A stretch of DNA of 64,000 nt from Candidatus Thorarchaeota archaeon (GTDB lineage: Archaea > Asgardarchaeota > Thorarchaeia > Thorarchaeales > Thorarchaeaceae). Positions 1-64,000 of this stretch are shown here, piece by piece. Made by a program: the position numbers and the translations under genes. The stretch covers positions 64,001 through 128,000 of the forward strand of contig CAVSBO010000005.1 in assembly GCA_963726195.1 (NCBI GenBank). The letters run 5' to 3'. Position 1 is the first letter of the stretch, and the number at the start of each line of letters is the position of its first letter. A model generated the notes under the pieces. That model made no database searches and had not been told where the DNA came from. It was given only the letters and a program-made list of their open reading frames with translations.

Positions 1-3000
1 ACAGCGAATGGGCACTCCTTCACCATCTGGGGCTTGAATGACCTCTGCGGCACTATCCTCTGTCGAGCAGCCATGTCGCCAGCAAGAGCACAGTCACTGG
101 CGTTAGACTCGCTCAGGTGTGCGGTTGTTATTGATGAATGCTGTTTGACGAAGGAGAAGATTGTGACTGAGCTGATATACAGCGTCCAGTTATGGACCGC
201 ATTCTGAAGCTCGAAACTTATGCTCTCTAGTGGTCCCTCACTGAAGCCTGGCGTGTCACTCAGCTTCCAGACACGTCTGGTCCAAGACACAACCGGCACG
301 ACGTAGTCAGTATAGAAAGCGTAGTCCCCCTGTCTTTCGTCCTCTCTGTACCCAAAAGCCCTGCCTTCAAGGTCAGTTGTGTTGGCGCTCCATCTGACAC
401 CAAGGTATAGGCCCTGTTGGCTAGAAAAGGTTGGTACATCCGTATATAGATGAAACCATACAGCGGGATTCGCTGCGTTCTTCCACTGCCCAACCCCGCC
501 ATCACTCGTCAGTGGGTTGCCAGAGCTGACGCTCCACCCCATAGTGTTGTTGAACTCATCATGGTAGTGCACCACAATCTCTTCCACCGGAGTGTAGTTC
601 AGCGGTTTCGTACCATAGATTCTCAGAGAATCCACGAAGAGTGTCCAGTTGTTGCTCAGGTTTTGGAAACTCAACCCAATGCACTCCAGCGGACCTTCAC
701 TGTAGCCGGGCGTATGGGCAAGTTTCCAGACCTTGGTAAGCCAATCCACTTCAGGGTACAAGAAATCAGTATAGAATGCATAGCCCCCTGCTCTCTCGTT
801 GTCCTTGTACCCAAAGACTCTGCCCTCAAGGTTTGTTGTGTTCGCCCTCAGTCTGACTTCCAAGTAAAGGTCTTCCTGGCCTGAAAACGATACTCGGTCC
901 GTGAAGAGCTCAAACCATGCGCTTGGATTCTTATGGTTCTCGTAGAATGCTACTTGTCCGTCGGACTCCGGCTCATTCCCATCATTGACGTACCATGAAG
1001 TGACATTGTTGAACTCATCATGGTAGTACAGATGCACTTCGTTCTTGACGAGTATCATGACATTGCCAAACTGCTGCACAAGCGTATATCTGGGCTCGAA
1101 GAACTTCGACCAAGCTGGGTCGCTCATGGGAAGCCTTGAGATAAAGTCGGCAAACTCAATCGGATTGTTGTTACGCTGTCGCCAAATCCATTCACTGGTC
1201 CTCGGTGATATGACTATGTAGGTCACACCACCCATGTAGGAAGAAATATCGTTATCGCTGGATGTGTCATCCCAAGAGCTCGCATTCAGAAACGCGTAGA
1301 TTCGTTGCCACAGATAGTTTGGCTTTTGGATCATGTAGAAACCATCGTTTGTAATCATGGAACACGAACAGTTCCTGAGAACGAACCCATTCATTATGAA
1401 ACCAGTCGTGGGGTCAGTCAGAATGTAGCCTCCTTGGGGCATCCTCTCTCGAAGCCACTCGAAAGCCTCAAGCTCCTCAAGCCGCGGGCTGTGAGGCTCC
1501 CATCTCATTCCCTCGTTCATCACTTCTGCTGTCGGGTATGCAGACGCGATTAGAATCGCTGCAACTGCAAACACTAAAGCACCTCTTGAGATTCGACTTC
1601 TGAGGGGCCTCAATCGCTTAGAACGATTCAGGATGTGTTTTCCGGCTCTTACAACTGAGAATGCTCCCACTACCATGCAGAGGAATAAGAACGGCCGATT
1701 GTACATGTCGAGTCGGAACGCAGCACCTACGGGCAAGAAAAAGCCCACCAAGTAAAGGCTAGTGAGGAGCAACAGACCCCTCCGATCAAATGTTGCATCG
1801 TCATTGTCTGCTGCGAAGCCCAGCACATAGATTGCTAGCGAACCAAGGCCACAGATGAGGAGGATTATCTGTAGGGGATTGTAGGCAAGCAGAAGAAGCT
1901 CAACTTGTTGTGATAAGGTTGGTCCGAGCGTAAAAACAATCGACCCGATTGTGAGAGTCCATTGCGCTGTTCCGAAGAACGGAATGGTCAGATAGTAGAT
2001 TAGGATGGAAACGGCTCCGACAAGAGTAACTACTGCAATCACAATGGGGACTGCCCGTCTCACTCGATCGGAGTCCGATTTCCGGCTCCAGAAGTAAGCA
2101 ACAGCGGGCGGTGTCCCCATGATCATGTAAGGGTATGCAACGACCGCACTGCAATATGAAAGAAGCGCTACAAACTGTATCATTCTTGTACGCGGGACAG
2201 TGTCAAGTGCAAGTATGACTAGGATAGTGACTGTGTATGCGTAGGTGGACGGTAACATGTACTGAGGTCCCAGCAACGCGCCGGATGCGGCAACGAAAGG
2301 AAACAGGACTGCGGCCATTGCGGACTTCAACCTGCTTCCCGAGACCGCGTCGCAGAGAAAGTAGGTCAGCGTCAACGAAATAGGATACGTGACAATGGTG
2401 CCATAAGCGAGGATTGGATACGGGTCCAACCCCGCGATGATTGCTATGGACGAGAGGATGGCATGGAAACCTAGAGAGTACCCCGGGAACATGACGCTGT
2501 ATCCCCCGTATTCGAAAATGGACTCTGCCATCGTAAGATGAATGAAGACATCGGATCCGTAGGATTCCGGCCATGTTATCCAAGAGAGGCGCCACAACAC
2601 GACTGCTAGGCCCACGACTAGGCAGATCACTGCTGGAATGAATGGCAGAATTCGTGTTTCTCTGCTGACCCCATTGAGTGAGGGATTCGGCGAGTCTGGT
2701 GATGATGCCCGAACAAATGCTACCAAGTCGGATATCACAACCACGATAACAACAATGGTTCCAACATGTCCTAGAGCCCAGAGATAACTCAGGGTTATCG
2801 CCAAGCTTGAGGTGAAAACTACGCTGATGAGTGAGTCGAGGACAGCTTGTCCTAACCTAGGGTAGATGTCGAGTCTCGAGCTGACAAGCCCAAGGGGTCC
2901 TAATCTCAGTGAATTGCCTACGACAAAGAATACGAGGATGAAGGCCAAGACTGCTGTTATGGGTTTCATGCCGGACAGTCCTGAGAGTCCGATCCCGAGT

Positions 3001-3068
3001 ATTATCGCATAGTGGAATGCTATTGACTTCCCCTTTGACACGGCATACGCAAGATGAACCTGCCTCAA
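1..3068 (-). CDS. Large multi-TM GT-C-like membrane protein with two tandem C-terminal ~150-aa beta-rich domains; 3' end runs off the window
   Basis: Manual translation: open frame from TTG 3068 (GAGAGG upstream) to the window edge, so it is absent from the ORF track. Many TM segments, a GSDVFIHLTMAESIFEYGG...YSLGFH loop, 'AFEWLRERMPQGGYILTDP', then the YHDEFNN repeats. Confidence 0.75.
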   Translation of the reverse strand, partial: MRQVHLAYAVSKGKSIAFHYAIILGIGLSGLSGMKPITAVLAFILVFFVVGNSLRLGPLGLVSSRLDIYPRLGQAVLDSLISVVFTSSLAITLSYLWALGHVGTIVVIVVVISDLVAFVRASSPDSPNPSLNGVSRETRILPFIPAVICLVVGLAVVLWRLSWITWPESYGSDVFIHLTMAESIFEYGGYSVMFPGYSLGFHAILSSIAIIAGLDPYPILAYGTIVTYPISLTLTYFLCDAVSGSRLKSAMAAVLFPFVAASGALLGPQYMLPSTYAYTVTILVILALDTVPRTRMIQFVALLSYCSAVVAYPYMIMGTPPAVAYFWSRKSDSDRVRRAVPIVIAVVTLVGAVSILIYYLTIPFFGTAQWTLTIGSIVFTLGPTLSQQVELLLLAYNPLQIILLICGLGSLAIYVLGFAADNDDATFDRRGLLLLTSLYLVGFFLPVGAAFRLDMYNRPFLFLCMVVGAFSVVRAGKHILNRSKRLRPLRSRISRGALVFAVAAILIASAYPTAEVMNEGMRWEPHSPRLEELEAFEWLRERMPQGGYILTDPTTGFIMNGFVLRNCSCSMITNDGFYMIQKPNYLWQRIYAFLNASSWDDTSSDNDISSYMGGVTYIVISPRTSEWIWRQRNNNPIEFADFISRLPMSDPAWSKFFEPRYTLVQQFGNVMILVKNEVHLYYHDEFNNVTSWYVNDGNEPESDGQVAFYENHKNPSAWFELFTDRVSFSGQEDLYLEVRLRANTTNLEGRVFGYKDNERAGGYAFYTDFLYPEVDWLTKVWKLAHTPGYSEGPLECIGLSFQNLSNNWTLFVDSLRIYGTKPLNYTPVEEIVVHYHDEFNNTMGWSVSSGNPLTSDGGVGQWKNAANPAVWFHLYTDVPTFSSQQGLYLGVRWSANTTDLEGRAFGYREDERQGDYAFYTDYVVPVVSWTRRVWKLSDTPGFSEGPLESISFELQNAVHNWTLYISSVTIFSFVKQHSSITTAHLSESNASDCALAGDMAARQRIVPQRSFKPQMVKECPFA

Positions 3069-3329
3069 GACAATCCTCTCTGGTCAGAGAACGAGAGCAC
3101 TCAAATCCCATGCATCTTAAGAGGATAGTGCAATGACCTACTGCCCGAGGTCTCCGTACGAGCTTTACTTGATAGCCACTCGGGCTGGTGTTTCGCTCCG
3201 AATCCAGAAACTGCGAACAGGAACACTGGCCTACTTCCCTTCATCTGTTCTACCTTATGATGCTGCGAGTCGACTTCAATTCATGCCTGAGTTATCTTCT
3301 CAACTGGACGGAGCAAGGTTCCATCGATG

Positions 3330-4292
3330 TCAATGTGATGAGGATTGACCCGCACTGCGGACCCAGTCGACTGTTCTCTTGAGGCCATTCTCGATGTCTG
3401 TCTTGGGGGAGTAGCCCAAATCCTTCCTCGCTTTCTCTATTCCTGCAAGGCTATCTCGAACATCTCCGACGCGAGAGGGGTGAGATTCTATTGCTGAAGA
3501 GGATCCACAGAATCGTAGGATTTTGTCTGCAAATCCCTTATGGATATCCGACCACCACCCCCGACATTGTAGACTTGGCCCCTTGACACCGGTTTGGTTG
3601 CCGCGAGCACGTTGCAGGTCACGACATCATCAACGAACACGAAGTCTCTTGTCTGCTTGCCATCACCTTCAACTGGTATTGAAGCGTTTTGAAGAGCTTT
3701 GGAGATGAAAATCCAGGTCACACCTGCATCAGCTCCCGCTTCTTAGCCTCGGGCCGTAGACATTGAAGTATCTAAGTGCAGTAGTGTTCAGTCCATATGT
3801 GGAGCAGAAGCTCATGGTAAGATTCTCTGCAGCCAGTTTGGAAACCGCATAGGGCGAGATGGGACCCGGAGACATAGTCTCGACTGTGGGCAGTGTCAGT
3901 GTGTCACCGTAGACTGCGCATGACGAAGCGACCACTACCTTTTCGATGTCCGCCTTGCGGCACTCGTCCAAGATTATGGCCGTGCCCATCACATTCGTGT
4001 CCATGACAAGGAGAGGATCTTCCACAGAGAGTGGCACACTCACTTTGGCTGCCTCATGGAAAACGAGAGAAACTTCCTTGAGGGACTGTCTCACAGCATC
4101 TCCATCCCTAATATCCGCGACCAAAAGCTCGAACCTATTATTACCTATCCACTGTTCACAATTCCTCAAGTCGCCGGTGCTCTTGTCGTCCAGAACTCTG
4201 ACTCTCGCCCCGACGTTCATTAGTGGATCAACTATGTGAGAACCGATGAAGCCCAAGCCACCGGTCACCAAGACTTGCGTATCTTTGAGCAA
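3330..4292 (-). pseudogene. NAD-dependent epimerase/dehydratase (GalE-like), broken by several frameshifts
   Basis: TGGLGFIGSH, YAVSK and RYFNVYGPR in 3729-4292; GDGKQTRDFVFVDD in 3488-3721; RVGDVRDSLA...LGYSPK...GLKRTVDW in a third frame ending at TGA 3330-3332. Confidence 0.8.
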
Positions 4293-4499
4293 GTTGATAA
4301 CGCCGTGTTCCCAGTTCGCTAACTTACGAAAATGTCACAATTGATATATGTTTGGCTGCCTGCGTACTCCTCTTGCCTGTAGCGCCGCAAGAGTCCCCTC
4401 TAGGGCTTTTCACAGTCGCCCTTGAGTCACCAATGTTCATGGACTGAGTTCTGTTCCCGCTGTTTTGCATCCAACATCCCGCGGATCACCTCCCGAATC

Positions 4500-5165
4500 A
4501 GACTAATCTTCTTTTCTCTGACCCGCAGTTCTCTTAGCAATCGGCACGGGAATACCCACTATGGCCATGACTGGCATGTGAAGAAGCCCGGCTCCTCGAT
4601 AAGACTCGCGGAGCTGTTCCAGAAACCGGGGCTCACACTCCTGTTGAGCAGCAACATCAGAATGTAGGCTGCATTTGCCGGCGCGATGACCAGAGTTCCT
4701 GCTATGGCCTAATGCATTTGGGGCATCAGTCCGACAATCTGTGGCGTGACAATATATGCGACTACTACAGCCAATGTGATACCTAGTAGCTCCTTGGGCA
4801 GTCAGATTCCCAATGATCTCTTTACCCAGACTTGGCCGGCTAGTAGGCCGACGAAGCCTCCCAAGAGAAGTGAGAAAACAAACGCGAGGATCCCAATGCG
4901 CGGCGCCAAAGGCATTCCGACAGATAATACAACAGCCATGTCAGTCCCCAGATCGCTGTTTCCCTTCAAGGGTGCCCTTGCCCTTTCAGCAGGCCCCAGT
5001 CACAATGCTGCCGATTGCTGTGCCAACGAATGAAATGAGGTTGAGGGTCAGGTACTCCACTGGAAGTTCGTGGCCCTTACCGAATAGGAGCTGCACTGCA
5101 AAGAGCGGGACCGGCATCACATTGGCTCAAAGGCCTGCAGTATTGAGGATATTCAGGATGGTCAT
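4500..5165 (-). pseudogene. Degraded oligosaccharide flippase-like (Wzx/MOP) C-terminal remnant
   Basis: Hydrophobic frame with several stops: LLFGKGHELPVEYLTLNLISFVGTAIGSIVTGAC*KGKGT...GILAFVFSLLLGGFVGLLAG; lies in a glycan locus. Confidence 0.4.
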
Positions 5166-5207
5166 AGCGAGTGTCTTGCGAACGTCTCTGGCTTAGGCTA
5201 CACCTCG

Positions 5208-6959
5208 TTACAAACGGTTGTACAACACGACAGACATTCCCGCATTATTGTAGACCTCTAAATTTCCGGCCGCTATGAGATACTGATATAGAGGCTCATT
5301 GGCCGTGACCACAACGAAGATTCTCGCGCCGTGGCTATCAATATACTTCATCGCAGCAGACCATGAGCCACTCCTCAGAGTATCGTTGGCAAAGGACGGC
5401 AGCGGGTAGAGAACTGCTTGTGCAATGTTTGTTGACCCAAGGTTGACCCAAGAATCATATACATAGACTGAGTCTGCCCTTATGTTCGAACCCGCAATCC
5501 ATTCTAGTGTGTCTAGGCCTGTAGTGCTAATGTAGCGATGGCCGGAGTAGTCGTAGCTACAGCCGTAGAAGAGCTGAGCGGAGATTATCAGCAGGAATAC
5601 CATTGCCTTCTTGGCGCTGCCACTTCTAAGAAGGGGTGTCTCTACCGAAGAGCTGGTCACGGTGTCTTCTAGGCCAACGTAGACGTGGCCAATGATGATC
5701 ATGGCTGGAAAGACGATGAATGTTGCAGCCCGCGGAGCGCCGACACGAAAGAAGAGGATAGGGATGAACGCAGACAGAGCCCAGAGGACACATACCCCCC
5801 AGCCTATGTATGCCCACTTGCTTTTCCGAGGACCCAGCAAATATCTTGAAACACCTACCAATGAGACACCAAAGAGGACAGGCCCGAGTGAGTAGGTGAC
5901 AAGACTATTGAGCGAGTCACGGACTATCGCAAGTGCCGTTCCTCCTTGATCCGATAACATGCTTTCTCCGTAGAAACCATACCTTGCAATGAGATCGGTG
6001 TTCATGAGCAGAGCTACCAGCAGAGGAGAGAGAAGAAGGACTACAGTGACGCAGTAGCGTGCGACACCCCTTGCATCGGCCACGATTGTACTCCTATGAG
6101 GTCTCCTAATCTCTGACAGCATCCAGATTCCAAATGCGACTAGTGCTGTTGTCGGGTGGACTGCGACAAGACCGGCGAGCAAGAGGGCAGTCAAGGGAAC
6201 CGACCGTTGCTCGTAGATGTAGACGTAGGACAGAAAGACTACAAAGAGGAGGAGTGCCTCTGTTTCTGGAGTCGCAAGTCTGCCTCTGAACTGCAACAGG
6301 TTCCCAACTGCGAAGCCTAAGCTTGCGATGGATGCAACCCGCCATTGACCACCAAAACACTTCAGTGTGGCTCTGTAGACAGCGAATGTTGTCACCGCAG
6401 ACAATGCTGGGCCTATGAACCTGATTACCCCGTACACCACTTGATACGTTGGAGTGTCTGCGCTGATTAGGGAGGTCAGCAAGACAAAGCCAAGGGGATA
6501 TGCGCCAGCTAGAGAGTAATCGATGCCGCCTGTAGCAAGCAACACTCTTGTGTGGTACAGCCAGAACCAAGGATCCACTTCCGGGAGAGGTTCCTCAATG
6601 AGCACGGCATTCAATCTTAAGAGAAGTGAGAAGAGTGATATGACTAGGGGTAACAGCAGGCCATAGACTGATTCTCTGCCGATAGCGGGTCGGATTCTCT
6701 CTATCCCTCCTTTGGGACTCCAAATCTGGAGTGCAACCACGAAAGCCAGAGTGAGAGCCAAGGCAATGCATATCGCGGCAGCACTGAAGCCGACGGAGAG
6801 GATTACCAAATAGCCAATGATGGGCAGGATGGAGAAGCCGCAGGCTAGGCCTACTATTATGACAGCAGTCAGCGAGGGTGGTTCACCAGTCCAAAGTCTT
6901 ACTGCCAGTAATGTGCCAATTGCCACTGTCGCGCACACTGCAAGAAAGGAGGCAATCAA
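5208..6959 (-). CDS. Multi-TM GT-C-like membrane protein (putative glycosyltransferase)
   Basis: 583 aa, many TM segments, first-loop motif EVDPWFWLYHTR...GG...YPLGF, C-terminal soluble domain beginning 'LDTLEWI'. Confidence 0.65.
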   Translation of the reverse strand: MIASFLAVCATVAIGTLLAVRLWTGEPPSLTAVIIVGLACGFSILPIIGYLVILSVGFSAAAICIALALTLAFVVALQIWSPKGGIERIRPAIGRESVYGLLLPLVISLFSLLLRLNAVLIEEPLPEVDPWFWLYHTRVLLATGGIDYSLAGAYPLGFVLLTSLISADTPTYQVVYGVIRFIGPALSAVTTFAVYRATLKCFGGQWRVASIASLGFAVGNLLQFRGRLATPETEALLLFVVFLSYVYIYEQRSVPLTALLLAGLVAVHPTTALVAFGIWMLSEIRRPHRSTIVADARGVARYCVTVVLLLSPLLVALLMNTDLIARYGFYGESMLSDQGGTALAIVRDSLNSLVTYSLGPVLFGVSLVGVSRYLLGPRKSKWAYIGWGVCVLWALSAFIPILFFRVGAPRAATFIVFPAMIIIGHVYVGLEDTVTSSSVETPLLRSGSAKKAMVFLLIISAQLFYGCSYDYSGHRYISTTGLDTLEWIAGSNIRADSVYVYDSWVNLGSTNIAQAVLYPLPSFANDTLRSGSWSAAMKYIDSHGARIFVVVTANEPLYQYLIAAGNLEVYNNAGMSVVLYNRL

Positions 6960-7694
6960 TGGACTTCGAACACCAGCACGCTCGTAGAGCTAGCAAACTT
7001 CGGCTTTTATCTCTTAGCCACGAATGTGCAATCTGCTTTGTAGGCCGTCTGTCAAACAGCATATGCTGGCTGGGCTCTCATCCCGACACTCTGTAAGTGA
7101 AGGACGCGTAACGAAAGCGTGCGATACGATTCGTGAAGGTTTGTTCCGGATGAGCCAAACGTTATACTCATACATGGAGGAGGTAACTCATCTATGACGA
7201 CCTGCTTGGGGATTTGGGGCTTAGTTGGGACTTGGTGCATTGCCACAGTACTCCAACTCAGAGACACACCTTCTCCATCGGGTTCGCGGACGAATTGAAT
7301 GCACCTGAGAATTTCTGTCTGGAAGTGGGCCCGCTTCTCCAATTGCAGAACCATTGGCGTGAAGCATGTGCATAAGAAACTCTTGTTGGTGTTCACAGAA
7401 ACTGAGAACCCCTTTTGCCTTCCACGCTTGCGGTAGGTCGTTAGGGACCCGCCCTTCATAGCTATGTAGGAAGCGAGGTTCACTTCAGCTCTCCTATTCT
7501 CCAGCGGCACAGGTCGTCTGCAGTCCTTACAGCGATGTTATCCCATAATACTGTAGACTTGGCATGTGAGAATAGGCAACGCTTCAATCACTCTGGTTCA
7601 GAACGGCTTCCGGCTGTCTGCCTCGAGGTTCACGGTAGGCCTTATCTTTACGGGGTTCTGACCCGTTGGCGGCAATGGGTGCGCATGCCGAGTA

Positions 7695-9143
7695 TCAGGG
7701 TTGCGACTTGATGCTGTCCTCAATCAAGTCTCTAACGTGAAACACACCTACGAGGTTCGTCCGTCCCGGAATGTGTCGTATGCCAGATGTGAACACGACG
7801 TCCTTGTCACTGCCAATCAATCCCATGCCGTGAACGGTGCGGACTGCTTCACGAATGATGTCGTCTACATTGTCAATATCCTGATAGTACTGGACCGGGT
7901 GCACTCCCCACAACAATCTGAGTTTCCTCACTACGGCTGGATCGTAGGTCACTGCGAATATGTCAGCCGGAGGTCGGAACTTCGATATCCATCTGGCGGT
8001 AAAACCGGTTCGAGTGGCTGTGATAATGCCATCAATGTTTTGAGGAATAAGCGTGACTGCATTGTACACTAGGTTCCCAATGATTTCAACAATCGCCTTT
8101 CGTGGCGAGGTCATGTCGGCAGGATTCACCTGTGTGATTCTCTTCTCTGCCTTGGTCACAATCCTGTTCATCATATCGACGACACCAACGGGATCTACTC
8201 CCATTGCGGTCTCCCCGCTGGTCATCACTGCGTCAGCCCGGTCGAAGATGGCATGTGCCACGTCGCTGACTTCTGCCCTGGTAGGCAACGTTTCGTGAGT
8301 CATTGATTCGAGCATGTGCGTGGCCACAATGACTGGCTTGGCCCACATGTTTGCTTTCCTAATGAGATCACGTTGAAGGACTGGGACATCCTCCATGGGC
8401 ACCTCTATGCCTAAGTCGCCGCGTGCGACCATTACTCCATCAGACTCGTTCAGAATCTCTTCATATTTCTCAATTGCCAGTCTGTGTTCGATTTTGCTGA
8501 TCACCCAGGCGCTAGAAGGCCCATTAGAGATGATTATCTCCTTGACATGTTTCACCTCACCGGAGTCAGTCACGAACGATAGTGCAATGAAGTCTGGCTC
8601 CAATTCAGCTGCAAGGTCAAGATCCTCGAGATCCTTTTCCGTCGGGATTGAACACGAGAGCTTGATACCGGGAATATTCACGCCCTTCTTGCTTGAGATG
8701 GTTCCCCCGTGTACAACCTCGGTGGTGACTTCGGGAGCGCGGACCTTCTTCACGACAAGCCTGATTATACCGTCGTTTATCGCGATAGTGTCTCCCGGCT
8801 TCACATCTTGAGGAAGCTCCTTGTGTGAAATCGAAACACGTGTCTGGTCACCGACGAAGTCCTCCGTTGAAATGATGAACTTCTGGCCGGCTTGGAGCTC
8901 AGCAGGAGCTTTCATGTCTCCAATCCGAATCTTCGGTCCCTGCAGGTCGAACATGATAGCCAGAGTGTCGTCTATGGACCGGATTGTCTCAAACGCTTCC
9001 TTTGCAGAGCTGTGATCATCATGAGAGAGGTTCAACCTTGCAACATCCATGCCGGCCTCAATCATTCCGGTCAGCACTTCTTTTGACCTCGAGGCTGGTC
9101 CAATCGTGCATACTATCTTTGAACGCGTCTTGTCAGGTTGCAT
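7695..9143 (-). CDS. pyk: Pyruvate kinase
   Basis: KIVCTIGPAS, ARLNLSH, DLQGPKIR, KIE, MVARGDLGIE, PTRAEVSDV, SGETA. Confidence 0.97.
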   Translation of the reverse strand: MQPDKTRSKIVCTIGPASRSKEVLTGMIEAGMDVARLNLSHDDHSSAKEAFETIRSIDDTLAIMFDLQGPKIRIGDMKAPAELQAGQKFIISTEDFVGDQTRVSISHKELPQDVKPGDTIAINDGIIRLVVKKVRAPEVTTEVVHGGTISSKKGVNIPGIKLSCSIPTEKDLEDLDLAAELEPDFIALSFVTDSGEVKHVKEIIISNGPSSAWVISKIEHRLAIEKYEEILNESDGVMVARGDLGIEVPMEDVPVLQRDLIRKANMWAKPVIVATHMLESMTHETLPTRAEVSDVAHAIFDRADAVMTSGETAMGVDPVGVVDMMNRIVTKAEKRITQVNPADMTSPRKAIVEIIGNLVYNAVTLIPQNIDGIITATRTGFTARWISKFRPPADIFAVTYDPAVVRKLRLLWGVHPVQYYQDIDNVDDIIREAVRTVHGMGLIGSDKDVVFTSGIRHIPGRTNLVGVFHVRDLIEDSIKSQP

Positions 9144-9338
9144 AGGTCGAATCACTCCATCCGGTCATCCGGGTTGCTGCGATTGCGAAATTTCCATAAT
9201 AGGGCTTGCTTTTGGCTTCATGTTCAGGTCTAAGGCCATAGGTACTCACTTGTTCGCATGGATGAGGATAAATCCCGGCAGTTGTTGCTCTGCTACAACG
9301 CAACCAGTAGTCAGACCGTCCAAGTCTTGGTGACCGTT

Positions 9339-10637
9339 ATGGTGCAATTCAAGTCAGTGAAATCAATAGAGATTCTCGATTCTCGCGGCAATCCAACTCT
9401 GATGACGAAGGTACTGCTGTCTGATGGGACAGCGGGGATTGCCAAGATTCCCAGCGGTGCCTCTACGGGCACCCGCGAAGCCTTAGAGCTTAGGGACGGA
9501 GACAAGAGATACGGTGGAAAGGGAGTACAGAAGGCTGCGAACAATGTGAACGCGGTCATAGCGAAGGCTATCACTTCGGTGGACCCTCTTTCTCAGCGCA
9601 ATCTTGATGCTGCTTTGCTAAAGCTGGATCCGAGCAAGGGAAAGAGCAAGCTCGGCGCCAACGCAATACTTTCGGTGTCGATGGCAACTGCAGTTGCTGC
9701 AGCAAATCATCTCAAGATGGGGCTCTTTGAATATCTCAGAACGAAAGTGATTGGAAAGGCCCCCACTTATCAGATGCCCGTGCCACTGTCCAACGTCATC
9801 AATGGCGGTGCGCATGCGGGCAACGACCTAGCCATACAGGAGTTCATGATTCTGGCGCTTGGGGCTGCAGATATCCGTGAAGCCATTCGATACACGAGCG
9901 AGGTGTATCAAGCATTAGGAAAGCAGATGATAACGAAGTACGGACGCATGGCAAGGCACGTAGGCGACGAAGGCGGTTACTGCGGGTACGGACTAAAGAC
10001 CACAAGAGATGCATTTGACGAGATTGTCCAAGCCATTTCGGCCGCGGGCTATCAGCCTGGGAAGGATGTTGTGCTGGCCATCGATTCTGCTGCAAGCGGA
10101 TTCTACAAGGACGGGAAGTACACTGTCGACGGTAAAGCCATGGACCCCTCCAGTCTGGTAGACTATTACTTGGACTTAGAGAAGACATATCCACTGAGAA
10201 GCTTCGAAGATCCCTTCCATGAGGAAGCCTTCGACACGTTCGCGGAACTCACTCGAAAGACTCATTCTCAAGTGGTAACTGACGATCTCACCGTATCCAA
10301 CCCTGCTACAGTTCAGAAGGCCATAGAAGCGAAAGCGGGCAATGCTTTGCTCCTGAAGCTGAACCAGATTGGCACTGTGACTGAGGCAATCGATGCAGCA
10401 AACATTGCGAACAAGGCCGGATGGCCAGTCGTTGTCAGTCACAGGAGTGGTGAGACTGGCGATACTTTCATTGCTGACTTGGTGGTTGCTTTGTCGACTG
10501 GTCAGATAAAGAGTGGAGCGCCTGCCCGTAGCGACAGAGTTGAGAAGTACAACAGGCTCCTTGAGATTTATGACCTGCTTGATGGCAAGTGCGGCTATCC
10601 GGGACCTGACTTTATGAAAGCTTGGAGGAAGTACTAA
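9339..10637 (+). CDS. eno: Enolase
   Basis: ILDSRGNPT, PSGASTG, GDEGG, LLKLNQIGT, VSHRSGET, GQIKSGAPARSDR. Confidence 0.98.
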   Translation: MVQFKSVKSIEILDSRGNPTLMTKVLLSDGTAGIAKIPSGASTGTREALELRDGDKRYGGKGVQKAANNVNAVIAKAITSVDPLSQRNLDAALLKLDPSKGKSKLGANAILSVSMATAVAAANHLKMGLFEYLRTKVIGKAPTYQMPVPLSNVINGGAHAGNDLAIQEFMILALGAADIREAIRYTSEVYQALGKQMITKYGRMARHVGDEGGYCGYGLKTTRDAFDEIVQAISAAGYQPGKDVVLAIDSAASGFYKDGKYTVDGKAMDPSSLVDYYLDLEKTYPLRSFEDPFHEEAFDTFAELTRKTHSQVVTDDLTVSNPATVQKAIEAKAGNALLLKLNQIGTVTEAIDAANIANKAGWPVVVSHRSGETGDTFIADLVVALSTGQIKSGAPARSDRVEKYNRLLEIYDLLDGKCGYPGPDFMKAWRKY

Positions 10638-10640
10638 GCC

Positions 10641-11882
10641 ATGACGACCAAGTTCACTGCAGTCATGGTTGTTATGGATGGCGCCGGTGACAGAGCCGTC
10701 CCTGAGCTGGGAGGACTGACTCCGTTCCAAGCGGCAAGGACTCCAAACTTCGATCGTCTTGCATCACACGGACAAAGCGGACTCATGAACGTAATCTCCC
10801 CCGGCGTGACTCCGGGTAGCGATACTGCACACCTAGCACTCTTCGGATACGACCCAGTTGCGACCTACCCCGGAAGAGGACCGCTGGAGGCCCTTGGTGC
10901 AGGCCTTCAATCCAGACCGGGAGACGTGGCATTTCGTGCCAACTTCGCCACCATGAATCCAGATTCCACCGTAACCGACCGGAGGGCCGGGCGAGAGTTC
11001 ACAAGCGAGGAAGGCCTCGCTCTTCAGAAGGCAATCGACGGACTGGACATCGATGGTGTGAAGGTACACTTCGTGCACACTGTTGAGCATCGTGGCGCTC
11101 TCGTTCTGGAGGGCAAAGGTCTCTCTGAGAAGGTAACGGATGTTGATCCTCATGAGGACGGAAAGAAGGTCCTCCAAGCCACGCCACTTGTGCCCGAGGC
11201 AAAGAAGACTGCCGACGTTGTGAACAAACTAATCCGGCTCTCCTATGAGCGGCTAAAAGGTCTTGACGTAAACAAGGCTCGACAGAAGAGGGGTATTGCA
11301 CCCGCGAATGTGCTGCTTCTCAGAGGGCCGGGCCAACACAGAGAGGTTCCCACTCTCAAGGAAAGGTTTGGGATTAGGTGCGCAGTTCTTGCGGGCGGCG
11401 CACTATACATCGGCACTGCCAAATACGTTGGTATGGAGCACGTCAAGGTTCAGGGCCAGACAGGGACGATAGACACGAACTTCGATGGCATAGGTGACAA
11501 GGCTGCAGAATGCGTTGAGTCCGACTATGACTATGTCTTTGTCCATGTCAAAGCAACTGACAACGCCAGTCACGACCACAACGCAAAGCAGAAGGTAATG
11601 GCGATAGAAAGGACAGACGGGATGGTCGGCAGAATACTTGATCGCGTGCAAGACAGGATTGTCATTGCTGTTACTGCTGACCACACTACACCGGTTACTG
11701 TAGGGGAACACACATGCGACCCGGTACCAATCGTCATATGGTCTCCCTTTATCCGTCCTGACTCAGTTGAAAGGTTCACGGAGATTGACGCGGCTCACGG
11801 GGCACTGCATACCATTCGCGGAATCGATGTGCTCCCGATGTTGCTCGGCTATGCCGGAAAGACCGAGAAATTTGGCTCCTAG
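10641..11882 (+). CDS. apgM: 2,3-bisphosphoglycerate-independent phosphoglycerate mutase (archaeal type)
   Basis: MDGAGD, PGSDTAHL, GRGPLEA, HVKATDNASHD, TADHTTP, H.CDPVP. Confidence 0.95.
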   Translation: MTTKFTAVMVVMDGAGDRAVPELGGLTPFQAARTPNFDRLASHGQSGLMNVISPGVTPGSDTAHLALFGYDPVATYPGRGPLEALGAGLQSRPGDVAFRANFATMNPDSTVTDRRAGREFTSEEGLALQKAIDGLDIDGVKVHFVHTVEHRGALVLEGKGLSEKVTDVDPHEDGKKVLQATPLVPEAKKTADVVNKLIRLSYERLKGLDVNKARQKRGIAPANVLLLRGPGQHREVPTLKERFGIRCAVLAGGALYIGTAKYVGMEHVKVQGQTGTIDTNFDGIGDKAAECVESDYDYVFVHVKATDNASHDHNAKQKVMAIERTDGMVGRILDRVQDRIVIAVTADHTTPVTVGEHTCDPVPIVIWSPFIRPDSVERFTEIDAAHGALHTIRGIDVLPMLLGYAGKTEKFGS

Positions 11883-11889
11883 ATGCGTT

Positions 11890-12717
11890 TTACTGCACAT
11901 TCACTACCTTGTCGATTCTTTCCACGGAATCATCGAAGTAGTGCTCGTCATCGATTGTAAGATCGATTGCGCCGTTAGGGCAGGCCTCCACACAACGGCC
12001 ACAACCACGGCATTCCTCACTTATGACTGCGTGGTCGCCGACGAGGTGGATTGCATCGACGAAGCACACTCCTTGGGTGCAGGTCCCACATGCTTGGCAT
12101 CTATCTGTGACTTGAACATGGACACCGGGCATTTTGGTGATTTTCTTCCCGATACCCGGGGTTAGGTCGGGAAGAATCTTCCAAAGACAGCAGCAAGGGC
12201 AACAGTTACAGATTGTCAGTAGTTTATCTCCCGGCTTGGCATCGAGCCAGAAAGAATCGAGTTTGTTGCGACCAATCAGATGGACCAATCCGGCTTCTCT
12301 GCACTTCCTAACGTAATCGAGCGCCTCCTCCTTCGTCACCCGCCTTCCCAACAGTGGATTGATTCTCATTGCAGCTTCTCCCAAGAACAAGCAGCCGTAG
12401 CCGATTGGATAGTCCTTGCACTTCGACGCGTCTCTGCATATGCAGAAGTTCATGATCCAGTGATAATTCGCCTTTTTGATGAAGTGCTCAACGATTTTTG
12501 ATGGCAGCACAGTTTCAACAGGGTGCTCCAAGGACCTGCCCACAGATATTGTCTTCGTGATGACACTATCCTTGGGTAGGTACATTATGTCGTCGTTCTC
12601 GAAGAGCATCTTATCGACGACGCGCCCGACGCCAGGCACACGTGTCGCCAGTGCTATCATGCGTCTGTTCGGGAACGTCTTCTTCAGCAATTGCACAAAC
12701 CAAAGAGGCCGGGCCAT
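11890..12717 (-). CDS. 4Fe-4S dicluster-domain iron-sulfur protein
   Basis: CICR...C, ICNCCPCCC, CQACGTC...C and CRGCGRCVEACP. Confidence 0.85.
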   Translation of the reverse strand: MARPLWFVQLLKKTFPNRRMIALATRVPGVGRVVDKMLFENDDIMYLPKDSVITKTISVGRSLEHPVETVLPSKIVEHFIKKANYHWIMNFCICRDASKCKDYPIGYGCLFLGEAAMRINPLLGRRVTKEEALDYVRKCREAGLVHLIGRNKLDSFWLDAKPGDKLLTICNCCPCCCLWKILPDLTPGIGKKITKMPGVHVQVTDRCQACGTCTQGVCFVDAIHLVGDHAVISEECRGCGRCVEACPNGAIDLTIDDEHYFDDSVERIDKVVNVQ

Positions 12718-12883
12718 GCGTATTTGGTGCTCACAAGGCGCTGATATTGCTATCGAACGGGATTCCGGTCAGAATAAGCAGAGGGTATATACTGAACACA
12801 AACTGAGGCAAGATTTGGCACTGTTAGTAACTCTCTTAAACCCCTTGTGAGTAGTGCGAGAACCGCCAGCTGAGGAAGAACTA

Positions 12884-15800
12884 ATGAGAAGGCTGCAAGC
12901 ACTAATCCTGTTCGCAATCATTGCTGTGATTCTATTCGTGTCCATCAGCTGGACGTATGGCTGGTTCCTTGGTCAGACCATATACCGAAGCATGTACTCC
13001 AGCAAATCGGGTGTGGACTATTGGTCGACATGGACACTTCAGAACAACCTATTCACAGCATCCCTTCTCCTGACGATTGTCAGTATGATCACCCTTCCTC
13101 AACGCAGCACACTCCTGTCGTTCTTGAGCACACTCTCTCAGTTTGGGCGGTCCACCACCAGGCTCCCGTTGCCGAGAGCTCTGATATGGAGATTCATCGA
13201 GGTCATCGGGCTATTCGCTTTCTATGTTTCCTCGGGTGGCTATTCGGTTACAGGGCAGAATGTTGCGTTCCTAATGATGCTCATTGGACACGGTTCTATT
13301 TCTGTGAGTCCCCAGGACATCGGAACTTTGTTTGCTCTGCCGTTCGCGCCCGGCACATCAGCAGATTCGGTAGTCAGTCTTGTGCCTGCGATGGAAGCAT
13401 ACCAGCTATATGTAGGACTCATAGCCACGTTCTTGGCCGCGACTGCGGTGAGAGTGGCCCTTAGCATCGCCACAGATCTAATGGCTCAGAGGCGTGATGT
13501 GTTAATCATATTCGCGAAAGCACTCGTGATAGGTGCACTTGGGCTCTGTATCGCAATACTAGGCGTGCCGACATGGACTGTCAACGCGGGAAGTTGGATG
13601 ACCTATCTGGCATATATCGTTGCACTAGGCTCCTGCATCATGGGCGCATTTCTGTTCATGGCATTTCGTGTTCGCTCTGGGGACGTACAGACCAGAGTCA
13701 GGAGCAAGATAACCCAACTGGAGGAAGACTTGGCCCGAATGCAGGGGGAGCTGCTGTCACTTCGTCAGGAATACGAGGGCAGCTCAATCACGGTTGAAGA
13801 CTATCGCAAAAAGGTCAACATGCTAATGGAGGATAGGTCGAACATTGCTGGAGAGCTCAGGCGCCTGAAAATTGAGCGGCTTATTCCCATTGGAGGTTCC
13901 CCTCGGAAATTCGGACTTCTCGCGATAGTCTTGGTCGCGATTGTTTTGATGTTGCCAGCCACCCAGGCATTGTACTATGGCATCCAGATGTCAGGAGACA
14001 AGTACATTGACTGGAAATTCAACTATGAGACAACGAAGGAGATTGCCATCACCAACTGGGCCGCCGGTGTCCAGGGAATGAATACAAAGACGCTGCAAGA
14101 CCTGACCCTTAATGCAACTCCTCAGGGAGAGGCTGAGTACCTGACTACCGTGAGACAGTGGGATCAAGAAGCTAGTTACCTGCGGATGAAGAACCAAATC
14201 GGCACAAATTGGATGCAGCTCGCAGATTCAGATATTGTCTTTCTGAAGAACCATGAGTATTGGATTGCTCCATTGACCCTTGACTATAGTACCATCTCTA
14301 CCAGCTTCATCAATCAGCATCTCATTTACACTCACACAGAAGGCATGGTAGTTCAGGACGCTTACACGGGGAACATTGTGGATCATAGCGATCTCATAGC
14401 CCTCCTCAACCGGAGCAAGACCATAGACACATACTATGGCGAGGGGCAGGGTTTTAGCGGTCCTGTGTTTGTCGGCGTCGCCGGCATCGATGAGGTCGGA
14501 AACTCGTCATTTCAAGGACAGCCCGACTACAAACTGAGCGGTTTCGAGTCCAGTTTCTTCGTTTTTTCGATGGGACCTGAGGCCTGGTCATTTGCTGGTC
14601 AGAATCTCAACATGCTCTTGGAGCGAGATGTGCACTCGAGAGTCAACAAGATACTGCTTCAGGGTTTGACCGCCGATCAGGACGCATACATAGTTGTAGA
14701 GCCTTCCGGAAACCTCTACTACGCGGTCTCGGTCTTCATAAACTACCCGTTATCGACGGGCTACGCTCATGAGAGCTACATGAGATTCATGGGCGTTGTT
14801 CTCGTTAGCATAGAGAACGGTGCCTTGTCATTCTACCGTTCTCCGACTGCGAATTCCACTTTCTTCATCGACAAGACTTACGATGAGTACTATCCTTGGC
14901 AAAACATGCCGGCTTGGTTGCAGTCTCAGATCAGATGGCCTGAAGACCTTTACGAGCGCCAGCTGACCATAGCCAACACATACCATGTGAAGGACGGCTT
15001 CATTTGGAGGAGCGGCGTCGACTTCTATGAGCCTTCCACGGACTCGGACACACGGTACATGGTCATGCGGATAGCAGGAGTGGACCGATTTGTTGCCACT
15101 TACAATGTTGAGTTTCTTCAGTCACCCGGCAAGAACCTTGCAGGGCTTTATGTAATGGGCTGCGGTAACACTGATTTTGGCCAATTCACGTTCTACGGTT
15201 CTGGGAGTGTAGGTGTCTCGACGTATCTGGGACCTGAGGCCGCACGGCAAGCTTTCGAAACAAGTGACAAAGTCCGCACGCAGCTTAGTCTGTGGGGACA
15301 GCACAGGTACGGCAACATATTGCTCTACCACCTCGGAGGACAGCTGTTTTTCGTAATCCCTGTGTTTCTAGAGGTCGAGACCGGGACATCCACAGTTATC
15401 GAGAAACTAGGTGGAGTTGGACTTGTTGATGCTGAGACCGGTGCGCGTGTGGCGCTGGGTTCGAATGTCGTGGAAGCCTACTACGTGATGTTCGGATTGT
15501 CAAACAGGACTGTGGTTCAAAATGGCCAAGTCGGATTTGAGAGCGCAGTCTTCAGTCCGAGCTCTATCGTCTCCGGTTCATCGACCAATCTAGTCGCCCT
15601 GATGAAGAACAATGACAATGTGACGCACACTCTTGACCTCGACATAGTCGTCTTGGCAGGTAACTTCACAGTGGGATGGCATGGCGCGAATGTGCTGCCA
15701 ACAGTGTATCCCGAAAATTCCACATTCAGTCTACACATTGGCAACGTTGGTCCTGGAGACTCCTATGGTACCTCACCTACAATCACTGTCCATCTGCCGT

Positions 15801-15895
15801 CTGGAATTGTGTTTGCCACCTACCTAGTCATCATCGTGCTCAGGACTGAAGCAGGGGCGGTGGATCAGATGACTCTCTTTCTCACAGTGACATAG
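12884..15895 (+). CDS. UPF0182-like membrane protein
   Basis: N-terminal multi-TM region, then VRQWD, NQHLIYTHTEG, YYGE, WPEDLYERQ...YHV, YGNILL, 'LFFVIPVFL' as in UPF0182. Confidence 0.75.
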   Translation: MRRLQALILFAIIAVILFVSISWTYGWFLGQTIYRSMYSSKSGVDYWSTWTLQNNLFTASLLLTIVSMITLPQRSTLLSFLSTLSQFGRSTTRLPLPRALIWRFIEVIGLFAFYVSSGGYSVTGQNVAFLMMLIGHGSISVSPQDIGTLFALPFAPGTSADSVVSLVPAMEAYQLYVGLIATFLAATAVRVALSIATDLMAQRRDVLIIFAKALVIGALGLCIAILGVPTWTVNAGSWMTYLAYIVALGSCIMGAFLFMAFRVRSGDVQTRVRSKITQLEEDLARMQGELLSLRQEYEGSSITVEDYRKKVNMLMEDRSNIAGELRRLKIERLIPIGGSPRKFGLLAIVLVAIVLMLPATQALYYGIQMSGDKYIDWKFNYETTKEIAITNWAAGVQGMNTKTLQDLTLNATPQGEAEYLTTVRQWDQEASYLRMKNQIGTNWMQLADSDIVFLKNHEYWIAPLTLDYSTISTSFINQHLIYTHTEGMVVQDAYTGNIVDHSDLIALLNRSKTIDTYYGEGQGFSGPVFVGVAGIDEVGNSSFQGQPDYKLSGFESSFFVFSMGPEAWSFAGQNLNMLLERDVHSRVNKILLQGLTADQDAYIVVEPSGNLYYAVSVFINYPLSTGYAHESYMRFMGVVLVSIENGALSFYRSPTANSTFFIDKTYDEYYPWQNMPAWLQSQIRWPEDLYERQLTIANTYHVKDGFIWRSGVDFYEPSTDSDTRYMVMRIAGVDRFVATYNVEFLQSPGKNLAGLYVMGCGNTDFGQFTFYGSGSVGVSTYLGPEAARQAFETSDKVRTQLSLWGQHRYGNILLYHLGGQLFFVIPVFLEVETGTSTVIEKLGGVGLVDAETGARVALGSNVVEAYYVMFGLSNRTVVQNGQVGFESAVFSPSSIVSGSSTNLVALMKNNDNVTHTLDLDIVVLAGNFTVGWHGANVLPTVYPENSTFSLHIGNVGPGDSYGTSPTITVHLPSGIVFATYLVIIVLRTEAGAVDQMTLFLTVT

Positions 15896-15908
15896 GGAAA
15901 TCTTGACG

Positions 15909-16856
15909 CTAACTGTCTTCCGTCCGGTACCAATCGACAGTCCGTTTCAGGCCTTCCTTGAGAGCCACTCGTGGAACGAAGCCAAGTACGCGTTGCGCCT
16001 TCGTCATCGAACTCGTGCTATCGCGAACATCGCCTTTTCTCGGCGGCAGGTGGACAATCCGTGATGAGGTAGATCCTACAATTGACATTACCAATCTCGC
16101 AACTTCGAGCACACTAGTCGATTCTAGTCCCGATACATTAATCGTCTCTCTAGCCGCCTTGGCAACGTCCGCTGCTAGGCAAGTCGCTCTCACTACATCG
16201 TCAACGTGGATGAAGTTTCTAGTCTGCTTGCCATCTCCTTCTACCGTGATTGATTCGTTGTTAAGAGCCTGATGGATGAAAATCGAAAGAACCCCGCCGT
16301 ACTCAGAGTAGACTTGCCGTTCGCCGTAGACGTTGAAGTATCTCAGTATGACTGGTTCAATTCCATAAGAGTTGCCAAAAGCTTTCAGATACTCTTCAGC
16401 GGCTATCTTGGAGGCAGCATAGGGACTCAGAGGGTCGAGAGGGGTCTTTTCATCAACGGGTAATTTGCTGGGATTTCCGTAGACAGCCGCGCTCGAGCTA
16501 AAAACGATACGTCTAGCATCTCTGGCTCTTGCGAGTTCGAGCATACCCAGTGTTCCGTCTACGTTATTTCTATGTACAAGTAGCGGGTCCTCCAAAGACA
16601 TCTTGACTGACGACACTGCTGCCAAATGGAAAATGGTATGCACATTCTCCTTGACTTGTTGGATAAACACTGGATCACAAATGTCTAGTTCTAGAAGCGT
16701 GAAATTCGGATTCGCGAGCGCATGAGTGAGGTTGCTCCTCCTGCCTGTACGGAAACTGTCAATGCCAATTACAGGCATACCTTTGTCTAGTAACGTGTCC
16801 ACCAGGTGGCTACCGATGAAGCCTGCGCAACCTGTAACAAGTACGGTCTCACTCAT
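15909..16856 (-). CDS. NAD-dependent epimerase/dehydratase (UDP-glucose 4-epimerase-like)
   Basis: TGCAGFIGSH, SSSAAVYG, YAASK, RYFNVYG, GDGKQTRNF. Confidence 0.92.
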   Translation of the reverse strand: MSETVLVTGCAGFIGSHLVDTLLDKGMPVIGIDSFRTGRRSNLTHALANPNFTLLELDICDPVFIQQVKENVHTIFHLAAVSSVKMSLEDPLLVHRNNVDGTLGMLELARARDARRIVFSSSAAVYGNPSKLPVDEKTPLDPLSPYAASKIAAEEYLKAFGNSYGIEPVILRYFNVYGERQVYSEYGGVLSIFIHQALNNESITVEGDGKQTRNFIHVDDVVRATCLAADVAKAARETINVSGLESTSVLEVARLVMSIVGSTSSRIVHLPPRKGDVRDSTSSMTKAQRVLGFVPRVALKEGLKRTVDWYRTEDS

Positions 16857-17023
16857 CGCTTAAGTCGCTCTTTTCGAAGGCCCCAGCCGCTATTTGGTTC
16901 TTGCGGGGGCTTTGATGCAGGGCACATGCCTCATTACCTGAAGGGAGGAGTGATTCGTTCTTCAGGCTAGTTTATGAGATGCTTCGGCATTGTGCCCGAG
17001 GTCCAATCGAGGGTTTCACCACA

Positions 17024-18224
17024 ATGTCTGGTTTCGATGCTGATGTTATCGTCGTTGGTGCTGGCCCGGCAGGGTCCACTGCCGCCAAAATCACTGCATC
17101 GGCCGGACTGAGCACGTTGATTATTGAAAGACGCGCTCACGTCGGGCTCCCAGTTCAATGCGGAGAGTTTGTGCCCAGCCCCCGAGAAATCAAAGACTTG
17201 TTTCCGAGGTGCTCCAGAGGTGCGCGGCTAGTAGTCATTCCAAGTCGGTTTGTGTCGAACAGCTGTTCTCGAATCAATCTATTCTCACCTAATCTCGGTC
17301 AGTTCGGGTTTCGGTTCGCTGCAAACGTCATAGACCGTGCTCTGTATGACCCATGGCTAGCGTCCGAAGCCCAGACGCGCGGCGCAGAGCTGCGATTAAA
17401 CTCAACGGTCCTCGGATTGAAGAGTGCCAACGAGGTAGTATTCAGAGACAAAGATGGCACCCATTCTGCTAAGGGACATGTGATTGTCGGTGCTGACGGC
17501 CCACACTCTTGCATAGCACACTCGTTAGGCCGCGAGTACATGACTGGCTCGAAAGACCTTACACTCGCTATACAGTACATTCTTGCGGGCGTGGATTGCA
17601 GGTCTAACGAAATTGAGATGTACTTTGGCAATCAAGTGGCTCCTGGGGGGTACGCTTGGATAATTCCAAAGGGAGGTTCAATTGCCAATGTTGGCCTCGG
17701 TATCAGAAGCCAGTTCTCGTTGAGAGGCAGCAGTTCTCAAGACCTACTTGCATCACTTCGTGAAAAGGCACGTGTCTGCACGGCAGCAGACGGGGGAAGT
17801 TAGGACCCTGAGCAGGATTGCCGCGCTGATACCTGTTGGTGGGCCGGTCAGTAGAAGCTGGTCTGAACATGCAATCCTTGCCGGGGACGCTGCAGGACAT
17901 GTTATGGCCTGCAATGGTGGCGGAATTCCTAGTGCGCTGATTGACGGTGAGATAGCCGGACAGGCTGCAGTCAGACATATCTCTGAAGGCATTCCGCTCT
18001 CGTCGTACGAAACCACTTGGCGCAAAGAGATTGGTAGCGAGCTCAGAACGGCTCTCATGATTCTGCGCGTTGCTGATCAGGTAATGCCATCTGACAAAGT
18101 GACCGAGATATGCATGCATCTAGCAAGGTCACATTTCCTGGAATCTCTGATTCGGTGCCGTCTGCCTCTTTCTGTTGATGTTGCCGCCAAGACGCTAGTC
18201 AAGGTACTGAAGGTCATGACTTGA
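17024..18224 (+). CDS. Geranylgeranyl reductase family protein (frameshift near 17730)
   Basis: VVGAGPAGS, VQCGE, GADG, PGGYAWIIP in the first frame; GDAAG...GGGIPSAL in the second. Confidence 0.88.
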
Positions 18225-18261
18225 TCAGACGGCTTCCAGATTGACTGAGATGACAGTCAGC

Positions 18262-19344
18262 TCAATAACCCCTTTTTAGGACGGAATCCGCCAGTTCCAT
18301 GAGAAGACGTTCATTGGGAAATCCCTGGCCTCTGACAGACATCTTGGCAGCTTGAACATAGCACTCTGCCTTTCTCGTCGCAAGCTCAACTGCGCCGGTC
18401 CTGCTTATGAGGCCCAGTGAGTTTTCGATTAATCCCTTTGAAAGAGCCTCAAGGCACTCAATCCGATCTTCATTTGAGCATGACTCGAGTGCGACAGTCA
18501 ATGGGTAGTTGCTCCTCATCCATCTCAGGTCTGAGCGGACTGACTTGCCTGTGACCTCCTTGCATGAGGTCACATCAAGAATATCATCACGTATCTGAAA
18601 TGCAATACCTAGTGATTCAGCATACTGGGCAAGGGCATCTTGCTGTTGCTTTGTGCCCTTTCCAACCAAGGTTCCCATTCTTGTAGATGCCTCTATGAAT
18701 GCGACTGTCTTCCTCCTCACTGTGCTGATGTACATCTCTGTGCTCAAGTCTTCATCTGCTTTCTTCTCTGTGAGGAGGTCAAACGCTTCTCCTTCGCACA
18801 TTTCCACACCGGCGGAGCCCACATGCTGGAGGAGTTCGGCGGTTCCATGCTTGCCTACTAGCAGCACTGCTTGCGCGACCAGTAGGTCAGCTGCTAGCAT
18901 GGCTAGGTCGTTACCATATTTCTTGTGAACAGTCTCGACGCCACGCCTGAAGTCATCTCGGTCTATGATGTCGTCGCGAATAAGGCTGGCCGTCTGAATC
19001 AGCTCTGCAGCGACTGCTATTGGCAGTGCTTCGTCCAGCTTGCCGCCCACAGCCTCACAACTTAGAAGTATGAGCAGTGATCTCAGCCGCTTGCCTCCAG
19101 CCCTGACAAGGTGATAGGCGGCCTCATACAATAGAGTCGGCTCTCCAGTATTTGCAAGGAGGTGCCTTTCTATGTCTCTGTTGATGAGGTTGATACGGGA
19201 CACAAACTCAGGAGAAGATGAATGCAACCAGGTTGGAGAAGACTCTGACTGTTGCGTGTTCCCTGCCATGTCGGTTCTTGAGCCACAGCAGACATCAGCC
19301 TGAGAGGAAACGCTGTCCTTTGTCGTTGGGTTTCGCTTGGGCAA
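18262..19344 (-). CDS. trans-Polyprenyl diphosphate synthase
   Basis: GGKRLR, FARM SLIRDDIID..RRG, KT, SARM FQIRDDILD...GK; start uncertain. Confidence 0.9.
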   Translation of the reverse strand: MPKRNPTTKDSVSSQADVCCGSRTDMAGNTQQSESSPTWLHSSSPEFVSRINLINRDIERHLLANTGEPTLLYEAAYHLVRAGGKRLRSLLILLSCEAVGGKLDEALPIAVAAELIQTASLIRDDIIDRDDFRRGVETVHKKYGNDLAMLAADLLVAQAVLLVGKHGTAELLQHVGSAGVEMCEGEAFDLLTEKKADEDLSTEMYISTVRRKTVAFIEASTRMGTLVGKGTKQQQDALAQYAESLGIAFQIRDDILDVTSCKEVTGKSVRSDLRWMRSNYPLTVALESCSNEDRIECLEALSKGLIENSLGLISRTGAVELATRKAECYVQAAKMSVRGQGFPNERLLMELADSVLKRGY

Positions 19345-19482
19345 CCACTATCTCCTCTGGTCAAATGGTGTCACGGCCGCGTCCTTATTAGCGCTTCCGA
19401 AAAGGTGCCGACCCAGAATGACAGAGAGTGACGTTGAGGAAGCCTTTTGTCTTTGGAGGGAATTCACTAGGAGCGAGGACCG

Positions 19483-20593
19483 ATGGGCTCGCAGCACGAC
19501 CAAGAGGACACCTCTCACTCCGGCAAGAGACCAGAGAGCGCACGCGGCCAATCCGTCGAGCCGGGAAGCAAACGAGCCAAGAGGCCTAGCAAGGTCCGAT
19601 TACTGATTGCAGAAATGCGCTTGAGCTTCCTCACCGCTTCAATCACTCCAATCTTGCTAGGGACTGCAATAGCTTGGGCCACCGCCGGAGTGTTCATCTG
19701 GGACGTGTTCTTGCTTACATTGGTTGCCGGTTGTTGTCTGCATCTGGGCGCGAATATCGCGAACGACTTCTTCGATCATCTGAGCGGCAATGACGATATC
19801 AATGTTGACTATGTGAGGCCGTTCTCCGGTGGAAGCAGATTGATTCAGCAGGGCCTGCTTTCGTCATTTGCGGTGTTTGCTGAGTCGATGTTCTTCTTCA
19901 TGCTGGGAGGCATCATTGGACTCGATCTCGCGTTCACCAGAGGAATGCTCATACTGATCCTAGGAGTCATTGGTGCTGCCTCGGGCTTCTTCTACACCGC
20001 ACCCCCTGTGCGGCTGAGTGAGTCGTGGAATCGGCGAAGTCTTCATTGGATTGAACTTCGGTGTTCTAATGACTCTTGGTGGCTACTATGTTCAGACACA
20101 AACCATCAGTTTTGTCACAATCATCCCTTCAATTCCAGTAGCACTCCTGATTACTGCAGTCCTCTACATCAATGAATTCCAAGACTATCGAGCTGATGGG
20201 GCCACAGGTAAGAGAACTCTGGTTGTCCGCTTGGGCCGAAAGAATGCGGCCCGTGGATACGCGGTGATCATGACTGCAGTATATCTTACGACCTTGTTCG
20301 GAGTCATCATGAACAAGATGCCTGACGATACTCTAATTGCGTTGACTACATTACCTCTGAGCATTCTTGCGGTGCGGCGTGCCATGGTCTCATATGAGAA
20401 ATCGTTCGAACTTGTTCCTGCAAACGCATCTACAGTACTGACGCATCTATTGACTGGACTATTCCTGACACTAGGATATGTGTTGGCCGGACTTGGGATA
20501 TCCTTCCAAGACACTCTACTCTTCGGCTTCTTTCTCTTGGCAGTGACACTATTCCTGAGCGTCAAAATCCACAGGAGACCTCCGCCTGCATAG
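19483..20593 (+). CDS. menA: UbiA-family prenyltransferase, MenA-like (frameshift near 20018)
   Basis: NIANDFFDHLSGND, FSGGSR, YTAPP / RGIGE, NEFQDYRAD...GKRTLVVRLG. Confidence 0.8.
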
Positions 20594-21823
20594 CTATTGC
20601 GGATAGGCTTCCTTCAGGCCATCCCAAGAGAATCCTAGAGCCTCGGCAACTAGCACAGCCAAATCCTTCGACTTCTTGTTCGACCCGGCTTGAGGAAGTT
20701 GGTCCTGCATGAAGTCGACGCACGAGGGACAAGCAGAGATCACCTGCTGGGCATTGGTCTGCTCTATGTCCTTTAGTTTGAGCTGGTTTATCTTCAGGGC
20801 GAACTCGTTGTCGACAGCTCGGAGAACACCCCCTGAGCCGCAGCAGAAGCAGTTGTTCTTGTTGTGAGGGAGCTCCTCGAACGTAACTCCCGGCAGATTC
20901 TCTATGACCTTCCTTGGTTCCTCAAAGAACCCCGAGTTCCGCCCAGCATCACACCCGTCATGGAATGTGATCGAGGCTTCCGTGTGACGATTGAGGTTGT
21001 TCAGTTTGCCACTATCGAACAGGTCGGCCAGATATTTCGCTCCGTACTCGATTTGAAATGGATGCTCGATGTCAAGAAGCTCATGATACTCGCGTGCCCA
21101 TATCTTGTAACAGCCGGGGCAATTGGTGACTATTCGTTCTACTCCGAGAGCTTTGTACTTCTCGATGTTGTGAGCCGCGAGCTTTCGGGCTGTATCGAAA
21201 TCTCCGGTCATGAGCATCGGAGCCCCGCAGCACCACTCATCTTCCCCGAGAATTGTATAGTCTTGCTGGACCTTATCCATGATCAGAGTCGTGGCTATTG
21301 TAGCTTGGATTGGCACCGCCTTGTACGATGATGCGCATCCAAAGAAGAATGCAGTCTTTGCCTTCCGACCAATCTTGCTACGCAGCAGCTCTTCATCAGG
21401 ATGCCAGTACGACCACCCGTCGATTCGATCCGACTGAGATTGACCCTGAATGTTGTTGGTCTTCAACAGAGTGTCTCTTGCAGCCTCTAGGTTCTTTGGC
21501 CACATGCCCCTCTTCCTGAACTCTGCGCGCATCAGCTGATAGAGCTTGACGAATGGGATGTCGACCTGGCAGACTTCCTCACATCCGCCGCACAATGTGC
21601 ATCCGAATATGGCATCCCGAAGACCTTCGAGTCCCTCGGAGGGCTCAATGCGACCTTGAATCAGCGCCCGTGCAAGCAGCATCTTGCCTTTGCCGGAGTA
21701 GCTATCAAGTCGTTTGACCTTGTATGTGGGGCAAGATCCGTGACCGACTTGACAGAAGCTGCACTGAGCACACGTGAATGGCATGTTCTGGAGGCTGTAT
21801 TTTTCGAGCAGAGGGAAACGCAT
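20594..21823 (-). CDS. CCG-domain (Fe-S)-binding oxidoreductase subunit, HdrD/GlcF/GlpC-like
   Basis: CAQCSFC...CP, CTLCGGCEEVC, FFGC, EWCCG, CPGC, HDGC, CCGSGG, CPSC; true start likely ATG 21823. Confidence 0.9.
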   Translation of the reverse strand: MRFPLLEKYSLQNMPFTCAQCSFCQVGHGSCPTYKVKRLDSYSGKGKMLLARALIQGRIEPSEGLEGLRDAIFGCTLCGGCEEVCQVDIPFVKLYQLMRAEFRKRGMWPKNLEAARDTLLKTNNIQGQSQSDRIDGWSYWHPDEELLRSKIGRKAKTAFFFGCASSYKAVPIQATIATTLIMDKVQQDYTILGEDEWCCGAPMLMTGDFDTARKLAAHNIEKYKALGVERIVTNCPGCYKIWAREYHELLDIEHPFQIEYGAKYLADLFDSGKLNNLNRHTEASITFHDGCDAGRNSGFFEEPRKVIENLPGVTFEELPHNKNNCFCCGSGGVLRAVDNEFALKINQLKLKDIEQTNAQQVISACPSCVDFMQDQLPQAGSNKKSKDLAVLVAEALGFSWDGLKEAYPQ

Positions 21824-21931
21824 TCTTCTGAAACCCTGCGAGGTTCCAGAAGATGAATCTAAAAGGTCTTCGGCCTGGCTCAGACCGTGCGATGAGAACT
21901 TTAAAATGCTAAGAGTTGGGATTGAGGTACA

Positions 21932-22390
21932 TTGGATAAGGAGAGTGATCTCATCAGCAAGCAAGCCGATGCAAGAATGAAGAGGTATCTGCAGAAGATA
22001 AAGCACGGGCAAAGCAGATGCACGTCCTTGCACGAATGGCTTGGAAAGAAGGGACTAGAGAAGGACCTGATGGCAACGCTGGCCATCGACAAGGCTTTCC
22101 AAGAGGTTGTCGAGGTCATGATGGACCTCCTTGCAATGATGCTGAAGGACAAGTCAATCCCGCCCCTTGACGATTACACGAACATAACCGAAGTCATAGA
22201 AGTGGGACTCCTGCCCAAAGAGGCTCAACCGATTCTGCGAGAGGCGAATGGTCTAAGAAACAAGCTGATTCATGTGTACAATGACACTGATGGTGCTATT
22301 GCTCTAAGGAACATGCGCGCCCTGCTCCCACAACTGCAATCCTATCTTGGGGTGATTGAGGCATGGGTGAAACAGACGAAGCCAAAATGA
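21932..22390 (+). CDS. hepT: HEPN (DUF86/HepT-like) ribonuclease toxin
   Basis: RX4HXY motif (RNKLIHVY); overlaps a downstream MNT gene. Confidence 0.85.
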   Translation: MDKESDLISKQADARMKRYLQKIKHGQSRCTSLHEWLGKKGLEKDLMATLAIDKAFQEVVEVMMDLLAMMLKDKSIPPLDDYTNITEVIEVGLLPKEAQPILREANGLRNKLIHVYNDTDGAIALRNMRALLPQLQSYLGVIEAWVKQTKPK

Positions 22391-22743
22391 GGTCTGACTT
22401 GCAATCCATAATGGGGATACCAGAAGTCGAAGCCGTACTCCTGTTCGGTTCGCATGTTCGGGGAGACGCGACGCAGAGAAGTGATGTGGACATCTGCGTG
22501 GTTGCCCCGACGGCCAACACGACCGATGCGAAGGCTTCGCTTGTGCTCACTGTGTGGAGCAAAGTGAATGCGGCCGCATATGATATTTGGCTCTTCGAGG
22601 AACTGCCACTATATATGCAGATTGAGGTAATCGAGAACCATCATATCCTTCACTGTCGCGATGTTCCATCGCTATACGAGTACTTCTACTGGTTCAGGAA
22701 GCGCTGGAGTCAGCAGGAGCAGCGCCAGGCGTTGACTGCATGA
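22387..22743 (+). CDS. mntA: Minimal nucleotidyltransferase antitoxin (MntA-like)
   Basis: GSX10DXD motif (GSHVRGDATQRSDVD); ATGA overlap with hepT. Confidence 0.85.
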   Translation: MRSDLQSIMGIPEVEAVLLFGSHVRGDATQRSDVDICVVAPTANTTDAKASLVLTVWSKVNAAAYDIWLFEELPLYMQIEVIENHHILHCRDVPSLYEYFYWFRKRWSQQEQRQALTA

Positions 22744-23041
22744 ATCAGGTTGTCGCAACCAAGGGTGCGGTATTCTCGGTGTTTCATATAATACTGAGGG
22801 CTGATGCCACCGTTCGTTGTTAGTTGGACAGAGTTGGACACAGGAGTCTTTGCCCGCCCAGAAACGGCACTCGGCTCCAACTCCTTGAGGTCAAGTTCGT
22901 GTCTTTTCAACCTCGGTGATCACATTCCTCATTGAGGCTCAGATGCTATGACCAAACGGGCGCCGAGGCAAGAAGAAAGCTTCAAGAACTTAGGGACGAG
23001 TAGAGAACAGCTAGGAAACACCGAGTGCTGGTTCATCACGT

Positions 23042-24031
23042 ACCACCCTGAGAAGTGCACCATCTCGTTCCGTCAGGAAAAGGCTGGTGTACACCATACT
23101 AGAGAAGACCGCAGAGTTCCGGTGGGGAGCTTACTAGGGAGGGAACGGGGCGATTTACTCGAACATCAACGGCTCTGGAGGGAGCAGCCCGATAGCAAGA
23201 GTGGACAACTGCTCACGCGTCATCAAGTACGTGGTGATCTACGGGGCGAGGTACGCTTCGTACAACTTGGTCGAGATGAGGATACTAGACATGAACGTGG
23301 TCGCGGACTTGACGAGGCATAATCCGACTGCAGCCGATCCAACGGTGTACGAAGGGACCAAACTTGGCGTCGGCCACACCGCAAGTCCGCCTGTTGATCA
23401 GTGGGCTTCGCAGGTCTCCAGCTGGTGGACCGGCTGGTGGCCTGAACTGCACACTAGGGTGCAACTGTCGGACTCTAGAGGTCCGGCATTCGTGTTTCAG
23501 GCGAAAACAGACCTGCTGGGTTCAAAGACACTCGAAGCGCTGGCTGTGACTGATGACAGAGGCAACACCATTCAGGCATTGCAAAACTCGAACATGGCCA
23601 ACACAGGTGCGCAGCTAATCATCGACAACCTCGTAGTGCTGTTGGGTTTGTACGTAGTTGAGGGATTGTGGGCAGCAGTCTGCTTTGCGTCCAACATAAA
23701 CCCAGCTTGGATTCCTGTTGCGGTTGCTGAGGGGGTAGTCTGGTTGGTATTGTATACGTACTCAATTACGATACTGGCAGCATCTCTGAAGAATGGCGGC
23801 TATGACCCTTGGTTCAGATTCTGGGTCCTATTGTTTACCGGTTTGATATTCTGCTTCGGAGCATTCTGTCTCATCTTCGGTCCCCCCATACTTGGTGGCA
23901 TCTTGGCACATAAGGACGTCACAGACAACCTATTGGCAGTTTTGCCTGGCGCTTGGATTCTGTTTGTGTTCAAATGCATGGCATGTATTGCTCTCTTCGC
24001 TGCTGCGATCGCAACGTTGTTCGGCGCATAA
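23042..24031 (+). pseudogene. Cassette A: 5'-truncated fragment of a larger protein with a hydrophobic C-terminus (toxin-CT-like)
   Basis: Frame of ORF 23201-24031 extends upstream past one TAG at 23135; homologous to 27579-28616. Confidence 0.55.
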
Positions 24032-24048
24032 AGCAAAAGAGGAGCTTG

Positions 24049-24477
24049 ATGCACGGAAGGTGGAAGGAAATGCAGAATATGATGAGTCCTCTGGTGCTTT
24101 CGTTTCTGATACTGATTGCTTCTTGGTCTGTCTCAGCTATCGTGAGCTACTTTTCTGTCTATGAGGTAATTGCCAGGAGAAAGAAGCCGTGGAATGAAAT
24201 GACGCCTCTTGACCAATCACGGATTCTTTGGTTTTCCGGCCTAGGCGGCAGTGCAGGGGTTGTGTCGTTCATTCTCCTATTCGCTCTCGCCGCATCGGAA
24301 CGTGCTTTTCCGCAGATAGACCTCGTAATCCTGTTCGTCTGGGTCTTGGTGGAGATACCACTGACTGCTTGGGGCGGAGTCTTGGCGACGCACCGAAAGG
24401 TTTCTCAGAACCCGCTGAAAGAGCACGAACTAACCTTGAAGCCTCAAGACCGTCCGACCGTGAACGAACAGCTGTAG
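24049..24477 (+). CDS. Small 3-TM membrane protein (candidate immunity protein)
   Basis: GAGGAG just upstream; three hydrophobic segments; directly follows cassette A. Confidence 0.6.
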   Translation: MHGRWKEMQNMMSPLVLSFLILIASWSVSAIVSYFSVYEVIARRKKPWNEMTPLDQSRILWFSGLGGSAGVVSFILLFALAASERAFPQIDLVILFVWVLVEIPLTAWGGVLATHRKVSQNPLKEHELTLKPQDRPTVNEQL

Positions 24478-24798
24478 CTGCATAGCTTCACCGTCTGGGT
24501 CAGCTAGTAGGTACAGTCGTGTCCAGACTTTGGGGTTGCGGCATGCCTTATCTTCACAGATTTCATGAGGGAGACGGACAACAAGTGGTATACTACAAAG
24601 CCTTGTACCGAGGTGCACAGGTTCGCTGTCATGCTCAGAACCTTGCCTGGGCATCACGGAGGTGTGAGGTCTTATGGGCGAAATACTGAGTATCTTCTTT
24701 GCTCTGATTGCCTCATTTCTGGGATTAGCACGAGTACTGCTTTCCTTGTAGAGGACAGGATTTGGTTTGCAAGGCTCGCGAAGGCCACCTGAAGACAT

Positions 24799-25089
24799 GT
24801 GACTCACAAACACTTGAACTCTCAGGCACAATGGGTCTATGCGAACCCGCATGGAGCGAGATTCCTACAGTCTGTGATGCTAACTGGCGCTATGCTACTC
24901 CCAATCATCGGTATGACCGCCGGAACGTGGACAGTCTTCGCCGCAACCATTCTCTGGTTGCCAGCCTGCGAAGTAATGGAGGGCAGTCTATTCTACACCA
25001 TATGGATTGTATACAAGGCAACTACGAAACGTTCTCCTATGCCACTTGCGGTTGCAGGTTCGACAAGTGAGAGTGCTTGTGAGTCATGA
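24799..25089 (+). pseudogene. Possible third, shorter hydrophobic C-terminal cassette fragment
   Basis: NPHGARFLQSVMLTG...IWIVYK resembles DPWFRFWVLLFTG...LFVFK and DAWSRFFLIVFDG...LLYK. Confidence 0.3.
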
Positions 25090-25309
25090 ACTGGATACGA
25101 CACTAGGAGAAAGCCAGGAGTACGTGCAAACGGGTATAAGGAATCGTTCGAGTAAGTATGATTCGGAGGAGCGTTCGTGACGGTCATTGGCTTTCTGGTA
25201 CTCAGCCGGTCTCTATGGGTCGTCGTAGCACTAGTCGACTTCGCTCAGTCTCTTGAACGGGGTCCTGCGGTTGTAGCGAGAACTCAAGTCTTCGGAGGGA
25301 TGAGAATCG

Positions 25310-25627
25310 ATGAAAAAGGAAGTCGATGAGCCTCTGAATGATGATCCAGAGAGTGCAGAAGAGGAATCCCAAGTTGACTGGAGCAGCAATATCAAGAAAT
25401 CGCTCCTAGTTGGGCTATTGGCGGAGATACCAATCGCGGCTCTCGTGCTTCCTTTTGTAGTCAGGTCTCCTCACCTTTCGAATTTTGAAGCTGTTACTGT
25501 CGTTGTCATGCTGCTTACGTTCGGGTGCAGTTTCTTCATGCTGACCTTTTGCATGTTAACTTGCAGGACCGTGTTCCAAATACGTGAGAAGATTAGTGCA
25601 GAGTCTGATTCACAACGCGTGAGTTAG
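25310..25627 (+). CDS. Small 2-TM membrane protein
   Basis: Acidic N-terminus, two TM segments, GGAGG upstream. Confidence 0.6.
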   Translation: MKKEVDEPLNDDPESAEEESQVDWSSNIKKSLLVGLLAEIPIAALVLPFVVRSPHLSNFEAVTVVVMLLTFGCSFFMLTFCMLTCRTVFQIREKISAESDSQRVS

Positions 25628-25657
25628 ACTATCCTAACTCGTGAAGTGGAGGACGAG

Positions 25658-26248
25658 ATGAACAAGACCACCGACTTCAGAGGATACATCGCACGAATAT
25701 ATCTGGGCCGTGAAGAATCGAAGGGGGATTTTGTCGTCTTTAGGTCACTTCGACTCACGTCAAACAACGTCGCCTTGAAGGTGCCTGAGGATATCGTCAG
25801 TGTACTAGCCAAGCCGCAACTGCTAGTGCCACACATATTGACAAGCATCCGACTTGACGAACATGTGAGAGGTAGCCAACACACCAGCATAATGCTGTTC
25901 ATTGTGGCGGTTCCTCTCACGATTTCCTCGGTAGTCCTTTTGCCCATTCTTGTTGGTCGCGATTTCCTTGATGCCTTCTTCGAGTTCGGGGGCTGGGTTT
26001 TCATGGTTTGGCTCATTGTCATGATTGTCTGGGCTGCTGCGCAAGCCCTGAAGTATATGCGAGAAGAGAGGGGTATCGACCAACGAGCAATGGCTGAGTA
26101 CCCAGAGTTTCCGACCGCCTTGCATATGCTTGCCGATTCAGGGTTGAGCCCTGCACGTGGGCACCCGGCGTTTAGGACAAGACTTCAGCGCCTTGGATGC
26201 AATGAACCTGAACCGGCAGAGACGGGATTCAACTCAAGAATCGACTGA
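25658..26248 (+). CDS. Membrane protein, degenerate M48 (HtpX-like) peptidase fold
   Basis: EERGIDQRA...AL.ML...GHPAFRTRLQRL mirrors ExxAD...HP...RI; HEXXH replaced by PHILTS. Confidence 0.5.
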   Translation: MNKTTDFRGYIARIYLGREESKGDFVVFRSLRLTSNNVALKVPEDIVSVLAKPQLLVPHILTSIRLDEHVRGSQHTSIMLFIVAVPLTISSVVLLPILVGRDFLDAFFEFGGWVFMVWLIVMIVWAAAQALKYMREERGIDQRAMAEYPEFPTALHMLADSGLSPARGHPAFRTRLQRLGCNEPEPAETGFNSRID

Positions 26249-26261
26249 TGGAGATTGGCTT

Positions 26262-26843
26262 ATGATTGGCTCGTTCACGTTCACTTTCTCTCTGGCGCTT
26301 TTCGTGCTCGTATGTCTGTGTGACAGTGCAGCGAAGCGGACCAGACGAGGGTGGGTTCATAGACTGGGCAATCTACCACGCAAGTCCAGAGGGACTCATT
26401 TCGTCGTGTATGGAGGTCTGCTCACAGTCACTTGGTTCAGCTTCTATGGATTTGCAGTAGAACAAAGCGGTAATGTTGCGTTTCTCCAGTACTACGTTGA
26501 ACAAACCCCCCTTGTCTGGTGGTTGTTCGTCTGGACTGTGTCCATGACCGGTCTCCTCGAGTGGAATATATTCAGATTCCCACTCTTCGTGCATGAAGAT
26601 GACCGATTGATAAGGAGAAATCGGTATCTGGAAGGAATCGTTGTCGAGGCGCCATCGTCAACCGAAGGAATTGAGTCTGCGATTGATATTGTGAGGAAGC
26701 ACAGGAAAGAGTGGAAACCAGTGACAGTTGAGTCATTCTTGACGTATCTCGGTCGACGTAACGACGAAGTAGGCTCTGAGGCCCGAGGGAAGCTTGACAG
26801 TATCAGCAAACAAACCAAAAAAAAGAAACAGAAATCATCATGA
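26262..26843 (+). CDS. 3-TM membrane protein with C-terminal 'RND..G..AR.K' domain
   Basis: Three hydrophobic segments; C-terminal domain shared with 26932-27258. Confidence 0.6.
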   Translation: MIGSFTFTFSLALFVLVCLCDSAAKRTRRGWVHRLGNLPRKSRGTHFVVYGGLLTVTWFSFYGFAVEQSGNVAFLQYYVEQTPLVWWLFVWTVSMTGLLEWNIFRFPLFVHEDDRLIRRNRYLEGIVVEAPSSTEGIESAIDIVRKHRKEWKPVTVESFLTYLGRRNDEVGSEARGKLDSISKQTKKKKQKSS

Positions 26844-26931
26844 GTACTAGGCGGCCTTTGGGCTTCATTGGTTAAGCAATTATCGGCCTGTTCTCTGTGT
26901 CGCTCCAACATGCCGCGGGCCACACTAGGCT

Positions 26932-27258
26932 CTAGGGCATAGGGCGTAGACCAAGTTGGACCATCTTGTTCCGTGCCGCTGTACCAAACCCATCATTGCG
27001 CTCTGACATCTCTATGAGAAAGTCCACTAAATCCCCGGGAGGACAGCCCCATTTGGGATTCTGAATATAGTTTACGATGTATTCGATGCCTTCTTCGGGG
27101 TCAAGATTCTTGATTGAATCAAAATAGGCTTGATTAGAGCCTGTCATGATCACTGAACGGTAGGCTGACCTAAGAACATACAAGAGATACAAGGCAAGCG
27201 GAATCCCGATGCAAGAAAGAACAATCACAACAAGGCCGTAGTCAGCCACTTCTCCCAT
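26932..27258 (-). CDS. 1-TM membrane protein with C-terminal 'RND..G..AR.K' domain
   Basis: N-terminal TM; EGIE...FL...RNDGFGTAARNK. Confidence 0.65.
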   Translation of the reverse strand: MGEVADYGLVVIVLSCIGIPLALYLLYVLRSAYRSVIMTGSNQAYFDSIKNLDPEEGIEYIVNYIQNPKWGCPPGDLVDFLIEMSERNDGFGTAARNKMVQLGLRPMP

Positions 27259-27388
27259 CCTCTGTCCGGTTCTTGCGCAGCCTCATCGAGTTATCCGGCC
27301 GTCCCGATATAAATGTGTACACGATACGAACGCACATCTAGTCGAGACTGCTCTGAAGAGCTGGTAGGGGCCGGATGGCGTTCTAGAT

Positions 27389-27578
27389 GAGTTGGCTCAG
27401 GCGATAGGTATTCTTAGGTGCCTCGACGGCGGTATTCACTGGCTTGAAGAAGCTCCGATTAGAGAATGGAGACAGTTCTGATGGCGTTGAAAAGCGAGCA
27501 AGTGTCAAAACTCGCCAAGGTTTTCGGAGACCGACTCATCACTGCCAAGCATGAGATGATTATACATTCTCAAGATGT
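27389..27578 (+). repeat. Diverged direct repeat copy 1: upstream region and first ~38 codons of the FAD oxidoreductase gene
   Basis: Ungapped match to 29161-29350; 26 mismatches in 190 nt by manual count (~86% identity). Confidence 0.95.
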
Positions 27579-28616
27579 GAGGGTGCTTGCTATCAGGAAC
27601 CTGCTGACATAACTACGTCGTTTGTCAAGACAGTCTCAGTATGGTATGACCGATGCTCCAACTCAATCAAGTCAGCTTTCGACGGCTCCATCACAACGCT
27701 CACGACGGCCTACAACGCATCCAGAATCATAAGCTATATCGTCATTAGCACGTCGAGGTACGCTGACAAACCGCTGCTCGATATGAAAGTGCATGAAATC
27801 GACGTTGCAGTCAATCTCAGGGCTACACTGCCGTCAATACCAGAACCTCCTAAGAGTGAAGAGCCTCTTCCAGCTACATGTGATGGCACCAAGGAATGCC
27901 ACGCTAGCTACACTCAACAATCGGTGGGTATCCCTAATCCATTTTCCATGGTAGGTGATGTGCAATGCTGGTGGGCAGGACCATGGCCTGTGTTTCATTC
28001 AAGGATTGACAAGACCACTCCCGAAGGATTCACATTCAAATACCAAGCGGCACGTGACCTGCTTTGCAATACTTGGATTGAAGAAGCCAGCTTGGTGTCG
28101 AATGATCCGAACAATCCAATTCAAGGTAGTGCCTACCTACAGGCCCTCGTCGACACTCTTGTTGCTGAATGAATCTTCGAACAGACAATCAGAGCAATAG
28201 AGCAGGGAATCGGCATCGCGATCAATATCATTTGCGCTGCCACTGAGCTCGTGCCGGCTCTGTGGGAGGTCGCTGCGGCAGCGATAGTGGCGTATACGGC
28301 CGCGTTCGTATCGAGTACGATGGTTAGTGTCAACGATATCTGCAAACTCGCGCGTGATGCATGGTCAAGGTTTTTCCTGATTGTCTTTGACGGATTTGCA
28401 TTCCTCGCGTCAATCGCGATTCTGGATATCATCGCGCCTGGAGTGGTATCATCGATTCGTGTTGCTCTTGCTGGAGAAGGAACACTATTGGGTCTCCTGC
28501 TGTATGAGGCCGCCGATATGTCACTCTTCTTCCTGTTGTACAAAGTCGTCCTTCTACTTTGGATCTTCTATGTTGCATATGTGGTGTTTCTTATGACACT
28601 ATCAGGCAAGTTATAG
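27579..28616 (+). pseudogene. Cassette B: 5'-truncated homolog of cassette A with one internal TGA (28170-28172)
   Basis: ORFs 27783-28172 and 28251-28616 share a frame, which is open back to the repeat junction at 27579. Confidence 0.6.
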
Positions 28617-28744
28617 GCGCGAGAACAGGAGCGAGAAATGTCAATGTTGCGATTGGATTCGTCACCAATACTCAGAGACGTCATGATTAGTACCAGTACC
28701 TTTTCATGGTGCGCGATGGGCACTATGGGTTGGAGGAATCGAGC

Positions 28745-29122
28745 GTGCAAATAACGAACTCGGAATTACTGATGGTCGATCTCATTTGCTGGCTCTGCGT
28801 GGGAGTTACGGCGGTGCTGTCCGGAAAACTGACACTCAGAAAGTGGGCTCCGTCCGTCAACAGCGAGCCTTATGCTCTGGGGTTTGCAGTCTTGGTCACC
28901 GTAGGAGCTTCATTGGAAGTCGCCAATCTCGGCTGGTTGATGGCGACACTGTCGCTCCCGTACTCTGTTCTAACGGGGTTTCTGCCATTCGTCGTGTACT
29001 GGACAGTTGTAGTTGTGGTCATCCTCGCCGTCTTCTACAAGGTGTTCCTTCCGAGAATGAACGAAATGCGGTCTGCAATGAAGAATCTGCAATCAAGCAC
29101 TGAAAAGGCTTACAAATGGTGA
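28745..29122 (+). CDS. Small 3-TM membrane protein (candidate immunity protein)
   Basis: GGAGGA before GTG 28745; hydrophobic segments; follows cassette B. Confidence 0.6.
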   Translation: MQITNSELLMVDLICWLCVGVTAVLSGKLTLRKWAPSVNSEPYALGFAVLVTVGASLEVANLGWLMATLSLPYSVLTGFLPFVVYWTVVVVVILAVFYKVFLPRMNEMRSAMKNLQSSTEKAYKW

Positions 29123-29160
29123 TCAATCATTGACTGGGAGATTTGCTCAGACTTGAAGCC

Positions 29161-29350
29161 GAGATGGTTCAGTCGATAGGTATTTGTAGGTGCCTCGATC
29201 GCGGTACTCATTGACTTGGAGCAGCTCCTGTTAGAGAATGGAGGCGGTTCTGATGACATTGAAGAGCGAGCAAGTGTCCAAACTCGCCAATGTTTTCGGA
29301 GACCGGCTCGTTACTGCCAAGCATGAGATGATTATCCATTCTCAGGATGT
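29161..29350 (+). repeat. Diverged direct repeat copy 2 (5' end of the intact FAD oxidoreductase gene)
   Basis: Matches 27389-27578. Confidence 0.95.
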
Positions 29351-31192
29351 AGGTAGTCTGCCAAAGCAAGTCGGCTGGCTCATGAACACCACGCCGGACG
29401 CGATCGCTCAGCCTCAATCCCCCGAGGACATTCAGTTTCTCTATGAGTTCGCTCGGTCTCAGAAGGTCCCGCTTGTTCCTAGAGGTGCAGGGACCTCGGG
29501 ATACGGAGGTGCGATACCCCGCAAGGGCGGCATCGTTGTCGACATGCGCCGAATGGATAGAGTTGTGAACGTGGACAAGGAGAACCTGACGGTCACCGTA
29601 GAGCCGGGCATATCGTGGGTCAACTTGCAGTTTGAGCTGAATCGTCAGGGCTTGGATTTGCGATGCTATCCGTCCTCGGGTATATCGGCCACCGTGGGCG
29701 GCTGGGTCGCTCAAGGCGGCGACGGTATTGGCTCTCTGAAATATGGTAAGATTAACAACAACGTCACTGAGCTTGAGGTTGTTCTGCCTGACGGGCGGAT
29801 TGTTCGAACTAAGGATACAGATCTCTTCTGCGACACAGAGGGGATACTCGGAATCATCAGCAAGGTCACTTTGAAAGTCAAAGAGCTTACTCCAATTCAT
29901 TCAGTAGTCGCTAGCTTTCCTGAGAACTACCTGATGACTTTCGCAATTGAGAGAATCATATCCGACGGCCCATTGCCTTTCACGATGCGATTCGAGGAGA
30001 GCAAGTATACTGATTTGAAGAAGAAGGTGTGGGAATCCGAGAATCCTTTCCCGTTCCCTGTACATCACTGTGTCTTACTTGTTGCCTACGAAGGAGCCGA
30101 AGACGAGATTCAGGAAGGTCTCGAAGTCGTGAGGCGAGTAGCCGAAGAAATGAAGGGCACAGTCTACGATGACTGGGTCGCAGAGCACGAATGGGAAGAC
30201 CGCTTCTACCCGATGAAGATCAAGAAGATGGGCCCAACCCTTGTTGTCGGGCAGGCTTTTGCCCCAATCGAGAGCCTCGAAGGCATACTAGATGATTTTC
30301 AGTTCGAGCAGGCATCTGCAAAGGCCGGTATTGATGGTTACGTGACCTCAAAATCAGGGGTCACGATCATGGGATATTTCCTTGAGGATGAACGTCGTCA
30401 CTTCTTCATGCTATCTTGGTCCCAGAGCTTCGTGATATTCAAGATCGCTCAACGTCATGGCGGGCATCCCCACTCGACAGGGATCTGGTTCGCCAACTAT
30501 GCGCCAGTGTACTTTGGTACCCGCCGCTTGGCAAGAATTCGAGCGGCCAAGCTGGAGTCGACCCTCACGAGATATCTAACCCGGGCAAGGTGTTTGCGTA
30601 CTGGCTTCCTCTCATACTAAGGGTTGGCAAGTACTTCATGTGGCTCGGTTTCGACCTTTTCAGAAACGGGTTCGGCAGGATTGCACCCATTGTTCTGAGA
30701 TGGCTGCAGAATCTGCCGCCTATCAAGTGGCTCCTTAGATGGGGTCGGGCATACAGTCCTTGGCCGGTACAGTACGGACTTGGCTGCTGCATGGTTGAAG
30801 GTGCAGCTGCGGTCGCGTCTCGCTGGGATCTCGAGCGATTCGGGATGCTGCCTCTGTTTGGTCCTAGGCAGTGCGATGTGCTCTGGGTTTCCGGTTCGCT
30901 GACTAAGAAGATGGTACCACGTCTTCGCCGCATATACGAACAAATGCCTGATCCGAAGTTCGTCATATCATTTGGTCAATGTGCTGCAAGTGGCGGAATG
31001 TTCTGGGATGGATACTCATTGGTGTCGCCGCCTGACAAGGTGGTTCCGGTAGATGTCTACATACCAGGTTGTCCCCCCAAGCCAGCGGACTTCGTTCGGG
31101 CTCACCTGATTCTCGAAAACAAGATTCGTGCAGGAACGACCTATTGGCAGCGGAGATACGAGAGTCAGGACGCTATGGGTTTCGTAAAGTGA
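29238..31192 (+). CDS. nuoB: GlcD/Dld-type FAD-binding oxidoreductase fused to NuoB (frameshift near 30550)
   Basis: PRGAGTSGYGGAIP, YPSS..SATVGGW and TEGILGII in the first frame. The terminal DPHEISNPGK motif is in the second frame, which continues without a stop into GLGCCMVE, PRQCD, QMPDPKFVISFGQCAASGG, VDVYIPGCPP. Confidence 0.85.
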
Positions 31193-31202
31193 GGTTGACA
31201 CA

Positions 31203-31670
31203 ATGGCGACCGTTAGGGAAGACAGCGACTTCTATTGTTTGCTTTGGCTCGGAATTGCCTTGTTGAGTGGGTACTACTTCAACATTGGATACTTGGGGCT
31301 CACAGTACCCCTGTATCTCAGCACGATGCAGCCATACCTGCTCCAGCTGGTAGGTTGCCCGCTGATCCTAGTCATGGTCTCTGTTTCTTACCTGAGGCCA
31401 TCCCGGGGTAGGTACAAACCCCTAGTATTCGCTCTGGCGATTGTCGTGTGCGTGTACTTCTACATCGTTGTCAATTCATTGCCCCCGGTCGCAGGAATCA
31501 CTTCCGACGCACTGTTTCTGTTATCATGGGGAATTGGCAGCGCTCTTCTGGTGGCATCAGGTTTTTCGATAATGCCCGGTCGCGCAGAAACAACTAGCCC
31601 CGGTATTCTGGATGTTGGGTCTCTCAAGTACGGCATTCAGACAGAAGAGGAACACAACGAAACAGCCTAG
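31203..31670 (+). CDS. 4-TM hypothetical membrane protein
   Basis: Follows nuoB by 10 nt with GAGGT upstream; hydrophobic. Confidence 0.7.
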   Translation: MATVREDSDFYCLLWLGIALLSGYYFNIGYLGLTVPLYLSTMQPYLLQLVGCPLILVMVSVSYLRPSRGRYKPLVFALAIVVCVYFYIVVNSLPPVAGITSDALFLLSWGIGSALLVASGFSIMPGRAETTSPGILDVGSLKYGIQTEEEHNETA

Positions 31671-31714
31671 TCGCGACCGACAGTTTCAGTGCTTCGTTTC
31701 GGAATAGCCAGGTC

Positions 31715-32089
31715 TCATTTGGCTTTTGAAAGCTCACCGAGCCAGCTCAATGACGCGAGCGTGAGAAGAATGCCGAATGCAGCCCATAGAAATAGGATCA
31801 GGCCGCTGTATGGTTGCGGGAATAATACGAGGTCCAAGTACCCTTCGATTCCACCAAACATAGCGGACAAGAGAGTCAACCCTATCCGTACTGCCCTCTT
31901 CCTTGAAAATGATATTGCTAGTGTTGATGCCGCGAAGAGAGCGTAGTCTGCGAGCAGAAGACTATGGAGAAGGTCCAAGATTTCTGATTCTGCAACCCAC
32001 CAGACATACAACGCTATCAGAGCAAGGCCCACTGCGAAACCAACATAGTACGCCAAGATACTCCTCGATTTGGGCACCAATTCTATCAC
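31715..32089 (-). CDS. 4-TM hypothetical membrane protein
   Basis: Four hydrophobic segments. Confidence 0.65.
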   Translation of the reverse strand: MIELVPKSRSILAYYVGFAVGLALIALYVWWVAESEILDLLHSLLLADYALFAASTLAISFSRKRAVRIGLTLLSAMFGGIEGYLDLVLFPQPYSGLILFLWAAFGILLTLASLSWLGELSKAK

Positions 32090-32183
32090 CGAAGGAACGG
32101 TTAGGGGTCTGCTTTGCCCTCAATTGCGGTCGCACATATAACTGCTTTGAAGCGAAGGATAACCCTTAACTCAGAAGTACTTC

Positions 32184-32534
32184 ATGGCGGCCTCGTGGTT
32201 GAACATGGGCACGTATGTTGAGGACATATACTTCCCGCTCGGAAACTCGGAAGCAATACGCCGTGTCAATAAGTGGCACGAAGGTGAGGGAAAAGACTTC
32301 AAAGTACTCAACAAGGGCGAGAACCATATTGAGATCAGACACAAAACACTGCATATCACAATCACTCTCATACCTGATCACGTACGAATCGAAGCGTGGG
32401 TGGGTGGGATAACGAAATACTCCATCGCACCGGATGTGATAGTCGGCGCCCTTGCTCGGCGCCAAGGCTGGAAAGAATATCAGACTCTGAAACAGGTGCT
32501 GGCCTCAGGTATAGAACCAGGATCTCTTGGTTGA
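32184..32534 (+). CDS. Hypothetical protein
   Basis: 116-aa ORF with globular composition in an intergenic gap. Confidence 0.5.
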   Translation: MAASWLNMGTYVEDIYFPLGNSEAIRRVNKWHEGEGKDFKVLNKGENHIEIRHKTLHITITLIPDHVRIEAWVGGITKYSIAPDVIVGALARRQGWKEYQTLKQVLASGIEPGSLG

Positions 32535-32617
32535 TAGGCCGAGTCGCAGATTCACTAACAAGCATTTGCAGAAGCTCAACCAGAAATCATTTGAGACGAC
32601 AGCATCTGTCGAAGCAC

Positions 32618-32625
32618 TTTTATAA
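32618..32625 (+). promoter_or_regulatory. Probable archaeal TATA box of the nuoA-N operon
   Basis: TTTTATAA about 100 nt upstream of nuoA. Confidence 0.45.
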
Positions 32626-32723
32626 CCCATCAGGCAGGCTGGCCCTTTGACATGGCAGAGTGTCCAAGTGCCACGCAACTATGTCTGCCCTCTTAGAACT
32701 GTGACTAGGAACGGTCCCGCTGA

Positions 32724-33167
32724 ATGAGGCTCTTCATTGACTTCAACTACGTCTTCGTTTGGGCCCTTCTTGCGATAGCCCTAGTCGCCATCATGCTCGC
32801 GGCATCGTGGATACTTCGCCCCCACGTTCTACAGAACTCAGACAAGACTTCCACATACGAATGCGGCGAAGAGCCGATAGGTCCCGCAAGAATCTCCTAT
32901 CCCTATAGTTACTTTCTGTACACGATTCTCTTTGTTATTGTAGATGTCATGGGCGCGTTCCTGTGGCTGCTCTCTGTGTCTCAGTTCAGAACTTCAGTAG
33001 CTGCTGCTTGGCAGATGCTCTTCTTTGTGCTGCTGATTTCAGCTGGAATTGGTTTTGCACTGCGGATGTTCCCGCAAACGATTCTCAGCGGGAAAGAAAC
33101 CCTCAAGCTCTACAGAGAGGGAAAGGCAAGACGTGAGTCTCAGAAGACGGAGGCGGCCCAGGAATGA
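32724..33167 (+). CDS. nuoA: Complex I-like subunit A
   Basis: KTSTYECGEEP, LFVIVDV; 3 TM. Confidence 0.93.
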   Translation: MRLFIDFNYVFVWALLAIALVAIMLAASWILRPHVLQNSDKTSTYECGEEPIGPARISYPYSYFLYTILFVIVDVMGAFLWLLSVSQFRTSVAAAWQMLFFVLLISAGIGFALRMFPQTILSGKETLKLYREGKARRESQKTEAAQE

Positions 33168-33820
33168 TGATGCAGGGTGTTGAGGTCTTGCTTGAGCAGG
33201 CAGAGTTCGTCGCGATAGCTTTCATCGTTCTTCTTCTTGCCTATCTCGCGCTTGAACACAAGGAAATCACCTATGCTGTATTCTTCTTTGGATTCATGGC
33301 AGCAGCGGTCTCAGGTTTCTTTCTCCTGCTGGATGCTCCTTTCTTGGTAGGATTACAGATAGCGGTTTACACGGGAGGCATAAGTGCACTGATCATATTC
33401 GGTGTTCTTCTCCTTCCTCGGGCTCAGGACTCCTCACTTGAAATCTTTCAAACTCCGAGAAGGAGACGGTTGGGACTCCTTCTTTCAGGCACGGTCATGT
33501 TGCTCTCGGCGGTTCTTGCATTCCTCTATCCATGGTACGAGCTACCACCGGTCAGCCCTCCGGAACTTCCTCAGAGCCTCCAGGGTTTGGCCGCTTGGCT
33601 CTGGAGCAGTCATGGGATTTACGTTGAGATGATTGCCTTGATCATGCTGACGGCCCTTGTCGGGTCAGTTGCTATTCTGAAGATGATGAAGGCAGAAGAA
33701 CTGCATCCCTTGATTGCCGAATCTCATGCAGAGCCCGCGGGGAAGAAAGATGCCGCCGGTTCTTCTTCTGTGTCTCAAACTGAGACCGGAGAAGAAGAGA
33801 AGGAGGTTGGCCCCAAGTGA
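33164..33820 (+). CDS. nuoJ: Complex I-like subunit J
   Basis: LDAPFLVGLQIAVYTGGI; 5 TM. Confidence 0.9.
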   Translation: MMMQGVEVLLEQAEFVAIAFIVLLLAYLALEHKEITYAVFFFGFMAAAVSGFFLLLDAPFLVGLQIAVYTGGISALIIFGVLLLPRAQDSSLEIFQTPRRRRLGLLLSGTVMLLSAVLAFLYPWYELPPVSPPELPQSLQGLAAWLWSSHGIYVEMIALIMLTALVGSVAILKMMKAEELHPLIAESHAEPAGKKDAAGSSSVSQTETGEEEKEVGPK

Positions 33821-34137
33821 TTCCCCTGAGCTGGTTCCTAGTCGTGGCATTCATGCTCATCGGCCTTGGGGCCTATGGGATGGTTACCAAGAGAAACTTG
33901 ATTCGAATAATCATAGGCGCTGAGATAATGGCCAATGGAGTGAACATCGCTCTGGTCGCGTTCTCAGTTTATACCAACGTATTCACATTCACTGGCCAAG
34001 CTCTTGTCATCATCGTAATATCAGTGACAGCGGCTCATACTGCGCTAGCCATGGCGCTCATGCTGATGTACAACGCTCGATACTCAACGGTGGACCTCGG
34101 AGAGCCTGTTGTTTCGGAGGCACGTAAGCATGAGTGA
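33817..34137 (+). CDS. nuoK: Complex I-like subunit K
   Basis: KRNLIRIIIGAEIMANG, GQAL, TAAH. Confidence 0.92.
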   Translation: MIPLSWFLVVAFMLIGLGAYGMVTKRNLIRIIIGAEIMANGVNIALVAFSVYTNVFTFTGQALVIIVISVTAAHTALAMALMLMYNARYSTVDLGEPVVSEARKHE

Positions 34138-34648
34138 GTCAGCTGTCTCTCCAGCAGCAGTTGCTCAGGCGGTGAGAAGCAGATGTCCCGATGTCACACA
34201 GGAGAGCATGCAGGGCAACCGTCTAGAGCTGGCAGTTCCACCTTCGAGAATCCGAGATGTCGTGAGCCTGCTTAACGAATTGATTTCTGACGCACTTCCC
34301 GAGTCCGTCTTTGGTATCGATCTTCAGAATGACCGATACGAACTGATCTACGTCTTCTGGTCCCACATCAATCGAATCCTGTGCCAGCTTCGTGTGAGTC
34401 TGGAAGGCGCCGCACCCGAAGTCGACTCTGTTTGTGACATATTCCCGGGGTTGGAGTGGCACGAACGCGAGACACATGAGATGTTCGGCATAGGTTTCAA
34501 GGGCCATCCTGACCTGAGATTGCTTTTGCTGCCGGAGGAACTGAGCGGCAAGTACCCGCTTCGAAAGAGCTTCAAGACTGACAGAAGCCGATTGAGCGAA
34601 ACTGGATTGCCCGAAGCCAGACCCGGTTCGAAGGAGGCTGAAGCATAG
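34130..34648 (+). CDS. nuoC: Complex I-like subunit C
   Basis: WHERETHEMFGIGFKGHPDLR...YPLRK. Confidence 0.93.
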   Translation: MSESAVSPAAVAQAVRSRCPDVTQESMQGNRLELAVPPSRIRDVVSLLNELISDALPESVFGIDLQNDRYELIYVFWSHINRILCQLRVSLEGAAPEVDSVCDIFPGLEWHERETHEMFGIGFKGHPDLRLLLLPEELSGKYPLRKSFKTDRSRLSETGLPEARPGSKEAEA

Positions 34649-35785
34649 TGAGCCCTGAAATCGTTGATGAAGCAGCGCAGATCTGGTTTGGACCCCAGCA
34701 CGTTTCTGCTCACGGATGGGCCACGAAGCTCACTATCGTGGGCGACTACATAGTCGAATGCGATCCGAATGCGGGTTACTTCCATCGTTCTGCGGAGAAA
34801 TGCCTCGAGTTCAGGAACTTCCAGCAGGGCGCAATGATCATGGAACGGCTCTGTATGCTTGAGGCTTTTCTTGCAGAGTATCCTTACGTCAAGGCAGTTG
34901 AACAAATCGCCCAGCTCGAAGTGCCAGAGCGAGCTAAGGTGATGAGAACAATAATGATGGAGGCGAGCAGGATTCACAGCCTCCAATTCTGGTGGGGTCA
35001 ATTCGGCGCCGAGCTCGGTCTCTTTGCAATGACGCTCTGGCCTTGGGTCGATCGTGAGTATTTTCTCAATGCATTTGAAGAACTGACTGGTTCTCGACAT
35101 GCAGTCTCTTACAACACACCTGGCGGCGTCAAGTACGATTTCACCGAGAAGTCCGTCAAGACGCTGGAACAGGCTCTCGACAGACTTGAGGATCGGCTGC
35201 CGAAGTTCCATGACATGATTCTGAGGAGCCCCACTTTCAAGTTACGAACCAAGAAGGTTGGACTATTTGACGCAGCACAGGGTCTCAAGTGGGGGCTGAG
35301 CGGGCCGAATATCAAGGCCTGTGGCATCCCGATGGATTTGCGAAAAGACGACCCCGACCCCAATCTCGCATACGGGATGTGCGACTGGGAAGTACCAGTG
35401 ACGACCAATGAGGATCATCCTGGTCAATGCGACGCGTACGATAGGATGCATCAGCGGTTCAAGGAAATCGAGAACCTCCATTGGCATTATCAGACAACTC
35501 CTGCCGCAGGTGCCTGAAGGTCCTATCGTGGACCCCAAAGCCCGCGCGAAGGCAAACAGGCTGCCCGAGGGAGAGGCATACGGTCGTGTCGAGGGCACAA
35601 GGGGAGTGACAACACTCTTTCTCAAGACTACTGACAAGGCTCAGACTCCTTACAGGGCAAAGATACGCGGCCCATGTTTCGCCTCTTACTACTCGTTGAA
35701 GCATTTGGTTCCTGGATCGACGTTCGCTGACTTCGTCGTGATATTCGGCAGCCTCGACCCATACCCAGGGTGGTGGGATCGCTGA
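34648..35785 (+). CDS. nuoD: Complex I-like subunit D (frameshift near 35475)
   Basis: GPQHVSAHG, GYFHRSAEK, EASRIHS, GLSGP..ACG...DLRKD / VEGTRG, PYRAKIRGP, SLDPYPGWWDR. Confidence 0.9.
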
Positions 35786-36927
35786 TGGGGGTCGGCACGA
35801 TTCTTCAGATAGACATCGTGGGCTGGCTAGGCGGACTGCCCTCTTGGATCTACGGTGTAATCAGCTGGCTGTTCAACCTTGTCTGGGCCCTCTTCAACTG
35901 GATATGGAACATTGTTGTATGGTTCTGGGCACTGGCTATTGACCAGATATGGTGGCTGTTCAAGGCCATAGTGTTTCCGGGGTTAGTCTTCATACTGTTC
36001 TCCATCATCTTCTCCGTGTGGTTCACGAGAAAGGTATGGGGCCGCGTGCAAGCAAGACGGGGTCCGTTTCACCTCGGTAAGTATGGGGGCCTCCAGGTAT
36101 TCGCAGATGCGATAAAGCTGATTGGAAAAGAAATCGTGATACCGGACAAGGCTAAGCGATGGATGTACCGCATACTTCCATCTCTGCTACTTGTCGCAGT
36201 TCTCATTCCATTTGCGTTCATACCGTGGAGCAACGAGTGGTATATCGCGGACCTTTCAGTGAGTCTAATACTGACCTTTGCATTTCTTACAGTTGTTCCA
36301 GTTGTATCACTGCTCTCGGGCTGGATTAGCGGATCGAAGTATACACTCATTGGTGGCTTCAGGGCGGCTAACAATCAATTCGCAGCCGAGATACCCTTGA
36401 TCATATCGTCTGTCGGACCTGCAATGCTTGCCGGTTCGCTGAGCATCATGGGGATTTCGCAAGCACAGTCAGGTCTTTGGTTCTTCATTCTGCTTCCCGT
36501 GAATTGCGTGACGTTCTTGGTGAGTGCTACTGTGATAACTGCGCTCGTGCCATTCGATGCGCCAGTTGCAGACTCAGAGATTCTTTTCGGTTGGCGCACT
36601 GAGTTCAGCGGCATTTACTTCACTATGACCTATTTCGCAGAGTTCGCAAAGCAGTTGCTGTTCTCCGGTCTGATAGTAGCTCTGTTTTTCGGAGGCTCCT
36701 ACGGCTTCGCATTCATACCTCCTGTCCTGAACTTCATCTTCAAGTTCTTGGTCGTGCTGTTCCTCATGATCTTGGTAACATCATCATTCTACAGGATGCG
36801 ACAGGACCAAGTGACGCATTTCTGCTGGAAGTATCTTCTCCCGCTGTCTTTGCTCAATGTTGTCATTGCGATGTTTGCTATTGTCTATGTCCCGGGCTTA
36901 GCACAGCTGCTGGGAATAGGAGGTTGA
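35785..36927 (+). CDS. nuoH: Complex I-like subunit H
   Basis: QARRGP, GGLQVFADAIKLIGKE, SKYTLIGGFRA, PFDAP..DSE...G...EFSG. Confidence 0.93.
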   Translation: MGVGTILQIDIVGWLGGLPSWIYGVISWLFNLVWALFNWIWNIVVWFWALAIDQIWWLFKAIVFPGLVFILFSIIFSVWFTRKVWGRVQARRGPFHLGKYGGLQVFADAIKLIGKEIVIPDKAKRWMYRILPSLLLVAVLIPFAFIPWSNEWYIADLSVSLILTFAFLTVVPVVSLLSGWISGSKYTLIGGFRAANNQFAAEIPLIISSVGPAMLAGSLSIMGISQAQSGLWFFILLPVNCVTFLVSATVITALVPFDAPVADSEILFGWRTEFSGIYFTMTYFAEFAKQLLFSGLIVALFFGGSYGFAFIPPVLNFIFKFLVVLFLMILVTSSFYRMRQDQVTHFCWKYLLPLSLLNVVIAMFAIVYVPGLAQLLGIGG

Positions 36928-36934
36928 TGGAAGA

Positions 36935-37366
36935 ATGGGATTCTTTGGCACACTGGGCGAGATATTCAGGGTTCTTCGCCATACATTTCGTCAGACAATG
37001 TCCCGACCTTTCACCTATTTCTATCCCTTTGAAGACCGATACTATCCAGACAGAACGAGGGGCAGACACATTCACATAAGAAAGAACTGCACTGCATGTG
37101 CACAGTGTGTGAAAGCTTGTCCTACTATTGCGATAAGGATTGACAAACAGGATCACATGTATGAGAAGGATGCCGCTCTGTACTTCGACTATACGCGCTG
37201 CATTTTCTGCGGCCTTTGTGTTCAGGCCTGTAAGTTCAACGCACTATTCCATACCAAAATCGTCGATCTCAGTGAAGAAACCAGAGAGGACCTGCAATAC
37301 GGCCCTGACAGGATGGGCACACTCGAAAGGAAACCCCTCGAGTGGCGTGGGAGGAAATTCAGGTAA
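36935..37366 (+). CDS. nuoI: Complex I-like subunit I (2x 4Fe-4S)
   Basis: RGRH, CTACAQCVKACP, RCIFCGLCVQAC. Confidence 0.93.
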   Translation: MGFFGTLGEIFRVLRHTFRQTMSRPFTYFYPFEDRYYPDRTRGRHIHIRKNCTACAQCVKACPTIAIRIDKQDHMYEKDAALYFDYTRCIFCGLCVQACKFNALFHTKIVDLSEETREDLQYGPDRMGTLERKPLEWRGRKFR

Positions 37367-38880
37367 TGCAGACGCTACAACTCCCGTTCATGGCGATTTC
37401 GCTGGCCGTGTTGTTCTTTGGTGCACTGGGCATATACTTACTGAAGGGCAGGCTGAATGCCGGGGCCGGCAAAGCAGCAGCGGGTATTTCGTTTGCTTCG
37501 CTCTTGCTCATGATTCCACCATTCTACAGGGTTGTCGCAGAAGGTGGGCCCGCCATGGAGTCCACCGTATGGTCTCAAGTCTTCGGCAGGGTAGGTCTCT
37601 ACCTTGATGGCATCGCATTCCCAATAACATTCGCAGTCGTGGTTCTTGGATTTCTTTCAGTAGTCTATGCAATCGGGTACACCCAAGAGATATCCAACAG
37701 GGCATCGTTCTTTGCAAACCAGCTGTTCTTCATCATGGGAATGCAATGGGTAACCCTGGCTACGAATCTGATTGAGTTCTTCATAGCATGGGAAATCATG
37801 CTTGTTCCCACCTACTTCCTGATTCTATTCTGGGGATTACCCGAGACCAGAAAGCGCACTGCGTTGAAGTTCTGGTTGTACACACAGTCGGGCGCACTAT
37901 GCATCTTCGTCGGATTCGGTCTGCTGTACTACTTTGTTGGCTCGTTTGAGCTCTCGGTCATCCAATCGCTTCTTCCCACATTCGTGGGTTCAGTCGACGC
38001 GCTGAAACTCATCTTTGTCTTGCTGGCGGCAGGTTTCCTCGTGAAGATGGCGGTGTTTCCTATTCATTGGTGGTTGCCTCCTGTTCACGCCGAAGCCCCA
38101 ACTCCAATCTCTGTGCTCTTGTCGGGCGCAATGATTGAGACCGGTGCTTATGCACTAGTCAGGTTCGGAACGATCACACTGGGGATTGCCGCTTCATCTC
38201 TTTCTGTGTGGATTGCTGCGATTGGAGTAGTAACTATGTTCTATGGGGGACTCATGGCGCTCGCCCAATCAGACATCAAGAGGTTGCTTGCATACTCCTC
38301 TGTGTCCCAGATGGGCTATGTCCTCTTTGCGCTCGGCACTTTCACGACTTACGGAGTGTCAGGAGGTTTGTTTCATCTCATTAATCACGCATTCTCCAAG
38401 GGTCTCCTATTCATGACAGCAGGAGCCGTCATTCACGAGACCAAAATCAGAGACATTGCTCAGCTGGGCGGATTGTCAAACAAGATGCCTGTGACTGCCT
38501 TTGCTGCTGCTGTTGGGGCGCTTAGTATCGCAGGGAGCCCTCCACTGTCCGGCTTTGCCAGCGAATGGATGATGTTTCTAGGTGGCTTTCAGGCTGCGCT
38601 GCCCGGTGCAGGCGGGCTGGCCCGGCCTGAGTTCTTTGTTCTGGCATTGCTCGGAGTATCAAGCACGATAATCAGTGCAGGATACATGCTGAGGTTCCTC
38701 TGGAAGGTTTTCTTGGGCCCGACACCAGAAAGTCTCGAGCACGTGAAGGAAGGACCTAGATCAATGACCACTCCGATGGTCGTGTTGTCCATTCTGATAG
38801 TCCTGTTTGGAATATTCCCGGGGCTCGCTCTGTCAGTGATATCCCCGGCAGTAAGTGCCATAGCCAACATAATCCCCTGA
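37366..38880 (+). CDS. Additional antiporter-like subunit (NuoM/MrpD type)
   Basis: FFIAWEIMLVP, HWWLPPVHAEAPTPISVLLSG, DIKRLLAYSSVSQMGY, NHAFSKG. Confidence 0.88.
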   Translation: MQTLQLPFMAISLAVLFFGALGIYLLKGRLNAGAGKAAAGISFASLLLMIPPFYRVVAEGGPAMESTVWSQVFGRVGLYLDGIAFPITFAVVVLGFLSVVYAIGYTQEISNRASFFANQLFFIMGMQWVTLATNLIEFFIAWEIMLVPTYFLILFWGLPETRKRTALKFWLYTQSGALCIFVGFGLLYYFVGSFELSVIQSLLPTFVGSVDALKLIFVLLAAGFLVKMAVFPIHWWLPPVHAEAPTPISVLLSGAMIETGAYALVRFGTITLGIAASSLSVWIAAIGVVTMFYGGLMALAQSDIKRLLAYSSVSQMGYVLFALGTFTTYGVSGGLFHLINHAFSKGLLFMTAGAVIHETKIRDIAQLGGLSNKMPVTAFAAAVGALSIAGSPPLSGFASEWMMFLGGFQAALPGAGGLARPEFFVLALLGVSSTIISAGYMLRFLWKVFLGPTPESLEHVKEGPRSMTTPMVVLSILIVLFGIFPGLALSVISPAVSAIANIIP

Positions 38881-38881
38881 G

Positions 38882-41107
38882 GTGAGCCAGATGCTGTTCG
38901 GACTACCCTACTATTTGATTCTCGTTATTCCGCTGGCAGGCTCGCTGGTCGTGCCTCTCGCTGGACGCTTCAATGAGAGGCTGAGAGACTGGACGCCGGC
39001 TATTCTCATGGGCGTTACAATGGTCTTGTGCTGGTCTCTTTTCCCGGACATAGGTAACCCGCAGGGCCCAACTAGTTGGCCTTGGATTGAAGCTCTGGGT
39101 CTTCGTTTCGAAGTTCTGCTTGATCCACTATCGGTCATCATGGCAGTTCTTTCAAGCACTTTGTGTTTCCTAATCTACGTCTACAGCACAGAGTATATGG
39201 CTCACGAAGGAGACCGTGACAGGTTCTTCTTCCTAATGCTTGCTTTCGGTGGGGGCATGCTGACCCTTGTTCTCAGCAACAATCTACTGATTGCATTCAT
39301 CGGGTGGGAGATAATGGGCTTCTGTTCCTACGGACTGATTGGGTTCTGGAACGACAGGAAGAACCCACCGGAGATTGACCCGACCGGCATTGAACCCAAG
39401 AATCGATTGCTCCACTTCAAGACAGAGGGAGAGTACAACACTCACTGTGGAACAAAGGCATTCATCGTAACGAGAGTCGGAGACGCATTCATGCTTGGGG
39501 GAATTCTGGTTCTATTCATGTTCACTGGCACCTTCTCATTTACAGACATGGCCGCAGATGCTCAGAGTTGGTGGCAGGTTTTGTCTTCGGTTGGGATGCT
39601 AGTCCCGGTATTCCTCCTCATATTCGCAGGCGCTATAGGAAAGTCCGGACAAGCTCCGCTCGATGTTTGGCTGCCGGAAGCGATGGCAGGACCAACTTCG
39701 GTCTCAGCACTGATTCACGCAGCAACCATGGTCAACGCGGGAGTGTACATAACAGCAAGGTTCCTTATCACCATGCTAAGTGCTGCGAACCATTACACGT
39801 ATTTTCCAATGGGGCCTCCTCCGTTCGCGTCGGCCACATCTTTCTTCACAATCGTGGCCATAATCGGAGCTGTTACTGCATTCATGACGGCGACCATGGG
39901 GATGGTCTCCAACGAGCTGAAGCAGATACTGGCATTCTCCACGCTGAGCCAGCTCGGATACATGATGTTGGCGATAGGCACAAGCGGACTGATACTCAAC
40001 TATCAAGAGGCATACATGAGCGGAGTCTTGCATATCGTAAGCCATGGTGCGTTCAAAGCTCTCCTCTTTTTGGCGGCTGGCGGTGTCATTCATGTTGTTC
40101 ACACGAAGTACCTCAGCAAAATGGGCGGTCTCAAGCAGTACATGCCCAAGACGTTCCTTCTGATGTGGATTGGTGTGCTAGCTCTTTCTGGTATCCCGCC
40201 CTTCTCAGGATTCTGGTCGAAAGACTCGATAATCGAATACACGTACGAACTGGCGCTTCATAGCCAAGTAGGTATGTTCCTCTTTGTTCTGTCTGTTCTT
40301 GCAGCGGCCTGCACAATCTTCTACAGCATAAGGCTCATGGGAATGGCTTTCTATGGGCCTTCACGTGGCGCAGCATCAGATGGGCAATCGGTCACCCAAT
40401 CTGAGCACGAAGCTCCCGAGCACTCAGAGCCCGAGGAACACAGTGGCCATGAAGAGCCGCATGACCCAGGTCCGGCAATGATGGTTCCGCTCTATATTCT
40501 GGCTGCTTTCACGATTGTGGCCTTTGCGATCTTCCCATTCATCCAAGGCGTACTGTTCAGTGAAAGTCCGTTAACACTGGACACATGGGCCATGAGCCTT
40601 GTAGGGATGGCTCTCGCGAAGTTTACAATGCCGGGGCTCGTCCCTCTTGTCTTCACGTTCGGAGCTTTGGCTTTGGGCGGCATCCCGGCCTACGTTCTTT
40701 ATATCAGGAGATCGGACAGGCCAAACACTGCTATACCCGAACACGGTGTGAGAAAGCGGCTCTACGGTTTTCTCAAGCACCGATGGTACATCAACGAATT
40801 CTACTACTGGATTGTCGGCGGCGTTCTTAGATTCACGAGTTCGTGGAAAGCAAAGGTGGATGACCGTATCATTGACGGCATCGACTTTGGTTCAGCTCGT
40901 GTAGCGACCTCAGCTTCTACCCGGGTACGATGGTTCGATGACCATGTGGTTGACGGGTTTGCTGAAGAGATATCAACAGCCAGCGTAGCCGTTTCCGAGT
41001 CGAGTGAAGCCATTGAAACCGGAAGAGTGAACGACTATGTGGCCGTCCTTATCTTCGGCGTTGGTCTCTTGGTTATTCTCGCTCTCATTTCCATGGGGGT
41101 AATCTAG
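38882..41107 (+). CDS. nuoL: Complex I-like subunit L
   Basis: GWEIMGFCSYGLIGFW, KSGQAPLDVWLPEAMAGPTSVSALIHAATMV, HGAFKALLF, GFWSKD. Confidence 0.95.
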   Translation: MSQMLFGLPYYLILVIPLAGSLVVPLAGRFNERLRDWTPAILMGVTMVLCWSLFPDIGNPQGPTSWPWIEALGLRFEVLLDPLSVIMAVLSSTLCFLIYVYSTEYMAHEGDRDRFFFLMLAFGGGMLTLVLSNNLLIAFIGWEIMGFCSYGLIGFWNDRKNPPEIDPTGIEPKNRLLHFKTEGEYNTHCGTKAFIVTRVGDAFMLGGILVLFMFTGTFSFTDMAADAQSWWQVLSSVGMLVPVFLLIFAGAIGKSGQAPLDVWLPEAMAGPTSVSALIHAATMVNAGVYITARFLITMLSAANHYTYFPMGPPPFASATSFFTIVAIIGAVTAFMTATMGMVSNELKQILAFSTLSQLGYMMLAIGTSGLILNYQEAYMSGVLHIVSHGAFKALLFLAAGGVIHVVHTKYLSKMGGLKQYMPKTFLLMWIGVLALSGIPPFSGFWSKDSIIEYTYELALHSQVGMFLFVLSVLAAACTIFYSIRLMGMAFYGPSRGAASDGQSVTQSEHEAPEHSEPEEHSGHEEPHDPGPAMMVPLYILAAFTIVAFAIFPFIQGVLFSESPLTLDTWAMSLVGMALAKFTMPGLVPLVFTFGALALGGIPAYVLYIRRSDRPNTAIPEHGVRKRLYGFLKHRWYINEFYYWIVGGVLRFTSSWKAKVDDRIIDGIDFGSARVATSASTRVRWFDDHVVDGFAEEISTASVAVSESSEAIETGRVNDYVAVLIFGVGLLVILALISMGVI

Positions 41108-41169
41108 AGTGCAGATTCTGCTAGACTCAGCAGCTTATCGACCTAATCCCCCTAGGAATACTTCCGTTC

Positions 41170-42627
41170 ATGCTTGTCCTTCCCCTAGTTGCCTCACTTG
41201 TTGCTTACGCAGCTCGTGGGAAGGCTGCAAGAATCATTACGCTCGCCGTGACGATCATTGAGCTTCTACTGTCGCTTCTTCTCGCGATGGCATTCGATCC
41301 TGCCATAGGCTCTGGTGATCCAAACGCCGGAATGAAGTATCTGTGGAATTTCGTGATGGGCCAGATTGTCACGGGCGGAGGATCGACTCAACTTCGAATA
41401 GCCGTGGGAGTTGACGGCATCTCTGTGGCCATGATTGCTCTATCGAACTTCGTTGTCATGATTGCCACAATTAGCTCGAATCATATTCACAAGTCAGAAG
41501 GATTGTACTACGCCCTGATGCTGCTTCTGCAGGTAGGGCTTCTCGGTGTCTTCATGTCGCTCGACCTCATTGGGTTCTTCATCTTCTGGGAGCTTGTCCT
41601 GATCCCAATGTTCTTCATCATTGGTCGATGGGGCGAGGAGGGATGCCAGCACGCTGCTGTCAAGTTCTTCATCTACACTCATCTTGGTTCTGCAGTGATG
41701 CTCGTCGGTTTCTTCGTCCTGTACTTCGCGGCGGTGCCTCACACATTTGACATGATAGCACTCCGGAGCATGGGCTTGCCTCCAACCATCCAGCTTGGAT
41801 TTGCACTTGCTGTATTCATGGGTGCAGGAGTGAAGCTTCCTGTCTGGCCACTACACAACTGGCTTCCGTGGGCTCACGTGAAGGCTCCAACGCCCGGATC
41901 TGTGATTCTTGCTGGAATACTCCTGAAGATGGGAGGCTACGGGTTCATTCGCCTTGGAGTCTGGATGGTTCCATCCGCCTTTGCAAGACTGAGTATTCCA
42001 CTCGCTGTGCTCGCGGTGTTCACCTGTATCTACGCGGCATTCACGGCCATGGCCCAGACCGATTTGAAGAGCATGGTGGCCTACACTTCGATAAACCACA
42101 TGTCTTGGGTTCTGCTGGGCGTCGCTATCGGGACAACCGCCGCACTGCAAGGTGCGGTCTACATGATGGTCTCCCACGGAGTAATCATATCTGTCATGTT
42201 CATTGTTGCAGGACAACTCAAGTACTCTGCAGGATCTAGGGAAATCCCTCAAGTCAAGGGATTGATGGCGCAAGCTCCTCGACTGTCATCCGTTTTCATC
42301 TTCGCGTCGTTTGCCGCATTTGGTCTGCCCGGTCTAAGCGGATTCATCGCTGAGGCGTTGATTCTATTTGGATCGATAAGGGTCTACGTGTGGACCGCGC
42401 TAATCACTCTGGGTGTTTTCCTGACTGTGGGTTATCTGCTTTGGACACTCAACAGAGTCGTATTCAGTGATCCCAGCTCAGAGAAACCAGTTACAGAGGC
42501 ACCTTGGTCTGACCTCATCGCGCCCTTGATTATTCTAGTTCCAGTTGTAATCCTAGGAATTTGGCCCGACCTCTTACTTGGATTAGTGTCGCCAGTCGTG
42601 TCATTCATTGTTGGGGGTGTGCCATAG
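41170..42627 (+). CDS. nuoM: Complex I-like subunit M
   Basis: FFIFWELVLIPMF, HNWLPWAHVKAPT, LLKMGGYG, AYTSINHM. Confidence 0.93.
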   Translation: MLVLPLVASLVAYAARGKAARIITLAVTIIELLLSLLLAMAFDPAIGSGDPNAGMKYLWNFVMGQIVTGGGSTQLRIAVGVDGISVAMIALSNFVVMIATISSNHIHKSEGLYYALMLLLQVGLLGVFMSLDLIGFFIFWELVLIPMFFIIGRWGEEGCQHAAVKFFIYTHLGSAVMLVGFFVLYFAAVPHTFDMIALRSMGLPPTIQLGFALAVFMGAGVKLPVWPLHNWLPWAHVKAPTPGSVILAGILLKMGGYGFIRLGVWMVPSAFARLSIPLAVLAVFTCIYAAFTAMAQTDLKSMVAYTSINHMSWVLLGVAIGTTAALQGAVYMMVSHGVIISVMFIVAGQLKYSAGSREIPQVKGLMAQAPRLSSVFIFASFAAFGLPGLSGFIAEALILFGSIRVYVWTALITLGVFLTVGYLLWTLNRVVFSDPSSEKPVTEAPWSDLIAPLIILVPVVILGIWPDLLLGLVSPVVSFIVGGVP

Positions 42628-44126
42628 TGTTTCAGCTTTTTACGCCCATCATCGATTTCATACGCGCCGTATTGGCTCCTCTCACACAGCAATTGCTTCT
42701 GTTCATTCCTGCCGATTGGATTGGATCGCTGCCCGCACTTACTCTCGTAGTGTTCGCGTTGCTCGCTCTAGCAGTGGGCATGCGATGGAACCCACTAGCG
42801 GTCAGCTTCGTAGGAGTCTTGGTGACCACAACTGAGATGGTTGTTTTCGCCCCGGTGCCCTCTTTCGGAGGTCTTTTCACCAGGGATGCATTCGCTGACT
42901 TCTTCATCTACATCATTCTGATTGTCGCTTTCCTTGTCCTGATGTCCTCTACGCTGCATGGTGGAGACCGTGGGCCGTACAACTTCCTGCTGCTCATGTC
43001 TTTCGCAGGAGCCATCTGGGTGGTCATGGCGACTGACCTCATTGCATTATTCATAGCATGGGAATTGATGTCCACTCCTACCTACGTTCTTGCAGCGCTT
43101 AGCCCGAATCACGGAGCCGTCGATGGAGCAACTAAATACTTCGTCATGGGCCTAATGGCAACTACACTCATGATATTCGGAATTGCTCTGGTGTACGGCG
43201 TCACGGGTGAGACCAGCTTGTCAGTGTTGTCGTCTACCGTAGCGGCAATTTGGAGTTCTGGTCCTGAACTTTCTCCCGCAGCGTACACCCTGATGCTTGC
43301 CATGATTCTGTTTGTGATTTCATTCGGATTCAAGGTCGGCATCTTCCCTGGCTGGATGTGGGTGCCGGATACCTACTCCACTGCTGACGGAAGCGTTACC
43401 TCGTACTTGGCGGGTGGAGCGAAGAAGGCCGGAGTCAGCGCACTGGTTAGGATACTGATGATTGCGTTCATTGTTGCGAGACTCAGCTGGACTCCTCTCA
43501 TAGTCGGAGTATCGATTCTGACGATGGTGATCGGAAACGTACTCGCTCTGGCACAGCGCAACATAATGCGAATGCTGGCGTATTCGAGTATTGCGATGAT
43601 GGGATACCTGCTGATAGGGCTCGCAGCAGGTACGGAACTCGGGCTGGCTGCGGCTTTCTTCCAAGCTTTCGTTCACGCCCTGATGAAGACAGGGGCTTTC
43701 ATCTTGATATGGACAATCTCAGTCCGTTTGGCCCGAGATGTAACATACGACGATCTGGCAGGATTGAGTCAGAGGGCTCCGCTAGCATCGGCGATGTTCG
43801 CAGTATTGATGCTTGCTCTTGCGGGGATGCCACTGACTGCCGGATTCTGGTCAAAACTAATCCTATTCCAGAGTGCGGTCGAAGTTGGGATGTGGTGGCT
43901 TGCGTTGATCGGGCTCCTGAACTCGGTGTTCTCTCTAGGCTACTACCTAAGGGTGCTCAAGTACTGTTATATGGTAGAGCCGAAGGACGGTGCACCATTG
44001 AAGCTGGCTAGGACCCCTGTCATAGCTGCTGTTCTATGCGTCGTAGGTGTTGTCGTGCTCTTCATCTACCCGGGAGCGGTGCTCGACTATGCAATCAGGG
44101 CTGCCGCCGGAATAGTTGTACCATAG
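42627..44126 (+). CDS. nuoN: Complex I-like subunit N
   Basis: AWELMS, KYFVMG, FKVG..P..MWVPDTY, RMLAYSSI, GMPLTAGFWSK, YYLR. Confidence 0.93.
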   Translation: MFQLFTPIIDFIRAVLAPLTQQLLLFIPADWIGSLPALTLVVFALLALAVGMRWNPLAVSFVGVLVTTTEMVVFAPVPSFGGLFTRDAFADFFIYIILIVAFLVLMSSTLHGGDRGPYNFLLLMSFAGAIWVVMATDLIALFIAWELMSTPTYVLAALSPNHGAVDGATKYFVMGLMATTLMIFGIALVYGVTGETSLSVLSSTVAAIWSSGPELSPAAYTLMLAMILFVISFGFKVGIFPGWMWVPDTYSTADGSVTSYLAGGAKKAGVSALVRILMIAFIVARLSWTPLIVGVSILTMVIGNVLALAQRNIMRMLAYSSIAMMGYLLIGLAAGTELGLAAAFFQAFVHALMKTGAFILIWTISVRLARDVTYDDLAGLSQRAPLASAMFAVLMLALAGMPLTAGFWSKLILFQSAVEVGMWWLALIGLLNSVFSLGYYLRVLKYCYMVEPKDGAPLKLARTPVIAAVLCVVGVVVLFIYPGAVLDYAIRAAAGIVVP

Positions 44127-44235
44127 ATGGCTTCACTCATGGTCAGAGCGCCGTACCGTATCCTATGCTGTCCTTCGGCATATTCTCTTCCCAGCCGCCA
44201 GAGAATTCATATGAAAGAGCAATGAATATGAAAAC

Positions 44236-44706
44236 GTGCGCTTGAAGACGCTGCGGCAGAAAGTAATCGCGGTCTCGTTGATTCTTGTCGTGGGAGTGGC
44301 AGCCTCTTTCTTCTCTTGGCACGCTCTTGGAAGCCCTCAATGGGTTGCCGAATGTGGTCGATACTGCTACGTCAGCGATGTGTACGGTGAGAACGGCAAC
44401 GAGCCATACACGGTGGAGTTCGCCGGTGCCAAGTTCATGTTCCTCTATTCAGAGTACACGGGATATCAAGTCTGGAATGGCACCACCGTATATCTCTGGG
44501 ACTTCCCGGACAGAGCTCACTTCAACATCGAGTTGTCAGGTTGGACCGCATACAATATCACAATTGATGTGGGTGGCTACGTGCCTATCTCCCCTTCTGC
44601 TCCTCTAAGGCTATCCATCGTTGAACACGATGGAAGATTCGTGGGTGTGGCTACAGCGGACACCTACTCGCTCTGGGGCAAGTGGGTTTTCTTGGTCTCA
44701 GTCTGA
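44236..44706 (+). CDS. Exported hypothetical protein
   Basis: Basic then hydrophobic N-terminus followed by a beta-rich domain. Confidence 0.6.
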   Translation: MRLKTLRQKVIAVSLILVVGVAASFFSWHALGSPQWVAECGRYCYVSDVYGENGNEPYTVEFAGAKFMFLYSEYTGYQVWNGTTVYLWDFPDRAHFNIELSGWTAYNITIDVGGYVPISPSAPLRLSIVEHDGRFVGVATADTYSLWGKWVFLVSV

Positions 44707-44807
44707 TATGCCCGAAGTCTCTACTAGCAAACGATAAATGAAATATCCTCGCCTTGTCGCGTGGCCCGACAAAGTTCGGGTTCAAAGTAAGAGACGGTGT
44801 GAAACTT

Positions 44808-45254
44808 ATGGGATTTCTCAGCAGGCTTCAGGCGCCGAAGGCGAGCCTAGCAGTGATGCTAGACAAATCAACATATAGTAATAGAGAGCCGCTCTCGGGC
44901 AAGCTTGACATCTCGTCCTCGGAAGAGTTCGATGCGGACGAAATACGTATTGAGTTCTGGGTAAATGAATGGACCAAAGCTACTCAGCAGAAAACTGTCG
45001 GCCAGCAGACCACTTCTGTGACCGCCGAACAGACCACTGCGCTCCATAGGGGCAAGCTGACGGTATCTGGGGGAAGGCACTTCACAGTTGGCTACCGGGA
45101 TACGATTCCGTTCAGTCTACCATTGCCATCAAACGTGCCGCCGACGTACCGTGGTCAGAATGCCCGCAACAGCTGGATGATAAAGGCAGTGCTCGGTGTG
45201 AAGGGCCGGCCTGACGTAGAGACCCGCGAAATGGAAGTCGTCATCACCTACTAA
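44808..45254 (+). CDS. Arrestin-N/SpoOM-like beta-sandwich protein
   Basis: LDKSTY...LSGKL, IPFSLPLPSNVPPTYRG...WMIKA. Confidence 0.65.
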   Translation: MGFLSRLQAPKASLAVMLDKSTYSNREPLSGKLDISSSEEFDADEIRIEFWVNEWTKATQQKTVGQQTTSVTAEQTTALHRGKLTVSGGRHFTVGYRDTIPFSLPLPSNVPPTYRGQNARNSWMIKAVLGVKGRPDVETREMEVVITY

Positions 45255-45440
45255 GCATGTTGTCCCGCAGTCCTAGCCTGTTGAGGATGGCTATCGGCTA
45301 GGCCTGCGATCCATCATGGGGCAGTTTCGGACTCTGTGTTCGAAATCGGGAAGTTCGGGATGTGTTCGCTGCATCCTTTGCCTGCCATGCCTCGTCATCC
45401 AGAAGTTGGCCGTGGCGAAGTACTTCACACTGCTCTATCT

Positions 45441-46769
45441 TTATCCGATCCTTCGTTCGCGTCTCTTCAGAAAGAGTTCTGTAGCTGCTACCACGGCAAC
45501 AACCATTATTCCTGCTGCCAGGATTAACGACGGCCAAGGTACGCCTTGCGTCACCTGTGAAATCTCAAAGATGCTCACATAAGCCTGCCACTTCTTTTCT
45601 TCCTCCCACGTTGTCACATTCACCGTGTCTACATCGTAGGACACGTACAGCAGGCCCCCATGAAGTATCACCCACGGTCTTCCACCCTTCTTGTCACCCC
45701 CGTAGGTGAAATTCGTGATCGTTGCATCGTGCAAGAGGTTCCAATTGCGATCGAATGTCGCAAGGTGCACGTTCGGGTAGACCGGAAAGAAGGCTGAACC
45801 GTTTCTTTTGCTGGTATCCAAGTAAGCGACATAGAAATGTGCTCCGTCAAAAGCCATCCCTTGTGACCAATGGGCTTTTGGTATCAGGCTCTTGTTGCCA
45901 AGGAAGTTCCACTGACCATCATACTTCATCAAAGTCAAACCACCGGAATAGAAGTCGGCCGACACGAAATAGTAAATGCCATCAACATAGATGATGGAAG
46001 ACCCGTCAATATGCGGACTGTCATCAAGCGTGATATTTCCTAGCGGCTGGAGGTCGGCTGTAAAGAAGTGATGGCGACTCGAAAACCCCTCTTGCCAGAT
46101 TCCTGAAGGGTTATACTGGTTGCTGACATCGAGCTGCCCGTTAACGTATGCAACCATGGGATCGGTGTTTCCCTCAATCGAATCATTGTTTCCCGGAAGT
46201 GGCTTCGGAAGGATGACGTAAATCTCTTTTAGTCTCGACCAATTCGCGGCATCGTACTTGACTATTCGCCAGCCATAAGGGTCCCCCGCGTTCTGGGATA
46301 CAAAGACGTAGTAGTAAGTGGAGTTCACCATGAATGAACCTGAATCGCCTGCCTCACTCGCGTTCGGGTACCATTCTAGAAGACCACTCTTGCCCGTCTC
46401 CTGCATATTGAGGTTGTATTCCTTGTAGGCGTATCCAGCACCGAGAGTTACGTTTGTTACCGTACTCGCCTTCGTTCCAAATGAAACAACAAAACGGTCG
46501 GTTGCAGGAACATAATTGATGCGGGGGAAGCTGCCTGTTAGGAATTGGCCATCTGGCGTTACTTGAACAGTCTGTATGAACCTGATGGGCGGCTCTTGAG
46601 CCAGCACAGGTGTGGGTGCAGAGAAGAGACACTGTGTCAAAAGCAACGACGCCAACACGATAAGTGATAGCAGCAGTGTACTCACTTTTCTCTGATTTGG
46701 CACTATGTGATTGTGCGATAGCTGCTTACTAGCTCGTTCCCGCTCAGCCCTCTCCGAATCCTTGACCAT
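45441..46769 (-). CDS. Membrane-anchored extracellular beta-propeller-like protein
   Basis: Signal-like N-terminus, repeated 'KYD.NW/TFD.NW' blades, many NxS/T sequons, C-terminal TM plus basic tail. Confidence 0.65.
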   Translation of the reverse strand: MVKDSERAERERASKQLSHNHIVPNQRKVSTLLLSLIVLASLLLTQCLFSAPTPVLAQEPPIRFIQTVQVTPDGQFLTGSFPRINYVPATDRFVVSFGTKASTVTNVTLGAGYAYKEYNLNMQETGKSGLLEWYPNASEAGDSGSFMVNSTYYYVFVSQNAGDPYGWRIVKYDAANWSRLKEIYVILPKPLPGNNDSIEGNTDPMVAYVNGQLDVSNQYNPSGIWQEGFSSRHHFFTADLQPLGNITLDDSPHIDGSSIIYVDGIYYFVSADFYSGGLTLMKYDGQWNFLGNKSLIPKAHWSQGMAFDGAHFYVAYLDTSKRNGSAFFPVYPNVHLATFDRNWNLLHDATITNFTYGGDKKGGRPWVILHGGLLYVSYDVDTVNVTTWEEEKKWQAYVSIFEISQVTQGVPWPSLILAAGIMVVAVVAATELFLKRRERRIG

Positions 46770-46962
46770 CGTTTTCTACCCCAATGTCATCTTCCATCTG
46801 GACCAAGAATGCTTTCCAAGCTTATAAGATGCCCCTGGGCTCGCGCTGCCAGCCGATGAGGAACCGGTGTCTGTACCGAATCAGGTCATTGCTTCTAAGG
46901 CTGCTCTTATAATGTAGAATCTGCTCTTGCCCGGCCTGACGGATTAGCAGCGGCGCATAGAA

Positions 46963-47595
46963 ATGGGATGGCTGGATAAGTTCGCCAAAGGGCTCGACAA
47001 GTTTGCAGGCAAGTCGATGAAAGCAAAGGTCATGAAAGCTGTTTCAGATGCTTCCGCTGAGAAAAGCGCGGAGCAGATTACAGAGTGGCTCATCGCCGCT
47101 ATCGATAGGATGGATACCTTCGTACCAGACAATGAGACGCGCCGAAGCATCATGCTATGTTGTTCCGAGACATTCCCCCAGAAGAGAATCCAGAAGGTTC
47201 GCGCCGAGTACGAACGAACAGGTGACCTAGACGCGCTCATCAAGTGGATGGAGCAAGATAGTTCGTGGAAGGGACTCCCGTTCTACGAGTATCCAAAACG
47301 CGAAGGCAACGTCATCTATGTCACCAAGATCCCACACGACCCGAAAGGCTTTCAAGAAGCCAAAGACGCCGCACACAAGCGTGCATCATACTGCCATTGT
47401 GCCTTGATTCGCCCCGCAATACTGAATGGAACTCCGGTCTCTTCGACATTCTGCCTGTGTGGATCCGGCTGGTACAAGTCTCTCTGGGAGGGAGTATTGG
47501 GCAAACCAGTGCGAGTCGAAATCGTGGAGGCCGTTGGTCAGGGAGCGGAACGCTGCACTTTCGCCATTCACCTTCCCCTCGACACTGACCGGTAG
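46963..47595 (+). CDS. Cys-containing V4R/DUF6144-like protein
   Basis: YCHC, FCLCGSGW...WEGVLGKPVRVEIVE...G.ERCTFAI. Confidence 0.6.
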   Translation: MGWLDKFAKGLDKFAGKSMKAKVMKAVSDASAEKSAEQITEWLIAAIDRMDTFVPDNETRRSIMLCCSETFPQKRIQKVRAEYERTGDLDALIKWMEQDSSWKGLPFYEYPKREGNVIYVTKIPHDPKGFQEAKDAAHKRASYCHCALIRPAILNGTPVSSTFCLCGSGWYKSLWEGVLGKPVRVEIVEAVGQGAERCTFAIHLPLDTDR

Positions 47596-47800
47596 CGTTT
47601 GTTCAATAATACGTCAAGAACCTAGGCCAGCACAAGATGTTTCAATCTCGTCACTCACGCAACACAACGAAAGCATTCTCTTCGTTGCTTTCATCATAGT
47701 TTGTGATACCCTAAGATAATACAATAGGTCCATGGTTAACCGAAACAATGATAAGAAAGCTGAAGGAGACGTTATTGGAAAGCTTGGAAGCGTGGTTAAC

Positions 47801-48193
47801 ATGCCAGGGGAAATATCAAAATCAGCGAAGTACATCTTCTTGCTATATTTCATTGTGACAATTGTCTTCGGGGCCTTTTGGTTCCTACTACCAGCGTACT
47901 GGAACACTCTCACCGGGTGGCCATCAGAGATAGCCTCAGGCCGGATAGTGGGGGCGGCGATAATTGTAATGGCAATCGGCGCGCTTCTTGCCTATCGTGC
48001 AACTTCTTGGCAGCAGGTCGAGATATTCGTTATGATGGGAATCATGTTCGGCATTCTCGGTGTTCTCGGACTGCTCTGGGACATTCTGGCACCTCCGCCA
48101 GTACTCCCCATGATTGCTTGGTTGCTTGTGGGACTACAATTACTGCTTTGGCTACTGTTACTCTATGTCTACTTCAAGGGAAGGAAGTCCTAG
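47801..48193 (+). CDS. 4-TM hypothetical membrane protein
   Basis: Four hydrophobic segments; start uncertain. Confidence 0.6.
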   Translation: MPGEISKSAKYIFLLYFIVTIVFGAFWFLLPAYWNTLTGWPSEIASGRIVGAAIIVMAIGALLAYRATSWQQVEIFVMMGIMFGILGVLGLLWDILAPPPVLPMIAWLLVGLQLLLWLLLLYVYFKGRKS

Positions 48194-48386
48194 AAAGTCC
48201 GGAATCACCCGCGAAAGTCGGGAGCCTGCCGAGCAACACATGGCTGTGCTGACATGTAATCCCGACATCGAGTTCAGAATAGTACACGGCCCCGCATGAG
48301 ATGGTTTGTCGACGGGACCGTTGTATTTCTTCTACTCTGGAATCACAGAGGTTTTTATCAACGTCGAGCTAGAGTTCCCCGTTACT

Positions 48387-48680
48387 ATGACCAAGTATTT
48401 CGTCTATGTGATTGAGACCGAGGACCACAACTACTATACGGGCCAGACAAACGACCCCTTGAGACGTTTCAAGGAGCACGTGGCACGAAAGTCGCACTCG
48501 GCATCGTACTTCCGGATGCATCCTCCAAAGTACTTGGTCTATCTTGAGGAAGTTGACAGCCGGACCAAAGCGTTGCGTCGTGAGCGTCAAATCAAACTGC
48601 ACCGACGGCTCAAGATGAGCCTGATAGGTAGTCGTCGTGATTTGCTTGAAGTGATAGACTCCGAAGCCAGCTACAAGTGA
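48387..48680 (+). CDS. GIY-YIG nuclease (UPF0213-like)
   Basis: YFVYVI...YYTGQTNDPLRRFKEH...ALRRERQIK. Confidence 0.88.
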   Translation: MTKYFVYVIETEDHNYYTGQTNDPLRRFKEHVARKSHSASYFRMHPPKYLVYLEEVDSRTKALRRERQIKLHRRLKMSLIGSRRDLLEVIDSEASYK

Positions 48681-48694
48681 TTCTCTAAGATTTC
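48645..48694 (+). repeat. Direct repeat, left copy, flanking vapBC
   Basis: 46/50 identical to 49655-49704; first 27 nt identical. Confidence 0.93.
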
Positions 48695-48809
48695 CGATGG
48701 ATGCCGAGATATCCAACCGGTTCATGTCTGTCTTCGGTCCAGAGCTCAAGCAATTCTCTTAATCAAATCGTCAGGGCAGTCGTTCAAAGAGCAATGCTTA
48801 AGTACAGAG

Positions 48810-48825
48810 GTATATACGTATATAC
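48810..48825. promoter_or_regulatory. Perfect 16-bp palindrome, probable TA operator
   Basis: GTATATACGTATATAC between a TTAAGTA TATA-like box and ATG 48828. Confidence 0.6.
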
Positions 48826-48827
48826 GT

Positions 48828-49115
48828 ATGGCTGAAACGGTCAGGAATAGATCTCTTCAAGAGAAAGCCAAGATAACCCTGAGTCTTGACAAGAGTCTTG
48901 TCGAAAGGATTAGATCCGAGCTGTCAAGTGGAGAAACTCTAAGCGGCGCGGTAGAGGTTTCACTGGCGAATATGTCCTCTGAGATGTTCCTTGAGAGAGT
49001 CGGTTTTGCACTTCAACTGAAGAAGGAGGTTCAATCTACCAGAGAGATTCTGGCAATGAGAAAACCGGGTCTCAAGGCTGAGGAAGTCGTCCGTGAGATC
49101 AGAGATGAGGCATAA
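48828..49115 (+). CDS. vapB: RHH-type antitoxin (VapB-like)
   Basis: KAKITLSLDKSLVE strand-helix; C-terminal AEEVVREIRD; abuts a PIN gene. Confidence 0.7.
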   Translation: MAETVRNRSLQEKAKITLSLDKSLVERIRSELSSGETLSGAVEVSLANMSSEMFLERVGFALQLKKEVQSTREILAMRKPGLKAEEVVREIRDEA

Positions 49116-49554
49116 ATGACAGAGAAGGTCTATCTTGACACGAGCGCCCTTGTAAAGCGTTATCTGGAGGAGGAGGGGTCAGAGAAGGTAGATTCTCTCT
49201 TCAATGAGAGCTACGATAAGAGCGTTGTCTTAGTGATCTCACAATGGAACATAGGGGAGGCCGCCGTCGTCTTCGACAAGTACCAGAACAGAAAGGTGAT
49301 TCGCGATGCCCGTCAACCTTTCCAGTCGCTGTATAATGAGGCAAGTCTCCTCAGCTGGGCTCGGACAGTTGGAGGCAGTGCCTGTACTTGGAGAAATCAT
49401 TGCCGGAAGTATCCCATTGATTCTTGCGTACCATGTCTATTTGGCAGATGCGATTCAGGTTGAGACATGCAGACAGCAAAGGTGTGGTGTTTTTGTTTCA
49501 TTTGATGACAGACTGAATAAGGTGGCACAACAAGAGGGCATGAAGCTAGCCTAG
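49116..49554 (+). CDS. vapC: PIN-domain toxin VapC (frameshift near 49355)
   Basis: VYLDTSALVKRY..E.GS; LADAIQV and FVSFDDRL in the second frame. Confidence 0.88.
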
Positions 49555-49654
49555 GAACGCAAATCCAACCACTGCCAGGGATATGTAAGATTCTGAGTGC
49601 GGACCGGTCACAAAGTGCAAAACCTCGCGCAGCATGCCCAAGTATTCTAGCGCA

Positions 49655-49704
49655 CTTGAAGTGATAGACTCCGAAGCCAGCAACAAGTGACTCTCGAAGC
49701 TTTC
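49655..49704 (+). repeat. Direct repeat, right copy, flanking vapBC
   Basis: Matches 48645-48694. Confidence 0.93.
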
Positions 49705-49744
49705 ATATCCCCCGCAATTCTGCTAGCCTGCTAGGTAGAGGCAG

Positions 49745-51317
49745 ATGACACAGCTGAGTCGCGGCAATAGATGCAGGGACTTCGGGCGTTCGCTCAATGC
49801 TGTTCAACACGGACGGCACGGTCGTGTCCAAGGCATACGAGGAATTCAGTAGCTACTATCCTAGTCCTTCTTGGGTTCAGCAAGATGCTGCTGATTGGTG
49901 GGCAGCGGCTGGAAAAACCATGGAACAGAGTCTCAAGGAAGCGCATGCCACTGGGAGTGACATCATCAGCGTGAGCGTGACAAACCAGCGTGAGACCATC
50001 GTCCCTATTGACAAAACAGGTGCTCCTCTTCGCCGTGCCATTGTCTGGCAAGACCGGAGAACGGTTCCACAGTGTGAATGGATCAAGAGACAGATCCCAC
50101 CGGACGAGGTATATTCAATCACGGGTCTCACAATCGACCCATACTTCTCTGCACCGAAGATTCTCTGGGTGAAGGAAAAGGAGCCGAAAACGTTCAAGGC
50201 AGCCTTCAAGTTCCTTCTTGTCCATGACTTCATCATCTACAAACTCACCGGTAGGACTGTCACAGACTTCTCCAACGCAAGCCGAACTATGCTATTCGAC
50301 TTGAGGCAAGCCAACTGGTCCGACAGGCTTCTTCGCGAATTCGGGATTCCCAAAGAGAAGCTGCCAGACCCCGTTGCACCCGGAACGCTTGTGGGCGAGG
50401 TGACTTCTGAGGCTGCAAAGTTGATCCATCTGAAGCAAGGTACCCCTGTTGTTGCGGGTGGCGGTGATCAGCAGTGTGCTGCTCTTGGTGTTGGAGTCGT
50501 AAGGCCGGGTTCAATCAAAACAACAACAGGAACCGGGACATTCATGCTCGCATATTCCGAGACACCAAGACTCGATTCAAAAAGACGGGTCTTGTGCAGT
50601 CGTCATGTGGTTCCTGATGCCTTCGTCGTAGAGGCAAGCATGTTCACGACCGGTTCAGCTCTTCGATGGTTCCGTGATAATCTTGGCAGTGAGGAATGCG
50701 CAGTAGCGACCAGGCGTGGAGTAGACCCCTATGATGTCATCACAGAGAGGGCAAGTAAGATACCACCGGGCTCGGAAGGGGTCGTCCACATTCCACATCT
50801 TGCAGGTGCGGGTGCTCCTTACTGGAATCCCAATGCACGAGGGGTCTTCGCAGGTCTCGCCTTGGGTCATACGAGAGAGCATCTGATGCGTGCAATACTT
50901 GAGGGCGTGTGCTACGACATACGTACGAATCTTGAGGTAATGCGAGAGCTGGGACTAGCTGCTTCGGAGGTACGTGTCGCTGGAGGAGCAGCACGTAGTG
51001 AGGTCTGGATGCAGATTCAAGCCGACGTCTTGGGTGTGCCGGTCATTCGGACATCAATGGAGGAAGCCACTGCCCTCGGCGCCGCAATACTGGCGTGCAA
51101 GGGCATAGGCGTATTCTCTTCAGTCGCCGACGCAGCAGAGCAGATGGTTCGTCCTCTACCCCCGCTTCAGCCTTCGCCCAACAATCGTGCCGTCTATGAC
51201 CACGGTTTTGAGAGATACAAGAAACTATATGCCCGCTCTCTCGGGATTTACGTGGGACTCCGTGTAGGCACTTGCCTAGACGAGCTGAAGACGTCCCCCA
51301 AGTCAGACCCGTTCTGA
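49745..51317 (+). CDS. FGGY carbohydrate kinase (xylulokinase-like); probable frameshift just after the start
   Basis: AIDAGTSGVRS upstream of the tracked Met; TNQRET, WQDRRT, GGGDQQ, GTGTF, GGAARS. Confidence 0.9.
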
Positions 51318-51327
51318 AGGCCCCAGT

Positions 51328-52614
51328 CTATTTAGTATAGACGGCAATCTTGTTGCCCTTATCAAAGACGAGTATCTTCGTCCTTGAATCTTTGGCAATC
51401 CACTCATCGACAACAGCCTGTGGGTCGTCTACCTTCTCAAGATGTGCCGCTTCAACCGTCTGAGCGTCCAGATTGGTGTACATTTTCACGCAACTGATTC
51501 GTTTGAGCAGCTCTGCAAACTTGTACGCCTTGTGCTCGTATAGATGGTATTGACCGTGAATGGTACTGAGCACCTCGTCGAGCGGAGCGGTTAACTTGCG
51601 GTAGAAGTTCTCAATGGCCTCTTCTGGCGCAACGCCATCCTTGCATTCGGCTATCAACAGAATCTCACCGCCATCGGCAACTGCATTCTTGGTCAGCTCA
51701 ACTGCCCTTTGGGCATGATAGAGACTCTTGTCTTCAGGATAGCCGCCGGGAGAAACTATGATTCTCGGCACCGGCCTGACACAGAAACTGTCCGTTTTGT
51801 CGACCGACTCGATGCCGCCCTCTATCACGGGCTTGAGGAGTCCGGCATCAGCCCAGACTAACTTATTGTCATCGGAAACGACTGCCAGTGCGAACGCCTT
51901 TGCCCCCTTGGTGATGATTTCCATCGCTTCTCTCATGTCATCAGCAAGCGGGTTGTCTCGTCTATTGGGGTCCGGATGATATGGGTGTCGTCCGAATGTA
52001 GACCTAGGATCCAAAGCCATGGCATGATTCGCTTCGATTGTCGCAAAGGCGCAGACTCCCGGGAGGAAATCCTTCAGAGCATTTGAATACCCACCGAAGT
52101 AGTGAGCTTTCATATCGGAAAGTGCGACATAGACATCATGACCAGCTGCTGCCGAAGAGATGATGACGGGCGTGCCTCTGCTTGTTGTGCCCAAGTTGAC
52201 TACATCGGTATCATGACAGTCATTAATCTTAACTCTGAAATTAATCAGGCCCGCATCCTTTGAGGCCCGGTTGATCATATCAACAATCTCTCGGTTCCCT
52301 GGATGCTCGACCTCGTGAGAGCCGGTTGTTATAATGAATTGAACATGGCTGGCGTCTCTTAGTGATGGCATGACGGCATTGATGAGTTCCCAGCGAGGCT
52401 CTTCCCTCGTATGATCCTCGACGAGGACACAAACACTCTTGCTCTTTGTCAAACTTGCCAATGAAGGGCCATGGGGGTTTTCCATTACATGTCTTAGTTC
52501 GTCTAGAGTATTTCCCCTGACCTGCGGATTCTTCGGCGCAAGCACGCCTGCTAGATTTCGCTTTGGTATCTCAATCTGCACTTCTCCGCTGCCGTTTCTC
52601 AAGCTTACTTTCAA
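51328..52614 (-). CDS. larA: LarA-family nickel-pincer 2-hydroxyacid racemase/epimerase
   Basis: EDHTR, TGSH, HYFGGYS..LK..LPG, GGYPED..LYHAQRA, AECKDG; likely TTG start at 52614. Confidence 0.85.
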   Translation of the reverse strand: MKVSLRNGSGEVQIEIPKRNLAGVLAPKNPQVRGNTLDELRHVMENPHGPSLASLTKSKSVCVLVEDHTREEPRWELINAVMPSLRDASHVQFIITTGSHEVEHPGNREIVDMINRASKDAGLINFRVKINDCHDTDVVNLGTTSRGTPVIISSAAAGHDVYVALSDMKAHYFGGYSNALKDFLPGVCAFATIEANHAMALDPRSTFGRHPYHPDPNRRDNPLADDMREAMEIITKGAKAFALAVVSDDNKLVWADAGLLKPVIEGGIESVDKTDSFCVRPVPRIIVSPGGYPEDKSLYHAQRAVELTKNAVADGGEILLIAECKDGVAPEEAIENFYRKLTAPLDEVLSTIHGQYHLYEHKAYKFAELLKRISCVKMYTNLDAQTVEAAHLEKVDDPQAVVDEWIAKDSRTKILVFDKGNKIAVYTK

Positions 52615-52728
52615 GTCTGATGCCCAATCTAGGTTGCACTGAGTTGCTGAAAAGGCTTCACTAGTATGCACTCTGTTCAATATTGCATACCGAAACTGAT
52701 ATTCACAAATGTCGCCGAGAATGGGTCT

Positions 52729-53070
52729 ATGGAGAACTCGGCGAACCGGGAACAGAGCGGGTTCGGCGGTGCTGGCAAGTACTTGGCTGTGGCCTCTGAG
52801 CTGCCCTGCACAATCGTGGCAATGCTTTTCGCCGGGCAAATAGTGGGAGCCTCCATATGGGGCGTACAAGGTGGCGTCTGGGGCGCTATCATAGGAACGG
52901 TTGCGGGATTCATCCTAGGTGCCTATGGGGTGTACGTCACGGTGGGCTACTTTGATAGATTGGAACGAGGCACTCACCTGAAGGGCAAGTATATGCCGAC
53001 TCCTGATGAGATAGCTGAGGATGTCGTCTTCCGTCTAGATGAACAAGAGCCCGATGGTTCTACTTCGTGA
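52729..53070 (+). CDS. AtpZ/AtpI-like small membrane protein
   Basis: LAVASEL...G...G..W..IIG..AGF..G pattern; next to ATP synthase genes. Confidence 0.5.
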   Translation: MENSANREQSGFGGAGKYLAVASELPCTIVAMLFAGQIVGASIWGVQGGVWGAIIGTVAGFILGAYGVYVTVGYFDRLERGTHLKGKYMPTPDEIAEDVVFRLDEQEPDGSTS

Positions 53071-53680
53071 ACTCCGAATCGTCTGAGTCGAGGACTCCGG
53101 TTATGATCTTCGACGCGTTTCTTCCAACGCCTGCGATTATGATCTGGATCAGGAGAGCTATGAAGAATGCACCTAGGGCCCATGTGAAGAGGCGCAGCGA
53201 AATGGAGTTGTAGGGAGCTACGAAGGGGTAAAGGATATCCTTGTCCAAGAGGTACCAGATATAGAACCCGGTCACTCCCATCAAGACAGTCAGAATCGCA
53301 TACATATACACGACAGTCTTCACTCGCGGAGTGTCCAAGCGAACCGTCTGAAGAGTGGGTCCTGTTACTGCATCACCTATGCGTCGCGATCCTCGAATGA
53401 AGATGCTTATTGCCGCGAGGAATATGCTTAGAGTCAAAATGCTGCCTATCAACAAAAGTAGTATCTGTACGTCAGTGCTTAGTCCCGGGATGATTCGCGC
53501 GACGTAGAACGCCGCGAGTGACCCTAACATCACAATGACCGACAGGATCTCAACAACGAAGCTGATAATCGCCGAGCTTCTGAACAAGCTGCCGATATCG
53601 AAAACCTCTGAATGCTCGCGTGCAGCTGACTTGCCTTCACCTGTCGTCTTGTTCACTCTCGCGATTGGAGTAACTGCCAC
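53060..53680 (-). CDS. 4-TM hypothetical membrane protein
   Basis: 206 aa with four hydrophobic segments. Confidence 0.7.
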   Translation of the reverse strand: MAVTPIARVNKTTGEGKSAAREHSEVFDIGSLFRSSAIISFVVEILSVIVMLGSLAAFYVARIIPGLSTDVQILLLLIGSILTLSIFLAAISIFIRGSRRIGDAVTGPTLQTVRLDTPRVKTVVYMYAILTVLMGVTGFYIWYLLDKDILYPFVAPYNSISLRLFTWALGAFFIALLIQIIIAGVGRNASKIITGVLDSDDSEFTK

Positions 53681-53836
53681 TTATGTCAACTACCCGCGAC
53701 TAAAGTCGTAGGCTTGCCACTGCGATCCGCGGTAGGAACTCCACCTCGTCATTTCGCGCGACATTCGGGCGGTTGACTTGCGCCCTCCCGACCACAGCAT
53801 TGCCACGGTCGGACGTGATTCTTCAGTCTCAAGCTC

Positions 53837-53967
53837 ACATTTAAACTCGTATGTCACGGGCGGCGATTCCTCCCCCAACTGAAGTTGGGGGTCTCCTCGC
53901 CGCGTTTCTCTATGAACTCTTCTTTTGGCTGCTCACGGGTTCTTTGTCAGAGGATGAGTTTATATGT
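53837..53967. promoter_or_regulatory. Divergent TATA pair with an inverted repeat between them
   Basis: ACGAGTTTAAATGT (minus, 53837-53850) and ATGAGTTTATATGT (plus, 53954-53967); CCCCCAACT-GA-AGTTGGGGG at 53872-53891. Confidence 0.5.
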
Positions 53968-54024
53968 TGCGTCCAGGCTGCAGGCCTCGTTTCCCCCATG
54001 ACCAGAGAAGGCGGTCTATGGAAC

Positions 54025-55089
54025 ATGGCCACCAAGGCTGCAAGTGAATATGCATTCGTCAACGCCCGGATTCGCGGCATCAAGTCGTACTTTCTGCCTG
54101 TCGGTGAATACGAGCGTCTGTTGCAGTCAGGTAGCTACGAGGATTTCATCAAGCTTCTTGCAAACACGCACTATGGACCAGTTATGCAGAGAGAGTCTCC
54201 TCAAGGCATGCCCATGCCAGACGAACTGGCGATTATTCTCTCGAAGGATTTCGTTGAGGTCAGCTATAGCATCTCGCGGTCTCTCACGGGAAGAGTCAGC
54301 TGATTTTACGCGGGCATACACAGGCATGTTCTTGGCTGAGAGCCTAAAGTCTCTCATTCGCGGAGTACATGTCGGTCTGGAACGAGACGAGATACTCAGG
54401 TTCTGTGTACCTACCTCCCCGGCACAGGCGGAGGTGTTTTCTCAGCTGGCAGATGCCGGGTCGATTCAGAAGCTGATTGACGTTGTACCTTACCGAGACG
54501 TGAAAGTGGCATTGCTCACAAGGCTTCCTGCGTACGAAGAACTTGACTCAACTGCACCACTCGAAGTAGCTCTTGAGGAATGGTTCCTTAGATCTGTTCT
54601 CGAAGCTCTGAGAGCTTCCCAATTGAAGACCGACGACGTGTGATGAATCTTCTTGAGACTCGGGTTGATCTTCGAAATGTCATGACCATGCTGCGCGCAC
54701 TTGTGCTAGGGCTGGACGCGCGCGCAGTTGAGATGTCATTGGTCCGGTTTACGTTTAAGTCGAAAGCGTTGGTGGAATCAATGAGGGGTCAGACTTCTTG
54801 GCGAGATGTGTTTACGCGGCTAGAGAAGACGAAGTATGCGCAACTCGCAGGCAGGCTTGCCCGGCTGTACGAGGACAGTCAAGATCTGGCGAATGTGGAA
54901 TTGGCGATTGAAGATTACATCGCGCAGCAGGTGAAGCTTCTTATGAGCGCTTTCCCGTTCCACCCTGGTACGATTCTAGGCTTCTTCAATTTGAAGTTCT
55001 ATGAGATTCGAAACATCCGGTCAATTGCTGTGGGAATCGAACGAGGCGAACCAACTGATACAATAAGACGCATGATTACAATTTGGTGA
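54025..55089 (+). CDS. atpC: A/V-type ATP synthase subunit C (two frameshifts, ~54298 and ~54612)
   Basis: YAFVNARIRG...L..THYG; VDLRNV...LR; KFYEIRNIRSIAVG, spread over three consecutive frames. Confidence 0.85.
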
Positions 55090-55105
55090 CGGAGGACAAG
55101 ACCCA

Positions 55106-55510
55106 TTGAATCCTAATACATCTATAATCAAATCTGTTGCAATGGTTGCATTCTCTACGCTCTTTGCCACGCTGATGTTAGTCTCTTCGATGTGGTTTGT
55201 CAAATCAGCAGCCGTGGGTTCATTGAGCTTTCAGCCAAGACCGATTCTGGAACAACTGATTGCCGAACCGAGCGGATGGGCAATACTCGGTGCCGCAATA
55301 GGCGCGGGCTTGGCCGTTGGTCTCGCGGGTGTAGGCGCGGGCCTAGGCATGGGAACTGCTTCGGCAGCGGCACTAGGCGCCATTACGGAGAAGCCGGAGA
55401 CCTTTGGTAAGAGCATTCTGTATGTTGTGTTCATTGAGGCTATCGCAATCTACGGATTCGTCATTTCATTCCTTTTGCTCGGGTATATTCCGACCCTGAT
55501 TGGAGCATAA
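55106..55510 (+). CDS. atpK: A/V-type ATP synthase proteolipid subunit K (c)
   Basis: GLAGVGAGLGMG, EKPETFGK, FIEAIAIYG. Confidence 0.93.
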   Translation: MNPNTSIIKSVAMVAFSTLFATLMLVSSMWFVKSAAVGSLSFQPRPILEQLIAEPSGWAILGAAIGAGLAVGLAGVGAGLGMGTASAAALGAITEKPETFGKSILYVVFIEAIAIYGFVISFLLLGYIPTLIGA

Positions 55511-55646
55511 GAGGCTGAGTGACTTCATTCAGAGGCGATGGACTCTTCGGACTGGCTTGGGGTCCAGTGACGAAGGATAGAATGAACCAGCAACGCCTTC
55601 TTGCAGGATTGCGATTGAAGACGGAGTGCCGAGCTCCTACAGGATT

Positions 55647-56276
55647 CTAGTCAGGCTTTGCTTTCTCAGTAAACAGTATCTTTGCAGCGGCGTCCCTGAT
55701 GGAGCCCGCAAGTCGCTGTGCACGAGCTTCAAGGGTATTGTCCACGGACTTCAAGTGGTCGGTTGTCCTGATTATTAGGCCGCCCGATGACCTGATAGTA
55801 TCCTTGGCGATAGTGACAGAGACCTTGTCTCCAGTGGCCTTTGTGATCGCTCTAGCAACCTCAGCTACGTCGATGCTTGTTTTCATCTTCTGTGGCAGCA
55901 CAAGTTCCAATGATTGAGTGCCTAGCGCCACTCCTCCGTCCACAGCGAGCCGATTGAGGATGTCTTTGCTTTTCTTCCCTTCAATTTCCTTTGTTGCTAC
56001 GGTAGTCGCCGAGTCGAGGACATCTTTGATGACAATCTCTTTTGCATCCAGCATCCTGTACTTTGCCTTGAGCTTTGCACTTGCCTCTTGCCTAGCCAAC
56101 TCGGCTTTGAGTTCCTTCTCCGCCTTGGCTGTTGCTGAATCAGTGATTGCGGCTGCCTTGTCCTTTGCCTCTTTGAGCCGCAGTTCTCTGAGTTCTTCAG
56201 CCTCTTTCATCATCTTGTCTGCCTTTTCCGAAGTCTTCGTCTCAATGAGGTCAAGTATGCCCTTTACACTGCTCAT
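55647..56276 (-). CDS. atpE: A/V-type ATP synthase subunit E
   Basis: N-terminal coiled coil; SGGLII...VDNTLEAR...AKILF. Confidence 0.88.
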   Translation of the reverse strand: MSSVKGILDLIETKTSEKADKMMKEAEELRELRLKEAKDKAAAITDSATAKAEKELKAELARQEASAKLKAKYRMLDAKEIVIKDVLDSATTVATKEIEGKKSKDILNRLAVDGGVALGTQSLELVLPQKMKTSIDVAEVARAITKATGDKVSVTIAKDTIRSSGGLIIRTTDHLKSVDNTLEARAQRLAGSIRDAAAKILFTEKAKPD

Positions 56277-56277
56277 C

Positions 56278-56604
56278 TCAGGATTCCTCCCCCAGTAGCA
56301 TCTTAACGACAGTCTGGATCGCAGCGGTTCTCCGGTTGCGTCCGGATTCCTGTATCCTTGACACATAGGCCTCCGTTCCAGAATTCACTTTCTGTTCTAT
56401 CTCTGCTTTCTTCTCGTCAATGTCTGACTTCAAGATGATGGCTGCTTGTTGTGCCTGCCCTTCGGCCTCTTTGAGAATCCGCTTCACTTCTTCTTCGGTC
56501 TGTTCCTTCAATTCTTTGACTCGCCGCTGGGTCTCCTCGATTCTCTTGGCCGCGTCTTCTTCAGCTTGATGAATCGTTTCTATTTCGTCATTGCCTGCGC
56601 TCAT
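56278..56604 (-). CDS. atpH: A/V-type ATP synthase subunit H/G (peripheral stalk)
   Basis: IHQAEEDAAKRIEE coiled coil of 108 aa, directly upstream of subunit E. Confidence 0.75.
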   Translation of the reverse strand: MSAGNDEIETIHQAEEDAAKRIEETQRRVKELKEQTEEEVKRILKEAEGQAQQAAIILKSDIDEKKAEIEQKVNSGTEAYVSRIQESGRNRRTAAIQTVVKMLLGEES

Positions 56605-56811
56605 CGTGGAACTCTCCGAAATGGCGAGTTGAGGTTCTCGCGGCTAATCACCTGATAAACATTGACCTGTATTGGCAAATCGTCCGGTGCGAGACTTGTG
56701 GGGCACTACGTTTAAATCAGCCCTGCCCGCGCTGACGTCACTCAGCCTCGTTAGTGTGTGCTTTCGAGGTCCGAGCGTGAAACGAACTCAGATGCCACGG
56801 TGACGGCAGAA

Positions 56812-58998
56812 ATGCGTCTATCAATGAGTCCTGCGAGCATGGTTATCGCCAAGGTGGTCTCACACAGAGACCTCGAGAGGCAGGTAGTGATGGCGCTCGA
56901 GGAGTTCGGCCTTTTCGAGTTCATAGATGTCCGTCATCAAGCGGGTCTCTCCGAGGTCAAAAGATCCCGCGAAGAGGAGACCGTCTACTCGGTGTTCGAC
57001 AGGTGCTCCAACCTTGTGACTTTTCTCAAATTGGACGTTCAGCGTCGTAGTCCTGTCCCGATCGAAATCGATGACACGAGTCTGTCTGGTTCTCTCGATT
57101 ACGTCGGTGGCGTGATCAAGTCTGTAGAATCCGAAGCTCTGGAACTTCAGAAGAACATTGCATCGGCCCGGCTGGAGTTTGACCGACAGCAGAGTACCCG
57201 GGACGTGGCGGCATCATTGAAGCCGCTCGGACTCGACCTCAGTAGAATAGGCACGACTGAGTACACGTTCACGACCGCTGGAGTTATTCCAACTACTCAT
57301 GTCACACAGCTTCAGTGGAGTCTTAGCGAAGTTACGGAGGGAGCGTTTGCTTCAAAGTCAATCGCCGTGCGAAAGGGCATGTCAGTAGCAACCGTTATCG
57401 TGCCTGTCGATCGGAAGCCCGCGGTTCAGCGCATTCTGTCTGCACTGGGATTCGAAGCATTCGAAGTGCCTGAGAAAACAAGTGGGCGCCCCGATGATAT
57501 TGTGCAATCGGCGACAAAGAGAATGGCAGAGCTCGAGCATGAACTCGACGAGCTTGAGTCAAAGAGGAAGTCCATCGCTAGGGAGTGGGGCAATCGCATT
57601 GTCGCTGCTTGGGAGATACTTCAAATTGAGCGCAAACGGATTGAGGTCAAGTCCTTCCTCGCTTATACTGAGCATTCAGTGAAGGCTTGGGGCTGGATTC
57701 CGGAAGGCTCAGAAGAGCGGCTTGAGTCCCTTCTGCGTGAAAGGGTCGGGACCGCTCTTGACGTGAAGTTCGACCGGCCTGATTTTGCAGAGGAAGAGTC
57801 CCCAACATATCTCACTAATCCGTCTTTCATGAAGGCGACAGAGGGCGTTGTAACTGCATATGGTGTTCCGTCGAAACATGACTTGGATCCAACAAAGATC
57901 ATGTTTCTCTCGTTCCCATTGATATTCGGATTCGTGTTCTCAGACGTGGGCCAAGGATTCATCATTCTCCTGATTGGCCTGGCAGCTTGGAGGTCGGTGC
58001 GCAAGGGGCAGAACTGGGGATCCACCATGGGATACTTGCAGGCAGGTGCGCAGGGCTTGATGATGCTAGGCGTCTTTGCGATGCTGGGCGGGCTCTTGTT
58101 TGGCAGCTTCTTCGGTTCCGACACCGTGATACAGCCCCTCTGGCCCCTTTTTGCACACACTCTGTCAAACGGGACGCCCAATCCCTATCGATCTGCACAC
58201 ATGCTGAAACTGTCAATCGAAATTGGTGCGATTCATATCACGCTAGGCATCGTGCTGAACCTGTATAACAAGCTGAAGCATCATTCGTATCGCGAAGCAC
58301 TTGCGGCACTATCATACCTTTGGCTTTATCTTGGCTTCATCAATCTCATATTCGGCGTGAGCTACAACAGTGTGAGTAGCTGGTTCAGTTCCACAGGTGG
58401 AGTCCATCTATGGGTTCCGATCCTGGGTCTCGGTCATGGAACAGGCGACAATGGTATCTATCCCTTGCTACCGATAAGTCCTTTCATCTTTACGATAGGC
58501 ATGTTCATTGTTCCTTTCATTGTGATGGCAGTCTCATCGGCGATGGGCGGCATGGAGGGTGCTGTCACATTCCTCGAGAACAGTATTGGCATGATTAGTC
58601 ACACAGTGAGCTATGCCCGAATATTCGCCTTGAACACAGTACACGTGATACTGAGCAGCGTCTTCATGTCCCTGCCTGCGTTATACGTGATATACTTCCC
58701 GCAGATTTCCATTCTCGGAGTCAACATAATCCCTGCAAGCTTCGCCGTTCAGGAGGCAGGCAAGACGGTGCTGCTTCAACCCCAAATACCTCTGCTTGGG
58801 GCGTTCATAGGGTCCATCATTGTCGGATTCCTCGAAGGGCTTATCTCCTTCCTGCAGACACTGAGGTTGCACTTTGTTGAATGGTTTAGCAAGTTCTATC
58901 ACGCAGGCGGAGTAGCCTTTGCCCCGTACCATGTGATTCGTCTTCACACTCTTGGCTCAAAGGTCGCGTCAGCAACACAGACGCAAATGAACACCTGA
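56812..58998 (+). CDS. atpI: A/V-type ATP synthase subunit I (a)
   Basis: GWIP, PTYLTNP, YGVP...DPT, FSDVGQG, SHTVSYARIFAL, QTLRLHFVEWFSKFY. Confidence 0.95.
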   Translation: MRLSMSPASMVIAKVVSHRDLERQVVMALEEFGLFEFIDVRHQAGLSEVKRSREEETVYSVFDRCSNLVTFLKLDVQRRSPVPIEIDDTSLSGSLDYVGGVIKSVESEALELQKNIASARLEFDRQQSTRDVAASLKPLGLDLSRIGTTEYTFTTAGVIPTTHVTQLQWSLSEVTEGAFASKSIAVRKGMSVATVIVPVDRKPAVQRILSALGFEAFEVPEKTSGRPDDIVQSATKRMAELEHELDELESKRKSIAREWGNRIVAAWEILQIERKRIEVKSFLAYTEHSVKAWGWIPEGSEERLESLLRERVGTALDVKFDRPDFAEEESPTYLTNPSFMKATEGVVTAYGVPSKHDLDPTKIMFLSFPLIFGFVFSDVGQGFIILLIGLAAWRSVRKGQNWGSTMGYLQAGAQGLMMLGVFAMLGGLLFGSFFGSDTVIQPLWPLFAHTLSNGTPNPYRSAHMLKLSIEIGAIHITLGIVLNLYNKLKHHSYREALAALSYLWLYLGFINLIFGVSYNSVSSWFSSTGGVHLWVPILGLGHGTGDNGIYPLLPISPFIFTIGMFIVPFIVMAVSSAMGGMEGAVTFLENSIGMISHTVSYARIFALNTVHVILSSVFMSLPALYVIYFPQISILGVNIIPASFAVQEAGKTVLLQPQIPLLGAFIGSIIVGFLEGLISFLQTLRLHFVEWFSKFYHAGGVAFAPYHVIRLHTLGSKVASATQTQMNT

Positions 58999-59041
58999 CC
59001 AACGCGTGTGTTGGGATATGGTCTCCGTAAACAAGAAACAG

Positions 59042-61409
59042 TCATTGCTGTCCTCCAGTGCCCAAGTACAGAGCCGCTCAGCTCGTTATCACCCATGTAG
59101 GTTGGGGTCTGATCGGTATCCATTCTCTGTCTGTTATCCCAGACGCTTCGTGCAATCAAGTCCGTCGTGCGAGCTTTGTTATCGACGCTCTGAGCGGCCT
59201 CGGCGTCTCCGATGTTCTGGAACATCTGGGCCGCGACGGTGTAGCTGCCAACAGCTTCTCTTAGTGCGTCGCTAGCCTGTGAGAAGTACTGCTTGGCTTT
59301 GGACGTGTCCCCTTTCTTAGAGAAGACCTCTGCAAGAAAATCGTTTTTGGCCCCAAGAAGCCTGGACAGGTCGCCCCTGAACTTCACGACGACGCCCTGC
59401 AGCTGTTTCACCTGTGAATCCACGTTGTTCTTGCGCCGGATCTCTTCGCCCTTAACACTGTTCAGTTCATTCGTCGCCGCTTCAAACGCCGCGACAGTCT
59501 GTCTGATTCTCTTGATTGTATCGTCGTGAAGCGTCACCGTACTGTCAGAAGCATCGTCTTCTTGAAATTGCGCCATTTCATCCTCGAATTCCTTGAGGGC
59601 ATTCGCCCGTGAGAGTTGTGCCTTGAATGCCCATTGCTCTGACTGCTTGGCAAATATCTGGGCCTCCGACGCGTACGCGGTCGAAAGAGCTAGTTTGCCC
59701 AGGTCTGTCAATTCATCAGCTTCCGGCGTTTCACCTATGACCTTGTAATAGGAGGCCGCGTCAGACGCATGGAGGTTCTCTAGAATCCTCGAGAGAATGA
59801 ACTGAACTCCATGCTGTTTCTGCGAACTCACTTGAAACTGGATGACGTACTTGAGATGACTCAGCATCGCCAAGGTTCTGTTCCTAAGGTTACCCACCTC
59901 TTCGTCATCAGATTCCAGACTAAGGAGTATTCCTAGACTGCTCAAACCCTCTCTGACAGAGTCGAGAGCCCCCGATGGGTCCGAAGCTGGCTTTGACCCC
60001 GCTTCATCAAGTGACTTGCCCACAATCTCAATGAGTGCTGTCTTCCTGAGGTCTTTGGCAAAGTCAATCTGGCCCTTTATGGAACCGATGTCACCTGTTT
60101 GCTTGGTCAACATGTCTTCAATGAATGAGAATATCTTGAGGTTCTCCTTAATAGCTGCAACCAACTCTCGCGCCTTAGCAAGCTTCTCTGCTTTCTTGAG
60201 GTCCTTGAAGATTTCCGCAAGCACGGTCATGGCTTCTTCCCTTGTTGTTAACCTCAAGGAGCTCGGAAAGGGTTGGGACCGAAGCTTCTGCTCTACAGAA
60301 CAAGGATAGAGCTTTCTTCTGCTCCTTATCATTTGCAGACTGTTCCGCGTTGCTCTGAAGAGCAAGCACCTCTTGGAAGCACTTCTCTGCGCGGCCAAAT
60401 GCATCCGATGACTCTTGGTAAAGCTTGGAAGCATCCTCGAGATTGCCCGACCTCATCTGCGCGTCAGCAATGTCGTTGTAGGTCATGGCCATATAGACCT
60501 CACTTAGGCCCGCCGTATTCTGTTTCCATGCCTTTATCATCGACAAGCGTTGCTTGTCCGCTGTCTTGCTCTTTTCGAACAACGGTAGAGCTTCATTGTA
60601 CAGGTCCGTCGCCTGTTCGAATATGAAGGAGCTAAGCATGTCGCGTGGAATCAGTTCATCAAATGGATTGAACGCCTGTCTGAATGTGCTCTCGGTGCCT
60701 ATGAGTTCGTTGAGGAACTCGTCATAGAACTCCGCTTCTGCGGTCTTACTCCTGCTTTGAATGTCTGCTGAATCTGCCTCTTGAGCTTTGGATGACCCCG
60801 TGATCAGGCTCAAGGCCATGTGACCCAGCGCCACTCTTCTTAGCTTCTGTGCGCCGTCAGTCTTTGATGGAATGGCTGAGAATGGTTTCTCCAATAGGCT
60901 GTACACTGCGGCTAGGTGTCGTGAAGCTTCTTTTTTCTTGTCCTCATGTTCGCGTTCAACGAATGGGCCGCTTGCAGCGGCGGCTTGATGTAACCAAGCC
61001 AAGACCCTTGCCATCCACATCTCAGACATGTTCTGCTGAATTTCTTCTTCAAGATCTTTCAGGCCCTTGGAAAGCTGCTCCTGACTCCTGGCTCCGAGCT
61101 TTCAATCTTGCTTCTTAGATATGCAACGTCAAACTCCTGACTCATGGCAGCCTCAATGAATTGGGCGGCTTCATCATAGAGCTGTGTGAAGGCATCATGC
61201 ATTGCCACGCGTTTCTTTTCGAGCCCTTCAGTGTCATCGATGTCGTGGAGGGCGAACTCGCGTACTGCATCTTGAGCCATTATGTTGAGCTCGAAGAGTC
61301 TGCTGGTATAGACTGTCACTTCCTCTTCTTCCGACTCGACAGGTGTAGTGTTTACTACCTCTACAGGTTTGGACTGCTTGCGTTTCGAGGCACGTGGTTC
61401 ATTGCCCAA
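59042..61409 (-). CDS. Long all-alpha (TPR/SNAP-like) protein of ~790 aa, split by probable frameshifts
   Basis: ORFs 61059-61409, 60175-61029 and 58944-60434 join through single frameshifts near 61095, 60240 and 59077; repeats such as GNLEDASKLYQES and GDTSKAKQYFSQA. Confidence 0.6.
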
Positions 61410-61535
61410 TCAGACTAACCCCAGCAGTAGATTCTCTTCTGAATGAGTCTTCCGCCCCTATACTTAAGAATACCTTGGGGGAACAATCTGTTTTTCAGCA
61501 CTCACGCCGACAGGAATAATCGAGCAGAGAAGTTC

Positions 61536-61916
61536 TCAGTCCGGTGTCGATCTGAATCTGATTCTGCGGCCATCTCTAAGCTTGACAACATGCCCGTCTT
61601 CTGCGAGCCTATTCAGGACTTCACTAGTTCTTGAGCGCGACTTACCCCACTTCGTTGCGAGTTCTGCAGCTGTTAGACCAGTTCTCTCGTGCCGCAGGTA
61701 TCCAACGAGCCTTTGCCAGCCGATATCGTAGTCAATGCAACTCTGCTGGCCTGCAAAGACACTGTATTGTGCAACTTGCGGTGGCGAGGCCGCTTGAGAG
61801 TCGGGTTGGCCGATTCTGGCGTTCAATTGACTGACAGTCTCTCTGAGTTTTGACACAGTCTTCTTGAGTTCTTTGATTTCATCTTTGAGCTGGCCTACTT
61901 CGGATTCTTCTGACAT
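61536..61916 (-). CDS. Coiled-coil plus winged-HTH DNA-binding protein
   Basis: Heptad LKDEIKELKKTVSKL; GLTAAELATKWGKSRSRTSEVLNRLAEDG...R.GR. Confidence 0.75.
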   Translation of the reverse strand: MSEESEVGQLKDEIKELKKTVSKLRETVSQLNARIGQPDSQAASPPQVAQYSVFAGQQSCIDYDIGWQRLVGYLRHERTGLTAAELATKWGKSRSRTSEVLNRLAEDGHVVKLRDGRRIRFRSTPD

Positions 61917-61929
61917 AGGTCTCCCCCTC

Positions 61930-62298
61930 CTACTCTTTGCCATAATCGAAGCGGAACTCGGCGTAATTCCTATGCTTTCCTTTTTTCTCGAATCGGACCT
62001 TGGGCTCCTGACAATCGAACTTGAGTTCTGTAGGTGGTTTGTAGTTCTCGAAGTCATCAGTCGCACGATCGTCAACCTGGACGTGTTCGGCTTCTTCTTC
62101 AGAGACGGGTTCCTCATCTTGACATGGGAGAGCATTCGAGATTGTTCTCCCGTCGGCTATCTCATGAAGTAGGCTTGTCGCCTTGATAGTTTCCGAAGGG
62201 TCGGTCACGTCGTACTCTGAATCCTTGCACATGATAATGTTCTCTAAGATGTCTTTTGATGTCTTGGAACAAGGAGCCTTTTTGTGCTGGTATGTCAT
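61930..62298 (-). CDS. Hypothetical acidic protein
   Basis: ORF between trmI and the wHTH gene in the same orientation. Confidence 0.45.
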   Translation of the reverse strand: MTYQHKKAPCSKTSKDILENIIMCKDSEYDVTDPSETIKATSLLHEIADGRTISNALPCQDEEPVSEEEAEHVQVDDRATDDFENYKPPTELKFDCQEPKVRFEKKGKHRNYAEFRFDYGKE

Positions 62299-62356
62299 TA
62301 TGGAGCCCCGTCGACAACAATCGACAGTCAACACATTGACCCGACTGGATATAAGG

Positions 62357-63142
62357 TTATTCAACTGCCTCTGCGAGTGACCTTGCGAACGTAAGATAAC
62401 AAGTGTGAGCAATCATCCAAGTGGTTGGCCGAGTCTTGTTCTCACGGACCATTATTTCTCGCTGGAGTACCTCTAGGGTCTTTATCATGCCCCATTTCCC
62501 ACTGTCCGAAAGGGCTTTGCAAGTCTTCATCACTTGTTCGATGGTCGGACTGCAGCTGACCATGAAATGGCTTGGCTTCAGTGCTTTGTGGGCTACGTCA
62601 ACGACCTCCCATGGAGTAGCGAGGTCCAACACGACAGCGTCCAACTCTGTTTCATCGATGCCCTCGAGAACGTCCTTTCGATACATTGTGATTCTATCCA
62701 TCGAGGCGCAGCGTTCCAAGTTCTTCTTCGCAGCCGCATACATATCTTCGCGAATCTCATACGTGTAGACATGACCGCCTGAGCCCACTGCGTTTGCCAG
62801 AACATAGGTCAGCGCTCCCGAACCCGTTCCTGACTCAGCTACGCGACTCCCTGCTCCGATTCCGGTTTCAGCTAGGATTGTACCCGCATCTTTCGGATAA
62901 ATGATTTGAGAGTTCCTGCCAAGCGAGATTTGTGTATCTGCAAGACTGGGCATATGTATCTGGAAGATCACGCCGGAGTGACTTGCAACCTTGATGCCGT
63001 AAGGACGACCGATGATGTCATCAAACTTGATGATGCCCTTGTTGGAATGGAAACTATCTCCAGCCTTAACCTTCCTTATCCAGTTCCTCTTTGCATCGAG
63101 AAATATATAAACACTGCTGCCGTCCTGGATTAGCTCTTGCAT
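62357..63142 (-). CDS. trmI: tRNA (adenine-57/58-N1)-methyltransferase
   Basis: QIIYPKDAG, ESGTGSGALT, YEIRED, LDLATPW, SPTIEQ, TRP...AHTCYL. Confidence 0.95.
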   Translation of the reverse strand: MQELIQDGSSVYIFLDAKRNWIRKVKAGDSFHSNKGIIKFDDIIGRPYGIKVASHSGVIFQIHMPSLADTQISLGRNSQIIYPKDAGTILAETGIGAGSRVAESGTGSGALTYVLANAVGSGGHVYTYEIREDMYAAAKKNLERCASMDRITMYRKDVLEGIDETELDAVVLDLATPWEVVDVAHKALKPSHFMVSCSPTIEQVMKTCKALSDSGKWGMIKTLEVLQREIMVRENKTRPTTWMIAHTCYLTFARSLAEAVE

Positions 63143-63283
63143 GCGCCGTCGGTGATTATCTGAGGTTTTGAGTGTTACCCATTGACCCCTAATCGCGAAT
63201 CTCATGCGCGAATCATGACCGATGGGCGCTATCGTGCAAACGTTTATTCGAAGTCAATCTCGATTAGTTTCACGGGGACAGCC

Positions 63284-64000
63284 TTGGACGAGCATGACTC
63301 GCGTGACCCTGACCCGCGCCCAGAGGTCGAGTCATCCGCTAACAAAGATGTTGTCGACAAGCCCTTAGCCATGATTCCAGAGTCAGTTCTGGAGTATCAT
63401 CCGAGCGTAGGGATTACAGGAAATCTGCATGTCGACGTGGACAAGGGCGTCATTCTCGGAAGGTCGGAGTCCTTTCACAAGAAATACCGGTCCACGGGCA
63501 TTGGATTCATAGGTGCGGTCACAGAGGCGTCCAATGATCCCTCCACATCTCTCCTGGGAATGCCAGTGAATCTCGATCTAGTGAGCCCTCATGTCATGCT
63601 CGTTGCAGGTAAGAGGGGCTCCGGCAAGAGCTACACTCTCGGGCTTATCGCGGAGGAACTGACTCGTGCCATGTCACGAAGAGAGATAGAGGTCGCAGTC
63701 GTTATAATCGACATAGTCGACGTCTTTCGACTGATGGTTGAGCCCAATAGCGAGCAAGCAGGCTCTCTTGGGAAGTGGGGACTCACCGCTGAAGGCTTTC
63801 CCGCTGCAGTCTACATTCCAAGACGCGCATATACGCACATTCCGGATGAGGTGAAAAAGAAGTCTCACCTTTACCCGTTAGCGATAAGCCCGTCTGAGCT
63901 ATCGGTGTCTGACTGGGGATATGTCGTCGAAAGGCATGGCGTTCTCAGCACCGCAATGGAGAACCTCATTGGTGACATGATTGATGGCTTGAGACGTGGT
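63284..64000 (+). CDS. HerA/DUF87-like P-loop ATPase; runs off the window
   Basis: Manual translation: LDLVSPHVMLVAGKRGSGKSYTLGLIAEEL...VVIIDIVD; absent from the track because it has no stop. Confidence 0.8.
   Translation, partial: MDEHDSRDPDPRPEVESSANKDVVDKPLAMIPESVLEYHPSVGITGNLHVDVDKGVILGRSESFHKKYRSTGIGFIGAVTEASNDPSTSLLGMPVNLDLVSPHVMLVAGKRGSGKSYTLGLIAEELTRAMSRREIEVAVVIIDIVDVFRLMVEPNSEQAGSLGKWGLTAEGFPAAVYIPRRAYTHIPDEVKKKSHLYPLAISPSELSVSDWGYVVERHGVLSTAMENLIGDMIDGLRRG

Follow-up and report, generated by a model that had tools for sequence, protein, structure and literature searches.

The bacterial polymorphic toxins (CdiA-CT/CdiI, Rhs, MafB; Zhang et al. 2012, PMC3482391) have caspase-like releasing peptidases and orphan cassettes among their established features, and in their classical form they are reported to be rare in archaea (PMC3482391). 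Their exported carrier is a large protein whose body is conserved and, at a junction that is itself conserved, gives way abruptly to a variable C-terminus; a small cognate gene directly downstream co-varies with the tail, and arrays of 5'-truncated tail-plus-partner cassettes follow. All of these features recur in the Thorarchaeota system described here, as do a caspase-fold domain, which in the bacterial toxins is a releasing peptidase, and a patchy, strain-specific spread. In contrast, there is no protein family in common (no Pfam, NCBIfam or PADLOC match to the Thorarchaeota families), the host is an Asgard archaeon, and we found no delivery apparatus of the T5SS, T6SS or T7SS type. The protease-like domain lies at the N-terminus, not just upstream of the toxin, and the tails are all one divergent membrane fold, not assorted enzymes.

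The CDI ionophore toxins (EC93 type; Halvorsen et al. 2024, PMC11630599) are helical membrane bundles paired with highly polymorphic, cognate-specific immunity proteins (CdiI). As in the Thorarchaeota tails, a small N-terminal module precedes a membrane-spanning bundle of about five helices, and one fold serves many specificities, cognate immunity being putative in Thorarchaeota. However, the entry module is a conserved beta meander in Thorarchaeota and a variable receptor-hijacking domain in the ionophore toxins, and the Thorarchaeota system has no VENN motif, CdiB or filamentous-haemagglutinin repeats. There is no detectable sequence similarity between the two groups of tails, and our fold-search matches included no solved structure of the CDI ionophore bundle.

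The VARTIG modules, whose function is unknown and which are confined to Thermococcales (Makarova et al. 2021, PMC8416519), are likewise archaeal and lineage-specific; in them a large secreted protein of several domains, hypervariable in its C-terminal part, is followed by small, mostly membrane proteins, in the organisation of a polymorphic toxin system. What varies in VARTIG is an extracellular Ig domain, and in Thorarchaeota a membrane module of several helices; the protein families, set apart here by description, differ, and we found ours in a single Thorarchaeota family only. Pore-forming colicins (A, E1 and Ia type) also combine a helical membrane-inserting domain with a small 3-4-TM immunity protein in the bilayer, an arrangement that is putative in Thorarchaeota. 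The colicin pore domain is a water-soluble ten-helix bundle. The helices of the Thorarchaeota tails, in contrast, are strongly hydrophobic throughout (30-37 residues each), and the comparison with colicin pore domains proposed in a preliminary description of the locus came out negative: neither a colicin-like nor any other pore-former fold was found by Pfam or in the Foldseek and VIA-align match lists, in which no colicin chain occurred. We found no paper on the tail/partner family. By analogy, the layout matches that of bacterial toxin/antidote cassette loci, and the protein families are unnamed.

Two orphan cassettes in an inserted island

The window, by which we mean the whole 64,000-nucleotide stretch of Thorarchaeota DNA that was analysed, contains two homologous cassettes in the positions and frames originally described (Table 1). 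Both are 5'-truncated, because homology to a full-length relative begins only at 23048 and 27579. Cassette 1 comprises the last ~100 residues of a carrier's second lectin-like domain, the junction, a beta meander bearing WWTGWWPELH and DLLG, and 4-5 long hydrophobic helices (AF2 model with pLDDT 72). Its junction reads EGT, with Glu in place of the junction Asp of the family's DGT. An in-frame TAG occupies 23135-23137, and the frame is open from 23138; candidate starts after the TAG are GTG 23201 and ATG 23276, the latter corresponding to the family's conserved Met. In cassette 2 the in-frame TGA falls inside the first tail helix. The homology alignment runs on past this codon, and the two halves (27555-28169 and 28173-28613) are each matched by a profile of the conserved region; ATG, GTG and TTG are absent upstream of 27783. 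The two stop codons and the missing early start of cassette 2 had been overlooked in the preliminary description.

The cassettes are paralogues: when their open frames are compared by BLASTP, 28% of 235 aligned columns are identical (E 6e-20). All the shared motifs on which their relationship had first been proposed lie within this alignment: NCSRVIKYVVI/NASRIISYIVI, EGTK/DGTK, WWTGWWPELHTR/WWAGPWPVFHSR, FQAKTDLL/YQAARDLL and DPWFRF/DAWSRF. A hydropathy scan recovered the 4-5 hydrophobic segments reported at each C-terminus and three in each downstream ORF, and the small three-TM genes said to follow each copy directly are both intact. Both cassettes are decayed in sequence and appear to be spare copies of the exchangeable tail, embedded in the membrane, of a large surface protein.

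Partner 1 shares 55% identity with the ORF immediately behind the carrier of genome G003, whose tail is also the closest relative of the cassette 1 tail, and 58% with an ORF in an array of G001. The partner 2 ORF is intact although the adjoining tail is broken. The membrane genes between the cassettes, previously counted as orphans of the same array, turned out to be of two kinds. Homologues in arrays were found for the partner-type gene without adjacent tail, which over 98 aa shares 49% identity with the ORF after orphan 2 of the G003 array (L017 5256-5678), and for the membrane protein with a C-terminal soluble domain, which matches by BLASTP ORFs in L045, L032/L044, L068 and L022 (13230-13781), the last of them directly following a family member. 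The two 2-TM ORFs, in contrast, have none: 25310-25627 has no relative among 85 related genomes, and 25646-26248 matches weakly (23-28% identity) the N-termini of unrelated 480-680-aa proteins outside arrays.

The island sits between an HdrD-like gene and a FAD-NuoB gene, which are 7.2 kb apart here and 170-280 nt apart in four of five relatives; it thus seems to be a strain-specific insertion that splits a gene pair adjacent in those four relatives. At its left edge lies a toxin-antitoxin pair of a HepT-like HEPN RNase (21932-22390) and a minimal nucleotidyltransferase (22363-22743), which is outside the cassette system itself. The NPKWGCPP-domain gene, to which some ORFs in arrays are related, is a resident neighbour of the FAD-NuoB gene and marks where the first insertion formerly ended on the right. 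Cassette 2 lies between the two copies of a 190-nt duplication, and the diverged copy stops exactly where the cassette starts.

Table 1. Features of the island and its borders (positions in the window)
Feature	Position	Strand	Evidence or remark
HepT-like HEPN RNase and minimal nucleotidyltransferase	21932-22743	+	Pfam PF01934, E 3e-16; PF01909, E 6e-11
Orphan cassette 1	23048-24031	+	5'-truncated; tblastn against carrier P0007 residues 740-1059, 61% identity, E 2e-117
Partner 1, putative immunity protein, 135 aa, 3 TM	24070-24477	+	38 nt after cassette 1
Orphan partner (partner-type gene without adjacent tail)	24799-25089	+	homologue in G003 array
Two small 2-TM ORFs (25310-25627 and 25646-26248)	25310-26248	+	candidates only for membership of the system
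Membrane protein with C-terminal soluble domain	26157-26843	+	homologues inside or at ends of arrays elsewhere
Small 1-TM gene with NPKWGCPP domain	26932-27258	-	homologue at same place upstream of FAD gene in G002 (L074 4188-4559)
Diverged duplicate (86% identity) of FAD-NuoB promoter region and first ~113 nt	27389-27578	+	repeat search; alignment with gene starts of three relatives
Orphan cassette 2	27579-28616	+	pseudogene; 5'-truncated, no start before ATG 27783, in-frame TGA 28170-28172
Partner 2, putative immunity protein, 138 aa, 3 TM	28706-29122	+	position fits family-wide rule
Second copy of 190-nt repeat, working promoter and 5' end of FAD-NuoB gene (ATG 29238)	29161-29350	+	repeat search; alignment with three relatives

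Carriers, tails and partners in related Thorarchaeota

In related Thorarchaeota the same module forms the C-terminus of open frames of 1040-2120 aa (carriers), which are composed of an N-terminal signal/anchor helix, a caspase/CHAT-like domain, two ConA-like lectin domains (Foldseek E 4e-7; VIA-align Z up to 18.5), an Asp-Gly junction and a hypervariable tail. Carrier residues 40-202 match the SAVED-CHAT protease with 159 residues aligned (VIA-align Z 12.0, rmsd 4.2); SHGG and a Cys are invariant in this domain, for which there was no Pfam or PDB sequence match. Among 20 carriers, column identity was 0.4-0.6 over residues 1-840 and 0.15-0.19 after D836-G837, conservation collapsing at the invariant Asp-Gly after ~840 conserved residues. 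Carriers occupy different chromosomal contexts with no shared flanks, and we found no conserved dedicated delivery genes beside them. The full-length carrier gene of the window's cassettes had been expected elsewhere; carriers do exist in relatives, but none was found in the window's own assembly, which is 88.9% complete.

A profile search with the conserved region retrieved what the preliminary description had predicted: secreted proteins of large size whose C-termini vary and behind each of which lies a small TM gene. These proteins stand at the head of rows of truncated cassettes. Conserved genes that are short, stand alone and lack variable ends or a linked TM gene were not seen. Within the tandem arrays, family members alternate with small TM ORFs, and a genome usually has one carrier and up to about 20 orphans, whose 5' truncation points are spread between 11 and about 390 residues ahead of the junction. 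Since most orphans (68 of 85) keep an open frame and the conserved ATG, they may be expressed genes and not silent stock. The same tail type can be carrier-borne in one genome and orphan in another, as with the G003 carrier and cassette 1 of the window. The family was found in 29 of 85 genomes of one Thorarchaeota family and in none of 314 other Asgard genomes.

All tails share WxGxWPxLH and DLLG and consist of a short beta meander and 4-5 hydrophobic helices, and a single HMM aligns them end to end; they are divergent versions of one fold, not a mixture of unrelated toxins. Their best structure matches were FtsX/MacB/BceB-type helices (Z 7.6-9.3, under the stated noise level for helical bundles). 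A downstream ORF with at least two TM segments followed 86 of 97 complete tails (median gap 7.5 nt, median length 160 aa). These partners are small, mostly 3-TM proteins, and each type of tail has its own. Partners resembled each other to the extent that their tails did (Pearson 0.75, Mantel p 0.001), and no such relation was seen with the junctions (0.10). With a normalised score of 0.2 as the cut-off, similarity extended to both tail and partner in 20 pairs and was confined to the tail in 33; no pair was alike in the partner alone, and several tail-plus-partner pairs resemble each other more than their junctions do.

Possible roles of the tail/partner system

We are moderately inclined to regard the island as the leftovers of a Thorarchaeota-specific polymorphic tail/partner system, in which a putative exported and released membrane-acting tail would be neutralised by its cognate partner. 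The carrier would be exported by Sec, and its lectin-like domains would bind neighbouring cells; the protease domain would then cut at or near the Asp-Gly junction, and the freed tail would enter the membrane and dissipate ion gradients. The cognate partner would bind the tail within the bilayer and so prevent damage, and recombination in the conserved region would bring in new tail-partner modules, older ones being pushed downstream. The competition or kin-recognition role suggested earlier is consistent with the polymorphic-toxin-like architecture, but neither a colicin fold nor a carrier in this genome came to its support. Several observations point against the polymorphic-toxin explanation: there is one tail fold, no conserved delivery gene and no pore-former fold; the protease domain is without a sequence match, the cassette 1 junction has Glu, and the orphans are mostly open. 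A C-terminal hydrophobic bundle behind a Sec signal is, moreover, expected to insert into the producer's own membrane, which counts against a toxin.

One shared tail fold would fit non-lethal allorecognition as well. Tail and cognate small membrane protein would be a lock and key by which a cell recognises a neighbour, or a fused or exchanged membrane, as kin, forming no pore and killing no cell, analogous to the self-recognition pair IdsD/IdsE of Proteus. The tails would be alleles of one fold, marked by its conserved motifs, and their differences lie in membrane helices, within reach of a partner that is itself a membrane protein; the tight co-variation agrees with this, and lectin-like domains suit cell-cell contact. 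We nevertheless find allorecognition rather unlikely, because the tail-less partner-type gene (24799-25089) and the partner beside the broken tail (28706-29122) persist, and the simplest reason for keeping partners without working tails would be that foreign tails do harm. Release of the module is further suggested by the protease domain and invariant junction, and none of the family libraries searched showed homology to Ids proteins. It seems improbable that the carrier is an ordinary membrane-anchored surface glycan-binding protein with the helices as anchor, the partner as assembly or docking factor and the arrays as decaying tandem duplications that serve neither conflict nor recognition. 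Such a protein would have no reason to carry its anchor as the least conserved part (0.15-0.19 versus 0.4-0.6) or to vary it together with a partner, and exchange of tails between carrier and orphan positions across genera, retention of up to about 20 truncated copies per genome and a patchy spread typical of accessory conflict genes argue against it, even though anchoring in the producer membrane is what a hydrophobic C-terminus behind a Sec signal should bring about, delivery machinery was not found next to carriers and the tail fold is like generic membrane helical bundles.

We give very little credence to the view that a mobile element or provirus carries the cassettes as cargo, such as a module for superinfection exclusion or a membrane module, repeated by chance. 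The cassettes do lie in an inserted island beside the toxin-antitoxin pair, and the 190-nt duplication flanks one of them; however, no recognisable integrase, transposase, capsid or replication gene was present among the island ORFs of at least 50 aa that were read (the Pfam scan of the island covered the cassette-related ORFs and the toxin-antitoxin pair) or in the arrays read, the carriers' varied chromosomal contexts lack common flanks, and PADLOC gave no hits. If the island is the remnant of a polymorphic tail/partner system, the intact partner genes, encoding putative immunity proteins, are probably the remaining selectable function in this genome, and the cassettes its decayed stock.

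Two truncated tails in the window

The preliminary description had named two 5'-truncated homologous stretches in the window, both with hydrophobic C-termini and both followed by a small 3-TM gene. We found the two to be paralogues (BLASTP of 23138-24028 against 27558-28613, 28% identity, E 6e-20), and all the motifs quoted for them are present in the alignment of both copies. Each copy ends in 4-5 strongly hydrophobic segments and is followed on the same strand by an ORF with three hydrophobic segments, referred to here as the partner. The closest full-length relative is P0007, a 1061-aa surface protein (carrier) from a genome of the same genus. Residues 740-1059 of P0007 align with window 23048-24022 at 61% identity, and residues 742-930 with window 27579-28163, so that homology begins at carrier residues 740 and 742 in cassettes 1 and 2, respectively. 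As both copies align to the C-terminal residues of P0007, both are 5'-truncated tails of such a carrier. The full-length carrier gene, which had been placed elsewhere, does exist in relatives; the window's own assembly (2.9 Mb, 19 contigs, 88.9% complete) yielded no carrier body, and the two tails are the only family members in it. No family for the cassette-related ORFs was found in Pfam, NCBIfam or PADLOC.

Both reading frames are interrupted. Copy 1 has an in-frame TAG at a site where relatives have Gln; in copy 2 the first ATG, GTG or TTG comes only at 27783, and the homology alignment runs on across an in-frame TGA. We considered recoding of the two stops (TGA 28170, TAG 23135) and rejected it, reading them as decay, because copy 2 also lacks a start codon and the TAG stands for a carrier Gln. 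Nothing noticed in the window's copies pointed to the use of selenocysteine or pyrrolysine. Sequencing error is a less likely source of the stops; indel-type breaks do occur elsewhere in the assembly, in the FAD-NuoB and UbiA-type genes. The former, an FAD-dependent oxidase with a NuoB-like domain, is one open frame of 646-664 aa in relatives and is split in the window into two overlapping ORFs, which points to a one-base indel, probably from an assembly error. The UbiA/MenA-type prenyltransferase seemingly lies in two overlapping frames as well, a second likely assembly indel, so that single-base errors are present in the contig. The HdrD/GlcF-like ORF next to it was called too early, and the TGA codons in its matches from relatives lie in the non-coding leader and are not selenocysteine sites.

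Features of the island and its surroundings (positions in the window; inserts numbered in their order along the island)
Feature	Position	Strand	Remarks
UbiA/MenA-type prenyltransferase	19483-20593		frames 19483-20175 and 20018-20593
HdrD/GlcF-like ORF	20594-22033	minus	start as called ~70 codons too early; relatives begin MRFPLLEK, equivalent to 21823
HepT/MNT toxin-antitoxin pair (insert 1)			
Cassette 1 (insert 2)	23048-24031		TAG 23135-23137; junction Met 23276
Partner 1 (insert 2)	24070-24477	same as cassette 1	38 nt behind cassette 1
Partner-type gene without tail (insert 3)	24799-25089		49% identity to the partner of the second orphan of genome G003
Two ORFs (insert 4)			no clear relation to the cassette system
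200-aa ORF (one of the two of insert 4)	25646-26248		
Array-associated membrane gene (insert 5)	26157-26843		
Resident small gene (insert 6)		minus	
Direct repeat, upstream copy	27389-27578		
Cassette 2 (insert 7)	27579-28616		junction Met 27783; TGA 28170-28172
Partner 2 (insert 7)	28706-29122	same as cassette 2	89 nt behind cassette 2
Direct repeat, downstream copy	29161-29350		
FAD-NuoB gene	29238-31192		ORFs 29238-30620 and 30416-31192

Carriers, tails and partners in related genomes

A profile search found, in related Thorarchaeota, the large secreted proteins with variable C-termini and a small TM gene behind them that the preliminary description had anticipated. In these relatives the module of ~300 residues forms the C-terminal end of 1040-2120-aa open frames, which begin with a hydrophobic helix (signal or anchor). 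In an alignment of 20 carriers, column identity was 0.4-0.6 across residues 1-840 and 0.15-0.19 directly past an invariant Asp-Gly (D836-G837, in the DGT motif), which we call the junction. The same pattern was seen in an alignment of 31 tails, with ~70 well-conserved residues beyond which only WxGxWPxLH and DLLG are kept.

Modelled by AlphaFold2 (pLDDT 74, from 20 sequences), the carrier starts with the hydrophobic helix at its N-terminus, followed by an alpha/beta domain (residues 40-202), a region rich in beta strands and two beta sandwiches (406-616 and 614-829); past the junction come a disordered linker, a beta meander of 4-5 strands and four helices of 30-37 residues. The sandwiches matched tandem galectin-8 (Foldseek E 3.7e-7), a phage Dit carbohydrate-binding module (CBM2; VIA-align Z 18.5), and GH16 enzymes and calreticulin (VIA-align Z 13-14); as modelled, both domains are of the ConA/GH16/galectin-type jelly-roll fold. 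The alpha/beta domain aligned with residues 304-485 of SAVED-CHAT (8tl0_A; VIA-align Z 12.0, rmsd 4.2, 159 residues aligned), the sole non-sandwich entry among the best 50 VIA-align matches of the carrier model. An SHGG motif and the Cys of an FxxC motif are invariant in 7 carriers and stand in the expected His-then-Cys order with a hydrophobic strand before each; an Atlas language-model lookup of the N-terminal domain returned a CHAT cluster at 0.89, which we take as a lead only. No peptidase family matched the 20 carriers in Pfam at E <=1, and a PDB sequence search with the protease-domain profile (A5) gave no match at E <=10. By their modelled fold, residues 40-202 are caspase/CHAT-like, and we treat the domain as a candidate peptidase, claiming no membership of clan CD.

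The carrier body is itself modular. Some carriers (for example at loci L019, L071, L066 and L028) contain inserted modules: a Glce beta-sandwich in 7 of the 20, DUF2341 in one (E 3e-46), and fn3. The sole match to the carrier body in the window's assembly is a 428-aa secreted surface protein, otherwise unrelated to carriers (locus L077, G000:C8:155930-159502, ORF 1051-2337, minus strand). It has one ConA-like domain in common with the carriers (26% identity), WHGP and KYI motifs similar to theirs, a C-terminal Ig-like domain and a single TM anchor, which indicates that the lectin module is also used by other surface proteins.

The tails have one fold in common (WxGxWPxLH, DLLG and 4-5 helices), as a single HMM aligns nearly all of them end to end, and an assortment of unrelated toxin folds was not seen in this alignment. 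Many unrelated C-terminal folds are typical of polymorphic toxins overall, not of sub-families such as CDI ionophores. Modelled alone (pLDDT 72), the tail had no significant Foldseek match (best E 0.06, to FtsX), and its best VIA-align matches, to BceB (Z 9.3), MacB (Z 7.9) and FtsX (Z 7.6), fall below what the tool states to be noise for helical bundles. We set this resemblance aside as probably reflecting a common helical arrangement; unlike FtsX, the tail has its beta domain ahead of all helices, and no ATPase gene was noticed on reading the listed ORFs of carrier flanks and arrays. Neither window copy matched any Pfam family at E <=0.1, colicin pore domains included. The comparison with colicin pores that had been proposed gave no colicin chain among the Foldseek and VIA-align matches listed for the tail model, which leaves room for such a fold. 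Across Pfam, NCBIfam and PADLOC, tails, partners and carrier gave only weak, sub-threshold chance matches to membrane proteins.

A downstream ORF with at least two TM segments was found within -150 to +400 nt for 86 of the 97 distinct members with a complete tail (median gap 7.5 nt, median length 160 aa, commonest TM count three). In 62 tail/partner pairs, partners resembled each other (normalised BLAST) in step with their tails (Pearson 0.75, Mantel p 0.001), and not in step with the junction segments (0.10). At a threshold of 0.2, tail and partner were both alike in 20 pairs, the tail only in 33 and the partner only in none; median similarity was 0.42 for junctions, 0.07 for tails and 0 for partners. 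Several tail-plus-partner modules were closer to each other than their junctions are. Partners are linked to the adjacent tails and co-vary with them, and their immunity role is putative. One tail type may occupy the carrier position in one genome and in another the position of an orphan (a 5'-truncated tail cassette), as seen for window cassette 1 and the G003 carrier, and for the G022 carrier and G018 orphans. The partner of cassette 1 is 55% identical to the ORF behind the G003 carrier.

Arrays, distribution and the island

In genome G003 the carrier is followed by a same-strand 135-aa ORF with three TM segments and then by three truncated members, each with a small TM ORF. This alternation was present in all fetched arrays (including those of G003, G010, G015, G018 and G001), many of which end at contig ends. 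Most genomes have one carrier, and orphans number up to ~20. The start of both window copies at about residue 740 might have marked a fixed cassette border; we rejected this, because elsewhere the point at which orphans become homologous to carriers lies anywhere between 11 and ~390 residues ahead of the junction. Variable starts are expected if incoming modules displace resident ones. Recent gene conversion was also rejected: within arrays the 150 nt ahead of the junction are 65-81% identical, identity past it is ~50%, and there are no near-identical tracts. No conserved accessory or delivery gene lies upstream of the nine carriers inspected, and 20 carriers contained no Pfam domain of T5SS, T6SS, T7SS or PVC-type delivery, their N-terminal signal or anchor helix being the one export feature seen. 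With a conserved-junction profile, members turned up in 29 of the 85 genomes searched from one taxonomic family and in 0 of 314 other Asgard genomes, and the profile matched only 240 clusters among 1.84 billion representative proteins.

Carriers almost always keep the Met of the conserved junction (LVDMRxHD), which is an ATG in 68 of 85 orphans and begins many database gene calls. It could be an internal start that enables translation of truncated cassettes. Most orphans keep open frames which, together with the conserved ATG, suggests that they may be expressed and not silent.

In four of five relatives the HdrD-like and FAD-NuoB genes diverge from one another across a gap of 170-280 nt. The fifth, a genome of the same genus (locus L074, G002:C1, 2044-4559), has a small minus-strand gene and, where the window has cassettes, a solute-binding protein gene of family 5 between the two; the slot seems open to insertions of different kinds. 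In the window 7.2 kb separate the two genes, which enclose the inserts listed in the table. A 190-nt direct repeat (86% identity), which corresponds to the FAD-NuoB promoter and the first ~113 nt of the gene, flanks cassette 2 and its partner. The upstream copy stops exactly at the start of cassette 2 homology, and its ATG (27466) is out of frame with cassette 2, so that no fusion protein results. The repeat argues for assembly of the island in two or more steps, with cassette 2 moving as a tail-plus-partner unit. The 200-aa ORF of the island is 23-28% identical to the first ~180 residues of Thorarchaeota proteins of 480-680 aa that lie outside cassette arrays, has no other matches, and may be what is left of a truncated member of another gene family caught in the island. 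A scan of the island for bacterial-type promoters and terminators, which is not applicable to archaea, gave no enrichment.

Known systems and a possible role

Like polymorphic toxin systems (sensu Zhang et al. 2012), the loci have an exported multi-domain carrier with a conserved N-terminal body, a sharp switch from conserved to hypervariable sequence at the junction, a co-varying downstream gene, and downstream orphan cassettes that retain part of the conserved upstream sequence; unlike them, they have no known delivery pathway and no assorted toxin folds. By architecture the locus fits polymorphic toxin systems; its toxicity is putative. CDI ionophores are a case of one helical membrane bundle diversified into many specificities, each with a highly polymorphic immunity protein (PMC11630599), and may serve as the closest working analogue of the tail/partner system. 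The tail models resemble their small entry module and five-helix bundle in layout alone, with a beta meander and 4-5 helices, and the 20 carriers, in contrast to CDI ionophores, have no haemagglutinin-repeat Pfam domains, VENN motif or CdiB partner; no transporter gene is conserved beside nine carriers. The VARTIG proteins of Thermococcales are a parallel archaeal case, with a variable part that differs from the tails here; as of 2021, the polymorphic toxin systems predicted in archaea had yet to be tested (PMC8416519). Polymorphic toxins commonly have releasing peptidases of the caspase fold, and classical polymorphic toxin systems are reported to be rare in archaea (PMC3482391). We found no literature linking Thorarchaeota with polymorphic toxins; a mention in the survey of Makarova et al. 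2019 (mBio) is possible. The principle is known, the protein families are all undescribed, and the lineage has no such systems on record.

In related Thorarchaeota the loci have conserved exported carriers with a sharp junction and hypervariable tails, partners that lie next to the tails and co-vary with them, and truncated cassettes that have been displaced; modules are exchanged between the carrier position and orphan positions, and the distribution is patchy and strain-specific. In the most likely scheme, the carrier would be exported by Sec and its lectin-like domains would bind glycans of neighbouring cells. The caspase-like domain would then cleave the carrier at or near the invariant Asp-Gly, and the tail would insert into a membrane and dissipate ion gradients unless the cognate 3-TM partner binds it. 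The window's genome has decayed tails next to intact partners, plus one extra partner-type gene, which fits immunity retained against the tails of neighbours. The scheme leaves the delivery of the tail to another cell unexplained, since a C-terminus this hydrophobic would be expected to insert into the membrane of the cell that makes it. The single fold of all tails fits non-lethal allorecognition, in place of killing, equally well. We put forward only tentatively, as possible rather than probable, that these genes are a contact-dependent membrane-toxin or kin-discrimination system of Thorarchaeota that evolved independently of bacteria, in which a lectin-bearing surface protein would cut itself at Asp-Gly by its caspase-like domain and release an exchangeable tail that inserts into membranes and can be neutralised only by its cognate 3-TM partner.

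If this is true, it would be the first system of cell-cell conflict or recognition specific to the archaeal lineage nearest to eukaryotes, and made wholly of undescribed families. Competition and mutual recognition among archaea are little understood, and here the logic of polymorphic toxins is seen in Asgard archaea with wholly unnamed families and a carrier that joins caspase-like and lectin-like domains. To this the window adds a carrier-less case, with the pattern that protection by partners against the tails of neighbours would be expected to leave, and the precise placement of an island between genes that are adjacent in relatives, where the duplication marks the insertion of one cassette. 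If the tails act on the membranes of neighbours, they would give a way to study how cells touch, how their membranes interact and how kin are told apart in the archaeal group closest to eukaryotes, and also a supply of natural, specific membrane-protein pairs.

Follow-up and report, generated by a model that had tools for sequence, protein, structure and literature searches.

Complex I and related enzymes are built from modules, and how new modules for electron input or output came to be attached to their conserved NuoB/D/H core is a question central to understanding how respiration evolved. In Methanomassiliicoccales, HdrD, but not HdrE, is encoded beside an Fpo-like complex of 11 subunits, and this headless complex and HdrD were proposed to act together as a ferredoxin:heterodisulfide oxidoreductase (PMC4153887). 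The locus described here lies in a 64,000 nt stretch of contig CAVSBO010000005.1 from a Candidatus Thorarchaeota archaeon (the window, Table 1), and has comparable components, with an 11-subunit complex lacking FpoF and NuoEFG, and an HdrD-like protein without HdrE. Its NuoB subunit is fused to a complete FAD-dependent flavoprotein; in a large clade of the Asgard archaea, the closest known relatives of the eukaryotic host, the N2 subunit naturally comes with a covalently attached second redox enzyme.

Table 1. Features of the fusion locus and its surroundings (positions in the window).
Feature	Position	Strand	Remarks
Geranylgeranyl-reductase-family (GGR) flavoprotein	16979..18224	+	apparently two frames (16979-17803, 17748-18224)
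Polyprenyl diphosphate synthase	18262..19344	-	
MenA-type UbiA prenyltransferase	19483..20593	+	frameshift-split in this assembly
HdrD/GlcF/TfrB-like iron-sulfur protein	20603..21823	-	407 aa, intact; PF13183 x1, PF02754 x2
7.3-kb spacer between HdrD-like gene and fusion gene	21824..29160	.	
HepT/MNT toxin-antitoxin pair	21932-22743		inside 7.3-kb spacer
Diverged 190-nt copy of the 5' end of the fusion gene	27389-27578		inside 7.3-kb spacer
FAD domain of fusion gene	29238..30557	+	frame 0; VAO/GlcD/LDHD fold, FAD_binding_4 + FAD-oxidase_C
One-base deletion, frame 0 to frame 2	30557..30558	+	DNA alignment with three same-genus genomes
C-terminal motif of FAD domain (..DPHEISNPGK)	30558..30589	+	frame 2
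Amphipathic linker, Trp/Arg/Leu-rich, ~55 aa	30590..30754	+	hydropathy/moment; AF2 model; unfused orthologue P0122
NuoB (N2 subunit) domain	30755..31192	+	tandem CC, QCA..GG, GCPP; stop 31190-31192
Conserved small membrane protein directly 3' of fusion gene	31203..31670	+	no Pfam match
Conserved small membrane protein	31715..32089	-	no Pfam match
nuoA, nuoJ, nuoK, nuoC	32724..34648	+	32724-33167, 33164-33820, 33817-34137, 34109-34648
nuoD	34648..35785	+	split by one-base insertion near 35471
nuoH, nuoI	35770..37366	+	35770-36927; 36935-37366, 2x[4Fe-4S]
Four antiporter-like genes: M', nuoL, nuoM, nuoN	37342..44126	+	37342-38880, 38882-41107, 41170-42627, 42561-44126

Profile searches located the two parts of the fusion in two open reading frames of the window, with ORF 29238-30620 (frame 0) matching PF01565 at 144 bits and PF02913 above its cut-off, and ORF 30416-31192 (frame 2) matching PF01058 at 90.3 bits (cut-off 27). 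Frame 0 corresponds to residues 1-435 and frame 2 to residues 426-645 of a 646 aa relative (P0002), to which both halves are 88% identical, and they join without a gap; the start used in relatives corresponds to the Met at position 29253. The DPHEISNPGK sequence (30560-30589) is followed by the linker and NuoB without a stop in frame 2, and all four Cys ligands of cluster N2 are found within the motifs GLGCC (30776-30790), GQCAASGG (30974-30997) and PGCPP (31064-31078). This agrees with the original prediction, which placed the FAD-oxidase end and a complete NuoB in one stop-free frame and stated that the fusion holds however the indel near 30550 is repaired, as NPGK, linker and NuoB share frame 2.

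Alignment of the DNA with three genomes of the same genus showed exactly one base to be missing between 30557 and 30558 (AAGCTGGAG-TCGAC), 4 nt downstream of an AGCT, at a site which is intact in all three congeners aligned, where the protein is uninterrupted with a length of ~646 aa. A consensus error from long reads is the most likely origin of the missing base. The deposited sequence does itself carry the frameshift, and the locus has been rearranged by the 7.3-kb insertion upstream of the fusion gene, as would fit a true pseudogene in this organism or programmed -1/+2 frameshifting. Both are very unlikely, however, as conservation is equal in the two halves, with all N2 ligands kept in the downstream one, the congeners are uninterrupted at this site, similar single-base indels are present in nuoD and the MenA-like gene of the same window, and the sequence at the site, AAGCTGGAGTCG, contains no evident slippery heptamer.

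The combination of PF01565 and PF01058 in a single protein, which the original prediction had suggested as a search to be made in other genomes, was found in 46 full-length clusters, and at least 52 of the 87 species genomes of the class contain an uninterrupted match over residues 1-645, distributed over genera g1 to g12. The alternative arrangement, with a stop after NPGK and a separate nuoB start, was present in none of the fusion-bearing genomes. The Cys motifs of N2 are invariant across 44 fusion proteins. The FAD-binding motifs are invariant too, with the FAD domain showing 74-88% identity between genera, and at the loci read (L005, L006, L007 and the window) the nuo operon is located downstream of the fusion gene, beginning at a distance of 1.5 kb in the window. 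The fusion gene is specific to Thorarchaeia. We found no description of a flavoprotein-NuoB fusion in the literature on Thorarchaeota or Asgard complex I and on NuoB-FAD fusions, and an Asgard complex I preprint which mentions NuoB does not discuss the fusion. In public records the fusion proteins are named plain 'NuoB' or 'hypothetical', which makes the finding relevant to their annotation.

Genus g14 has an unfused orthologue (P0122, 498 aa, 57-58% identical) that ends inside the same tail and adjoins HdrD-like and MenA-like genes. The g14 genomes contained no orthologous nuo genes (best NuoD match 33% identical), and since the orthologue there is tailed and unfused, the flavoenzyme can presumably work without N2. 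In the fusion, the linker has a Kyte-Doolittle mean of at most 1.02 in 18-residue windows and a helical moment of 1.1-1.8, which are the values of an amphipathic and not a transmembrane segment, and it forms three helices in the AF2 model and is continuous with the first helix, at the N-terminus, of NuoB. The linker is a putative membrane-surface tail of the flavoprotein itself, also present in the unfused orthologue, and is joined to the N-terminus of NuoB.

The FAD domain has the two-domain fold common to GlcD, LDHD, LctD and YdiJ, with a strong FAD_binding_4 score, and the AF2 model of relative P0002 matched mouse LDHD (8jde, target-normalised TM-score 0.80), AGPS and LctD in Foldseek. This model of the fusion, built from a 44-row alignment, had a mean pLDDT of 63.9, with ~30 for the NuoB half, and its use was limited to the fold search with the FAD domain. 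In contrast to GlcD and LDHD, the metal-site motifs HxxDGNxH and EHGxG are absent, with the LDHD metal triad H398/H405/E442 being replaced by Tyr363/Met373/Pro406 in the fusion (HMMER alignment to mouse LDHD, and family alignment), while the whole subfamily has GGxP[YH][SG]xG[LI]W instead, invariant as HGGHPHSTGIW in the fusion. Three fusion proteins scored 137-149 bits with the glcD model TIGR00387, which has a cut-off of 567.9. Without this triad, the flavin site probably acts on something other than a classical D-2-hydroxyacid, and with the His-His-Glu triad lost and a glcD score of 144 bits, far below the cut-off, there was no support for the lactate/pyruvate-type couple named originally as one option. 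GlcDEF and YdiJ show pairing or fusion with a Fer4_8 and CCG protein, and so does the subfamily of the fusion, in which relatives at 34-38% identity are a single chain with Fer4_8 and CCG; one further relative has a quinone-interacting anchor of the NrfD type as its fusion partner. The subfamily differs from GlcD and LDHD in having C-terminal membrane tails, and one paralogue ends in three hydrophobic helices.

The gene for the HdrD-like protein was overlooked in the original prediction. Its 18 cluster cysteines (C18/21/24/31, C75/78/81/85, C163/198/199/235/238 and C291/327/328/365/368), all invariant in 57 sequences, make up two ferredoxin-type 4-Cys motifs and two complete CXnCCGXmCXXC motifs (2x[4Fe-4S] + 2xCCG). 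The protein passed none of the NCBIfam equivalogs TfrB, GlpC, GlcF, HdrB and DsrK, with TfrB scoring best (160.6 bits, cut-off 385). The HdrD-like gene adjoins the fusion-type gene in divergent orientation at six loci (L005, L006, L007, L013, L014 and L015) and co-directionally in L018; the gap between them is ~200 bp in many relatives versus ~7.3 kb in the window, where the spacer contains, outside the elements in Table 1, ORFs without assigned function. Complex prediction for the FAD domain and the HdrD-like protein gave a median ipSAE of 0.86, with the best of three controls at 0.00; this score expresses model confidence, and for comparison, 58 of 80 solved complexes and 2 of 110 mismatched pairs attained a value of 0.86. 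The runs had at least 94% of contacts in common, with a pLDDT of the partner of at least 90, and residues 79-81 and 142-147 of the FAD domain contacted partner residues 13-28 and 84-88, which include ligands of the first cluster. The immediate redox partner of the flavin is thus predicted to be the first [4Fe-4S] domain of the HdrD-like protein, and not N2.

Of the 36 genomes having both on one contig, 31 had the MenA-type gene no more than 10 kb away from the fusion gene or from its unfused orthologue, and MenA-like genes were found in fusion-less genera too. The G075 orthologue of the MenA-type gene in the window scored 106.8 with TIGR00751 (cut-off 102.15). We dropped the reading of this UbiA gene as an ordinary archaeal-lipid gene, because MenA models match it best and a separate DGGGP-synthase-like UbiA gene is present elsewhere in the genome, while the polyprenyl synthase and GGR genes may still have such a role; the GGR gene is also, like nuoD and the MenA-like gene, probably split by an indel. 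MqnA/D, MenB and MenD of the menaquinone head-group pathway were not found in this genome (88.9% complete), and any membrane carrier is therefore hypothetical.

A single NuoB-type gene, the one in the fusion, was detected in the 2.9-Mb genome, with the other three PF01058 matches being small subunits of group-3 hydrogenases (sulfhydrogenase-delta, VhuG/MvhG-type). The fusion was originally described as the sole nuoB for a nuoAJKCDHI-M'LMN operon lacking nuoEFG, and both points were borne out, the former by the genome-wide PF01058 search and the latter by the absence of nuoEFG from the operon, to which can be added that no PF01512 (NuoF) match was found in the genome. An FrhB-like gene is present on another contig. 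With its C-terminal 150 residues, the fusion scores above the thresholds of TIGR01957 and NF005012 (TIGR01957: 170 bits for relative P0023, cut-off 142.7), and, like NuoB, Nqo6, PSST (NDUFS7) and NdhK, the fusion has kept the N2 ligands in tandem CC, QCA..GG and GCPP, as well as the WGRxxSPWP entry helix. It is also encoded with nuoA, J, K, C, D, H, I, L, M and N, as is common to complex I, but it differs from NuoB by ~495 additional N-terminal residues, comprising the complete flavoenzyme and amphipathic tail, and by the lack of a free-standing nuoB in the genome. For the small membrane protein gene directly behind the fusion gene, we rejected the TAG at 31668 as an interruption and take it to be the normal stop, since the tblastn extension past it is an acidic low-complexity tail overlapping the gene on the opposite strand.

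The NuoD subunit combines features of different families. From the His and Tyr which mark the quinone site of quinone-reducing complex I, His38 (T. thermophilus numbering) has been kept (GPQHVSAHG), whereas the position of Tyr87 is occupied by Met in the window, L005 and L006 (RLCMLE aligned to RMDYLH). Group 4 [NiFe] hydrogenases (MBH/Ech) have four NiFe Cys ligands, of which one is left here, in the N-terminal motif, with the C-terminal motif reading DPYPGWWDR. The best solved match of NuoD was MbsL of the sulfane-reducing MBS complex of Thermococcales (6u8y_L, E 8e-58), with which it has the motif R-[IL]-C-x-x-E in common, where complex I has R-[LM]-D-Y, but the C-terminal Cys of MbsL is a Tyr in this NuoD, and the membrane arm is of the Nuo type (NuoA, J, K, L, M, N and M') and not of the Mrp type found in MBS and MBH. 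Given the replaced Tyr and the match with MbsL, the acceptor of the pump itself may be non-quinone.

We slightly favor the view that, in the fusion, an oxidoreductase working at the level of a membrane carrier is moored to a ferredoxin-type pump. This oxidoreductase would be a membrane-peripheral pair of flavoprotein and HdrD-like protein that is able to work alone, as in the unfused genus, and the fusion would moor the pair at the foot of the peripheral arm of the pump. Ferredoxin would exchange electrons, in one direction or the other, with NuoI, the membrane carrier would be handled by NuoB/NuoD, and both enzymes would have in common one local pool of a prenylated carrier, which the MenA-type prenyltransferase encoded nearby would produce. 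Alternatively, in an extension of the original prediction of a flavin site beside cluster N2, the FAD domain and the HdrD-like protein may be a new head or tail module, with an Fe-S chain that exchanges electrons directly with N2 or the clusters of NuoI, in which case redox of a soluble substrate, or of a disulfide at the CCG clusters, would be coupled to ion pumping without a diffusible membrane carrier. Such direct wiring is consistent with the covalent tether to NuoB kept across 12 genera, the absence of NuoEFG or NuoF, the lost Tyr of the NuoD quinone site, the lack of a known quinone head-group pathway in the genome and the two complete CCG motifs of the partner, which are like those of HdrB/HdrD, and has a parallel in the HdrD without HdrE beside the Fpo-like complex of Methanomassiliicoccales (PMC4153887). 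We nevertheless consider it rather unlikely, as the unfused g14 orthologue has kept the tail, the HdrD-like partner and the MenA-like neighbour without orthologous nuo genes, and as the tether consists of ~55 residues of interfacial helix. Its attachment site also counts against direct wiring, since the N-terminus of NuoB is presumably membrane-proximal, going by complex I structures. Furthermore, the NrfD anchor or transmembrane tails of relatives and the linked MenA-type gene point to a partner in the lipid phase. The full version, in which the fusion and HdrD-like protein are a redox module wired into the N2/NuoI chain as a self-contained, quinone-free, ion-pumping ferredoxin:organic-substrate (or disulfide) oxidoreductase, appears to us more doubtful still.

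The FAD domain may also not be a redox input or output at all, and instead be a scaffold, an assembly element, or an AGPS-like non-redox or lipid-modifying flavoenzyme anchored via NuoB. Alkyl-DHAP synthase, a membrane-associated flavoenzyme without net redox turnover, was among the top fold matches, and the absent D-2-hydroxyacid metal triad and the isoprenoid/lipid-type genes nearby (GGR, polyprenyl synthase and UbiA-family) are in line with this. A non-redox role is highly improbable, however, as the invariant FAD-binding motifs and the conservation of the domain across genera indicate strong constraint, the conserved and confidently predicted partner is an electron-transfer protein with its first cluster facing the flavin loops, and CCG or NrfD redox modules occur as fusion partners in relatives from the same subfamily.

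Whether as a moored oxidoreductase, which we prefer, or otherwise, the fusion bears on what drives pumps without NuoEFG, on whether HdrD-type proteins dock on such pumps and on which membrane carrier these archaea use. Direct wiring in its full version, if true, would represent a third way to cap a complex-I-type pump, beside NADH/F420 modules and bare ferredoxin docking. Three points set the locus apart from the system of Methanomassiliicoccales: the extra antiporter-like subunit, the lack of any sign of a heterodisulfide substrate, and its occurrence in Thorarchaeia, which are no methanogens. Both have a complex-I-like pump without NuoEFG/FpoF that is presumed to be ferredoxin-driven, and both have a soluble HdrD-type 2x[4Fe-4S]+2xCCG protein lacking HdrE, but in Thorarchaeia the predicted binding partner of the HdrD-like protein is a flavoprotein within the same polypeptide as NuoB.

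The original prediction described an FAD-dependent oxidase domain joined to NuoB and interrupted by one indel, and this account of the locus proved right in every particular, including the frames, the passage from DPHEISNPGK into NuoB without a stop, and the single gap. The gene is divided over two ORFs that overlap in different frames (table), and after DPHEISNPGK, frame 2 continues through a stop-free stretch rich in Trp, Arg and Leu to the GLGCC, GQCAASGG and PGCPP motifs. Compared with P0002, the intact 646 aa fusion protein of a relative, frame 0 corresponded to residues 1–435 and frame 2 to residues 426–645, with 88% identity for each half. The search for longer proteins proposed with that prediction identified 46 clusters of ~646 aa proteins with PF01565 and PF01058 in one chain, with nearly all source-named clusters labelled Candidatus Thorarchaeota, and a six-frame survey gave an uninterrupted match to residues 1–645 in at least 52 of the 87 species genomes of the class, spanning genera g1 to g12 and including all three congeners. 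These single-chain clusters and uninterrupted matches demonstrate that the fusion is biology and not an artefact. Our literature search found no description of an FAD–NuoB fusion; a preprint on Asgard complex I reports NuoBCDI without NuoEFG in Heimdallarchaeia and does not discuss such a protein, and a paper on Sif- and Jordarchaeia describes Dld genes located together with HdrD, as well as a complex I that lacks NuoEFG, but mentions no fusion.

Features of the window around the fusion gene
Feature	Position	Strand	Description
UbiA-family (MenA-like) gene	19483–20593		adjoins HdrD-like gene; split by frameshift
HdrD-like gene	20603–21823	−	intact; 72% identity to the L005 protein
Island	21824–27388		~5.5 kb, from HdrD-like gene to repeat
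HepT/MNT pair	21932–22743		nucleotidyltransferase toxin-antitoxin
Direct repeat, upstream copy	27389–27578		190 nt
Truncated ORF	27466–27612		48 aa
Small membrane protein	28251–28616		no Pfam match
Small membrane protein	28706–29122		no Pfam match
Direct repeat, downstream copy	29161–29350		190 nt
Fusion gene, ORF 1	29238–30620		frame 0, 460 aa; FAD_binding_4 (144 bits) and FAD-oxidase_C
Fusion gene, ORF 2	30416–31192		frame 2, 258 aa; Oxidored_q6/NuoB (90 bits)
Small membrane-protein gene	31203–31670	+	conserved; no Pfam match
Small membrane-protein gene	31715–32089	−	conserved; no Pfam match
ORF before nuoA	32184–32534		116 aa; no family match
nuoD insertion	35465–35475		one base near 35471, GAGA[A]CCTCC
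ORF just 3′ of nuoN	44754–45254		weak Arrestin_N match (E 1e-6, 29 bits)

DNA alignment with three same-genus genomes, all intact at this site, showed that exactly one base is absent at 30557/30558 (AAGCTGGAG-TCGAC), with an AGCT located 4 nt away. The sequence 3′ of the shift is as well conserved as the 5′ part, with every ligand kept, including those of cluster N2. Other genes of the window are broken as well: nuoD by a one-base insertion relative to the loci L005 (CP070761.1, a Thorarchaeota chromosome) and L006, at a site that, unlike the fusion-gene gap, has no AGCT beside it; a frameshift also interrupts the MenA-like gene, and the GGR gene appears to be split too. Since the congeners are intact, the 3′ part is equally conserved and these further genes are split too, the frameshift is most likely an assembly error, and a very recent real mutation is improbable.

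Downstream of the fusion gene are two small membrane-protein genes followed by nuoA, J, K, C, D, H, I, M′ (an extra antiporter-like subunit), L, M and N, in an order identical to that in a circular Thorarchaeota chromosome and two metagenome contigs. There is no N-module, as nuoEFG are absent from the operon and Complex1_51K had no match anywhere in the genome (88.9% complete). Within this genome the fusion gene is the sole NuoB, since the other three PF01058 genes encode sulfhydrogenase-delta and VhuG/MvhG-type subunits, located beside hydrogenase large subunits or MvhD/HdrA. The pump NuoD keeps the quinone-site His (GPQHVSAHG), while its RLCMLE aligns to RMDYLH of T. thermophilus Nqo4, making Tyr87 a Met, and its C-terminal motif reads DPYPGWWDR, so that only one of the four NiFe cysteines is present. 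Among solved proteins, MbsL of the sulfane-reducing MBS complex is the best match, and NuoD belongs neither with the hydrogenases nor with the textbook quinone reductases.

The products of the two small genes preceding nuoA are multi-helix proteins, kept in the window, L005, L006 and, by DNA similarity, the congener G022, and could serve the complex as additional subunits or assembly factors. The 116 aa ORF, possibly a gene, lies in a pre-nuoA gap ~430 nt longer than in L005, and the ORF behind nuoN weakly matches a eukaryote-type domain, one of a kind already described from Asgard archaea. As a candidate input subunit of the F420 or flavin type, the genome has a single FrhB/FdhB-like gene (PF04432, contig C3:62021–62465), which is split between two frames and unlinked to the nuo operon.

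The solved proteins nearest to the FAD domain are LctD and mouse LDHD by sequence, and LDHD (TM-score normalised to target 0.80), alkyl-DHAP synthase and LctD by fold. The metal triad of LDHD is missing, with H398, H405 and E442 aligning to Tyr363, Met373 and Pro406; the HGGHPHSTGIW motif is invariant in the fusion proteins, and in the wider subfamily EHGxG is replaced by GGxP[YH][SG]xG[LI]W. The glcD equivalog score of the fusion proteins is about one quarter of the cut-off. The domain thus lies inside the fold and outside the D-2-hydroxyacid dehydrogenase family as defined, and with the triad replaced and this glcD score, the lactate/pyruvate couple suggested earlier found no support. Membrane binding is a consistent feature of the subfamily: one Thorarchaeota paralogue has three hydrophobic helices at its C-terminus, short basic amphipathic tails occur in other relatives, and a further relative carries a fused NrfD quinone-interacting anchor.

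Immediately upstream of the fusion gene in relatives, a divergent gene encodes a ~407 aa protein with Fer4_8 and two CCG domains; in the window, ~7.3 kb of inserted DNA separates its orthologue from the fusion gene. The two ferredoxin-type and two complete CCG motifs of this protein keep all their cysteines in each of 57 sequences, and its best family matches (TfrB, LdhH, GlpC, GlcF, HdrB and DsrK) were all under cut-off. Three observations link this HdrD-like protein, which the original prediction overlooked, with the FAD domain: their genes lie side by side in different genera, FAD-domain relatives with 34–38% identity are joined to Fer4_8 and CCG in a single chain, and complex prediction with residues 1–450 gave ipSAE values of 0.86, 0.85 and 0.89 (best of three controls 0.00), a level that 58 of 80 solved complexes and 2 of 110 mismatched pairs attained. 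The runs had no less than 94% of their contacts in common, with a pLDDT of at least 90 for the HdrD-like protein, and the predicted flavin-to-HdrD-like contact involves FAD-domain residues 79–81 and 142–147 and HdrD-like residues 13–28 and 84–88 (first-cluster ligands). Together, these observations support, rather than show, binding of the two proteins. Upstream of the fusion gene, L005 (1–9808) carries at least three FAD_binding_4 and Fer4_8+CCG pairs in a row plus PNPOx-like genes, showing that the pair belongs to a paralogous family that has expanded greatly in these archaea.

The inserted DNA has two parts. The two repeat copies, 86% identical and 1772 nt apart, flank a 1.77 kb segment encoding two small membrane proteins; the upstream copy duplicates the promoter, 5′ UTR and roughly 38 initial codons of the fusion gene, giving the truncated ORF, and the closest congener, G022, has a single copy without the intervening segment. 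The pattern resembles an insertion that either brought along or recruited a divergent copy of its target. The remainder contains the HepT/MNT pair and several ORFs without family match, and represents a lineage-specific island in the divergent promoter region, since only ~220 bp separate the HdrD-like and fusion genes in congeners G023 and G024.

The linker (~55 residues, from NPGK to WGRAYSPWP) is amphipathic, never reaching transmembrane hydrophobicity (18-residue mean ≤1.02, high helical moment), and is predicted to form three helices in an AF2 model. Genus g14 has an unfused orthologue (498 aa, 57–58% identity to the fusion proteins, ending in PPLKWIRNDM) that carries this tail, encoded after the HdrD-like and MenA-like genes. 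As the g14 genomes (90–94% complete) hold only a distant NuoB/NuoD/NuoH set (NuoB 41% and 39%, NuoD 33% identity), the flavoprotein/HdrD-like pair exists, and presumably works, without a pump of the window type. The MenA-like gene, with orthologues in genera g1 to g15, lies within 10 kb of the gene for the fused or unfused flavoprotein in 31 of the 36 genomes with both on one contig. In the window, its neighbours also include genes for a polyprenyl synthase and a GGR-family protein. Its intact orthologue in genome G075 best matches MenA models, narrowly passing TIGR00751 (106.8 versus 102.15). Searches of the window's genome (88.9% complete) gave no MqnA/D, MenB or MenD, so that a prenylated carrier is an inference, with a head group unassigned by these known routes.

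We lean towards a role for the flavoprotein/HdrD-like pair as a membrane-peripheral oxidoreductase acting at the level of a putative prenylated carrier. The fusion would moor the pair to a ferredoxin-type pump, giving the two enzymes a common local carrier pool. Substrate oxidation could then feed the carrier, with the pump in reverse yielding reduced ferredoxin; alternatively, the pump would oxidise ferredoxin, with the pair as terminal reductase. The main competing explanation, in which the HdrD-like clusters would be wired directly to N2 or NuoI, is possible but considerably less probable than carrier sharing, and draws on analogy with the proposal for the Fpo-like complex and HdrD of Methanomassiliicoccales, where HdrD without HdrE occurs beside an 11-subunit Fpo-like complex (PMC4153887).

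Follow-up and report, generated by a model that had tools for sequence, protein, structure and literature searches.

A four-antiporter complex I-like operon with a NuoL lateral helix lengthened by one 26-residue module in a Thorarchaeota genome

The window analyzed here, a stretch of 64,000 nucleotides from a Candidatus Thorarchaeota archaeon (assembly GCA_963726195.1, contig CAVSBO010000005.1, positions 64,001 to 128,000), carries a complex I-type gene set that Pfam matches designate as complete, with homologues of nuoA, B, C, D, H, I, J, K, L, M, and N (Table 1). The main operon runs, by ORFs and Pfam, in the order A-J-K-C-D-H-I-M'-L-M-N, and the sole NuoB available to the complex is encoded upstream of it as a fusion with a GlcD-like FAD domain, which in nine relatives is intact as one ORF of 646-669 aa. 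An earlier note on this DNA had proposed the order I-M'-L-M-N and four antiporter-like subunits, and both proposals were borne out, i.e., as four genes within a single tightly packed operon. The end of nuoI and the start of M' overlap by 25 nt, 1 nt separates M' from nuoL, and nuoM and nuoN overlap by 1 nt, the probable nuoN start (a GTG at 42627, placed by comparison with the relative L001) lying on the nuoM stop codon. These four are the only PF00361 genes in the 2.9 Mb genome, and NdhF/NuoL was the top PDB match of the nuoL product.

Table 1 Features of the complex I-like operon, in window coordinates
Feature	Position	Strand	Basis
GlcD-like FAD domain fused to NuoB	29238..31192	+	Pfam, gene maps of relatives
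nuoA, J, K, C, D, H, I (remaining operon genes)	32724..37366	+	Pfam
nuoI	36935-37366	+	ORF list and Pfam
M' (fourth antiporter-like subunit), 512 aa	37342..38880	+	Pfam PF00361, E 1e-71
NuoL-like subunit, 741 aa, three-module lateral helix	38882..41107	+	Pfam PF00662 and PF00361
Module copy 1, DDRIIDG..., NuoL residues 660-685	40859..40936	+	Raw sequence, alignment
Module copy 2, DDHVVDG..., NuoL residues 686-711	40937..41014	+	Raw sequence, alignment
C-terminal anchor helix TM16, NuoL residues 715-738	41024..41095	+	AlphaFold2 secondary structure
nuoM, true NuoM type	41109..42627 (open frame from ATG 41170)	+	Pfam, trees
nuoN, true NuoN type	42627..44126 (ORF 42561/42627-44126)	+	Pfam, trees

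The lateral helix of the NuoL-like subunit contains a repeat. The DNA reads GAT GAC CGT ATC ATT GAC GGC from 40859 onward (NuoL residues 660-666) and GAT GAC CAT GTG GTT GAC GGG from 40937 onward (residues 686-692), and the claimed spacing of 78 nt (26 codons) between DDRIIDG and DDHVVDG is exact in the raw sequence; the second copy leads into a conserved ETG motif ahead of the last transmembrane helix. The 26-residue repeat exceeds chance, as the self-similarity of the helix (13 orthologues) has a sharp maximum at a shift of 26 residues, with a mean BLOSUM62 score of +0.28, a value attained by none of 500 column shuffles (maxima -0.33 ± 0.16). The two copies are identical at only 5 of 26 residues and 30 of 78 bases, and the duplication is therefore old; a recent duplication of the module, entertained as a candidate, was ruled out on the same 30 shared bases. 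In MAFFT alignments, the NuoL exceeds both E. coli NuoL and 14 standard-length L subunits from Asgard three-pump clusters by exactly 26 residues, while three further Asgard L subunits (from two-pump clusters) are shorter by yet another module. The distance between the WYxN and QTG anchors is 79 residues here, as opposed to 50-54 across E. coli NuoL (50) and the 14 standard-length Asgard L subunits. The lengthening of the lateral helix that had been claimed thus amounts to one module of 26 residues, at the same position as the insertion of bacterial 2M complexes (PMC9040806). An AlphaFold2 model of the subunit (pLDDT 85.9) places helices at residues 634-694 and 702-711, followed by TM16. Solved structures of NuoL, ND5, and NdhF (6hum_F, 8e9g_L, 3rko_L; E 1e-81 to 1e-59) belong to the same family and share the fold and the TM15-lateral helix-TM16 arrangement, but they hold a single DxxV[IV]DG module that aligns to either copy, whereas the window has two.

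WYxN-QTG distances fell into classes of ca. 27, 53-55, 79-83, and 105-111 residues, i.e., one to four modules of 26. Among the ca. 200 loci surveyed, 26 have at least four adjacent pump genes (15 from Asgard genomes, 2 from Nitrospira, and 9 from archaeal metagenomes), and in each of these the helix counts at least three modules; none of the ca. 100 two-module L subunits is found in a cluster exceeding three pump genes. Within the family, 15 of 19 genomes share the layout of the window, as do two further Asgard lineages. The additional gene and the additional module, linked to each other in the earlier note, go together in each of the 15 Asgard clusters examined, and some Asgard genomes hold both a three-pump/two-module cluster and a four-pump/three-module cluster. 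Among related archaeal metagenome loci, the tandem copies of M'-type genes follow the module count (three genes with two modules, four with three, and five with four), with one archaeal metagenome locus carrying five pump genes and four modules.

In phylogenetic trees, M' falls inside the NuoM/MrpD superclade (99-100% support) and outside the true NuoM clade, and an AU test rejects a single clade of M' and true NuoM (p = 0.00065); by these comparisons, M' appears to be no copy of NuoM. It clusters with M-like subunits of Asgard hydrogenase-type complexes, its nearest relatives being the M-like subunit that follows L in three K-L-M-N clusters (L024-L026), which also bears a TM8 Glu, and a look-up in the ESM Atlas returned generic antiporter clusters only. 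The alignment shows that M' retains the TM5 Glu, the TM7 Lys, and the TM12 Glu, while its central TM8 Lys is replaced by Glu (by Gly in Nitrososphaerota-type copies). Because this central lysine is absent, pumping by M' may differ from that of NuoM. The products of nuoM and nuoN join bacterial NuoM and bacterial NuoN, respectively, each with 100% support.

The NuoD-like subunit keeps the loop His (GPQHVSAHG), and its other motif reads ERLCMLE, without Tyr, in all Thorarchaeota orthologues; the quinone-site residues are the Tyr in R(M/L)DY and the His in GPQHPxxHG (Nqo4 numbering). Both hydrogenase motifs, RxCGxC and DPCxxC, are absent from type A NuoD-like proteins, that of the window included. 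Both are present in the Asgard loci L027 and L031, and the first one is retained in L025 (an incomplete ORF). In the 88.9%-complete genome, we found no match to NuoF (PF01512) of the NADH-oxidising NuoE/F/G module and no member of the MqnA/D family (futalosine-pathway menaquinone synthesis), nor did a high-potential donor system come to light.

Taken together, we consider it likely that the operon encodes a four-pump complex I-like machine whose strap spans M', M, and N. Its product would be an ion pump devoid of the NADH module, with a membrane arm of four antiporter-like modules instead of three, in which NuoN would adjoin the A/J/K/H core, with NuoM and M' between it and a distal NuoL. The lateral helix of NuoL would run back along this arm as a strap, fastened by its final transmembrane helix as an anchor, and with ca. 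26 helical residues (ca. 39 Å) per neighbouring module, the third helix module, originating in an ancient tandem duplication, would allow it to reach M', M, and N. The extra pump module could then translocate one more ion per two electrons (five vs four). As to the direction, this anaerobe seems more likely to run the pump forward, driven by ferredoxin, than in reverse, because a fifth ion is affordable at the low potential of ferredoxin and no donor system of high potential was encountered. Reverse transfer to ferredoxin, suggested in the earlier note, is an idea taken from aerobic nitrite oxidisers that nothing here favours, and we regard it as the less likely direction.

The long helix could, in principle, be unconnected with M': three modules might simply be the inherited state of the archaeal NuoL lineage, as in three-pump Nitrososphaerota, and M' an alternative or separate antiporter-like protein that does not lie between L and its anchor. 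Three-module helices do occur with just three pump genes, i.e., in 13 bacterial L-M-N loci (from Acidobacteriota and NC10, among others) and in the archaeal locus L144 (M'-L-N), whose helix is as long as the one described here, and all 120 Nitrososphaerota NuoL checked are three-module; helix length alone is therefore no proof of a fourth pump. A three-pump archaeal NuoL with a helix of equal length, singled out in the earlier note as evidence against its reading, thus exists in L144, whereas the 14 three-pump Asgard L subunits are shorter. Moreover, one genome (G029, locus L014) combines four modules with a cluster of no more than four pump genes, its only other PF00361 gene being located in a separate small hydrogenase-like cluster, with nothing downstream of nuoN, and the module count switches at least 14 times along the NuoL tree. 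Such a decoupled origin is nevertheless at odds with the lack of two-module helices among the 26 loci carrying at least four pump genes, with the stepwise series of M'-type tandem copies, and with the position of M', which in every Asgard cluster lies between nuoI and nuoL and is translationally coupled, and we deem it unlikely. More improbable still is that the operon is decaying in this one genome and yields no working enzyme. Relative to the closest relative (L001), a one-base deletion at 30557 splits GlcD-NuoB, one extra base at 35473 splits nuoD, and another near 41124 breaks the frame of nuoM within the first 20 codons after its GTG start at 41109. However, all three of these indels are one base long and two of them fall in two-base runs, as is typical of assembly errors, the genes are otherwise free of stop codons, and M' and L align to L001 (81% identity) without gaps over 3766 nt. 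The complete gene set is intact in twelve other genera. The three indels look like sequencing errors.

The least probable explanation, in our view a very remote one, is the horizontal acquisition of a bacterial 2M complex I of the Nitrospira/Chloroflexi type, with M' as a NuoM duplicate. These bacterial complexes combine an extra pump subunit with an insertion at the same site (the 2M type of Chadwick et al. 2018; PMC6606698, PMC7117926, PMC9040806), this insertion likewise measures 26 residues, and the consensus of three-module NuoL from bacteria also shows the motif FDxxV[IV]DG in two copies spaced by 26 residues. Yet their extra subunit is a duplicate of bacterial NuoM in an L-M-M-N arrangement, the second M of Nitrospira branching within the bacterial NuoM clade, whereas M' precedes L (M'-L-M-N) and lies outside all true NuoM in the trees, a single clade of the two being rejected by the AU test above. 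Archaeal M and archaeal N form their own clades, each sister to its bacterial counterpart. In the NuoL tree (150 representatives, few clusters of which are named, and none of ten looked up on the E. coli side), the NuoL of the window belongs to a clade in which the few members with a name are exclusively archaeal (Asgard, Thermoproteota, and Bathyarchaeota) and which stands apart from the E. coli NuoL clade, the bacterial side of this tree being represented by E. coli NuoL and not by the 80 named bacterial loci. Given that the bacterial extra is a NuoM duplicate and the Asgard one a separate M' module, the origin of the two designs would be convergent. The independent archaeal origin envisaged in the earlier note hence holds insofar as trees and AU test find M' unrelated to the second NuoM of Nitrospira, but it is not specific to Thorarchaeota: in the trees, the subunits of a Conexivisphaerales-type Nitrososphaerota locus (L161; A-H-J-K-M'-L-M-N, 80-residue helix) correspond one by one to those of the Asgard cluster. 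By sequence, then, the four-pump origin appears to be independent of the Nitrospira 2M complex, yet shared beyond Thorarchaeota.

The 2M complex I of Nitrososphaerota (PMC7300363) resembles the four-pump complex proposed here in being archaeal, in lacking NuoEFG, and in having four antiporter-like subunits and a longer NuoL. It differs in belonging to another phylum and, in M', in the Gly found at TM8 where Thorarchaeota have Glu; the Thorarchaeota operon has, in turn, its NuoB-GlcD fusion and its order A-J-K-C-D-H-I-M'-L-M-N. As described in PMC7300363, heterotrophic marine Thaumarchaeota have a 2M complex I that corresponds to "clade 2" of Chadwick et al. 2018; orthology with the Nitrososphaerota locus suggests that the Thorarchaeota complex may be a member as well. 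Asgard group 4 [NiFe]-hydrogenase complexes (PMC11291895; bioRxiv 10.1101/2024.07.04.601786), which supply the nearest relatives of M' and have a full lateral helix, differ in their three pump genes and two modules, and the large subunits found (L025, L027) keep cysteine motifs (RICGIC and DPCFSC in L027), both of which the NuoD-like subunit of the window has lost. We tentatively postulate, as a possibility that we hold with less than even confidence, that the archaeal fourth pump is a distinct M'-type module without the TM8 lysine, common to Asgard hydrogenase-type clusters and K-N-L-M' clusters of TACK archaea, and that the Nuo-type enzymes of Asgard archaea and Nitrososphaerota may descend from a complex with an M'-L-M-N arm. 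In that case, three-pump relatives such as L144 (M'-L-N) would owe their three-module strap to a NuoM that has since been lost, and strap length would be a ruler graduated in units of 26 residues and often adjusted (one to four modules).

The combination of four pumps and a long strap is already known in bacteria and in other archaea, and Thorarchaeota provide a clear new example of it, not a new kind of machine. Asgard archaea are the closest prokaryotic relatives of eukaryotes, and the pairing of an additional pump with a longer strap now reaches Thorarchaeota and other Asgard lineages, the archaea apparently having used a different spare part than Nitrospira to arrive at it. Genomes that hold both a three-pump and a four-pump cluster, along with the strict steps of 26 residues, offer material to examine whether the helix couples the modules or merely clamps them together. 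Five ions per electron pair, if true, would alter estimates of the energy yield of these anaerobes.

Genome search of the 2.9 Mb assembly recovered just four genes of the Proton_antipo_M family (PF00361), M', L, M and N, and ORF listing together with Pfam places all of them in the one complex I-like operon of the window, whose genes abut or overlap. The top-scoring matches of the NuoL protein carry the name 'Candidatus Thorarchaeota'. Two small ORFs separate GlcD-NuoB from nuoA; of 11 related Thorarchaeota clusters covering this stretch, 10 have a recognisable homologue of the first (X1), which may be an accessory subunit. Compared with the closest relative, L001 (81-91% identical), single-base indels split GlcD-NuoB (30557) and nuoD (35473) and shift the first 20 codons of nuoM (near 41124); two of the three sit in two-base runs, and all are probably assembly or sequencing errors, of a kind that could mislead gene calls elsewhere in the assembly. 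The M' and L genes show no gaps against L001. Among the 31 related genomes examined, the four-pump cluster is present in 15 of 19 from the same family, and also in G019 (sister family, one genome) and G029 (another Asgard family, one genome). The four-pump complex I-like enzyme is real, conserved and well supported. Several genomes carry a second cluster with three pump genes (K-L-M-N), in which L has the standard helix length; the large subunits found in such clusters retain hydrogenase cysteine motifs, L027 having both and L025 the first of them.

Genes of the complex I-like operon in the window
Feature	Coordinates	Strand	Basis	Remark
GlcD-like FAD domain + NuoB	29238-31192	+	ORF, Pfam	
Small ORF X1	31203-31670	+		No Pfam match; between GlcD-NuoB and nuoA
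Second small ORF	32184-32534	+		No Pfam match; between GlcD-NuoB and nuoA
nuoA, J, K, C, D, H, I	32724-37366	+	ORF, Pfam	
M'	37342-38880	+	Proton_antipo_M family	
nuoL	38882-41107	+	Proton_antipo_M family	
nuoM	41170-42627	+	Proton_antipo_M family	
nuoN	42627-44126	+	Proton_antipo_M family	

The duplication that the earlier note had read in the NuoL lateral helix (the strap) is borne out: the two motifs start at 40859 and 40937 in the raw sequence, 78 nt apart, and in alignments with standard sequences the helix is longer by exactly 26 residues than that of E. coli NuoL, and by the same amount than those of 14 standard-length L subunits from Asgard three-pump clusters. Across 13 orthologues, the self-similarity of the helix rises to one sharp maximum when it is shifted by 26 residues, a value matched by none of 500 column shuffles. 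The copies share just 30 of 78 bases, which makes the duplication ancient, and solved NuoL/NdhF chains can be aligned to either one. A single-chain AlphaFold2 model of NuoL (pLDDT 85.9) has helices at 634-694 and 702-711 and, after them, the final transmembrane helix (715-738). Residues 690-714 are modelled with low confidence, as is to be expected of a strap predicted in isolation from its partner subunits. Two lineage-specific segments lie elsewhere in NuoL, i.e., an insert of roughly 30 residues (~157-188; 39350-39445), which breaks the Pfam match in two in most orthologues from Thorarchaeota, and an acidic, His-rich loop before TM15 (~492-530; 40360-40470; SEHEAPEHSEPEEHSGHEEPHD) with low model confidence.

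Helix length, taken as the spacing of two conserved anchor motifs (WYxN/D and QTG), was measured in 150 NuoL representatives (50% identity level), 80 bacterial genome loci, 54 archaeal metagenome loci and 120 Nitrososphaerota proteins. The distances are discrete (about 27, 53-55, 79-83 and 105-111 residues), corresponding to one to four modules of 26, i.e., strap length is quantised. On a NuoL tree from which the helix was omitted, the number of modules changes at least 14 times over well-supported branches. At least three modules were found in all 26 loci with at least four adjacent pump genes (15 Asgard, 2 Nitrospira and 9 archaeal metagenome, one of the last combining five pump genes with four modules), and none of about 100 loci pairs a two-module L with more than three pump genes. 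In the archaeal locus L121 (metagenome contig CEUD01123196.1), an N-like gene, L and a tandem of three M'-type genes make up a run of five antiporter-like genes, and the helix has four modules; its sister loci L128, L132, L134 and L156 have two M'-type genes and three modules.

The earlier note had tied the lengthened helix to the extra subunit, and this holds in one direction only. Three modules accompany three pump genes (L-M-N) in 13 bacterial loci (e.g., L041, L043, L048 and L077) from Acidobacteriota, NC10, Binatia and Verrucomicrobiota, and the archaeal L144 (A-B-C-D-H-I-J-K-M'-L-N) likewise pairs three pump genes with a three-module helix as long as that in the window. All 120 NuoL homologues retrieved from Nitrososphaerota/Thaumarchaeota, including Nitrososphaerales-named proteins, have three modules (79-80 residues), and many Nitrososphaerota probably combine these with three pump genes. 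The NuoL of L014 (G029:C25) spans 107 residues between anchors, i.e., four modules (the base module and three further copies of 26-27 residues), and has an extra C-terminal hydrophobic segment; the cluster holds four pump genes, and no fifth was found in the G029 genome. A lengthened helix is therefore necessary for an extra pump without being sufficient evidence of one; in the window the extra pump gene is itself present. A second complex I operon, convergent to the first, lies in four loci of Acidobacteriota (anchor spacing of 79-80 or 89 residues) and in the Candidatus Udaeobacter locus L043 (Verrucomicrobiota).

M' is indeed a fourth antiporter-like subunit, as the earlier note had seen, and it lies outside true NuoM. 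In M/N-type trees the cluster M groups with bacterial NuoM and N with bacterial NuoN (100% support each), archaeal and bacterial sequences forming sister groups in both cases, whereas M' falls in a separate clade (94-97% support) with M-like subunits of Asgard hydrogenase-type clusters and with subunits of archaeal metagenome K-N-L-M' clusters, which probably belong to TACK-group archaea, their contigs being related to a Thermoprotei-type NuoL. An AU test rejects a single clade of M' and true NuoM (p = 0.00065, for a group named after the tree was seen). Thus, the fourth pump derives from another module family and is not a copy of NuoM. M' keeps the ionisable TM5 Glu, TM7 Lys and TM12 Glu; the central TM8 Lys is replaced by Glu, and by Gly in the copies of G029 and the metagenome loci.

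Published work describes 2M complexes for Nitrospira, Manganitrophus, Chloroflexi and marine Thaumarchaeota; the one placed in 'clade 2' is that of heterotrophic marine Thaumarchaeota (PMC7300363). In Nitrospira the extra M falls inside bacterial NuoM, whereas the extra subunit of Thorarchaeota falls outside it. The metagenome locus L161 (A-H-J-K-M'-L-M-N, helix of 80 residues) encodes a NuoL 82% identical to a Conexivisphaerales-named protein, with other matches named Nitrososphaerota, and in the trees its pos1 protein falls with the Asgard M', pos3 with M and pos4 with N, nearest to G029 (97-100% support). The archaeal design is therefore convergent with the Nitrospira/Chloroflexi type, and the suggested independent archaeal origin stands against the bacterial type; the design is also present in Nitrososphaerota, is thus common to more than one archaeal phylum, and is not new. 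The literature that we found on Asgard complex I-like enzymes makes no mention of a four-pump arm. The points added here are modest: the fourth pump belongs to a separate, M' type of module, and strap length comes in discrete steps.

On the redox side, neither NuoF nor the MqnA/D family was found in the genome (88.9% complete), and the sole NuoB is fused to a flavoprotein. The NuoD-like subunit (34648-35785) keeps GPQHVSAHG, has ERLCMLE at the position of hydrogenase RxCGxC or NuoD RxDY, and ends in SLDPYPGWWDR; it lacks both the hydrogenase cysteines and the quinone-site Tyr, a pattern conserved in 11 Thorarchaeota orthologues, and it matches neither the hydrogenases nor the usual quinone site. 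Reverse flow is proposed for nitrite oxidisers (PMC6606698); in an anaerobe, pumping in the forward direction, driven by ferredoxin, seems more plausible, and a fifth ion per electron pair would be the straightforward prediction of the fourth pump.
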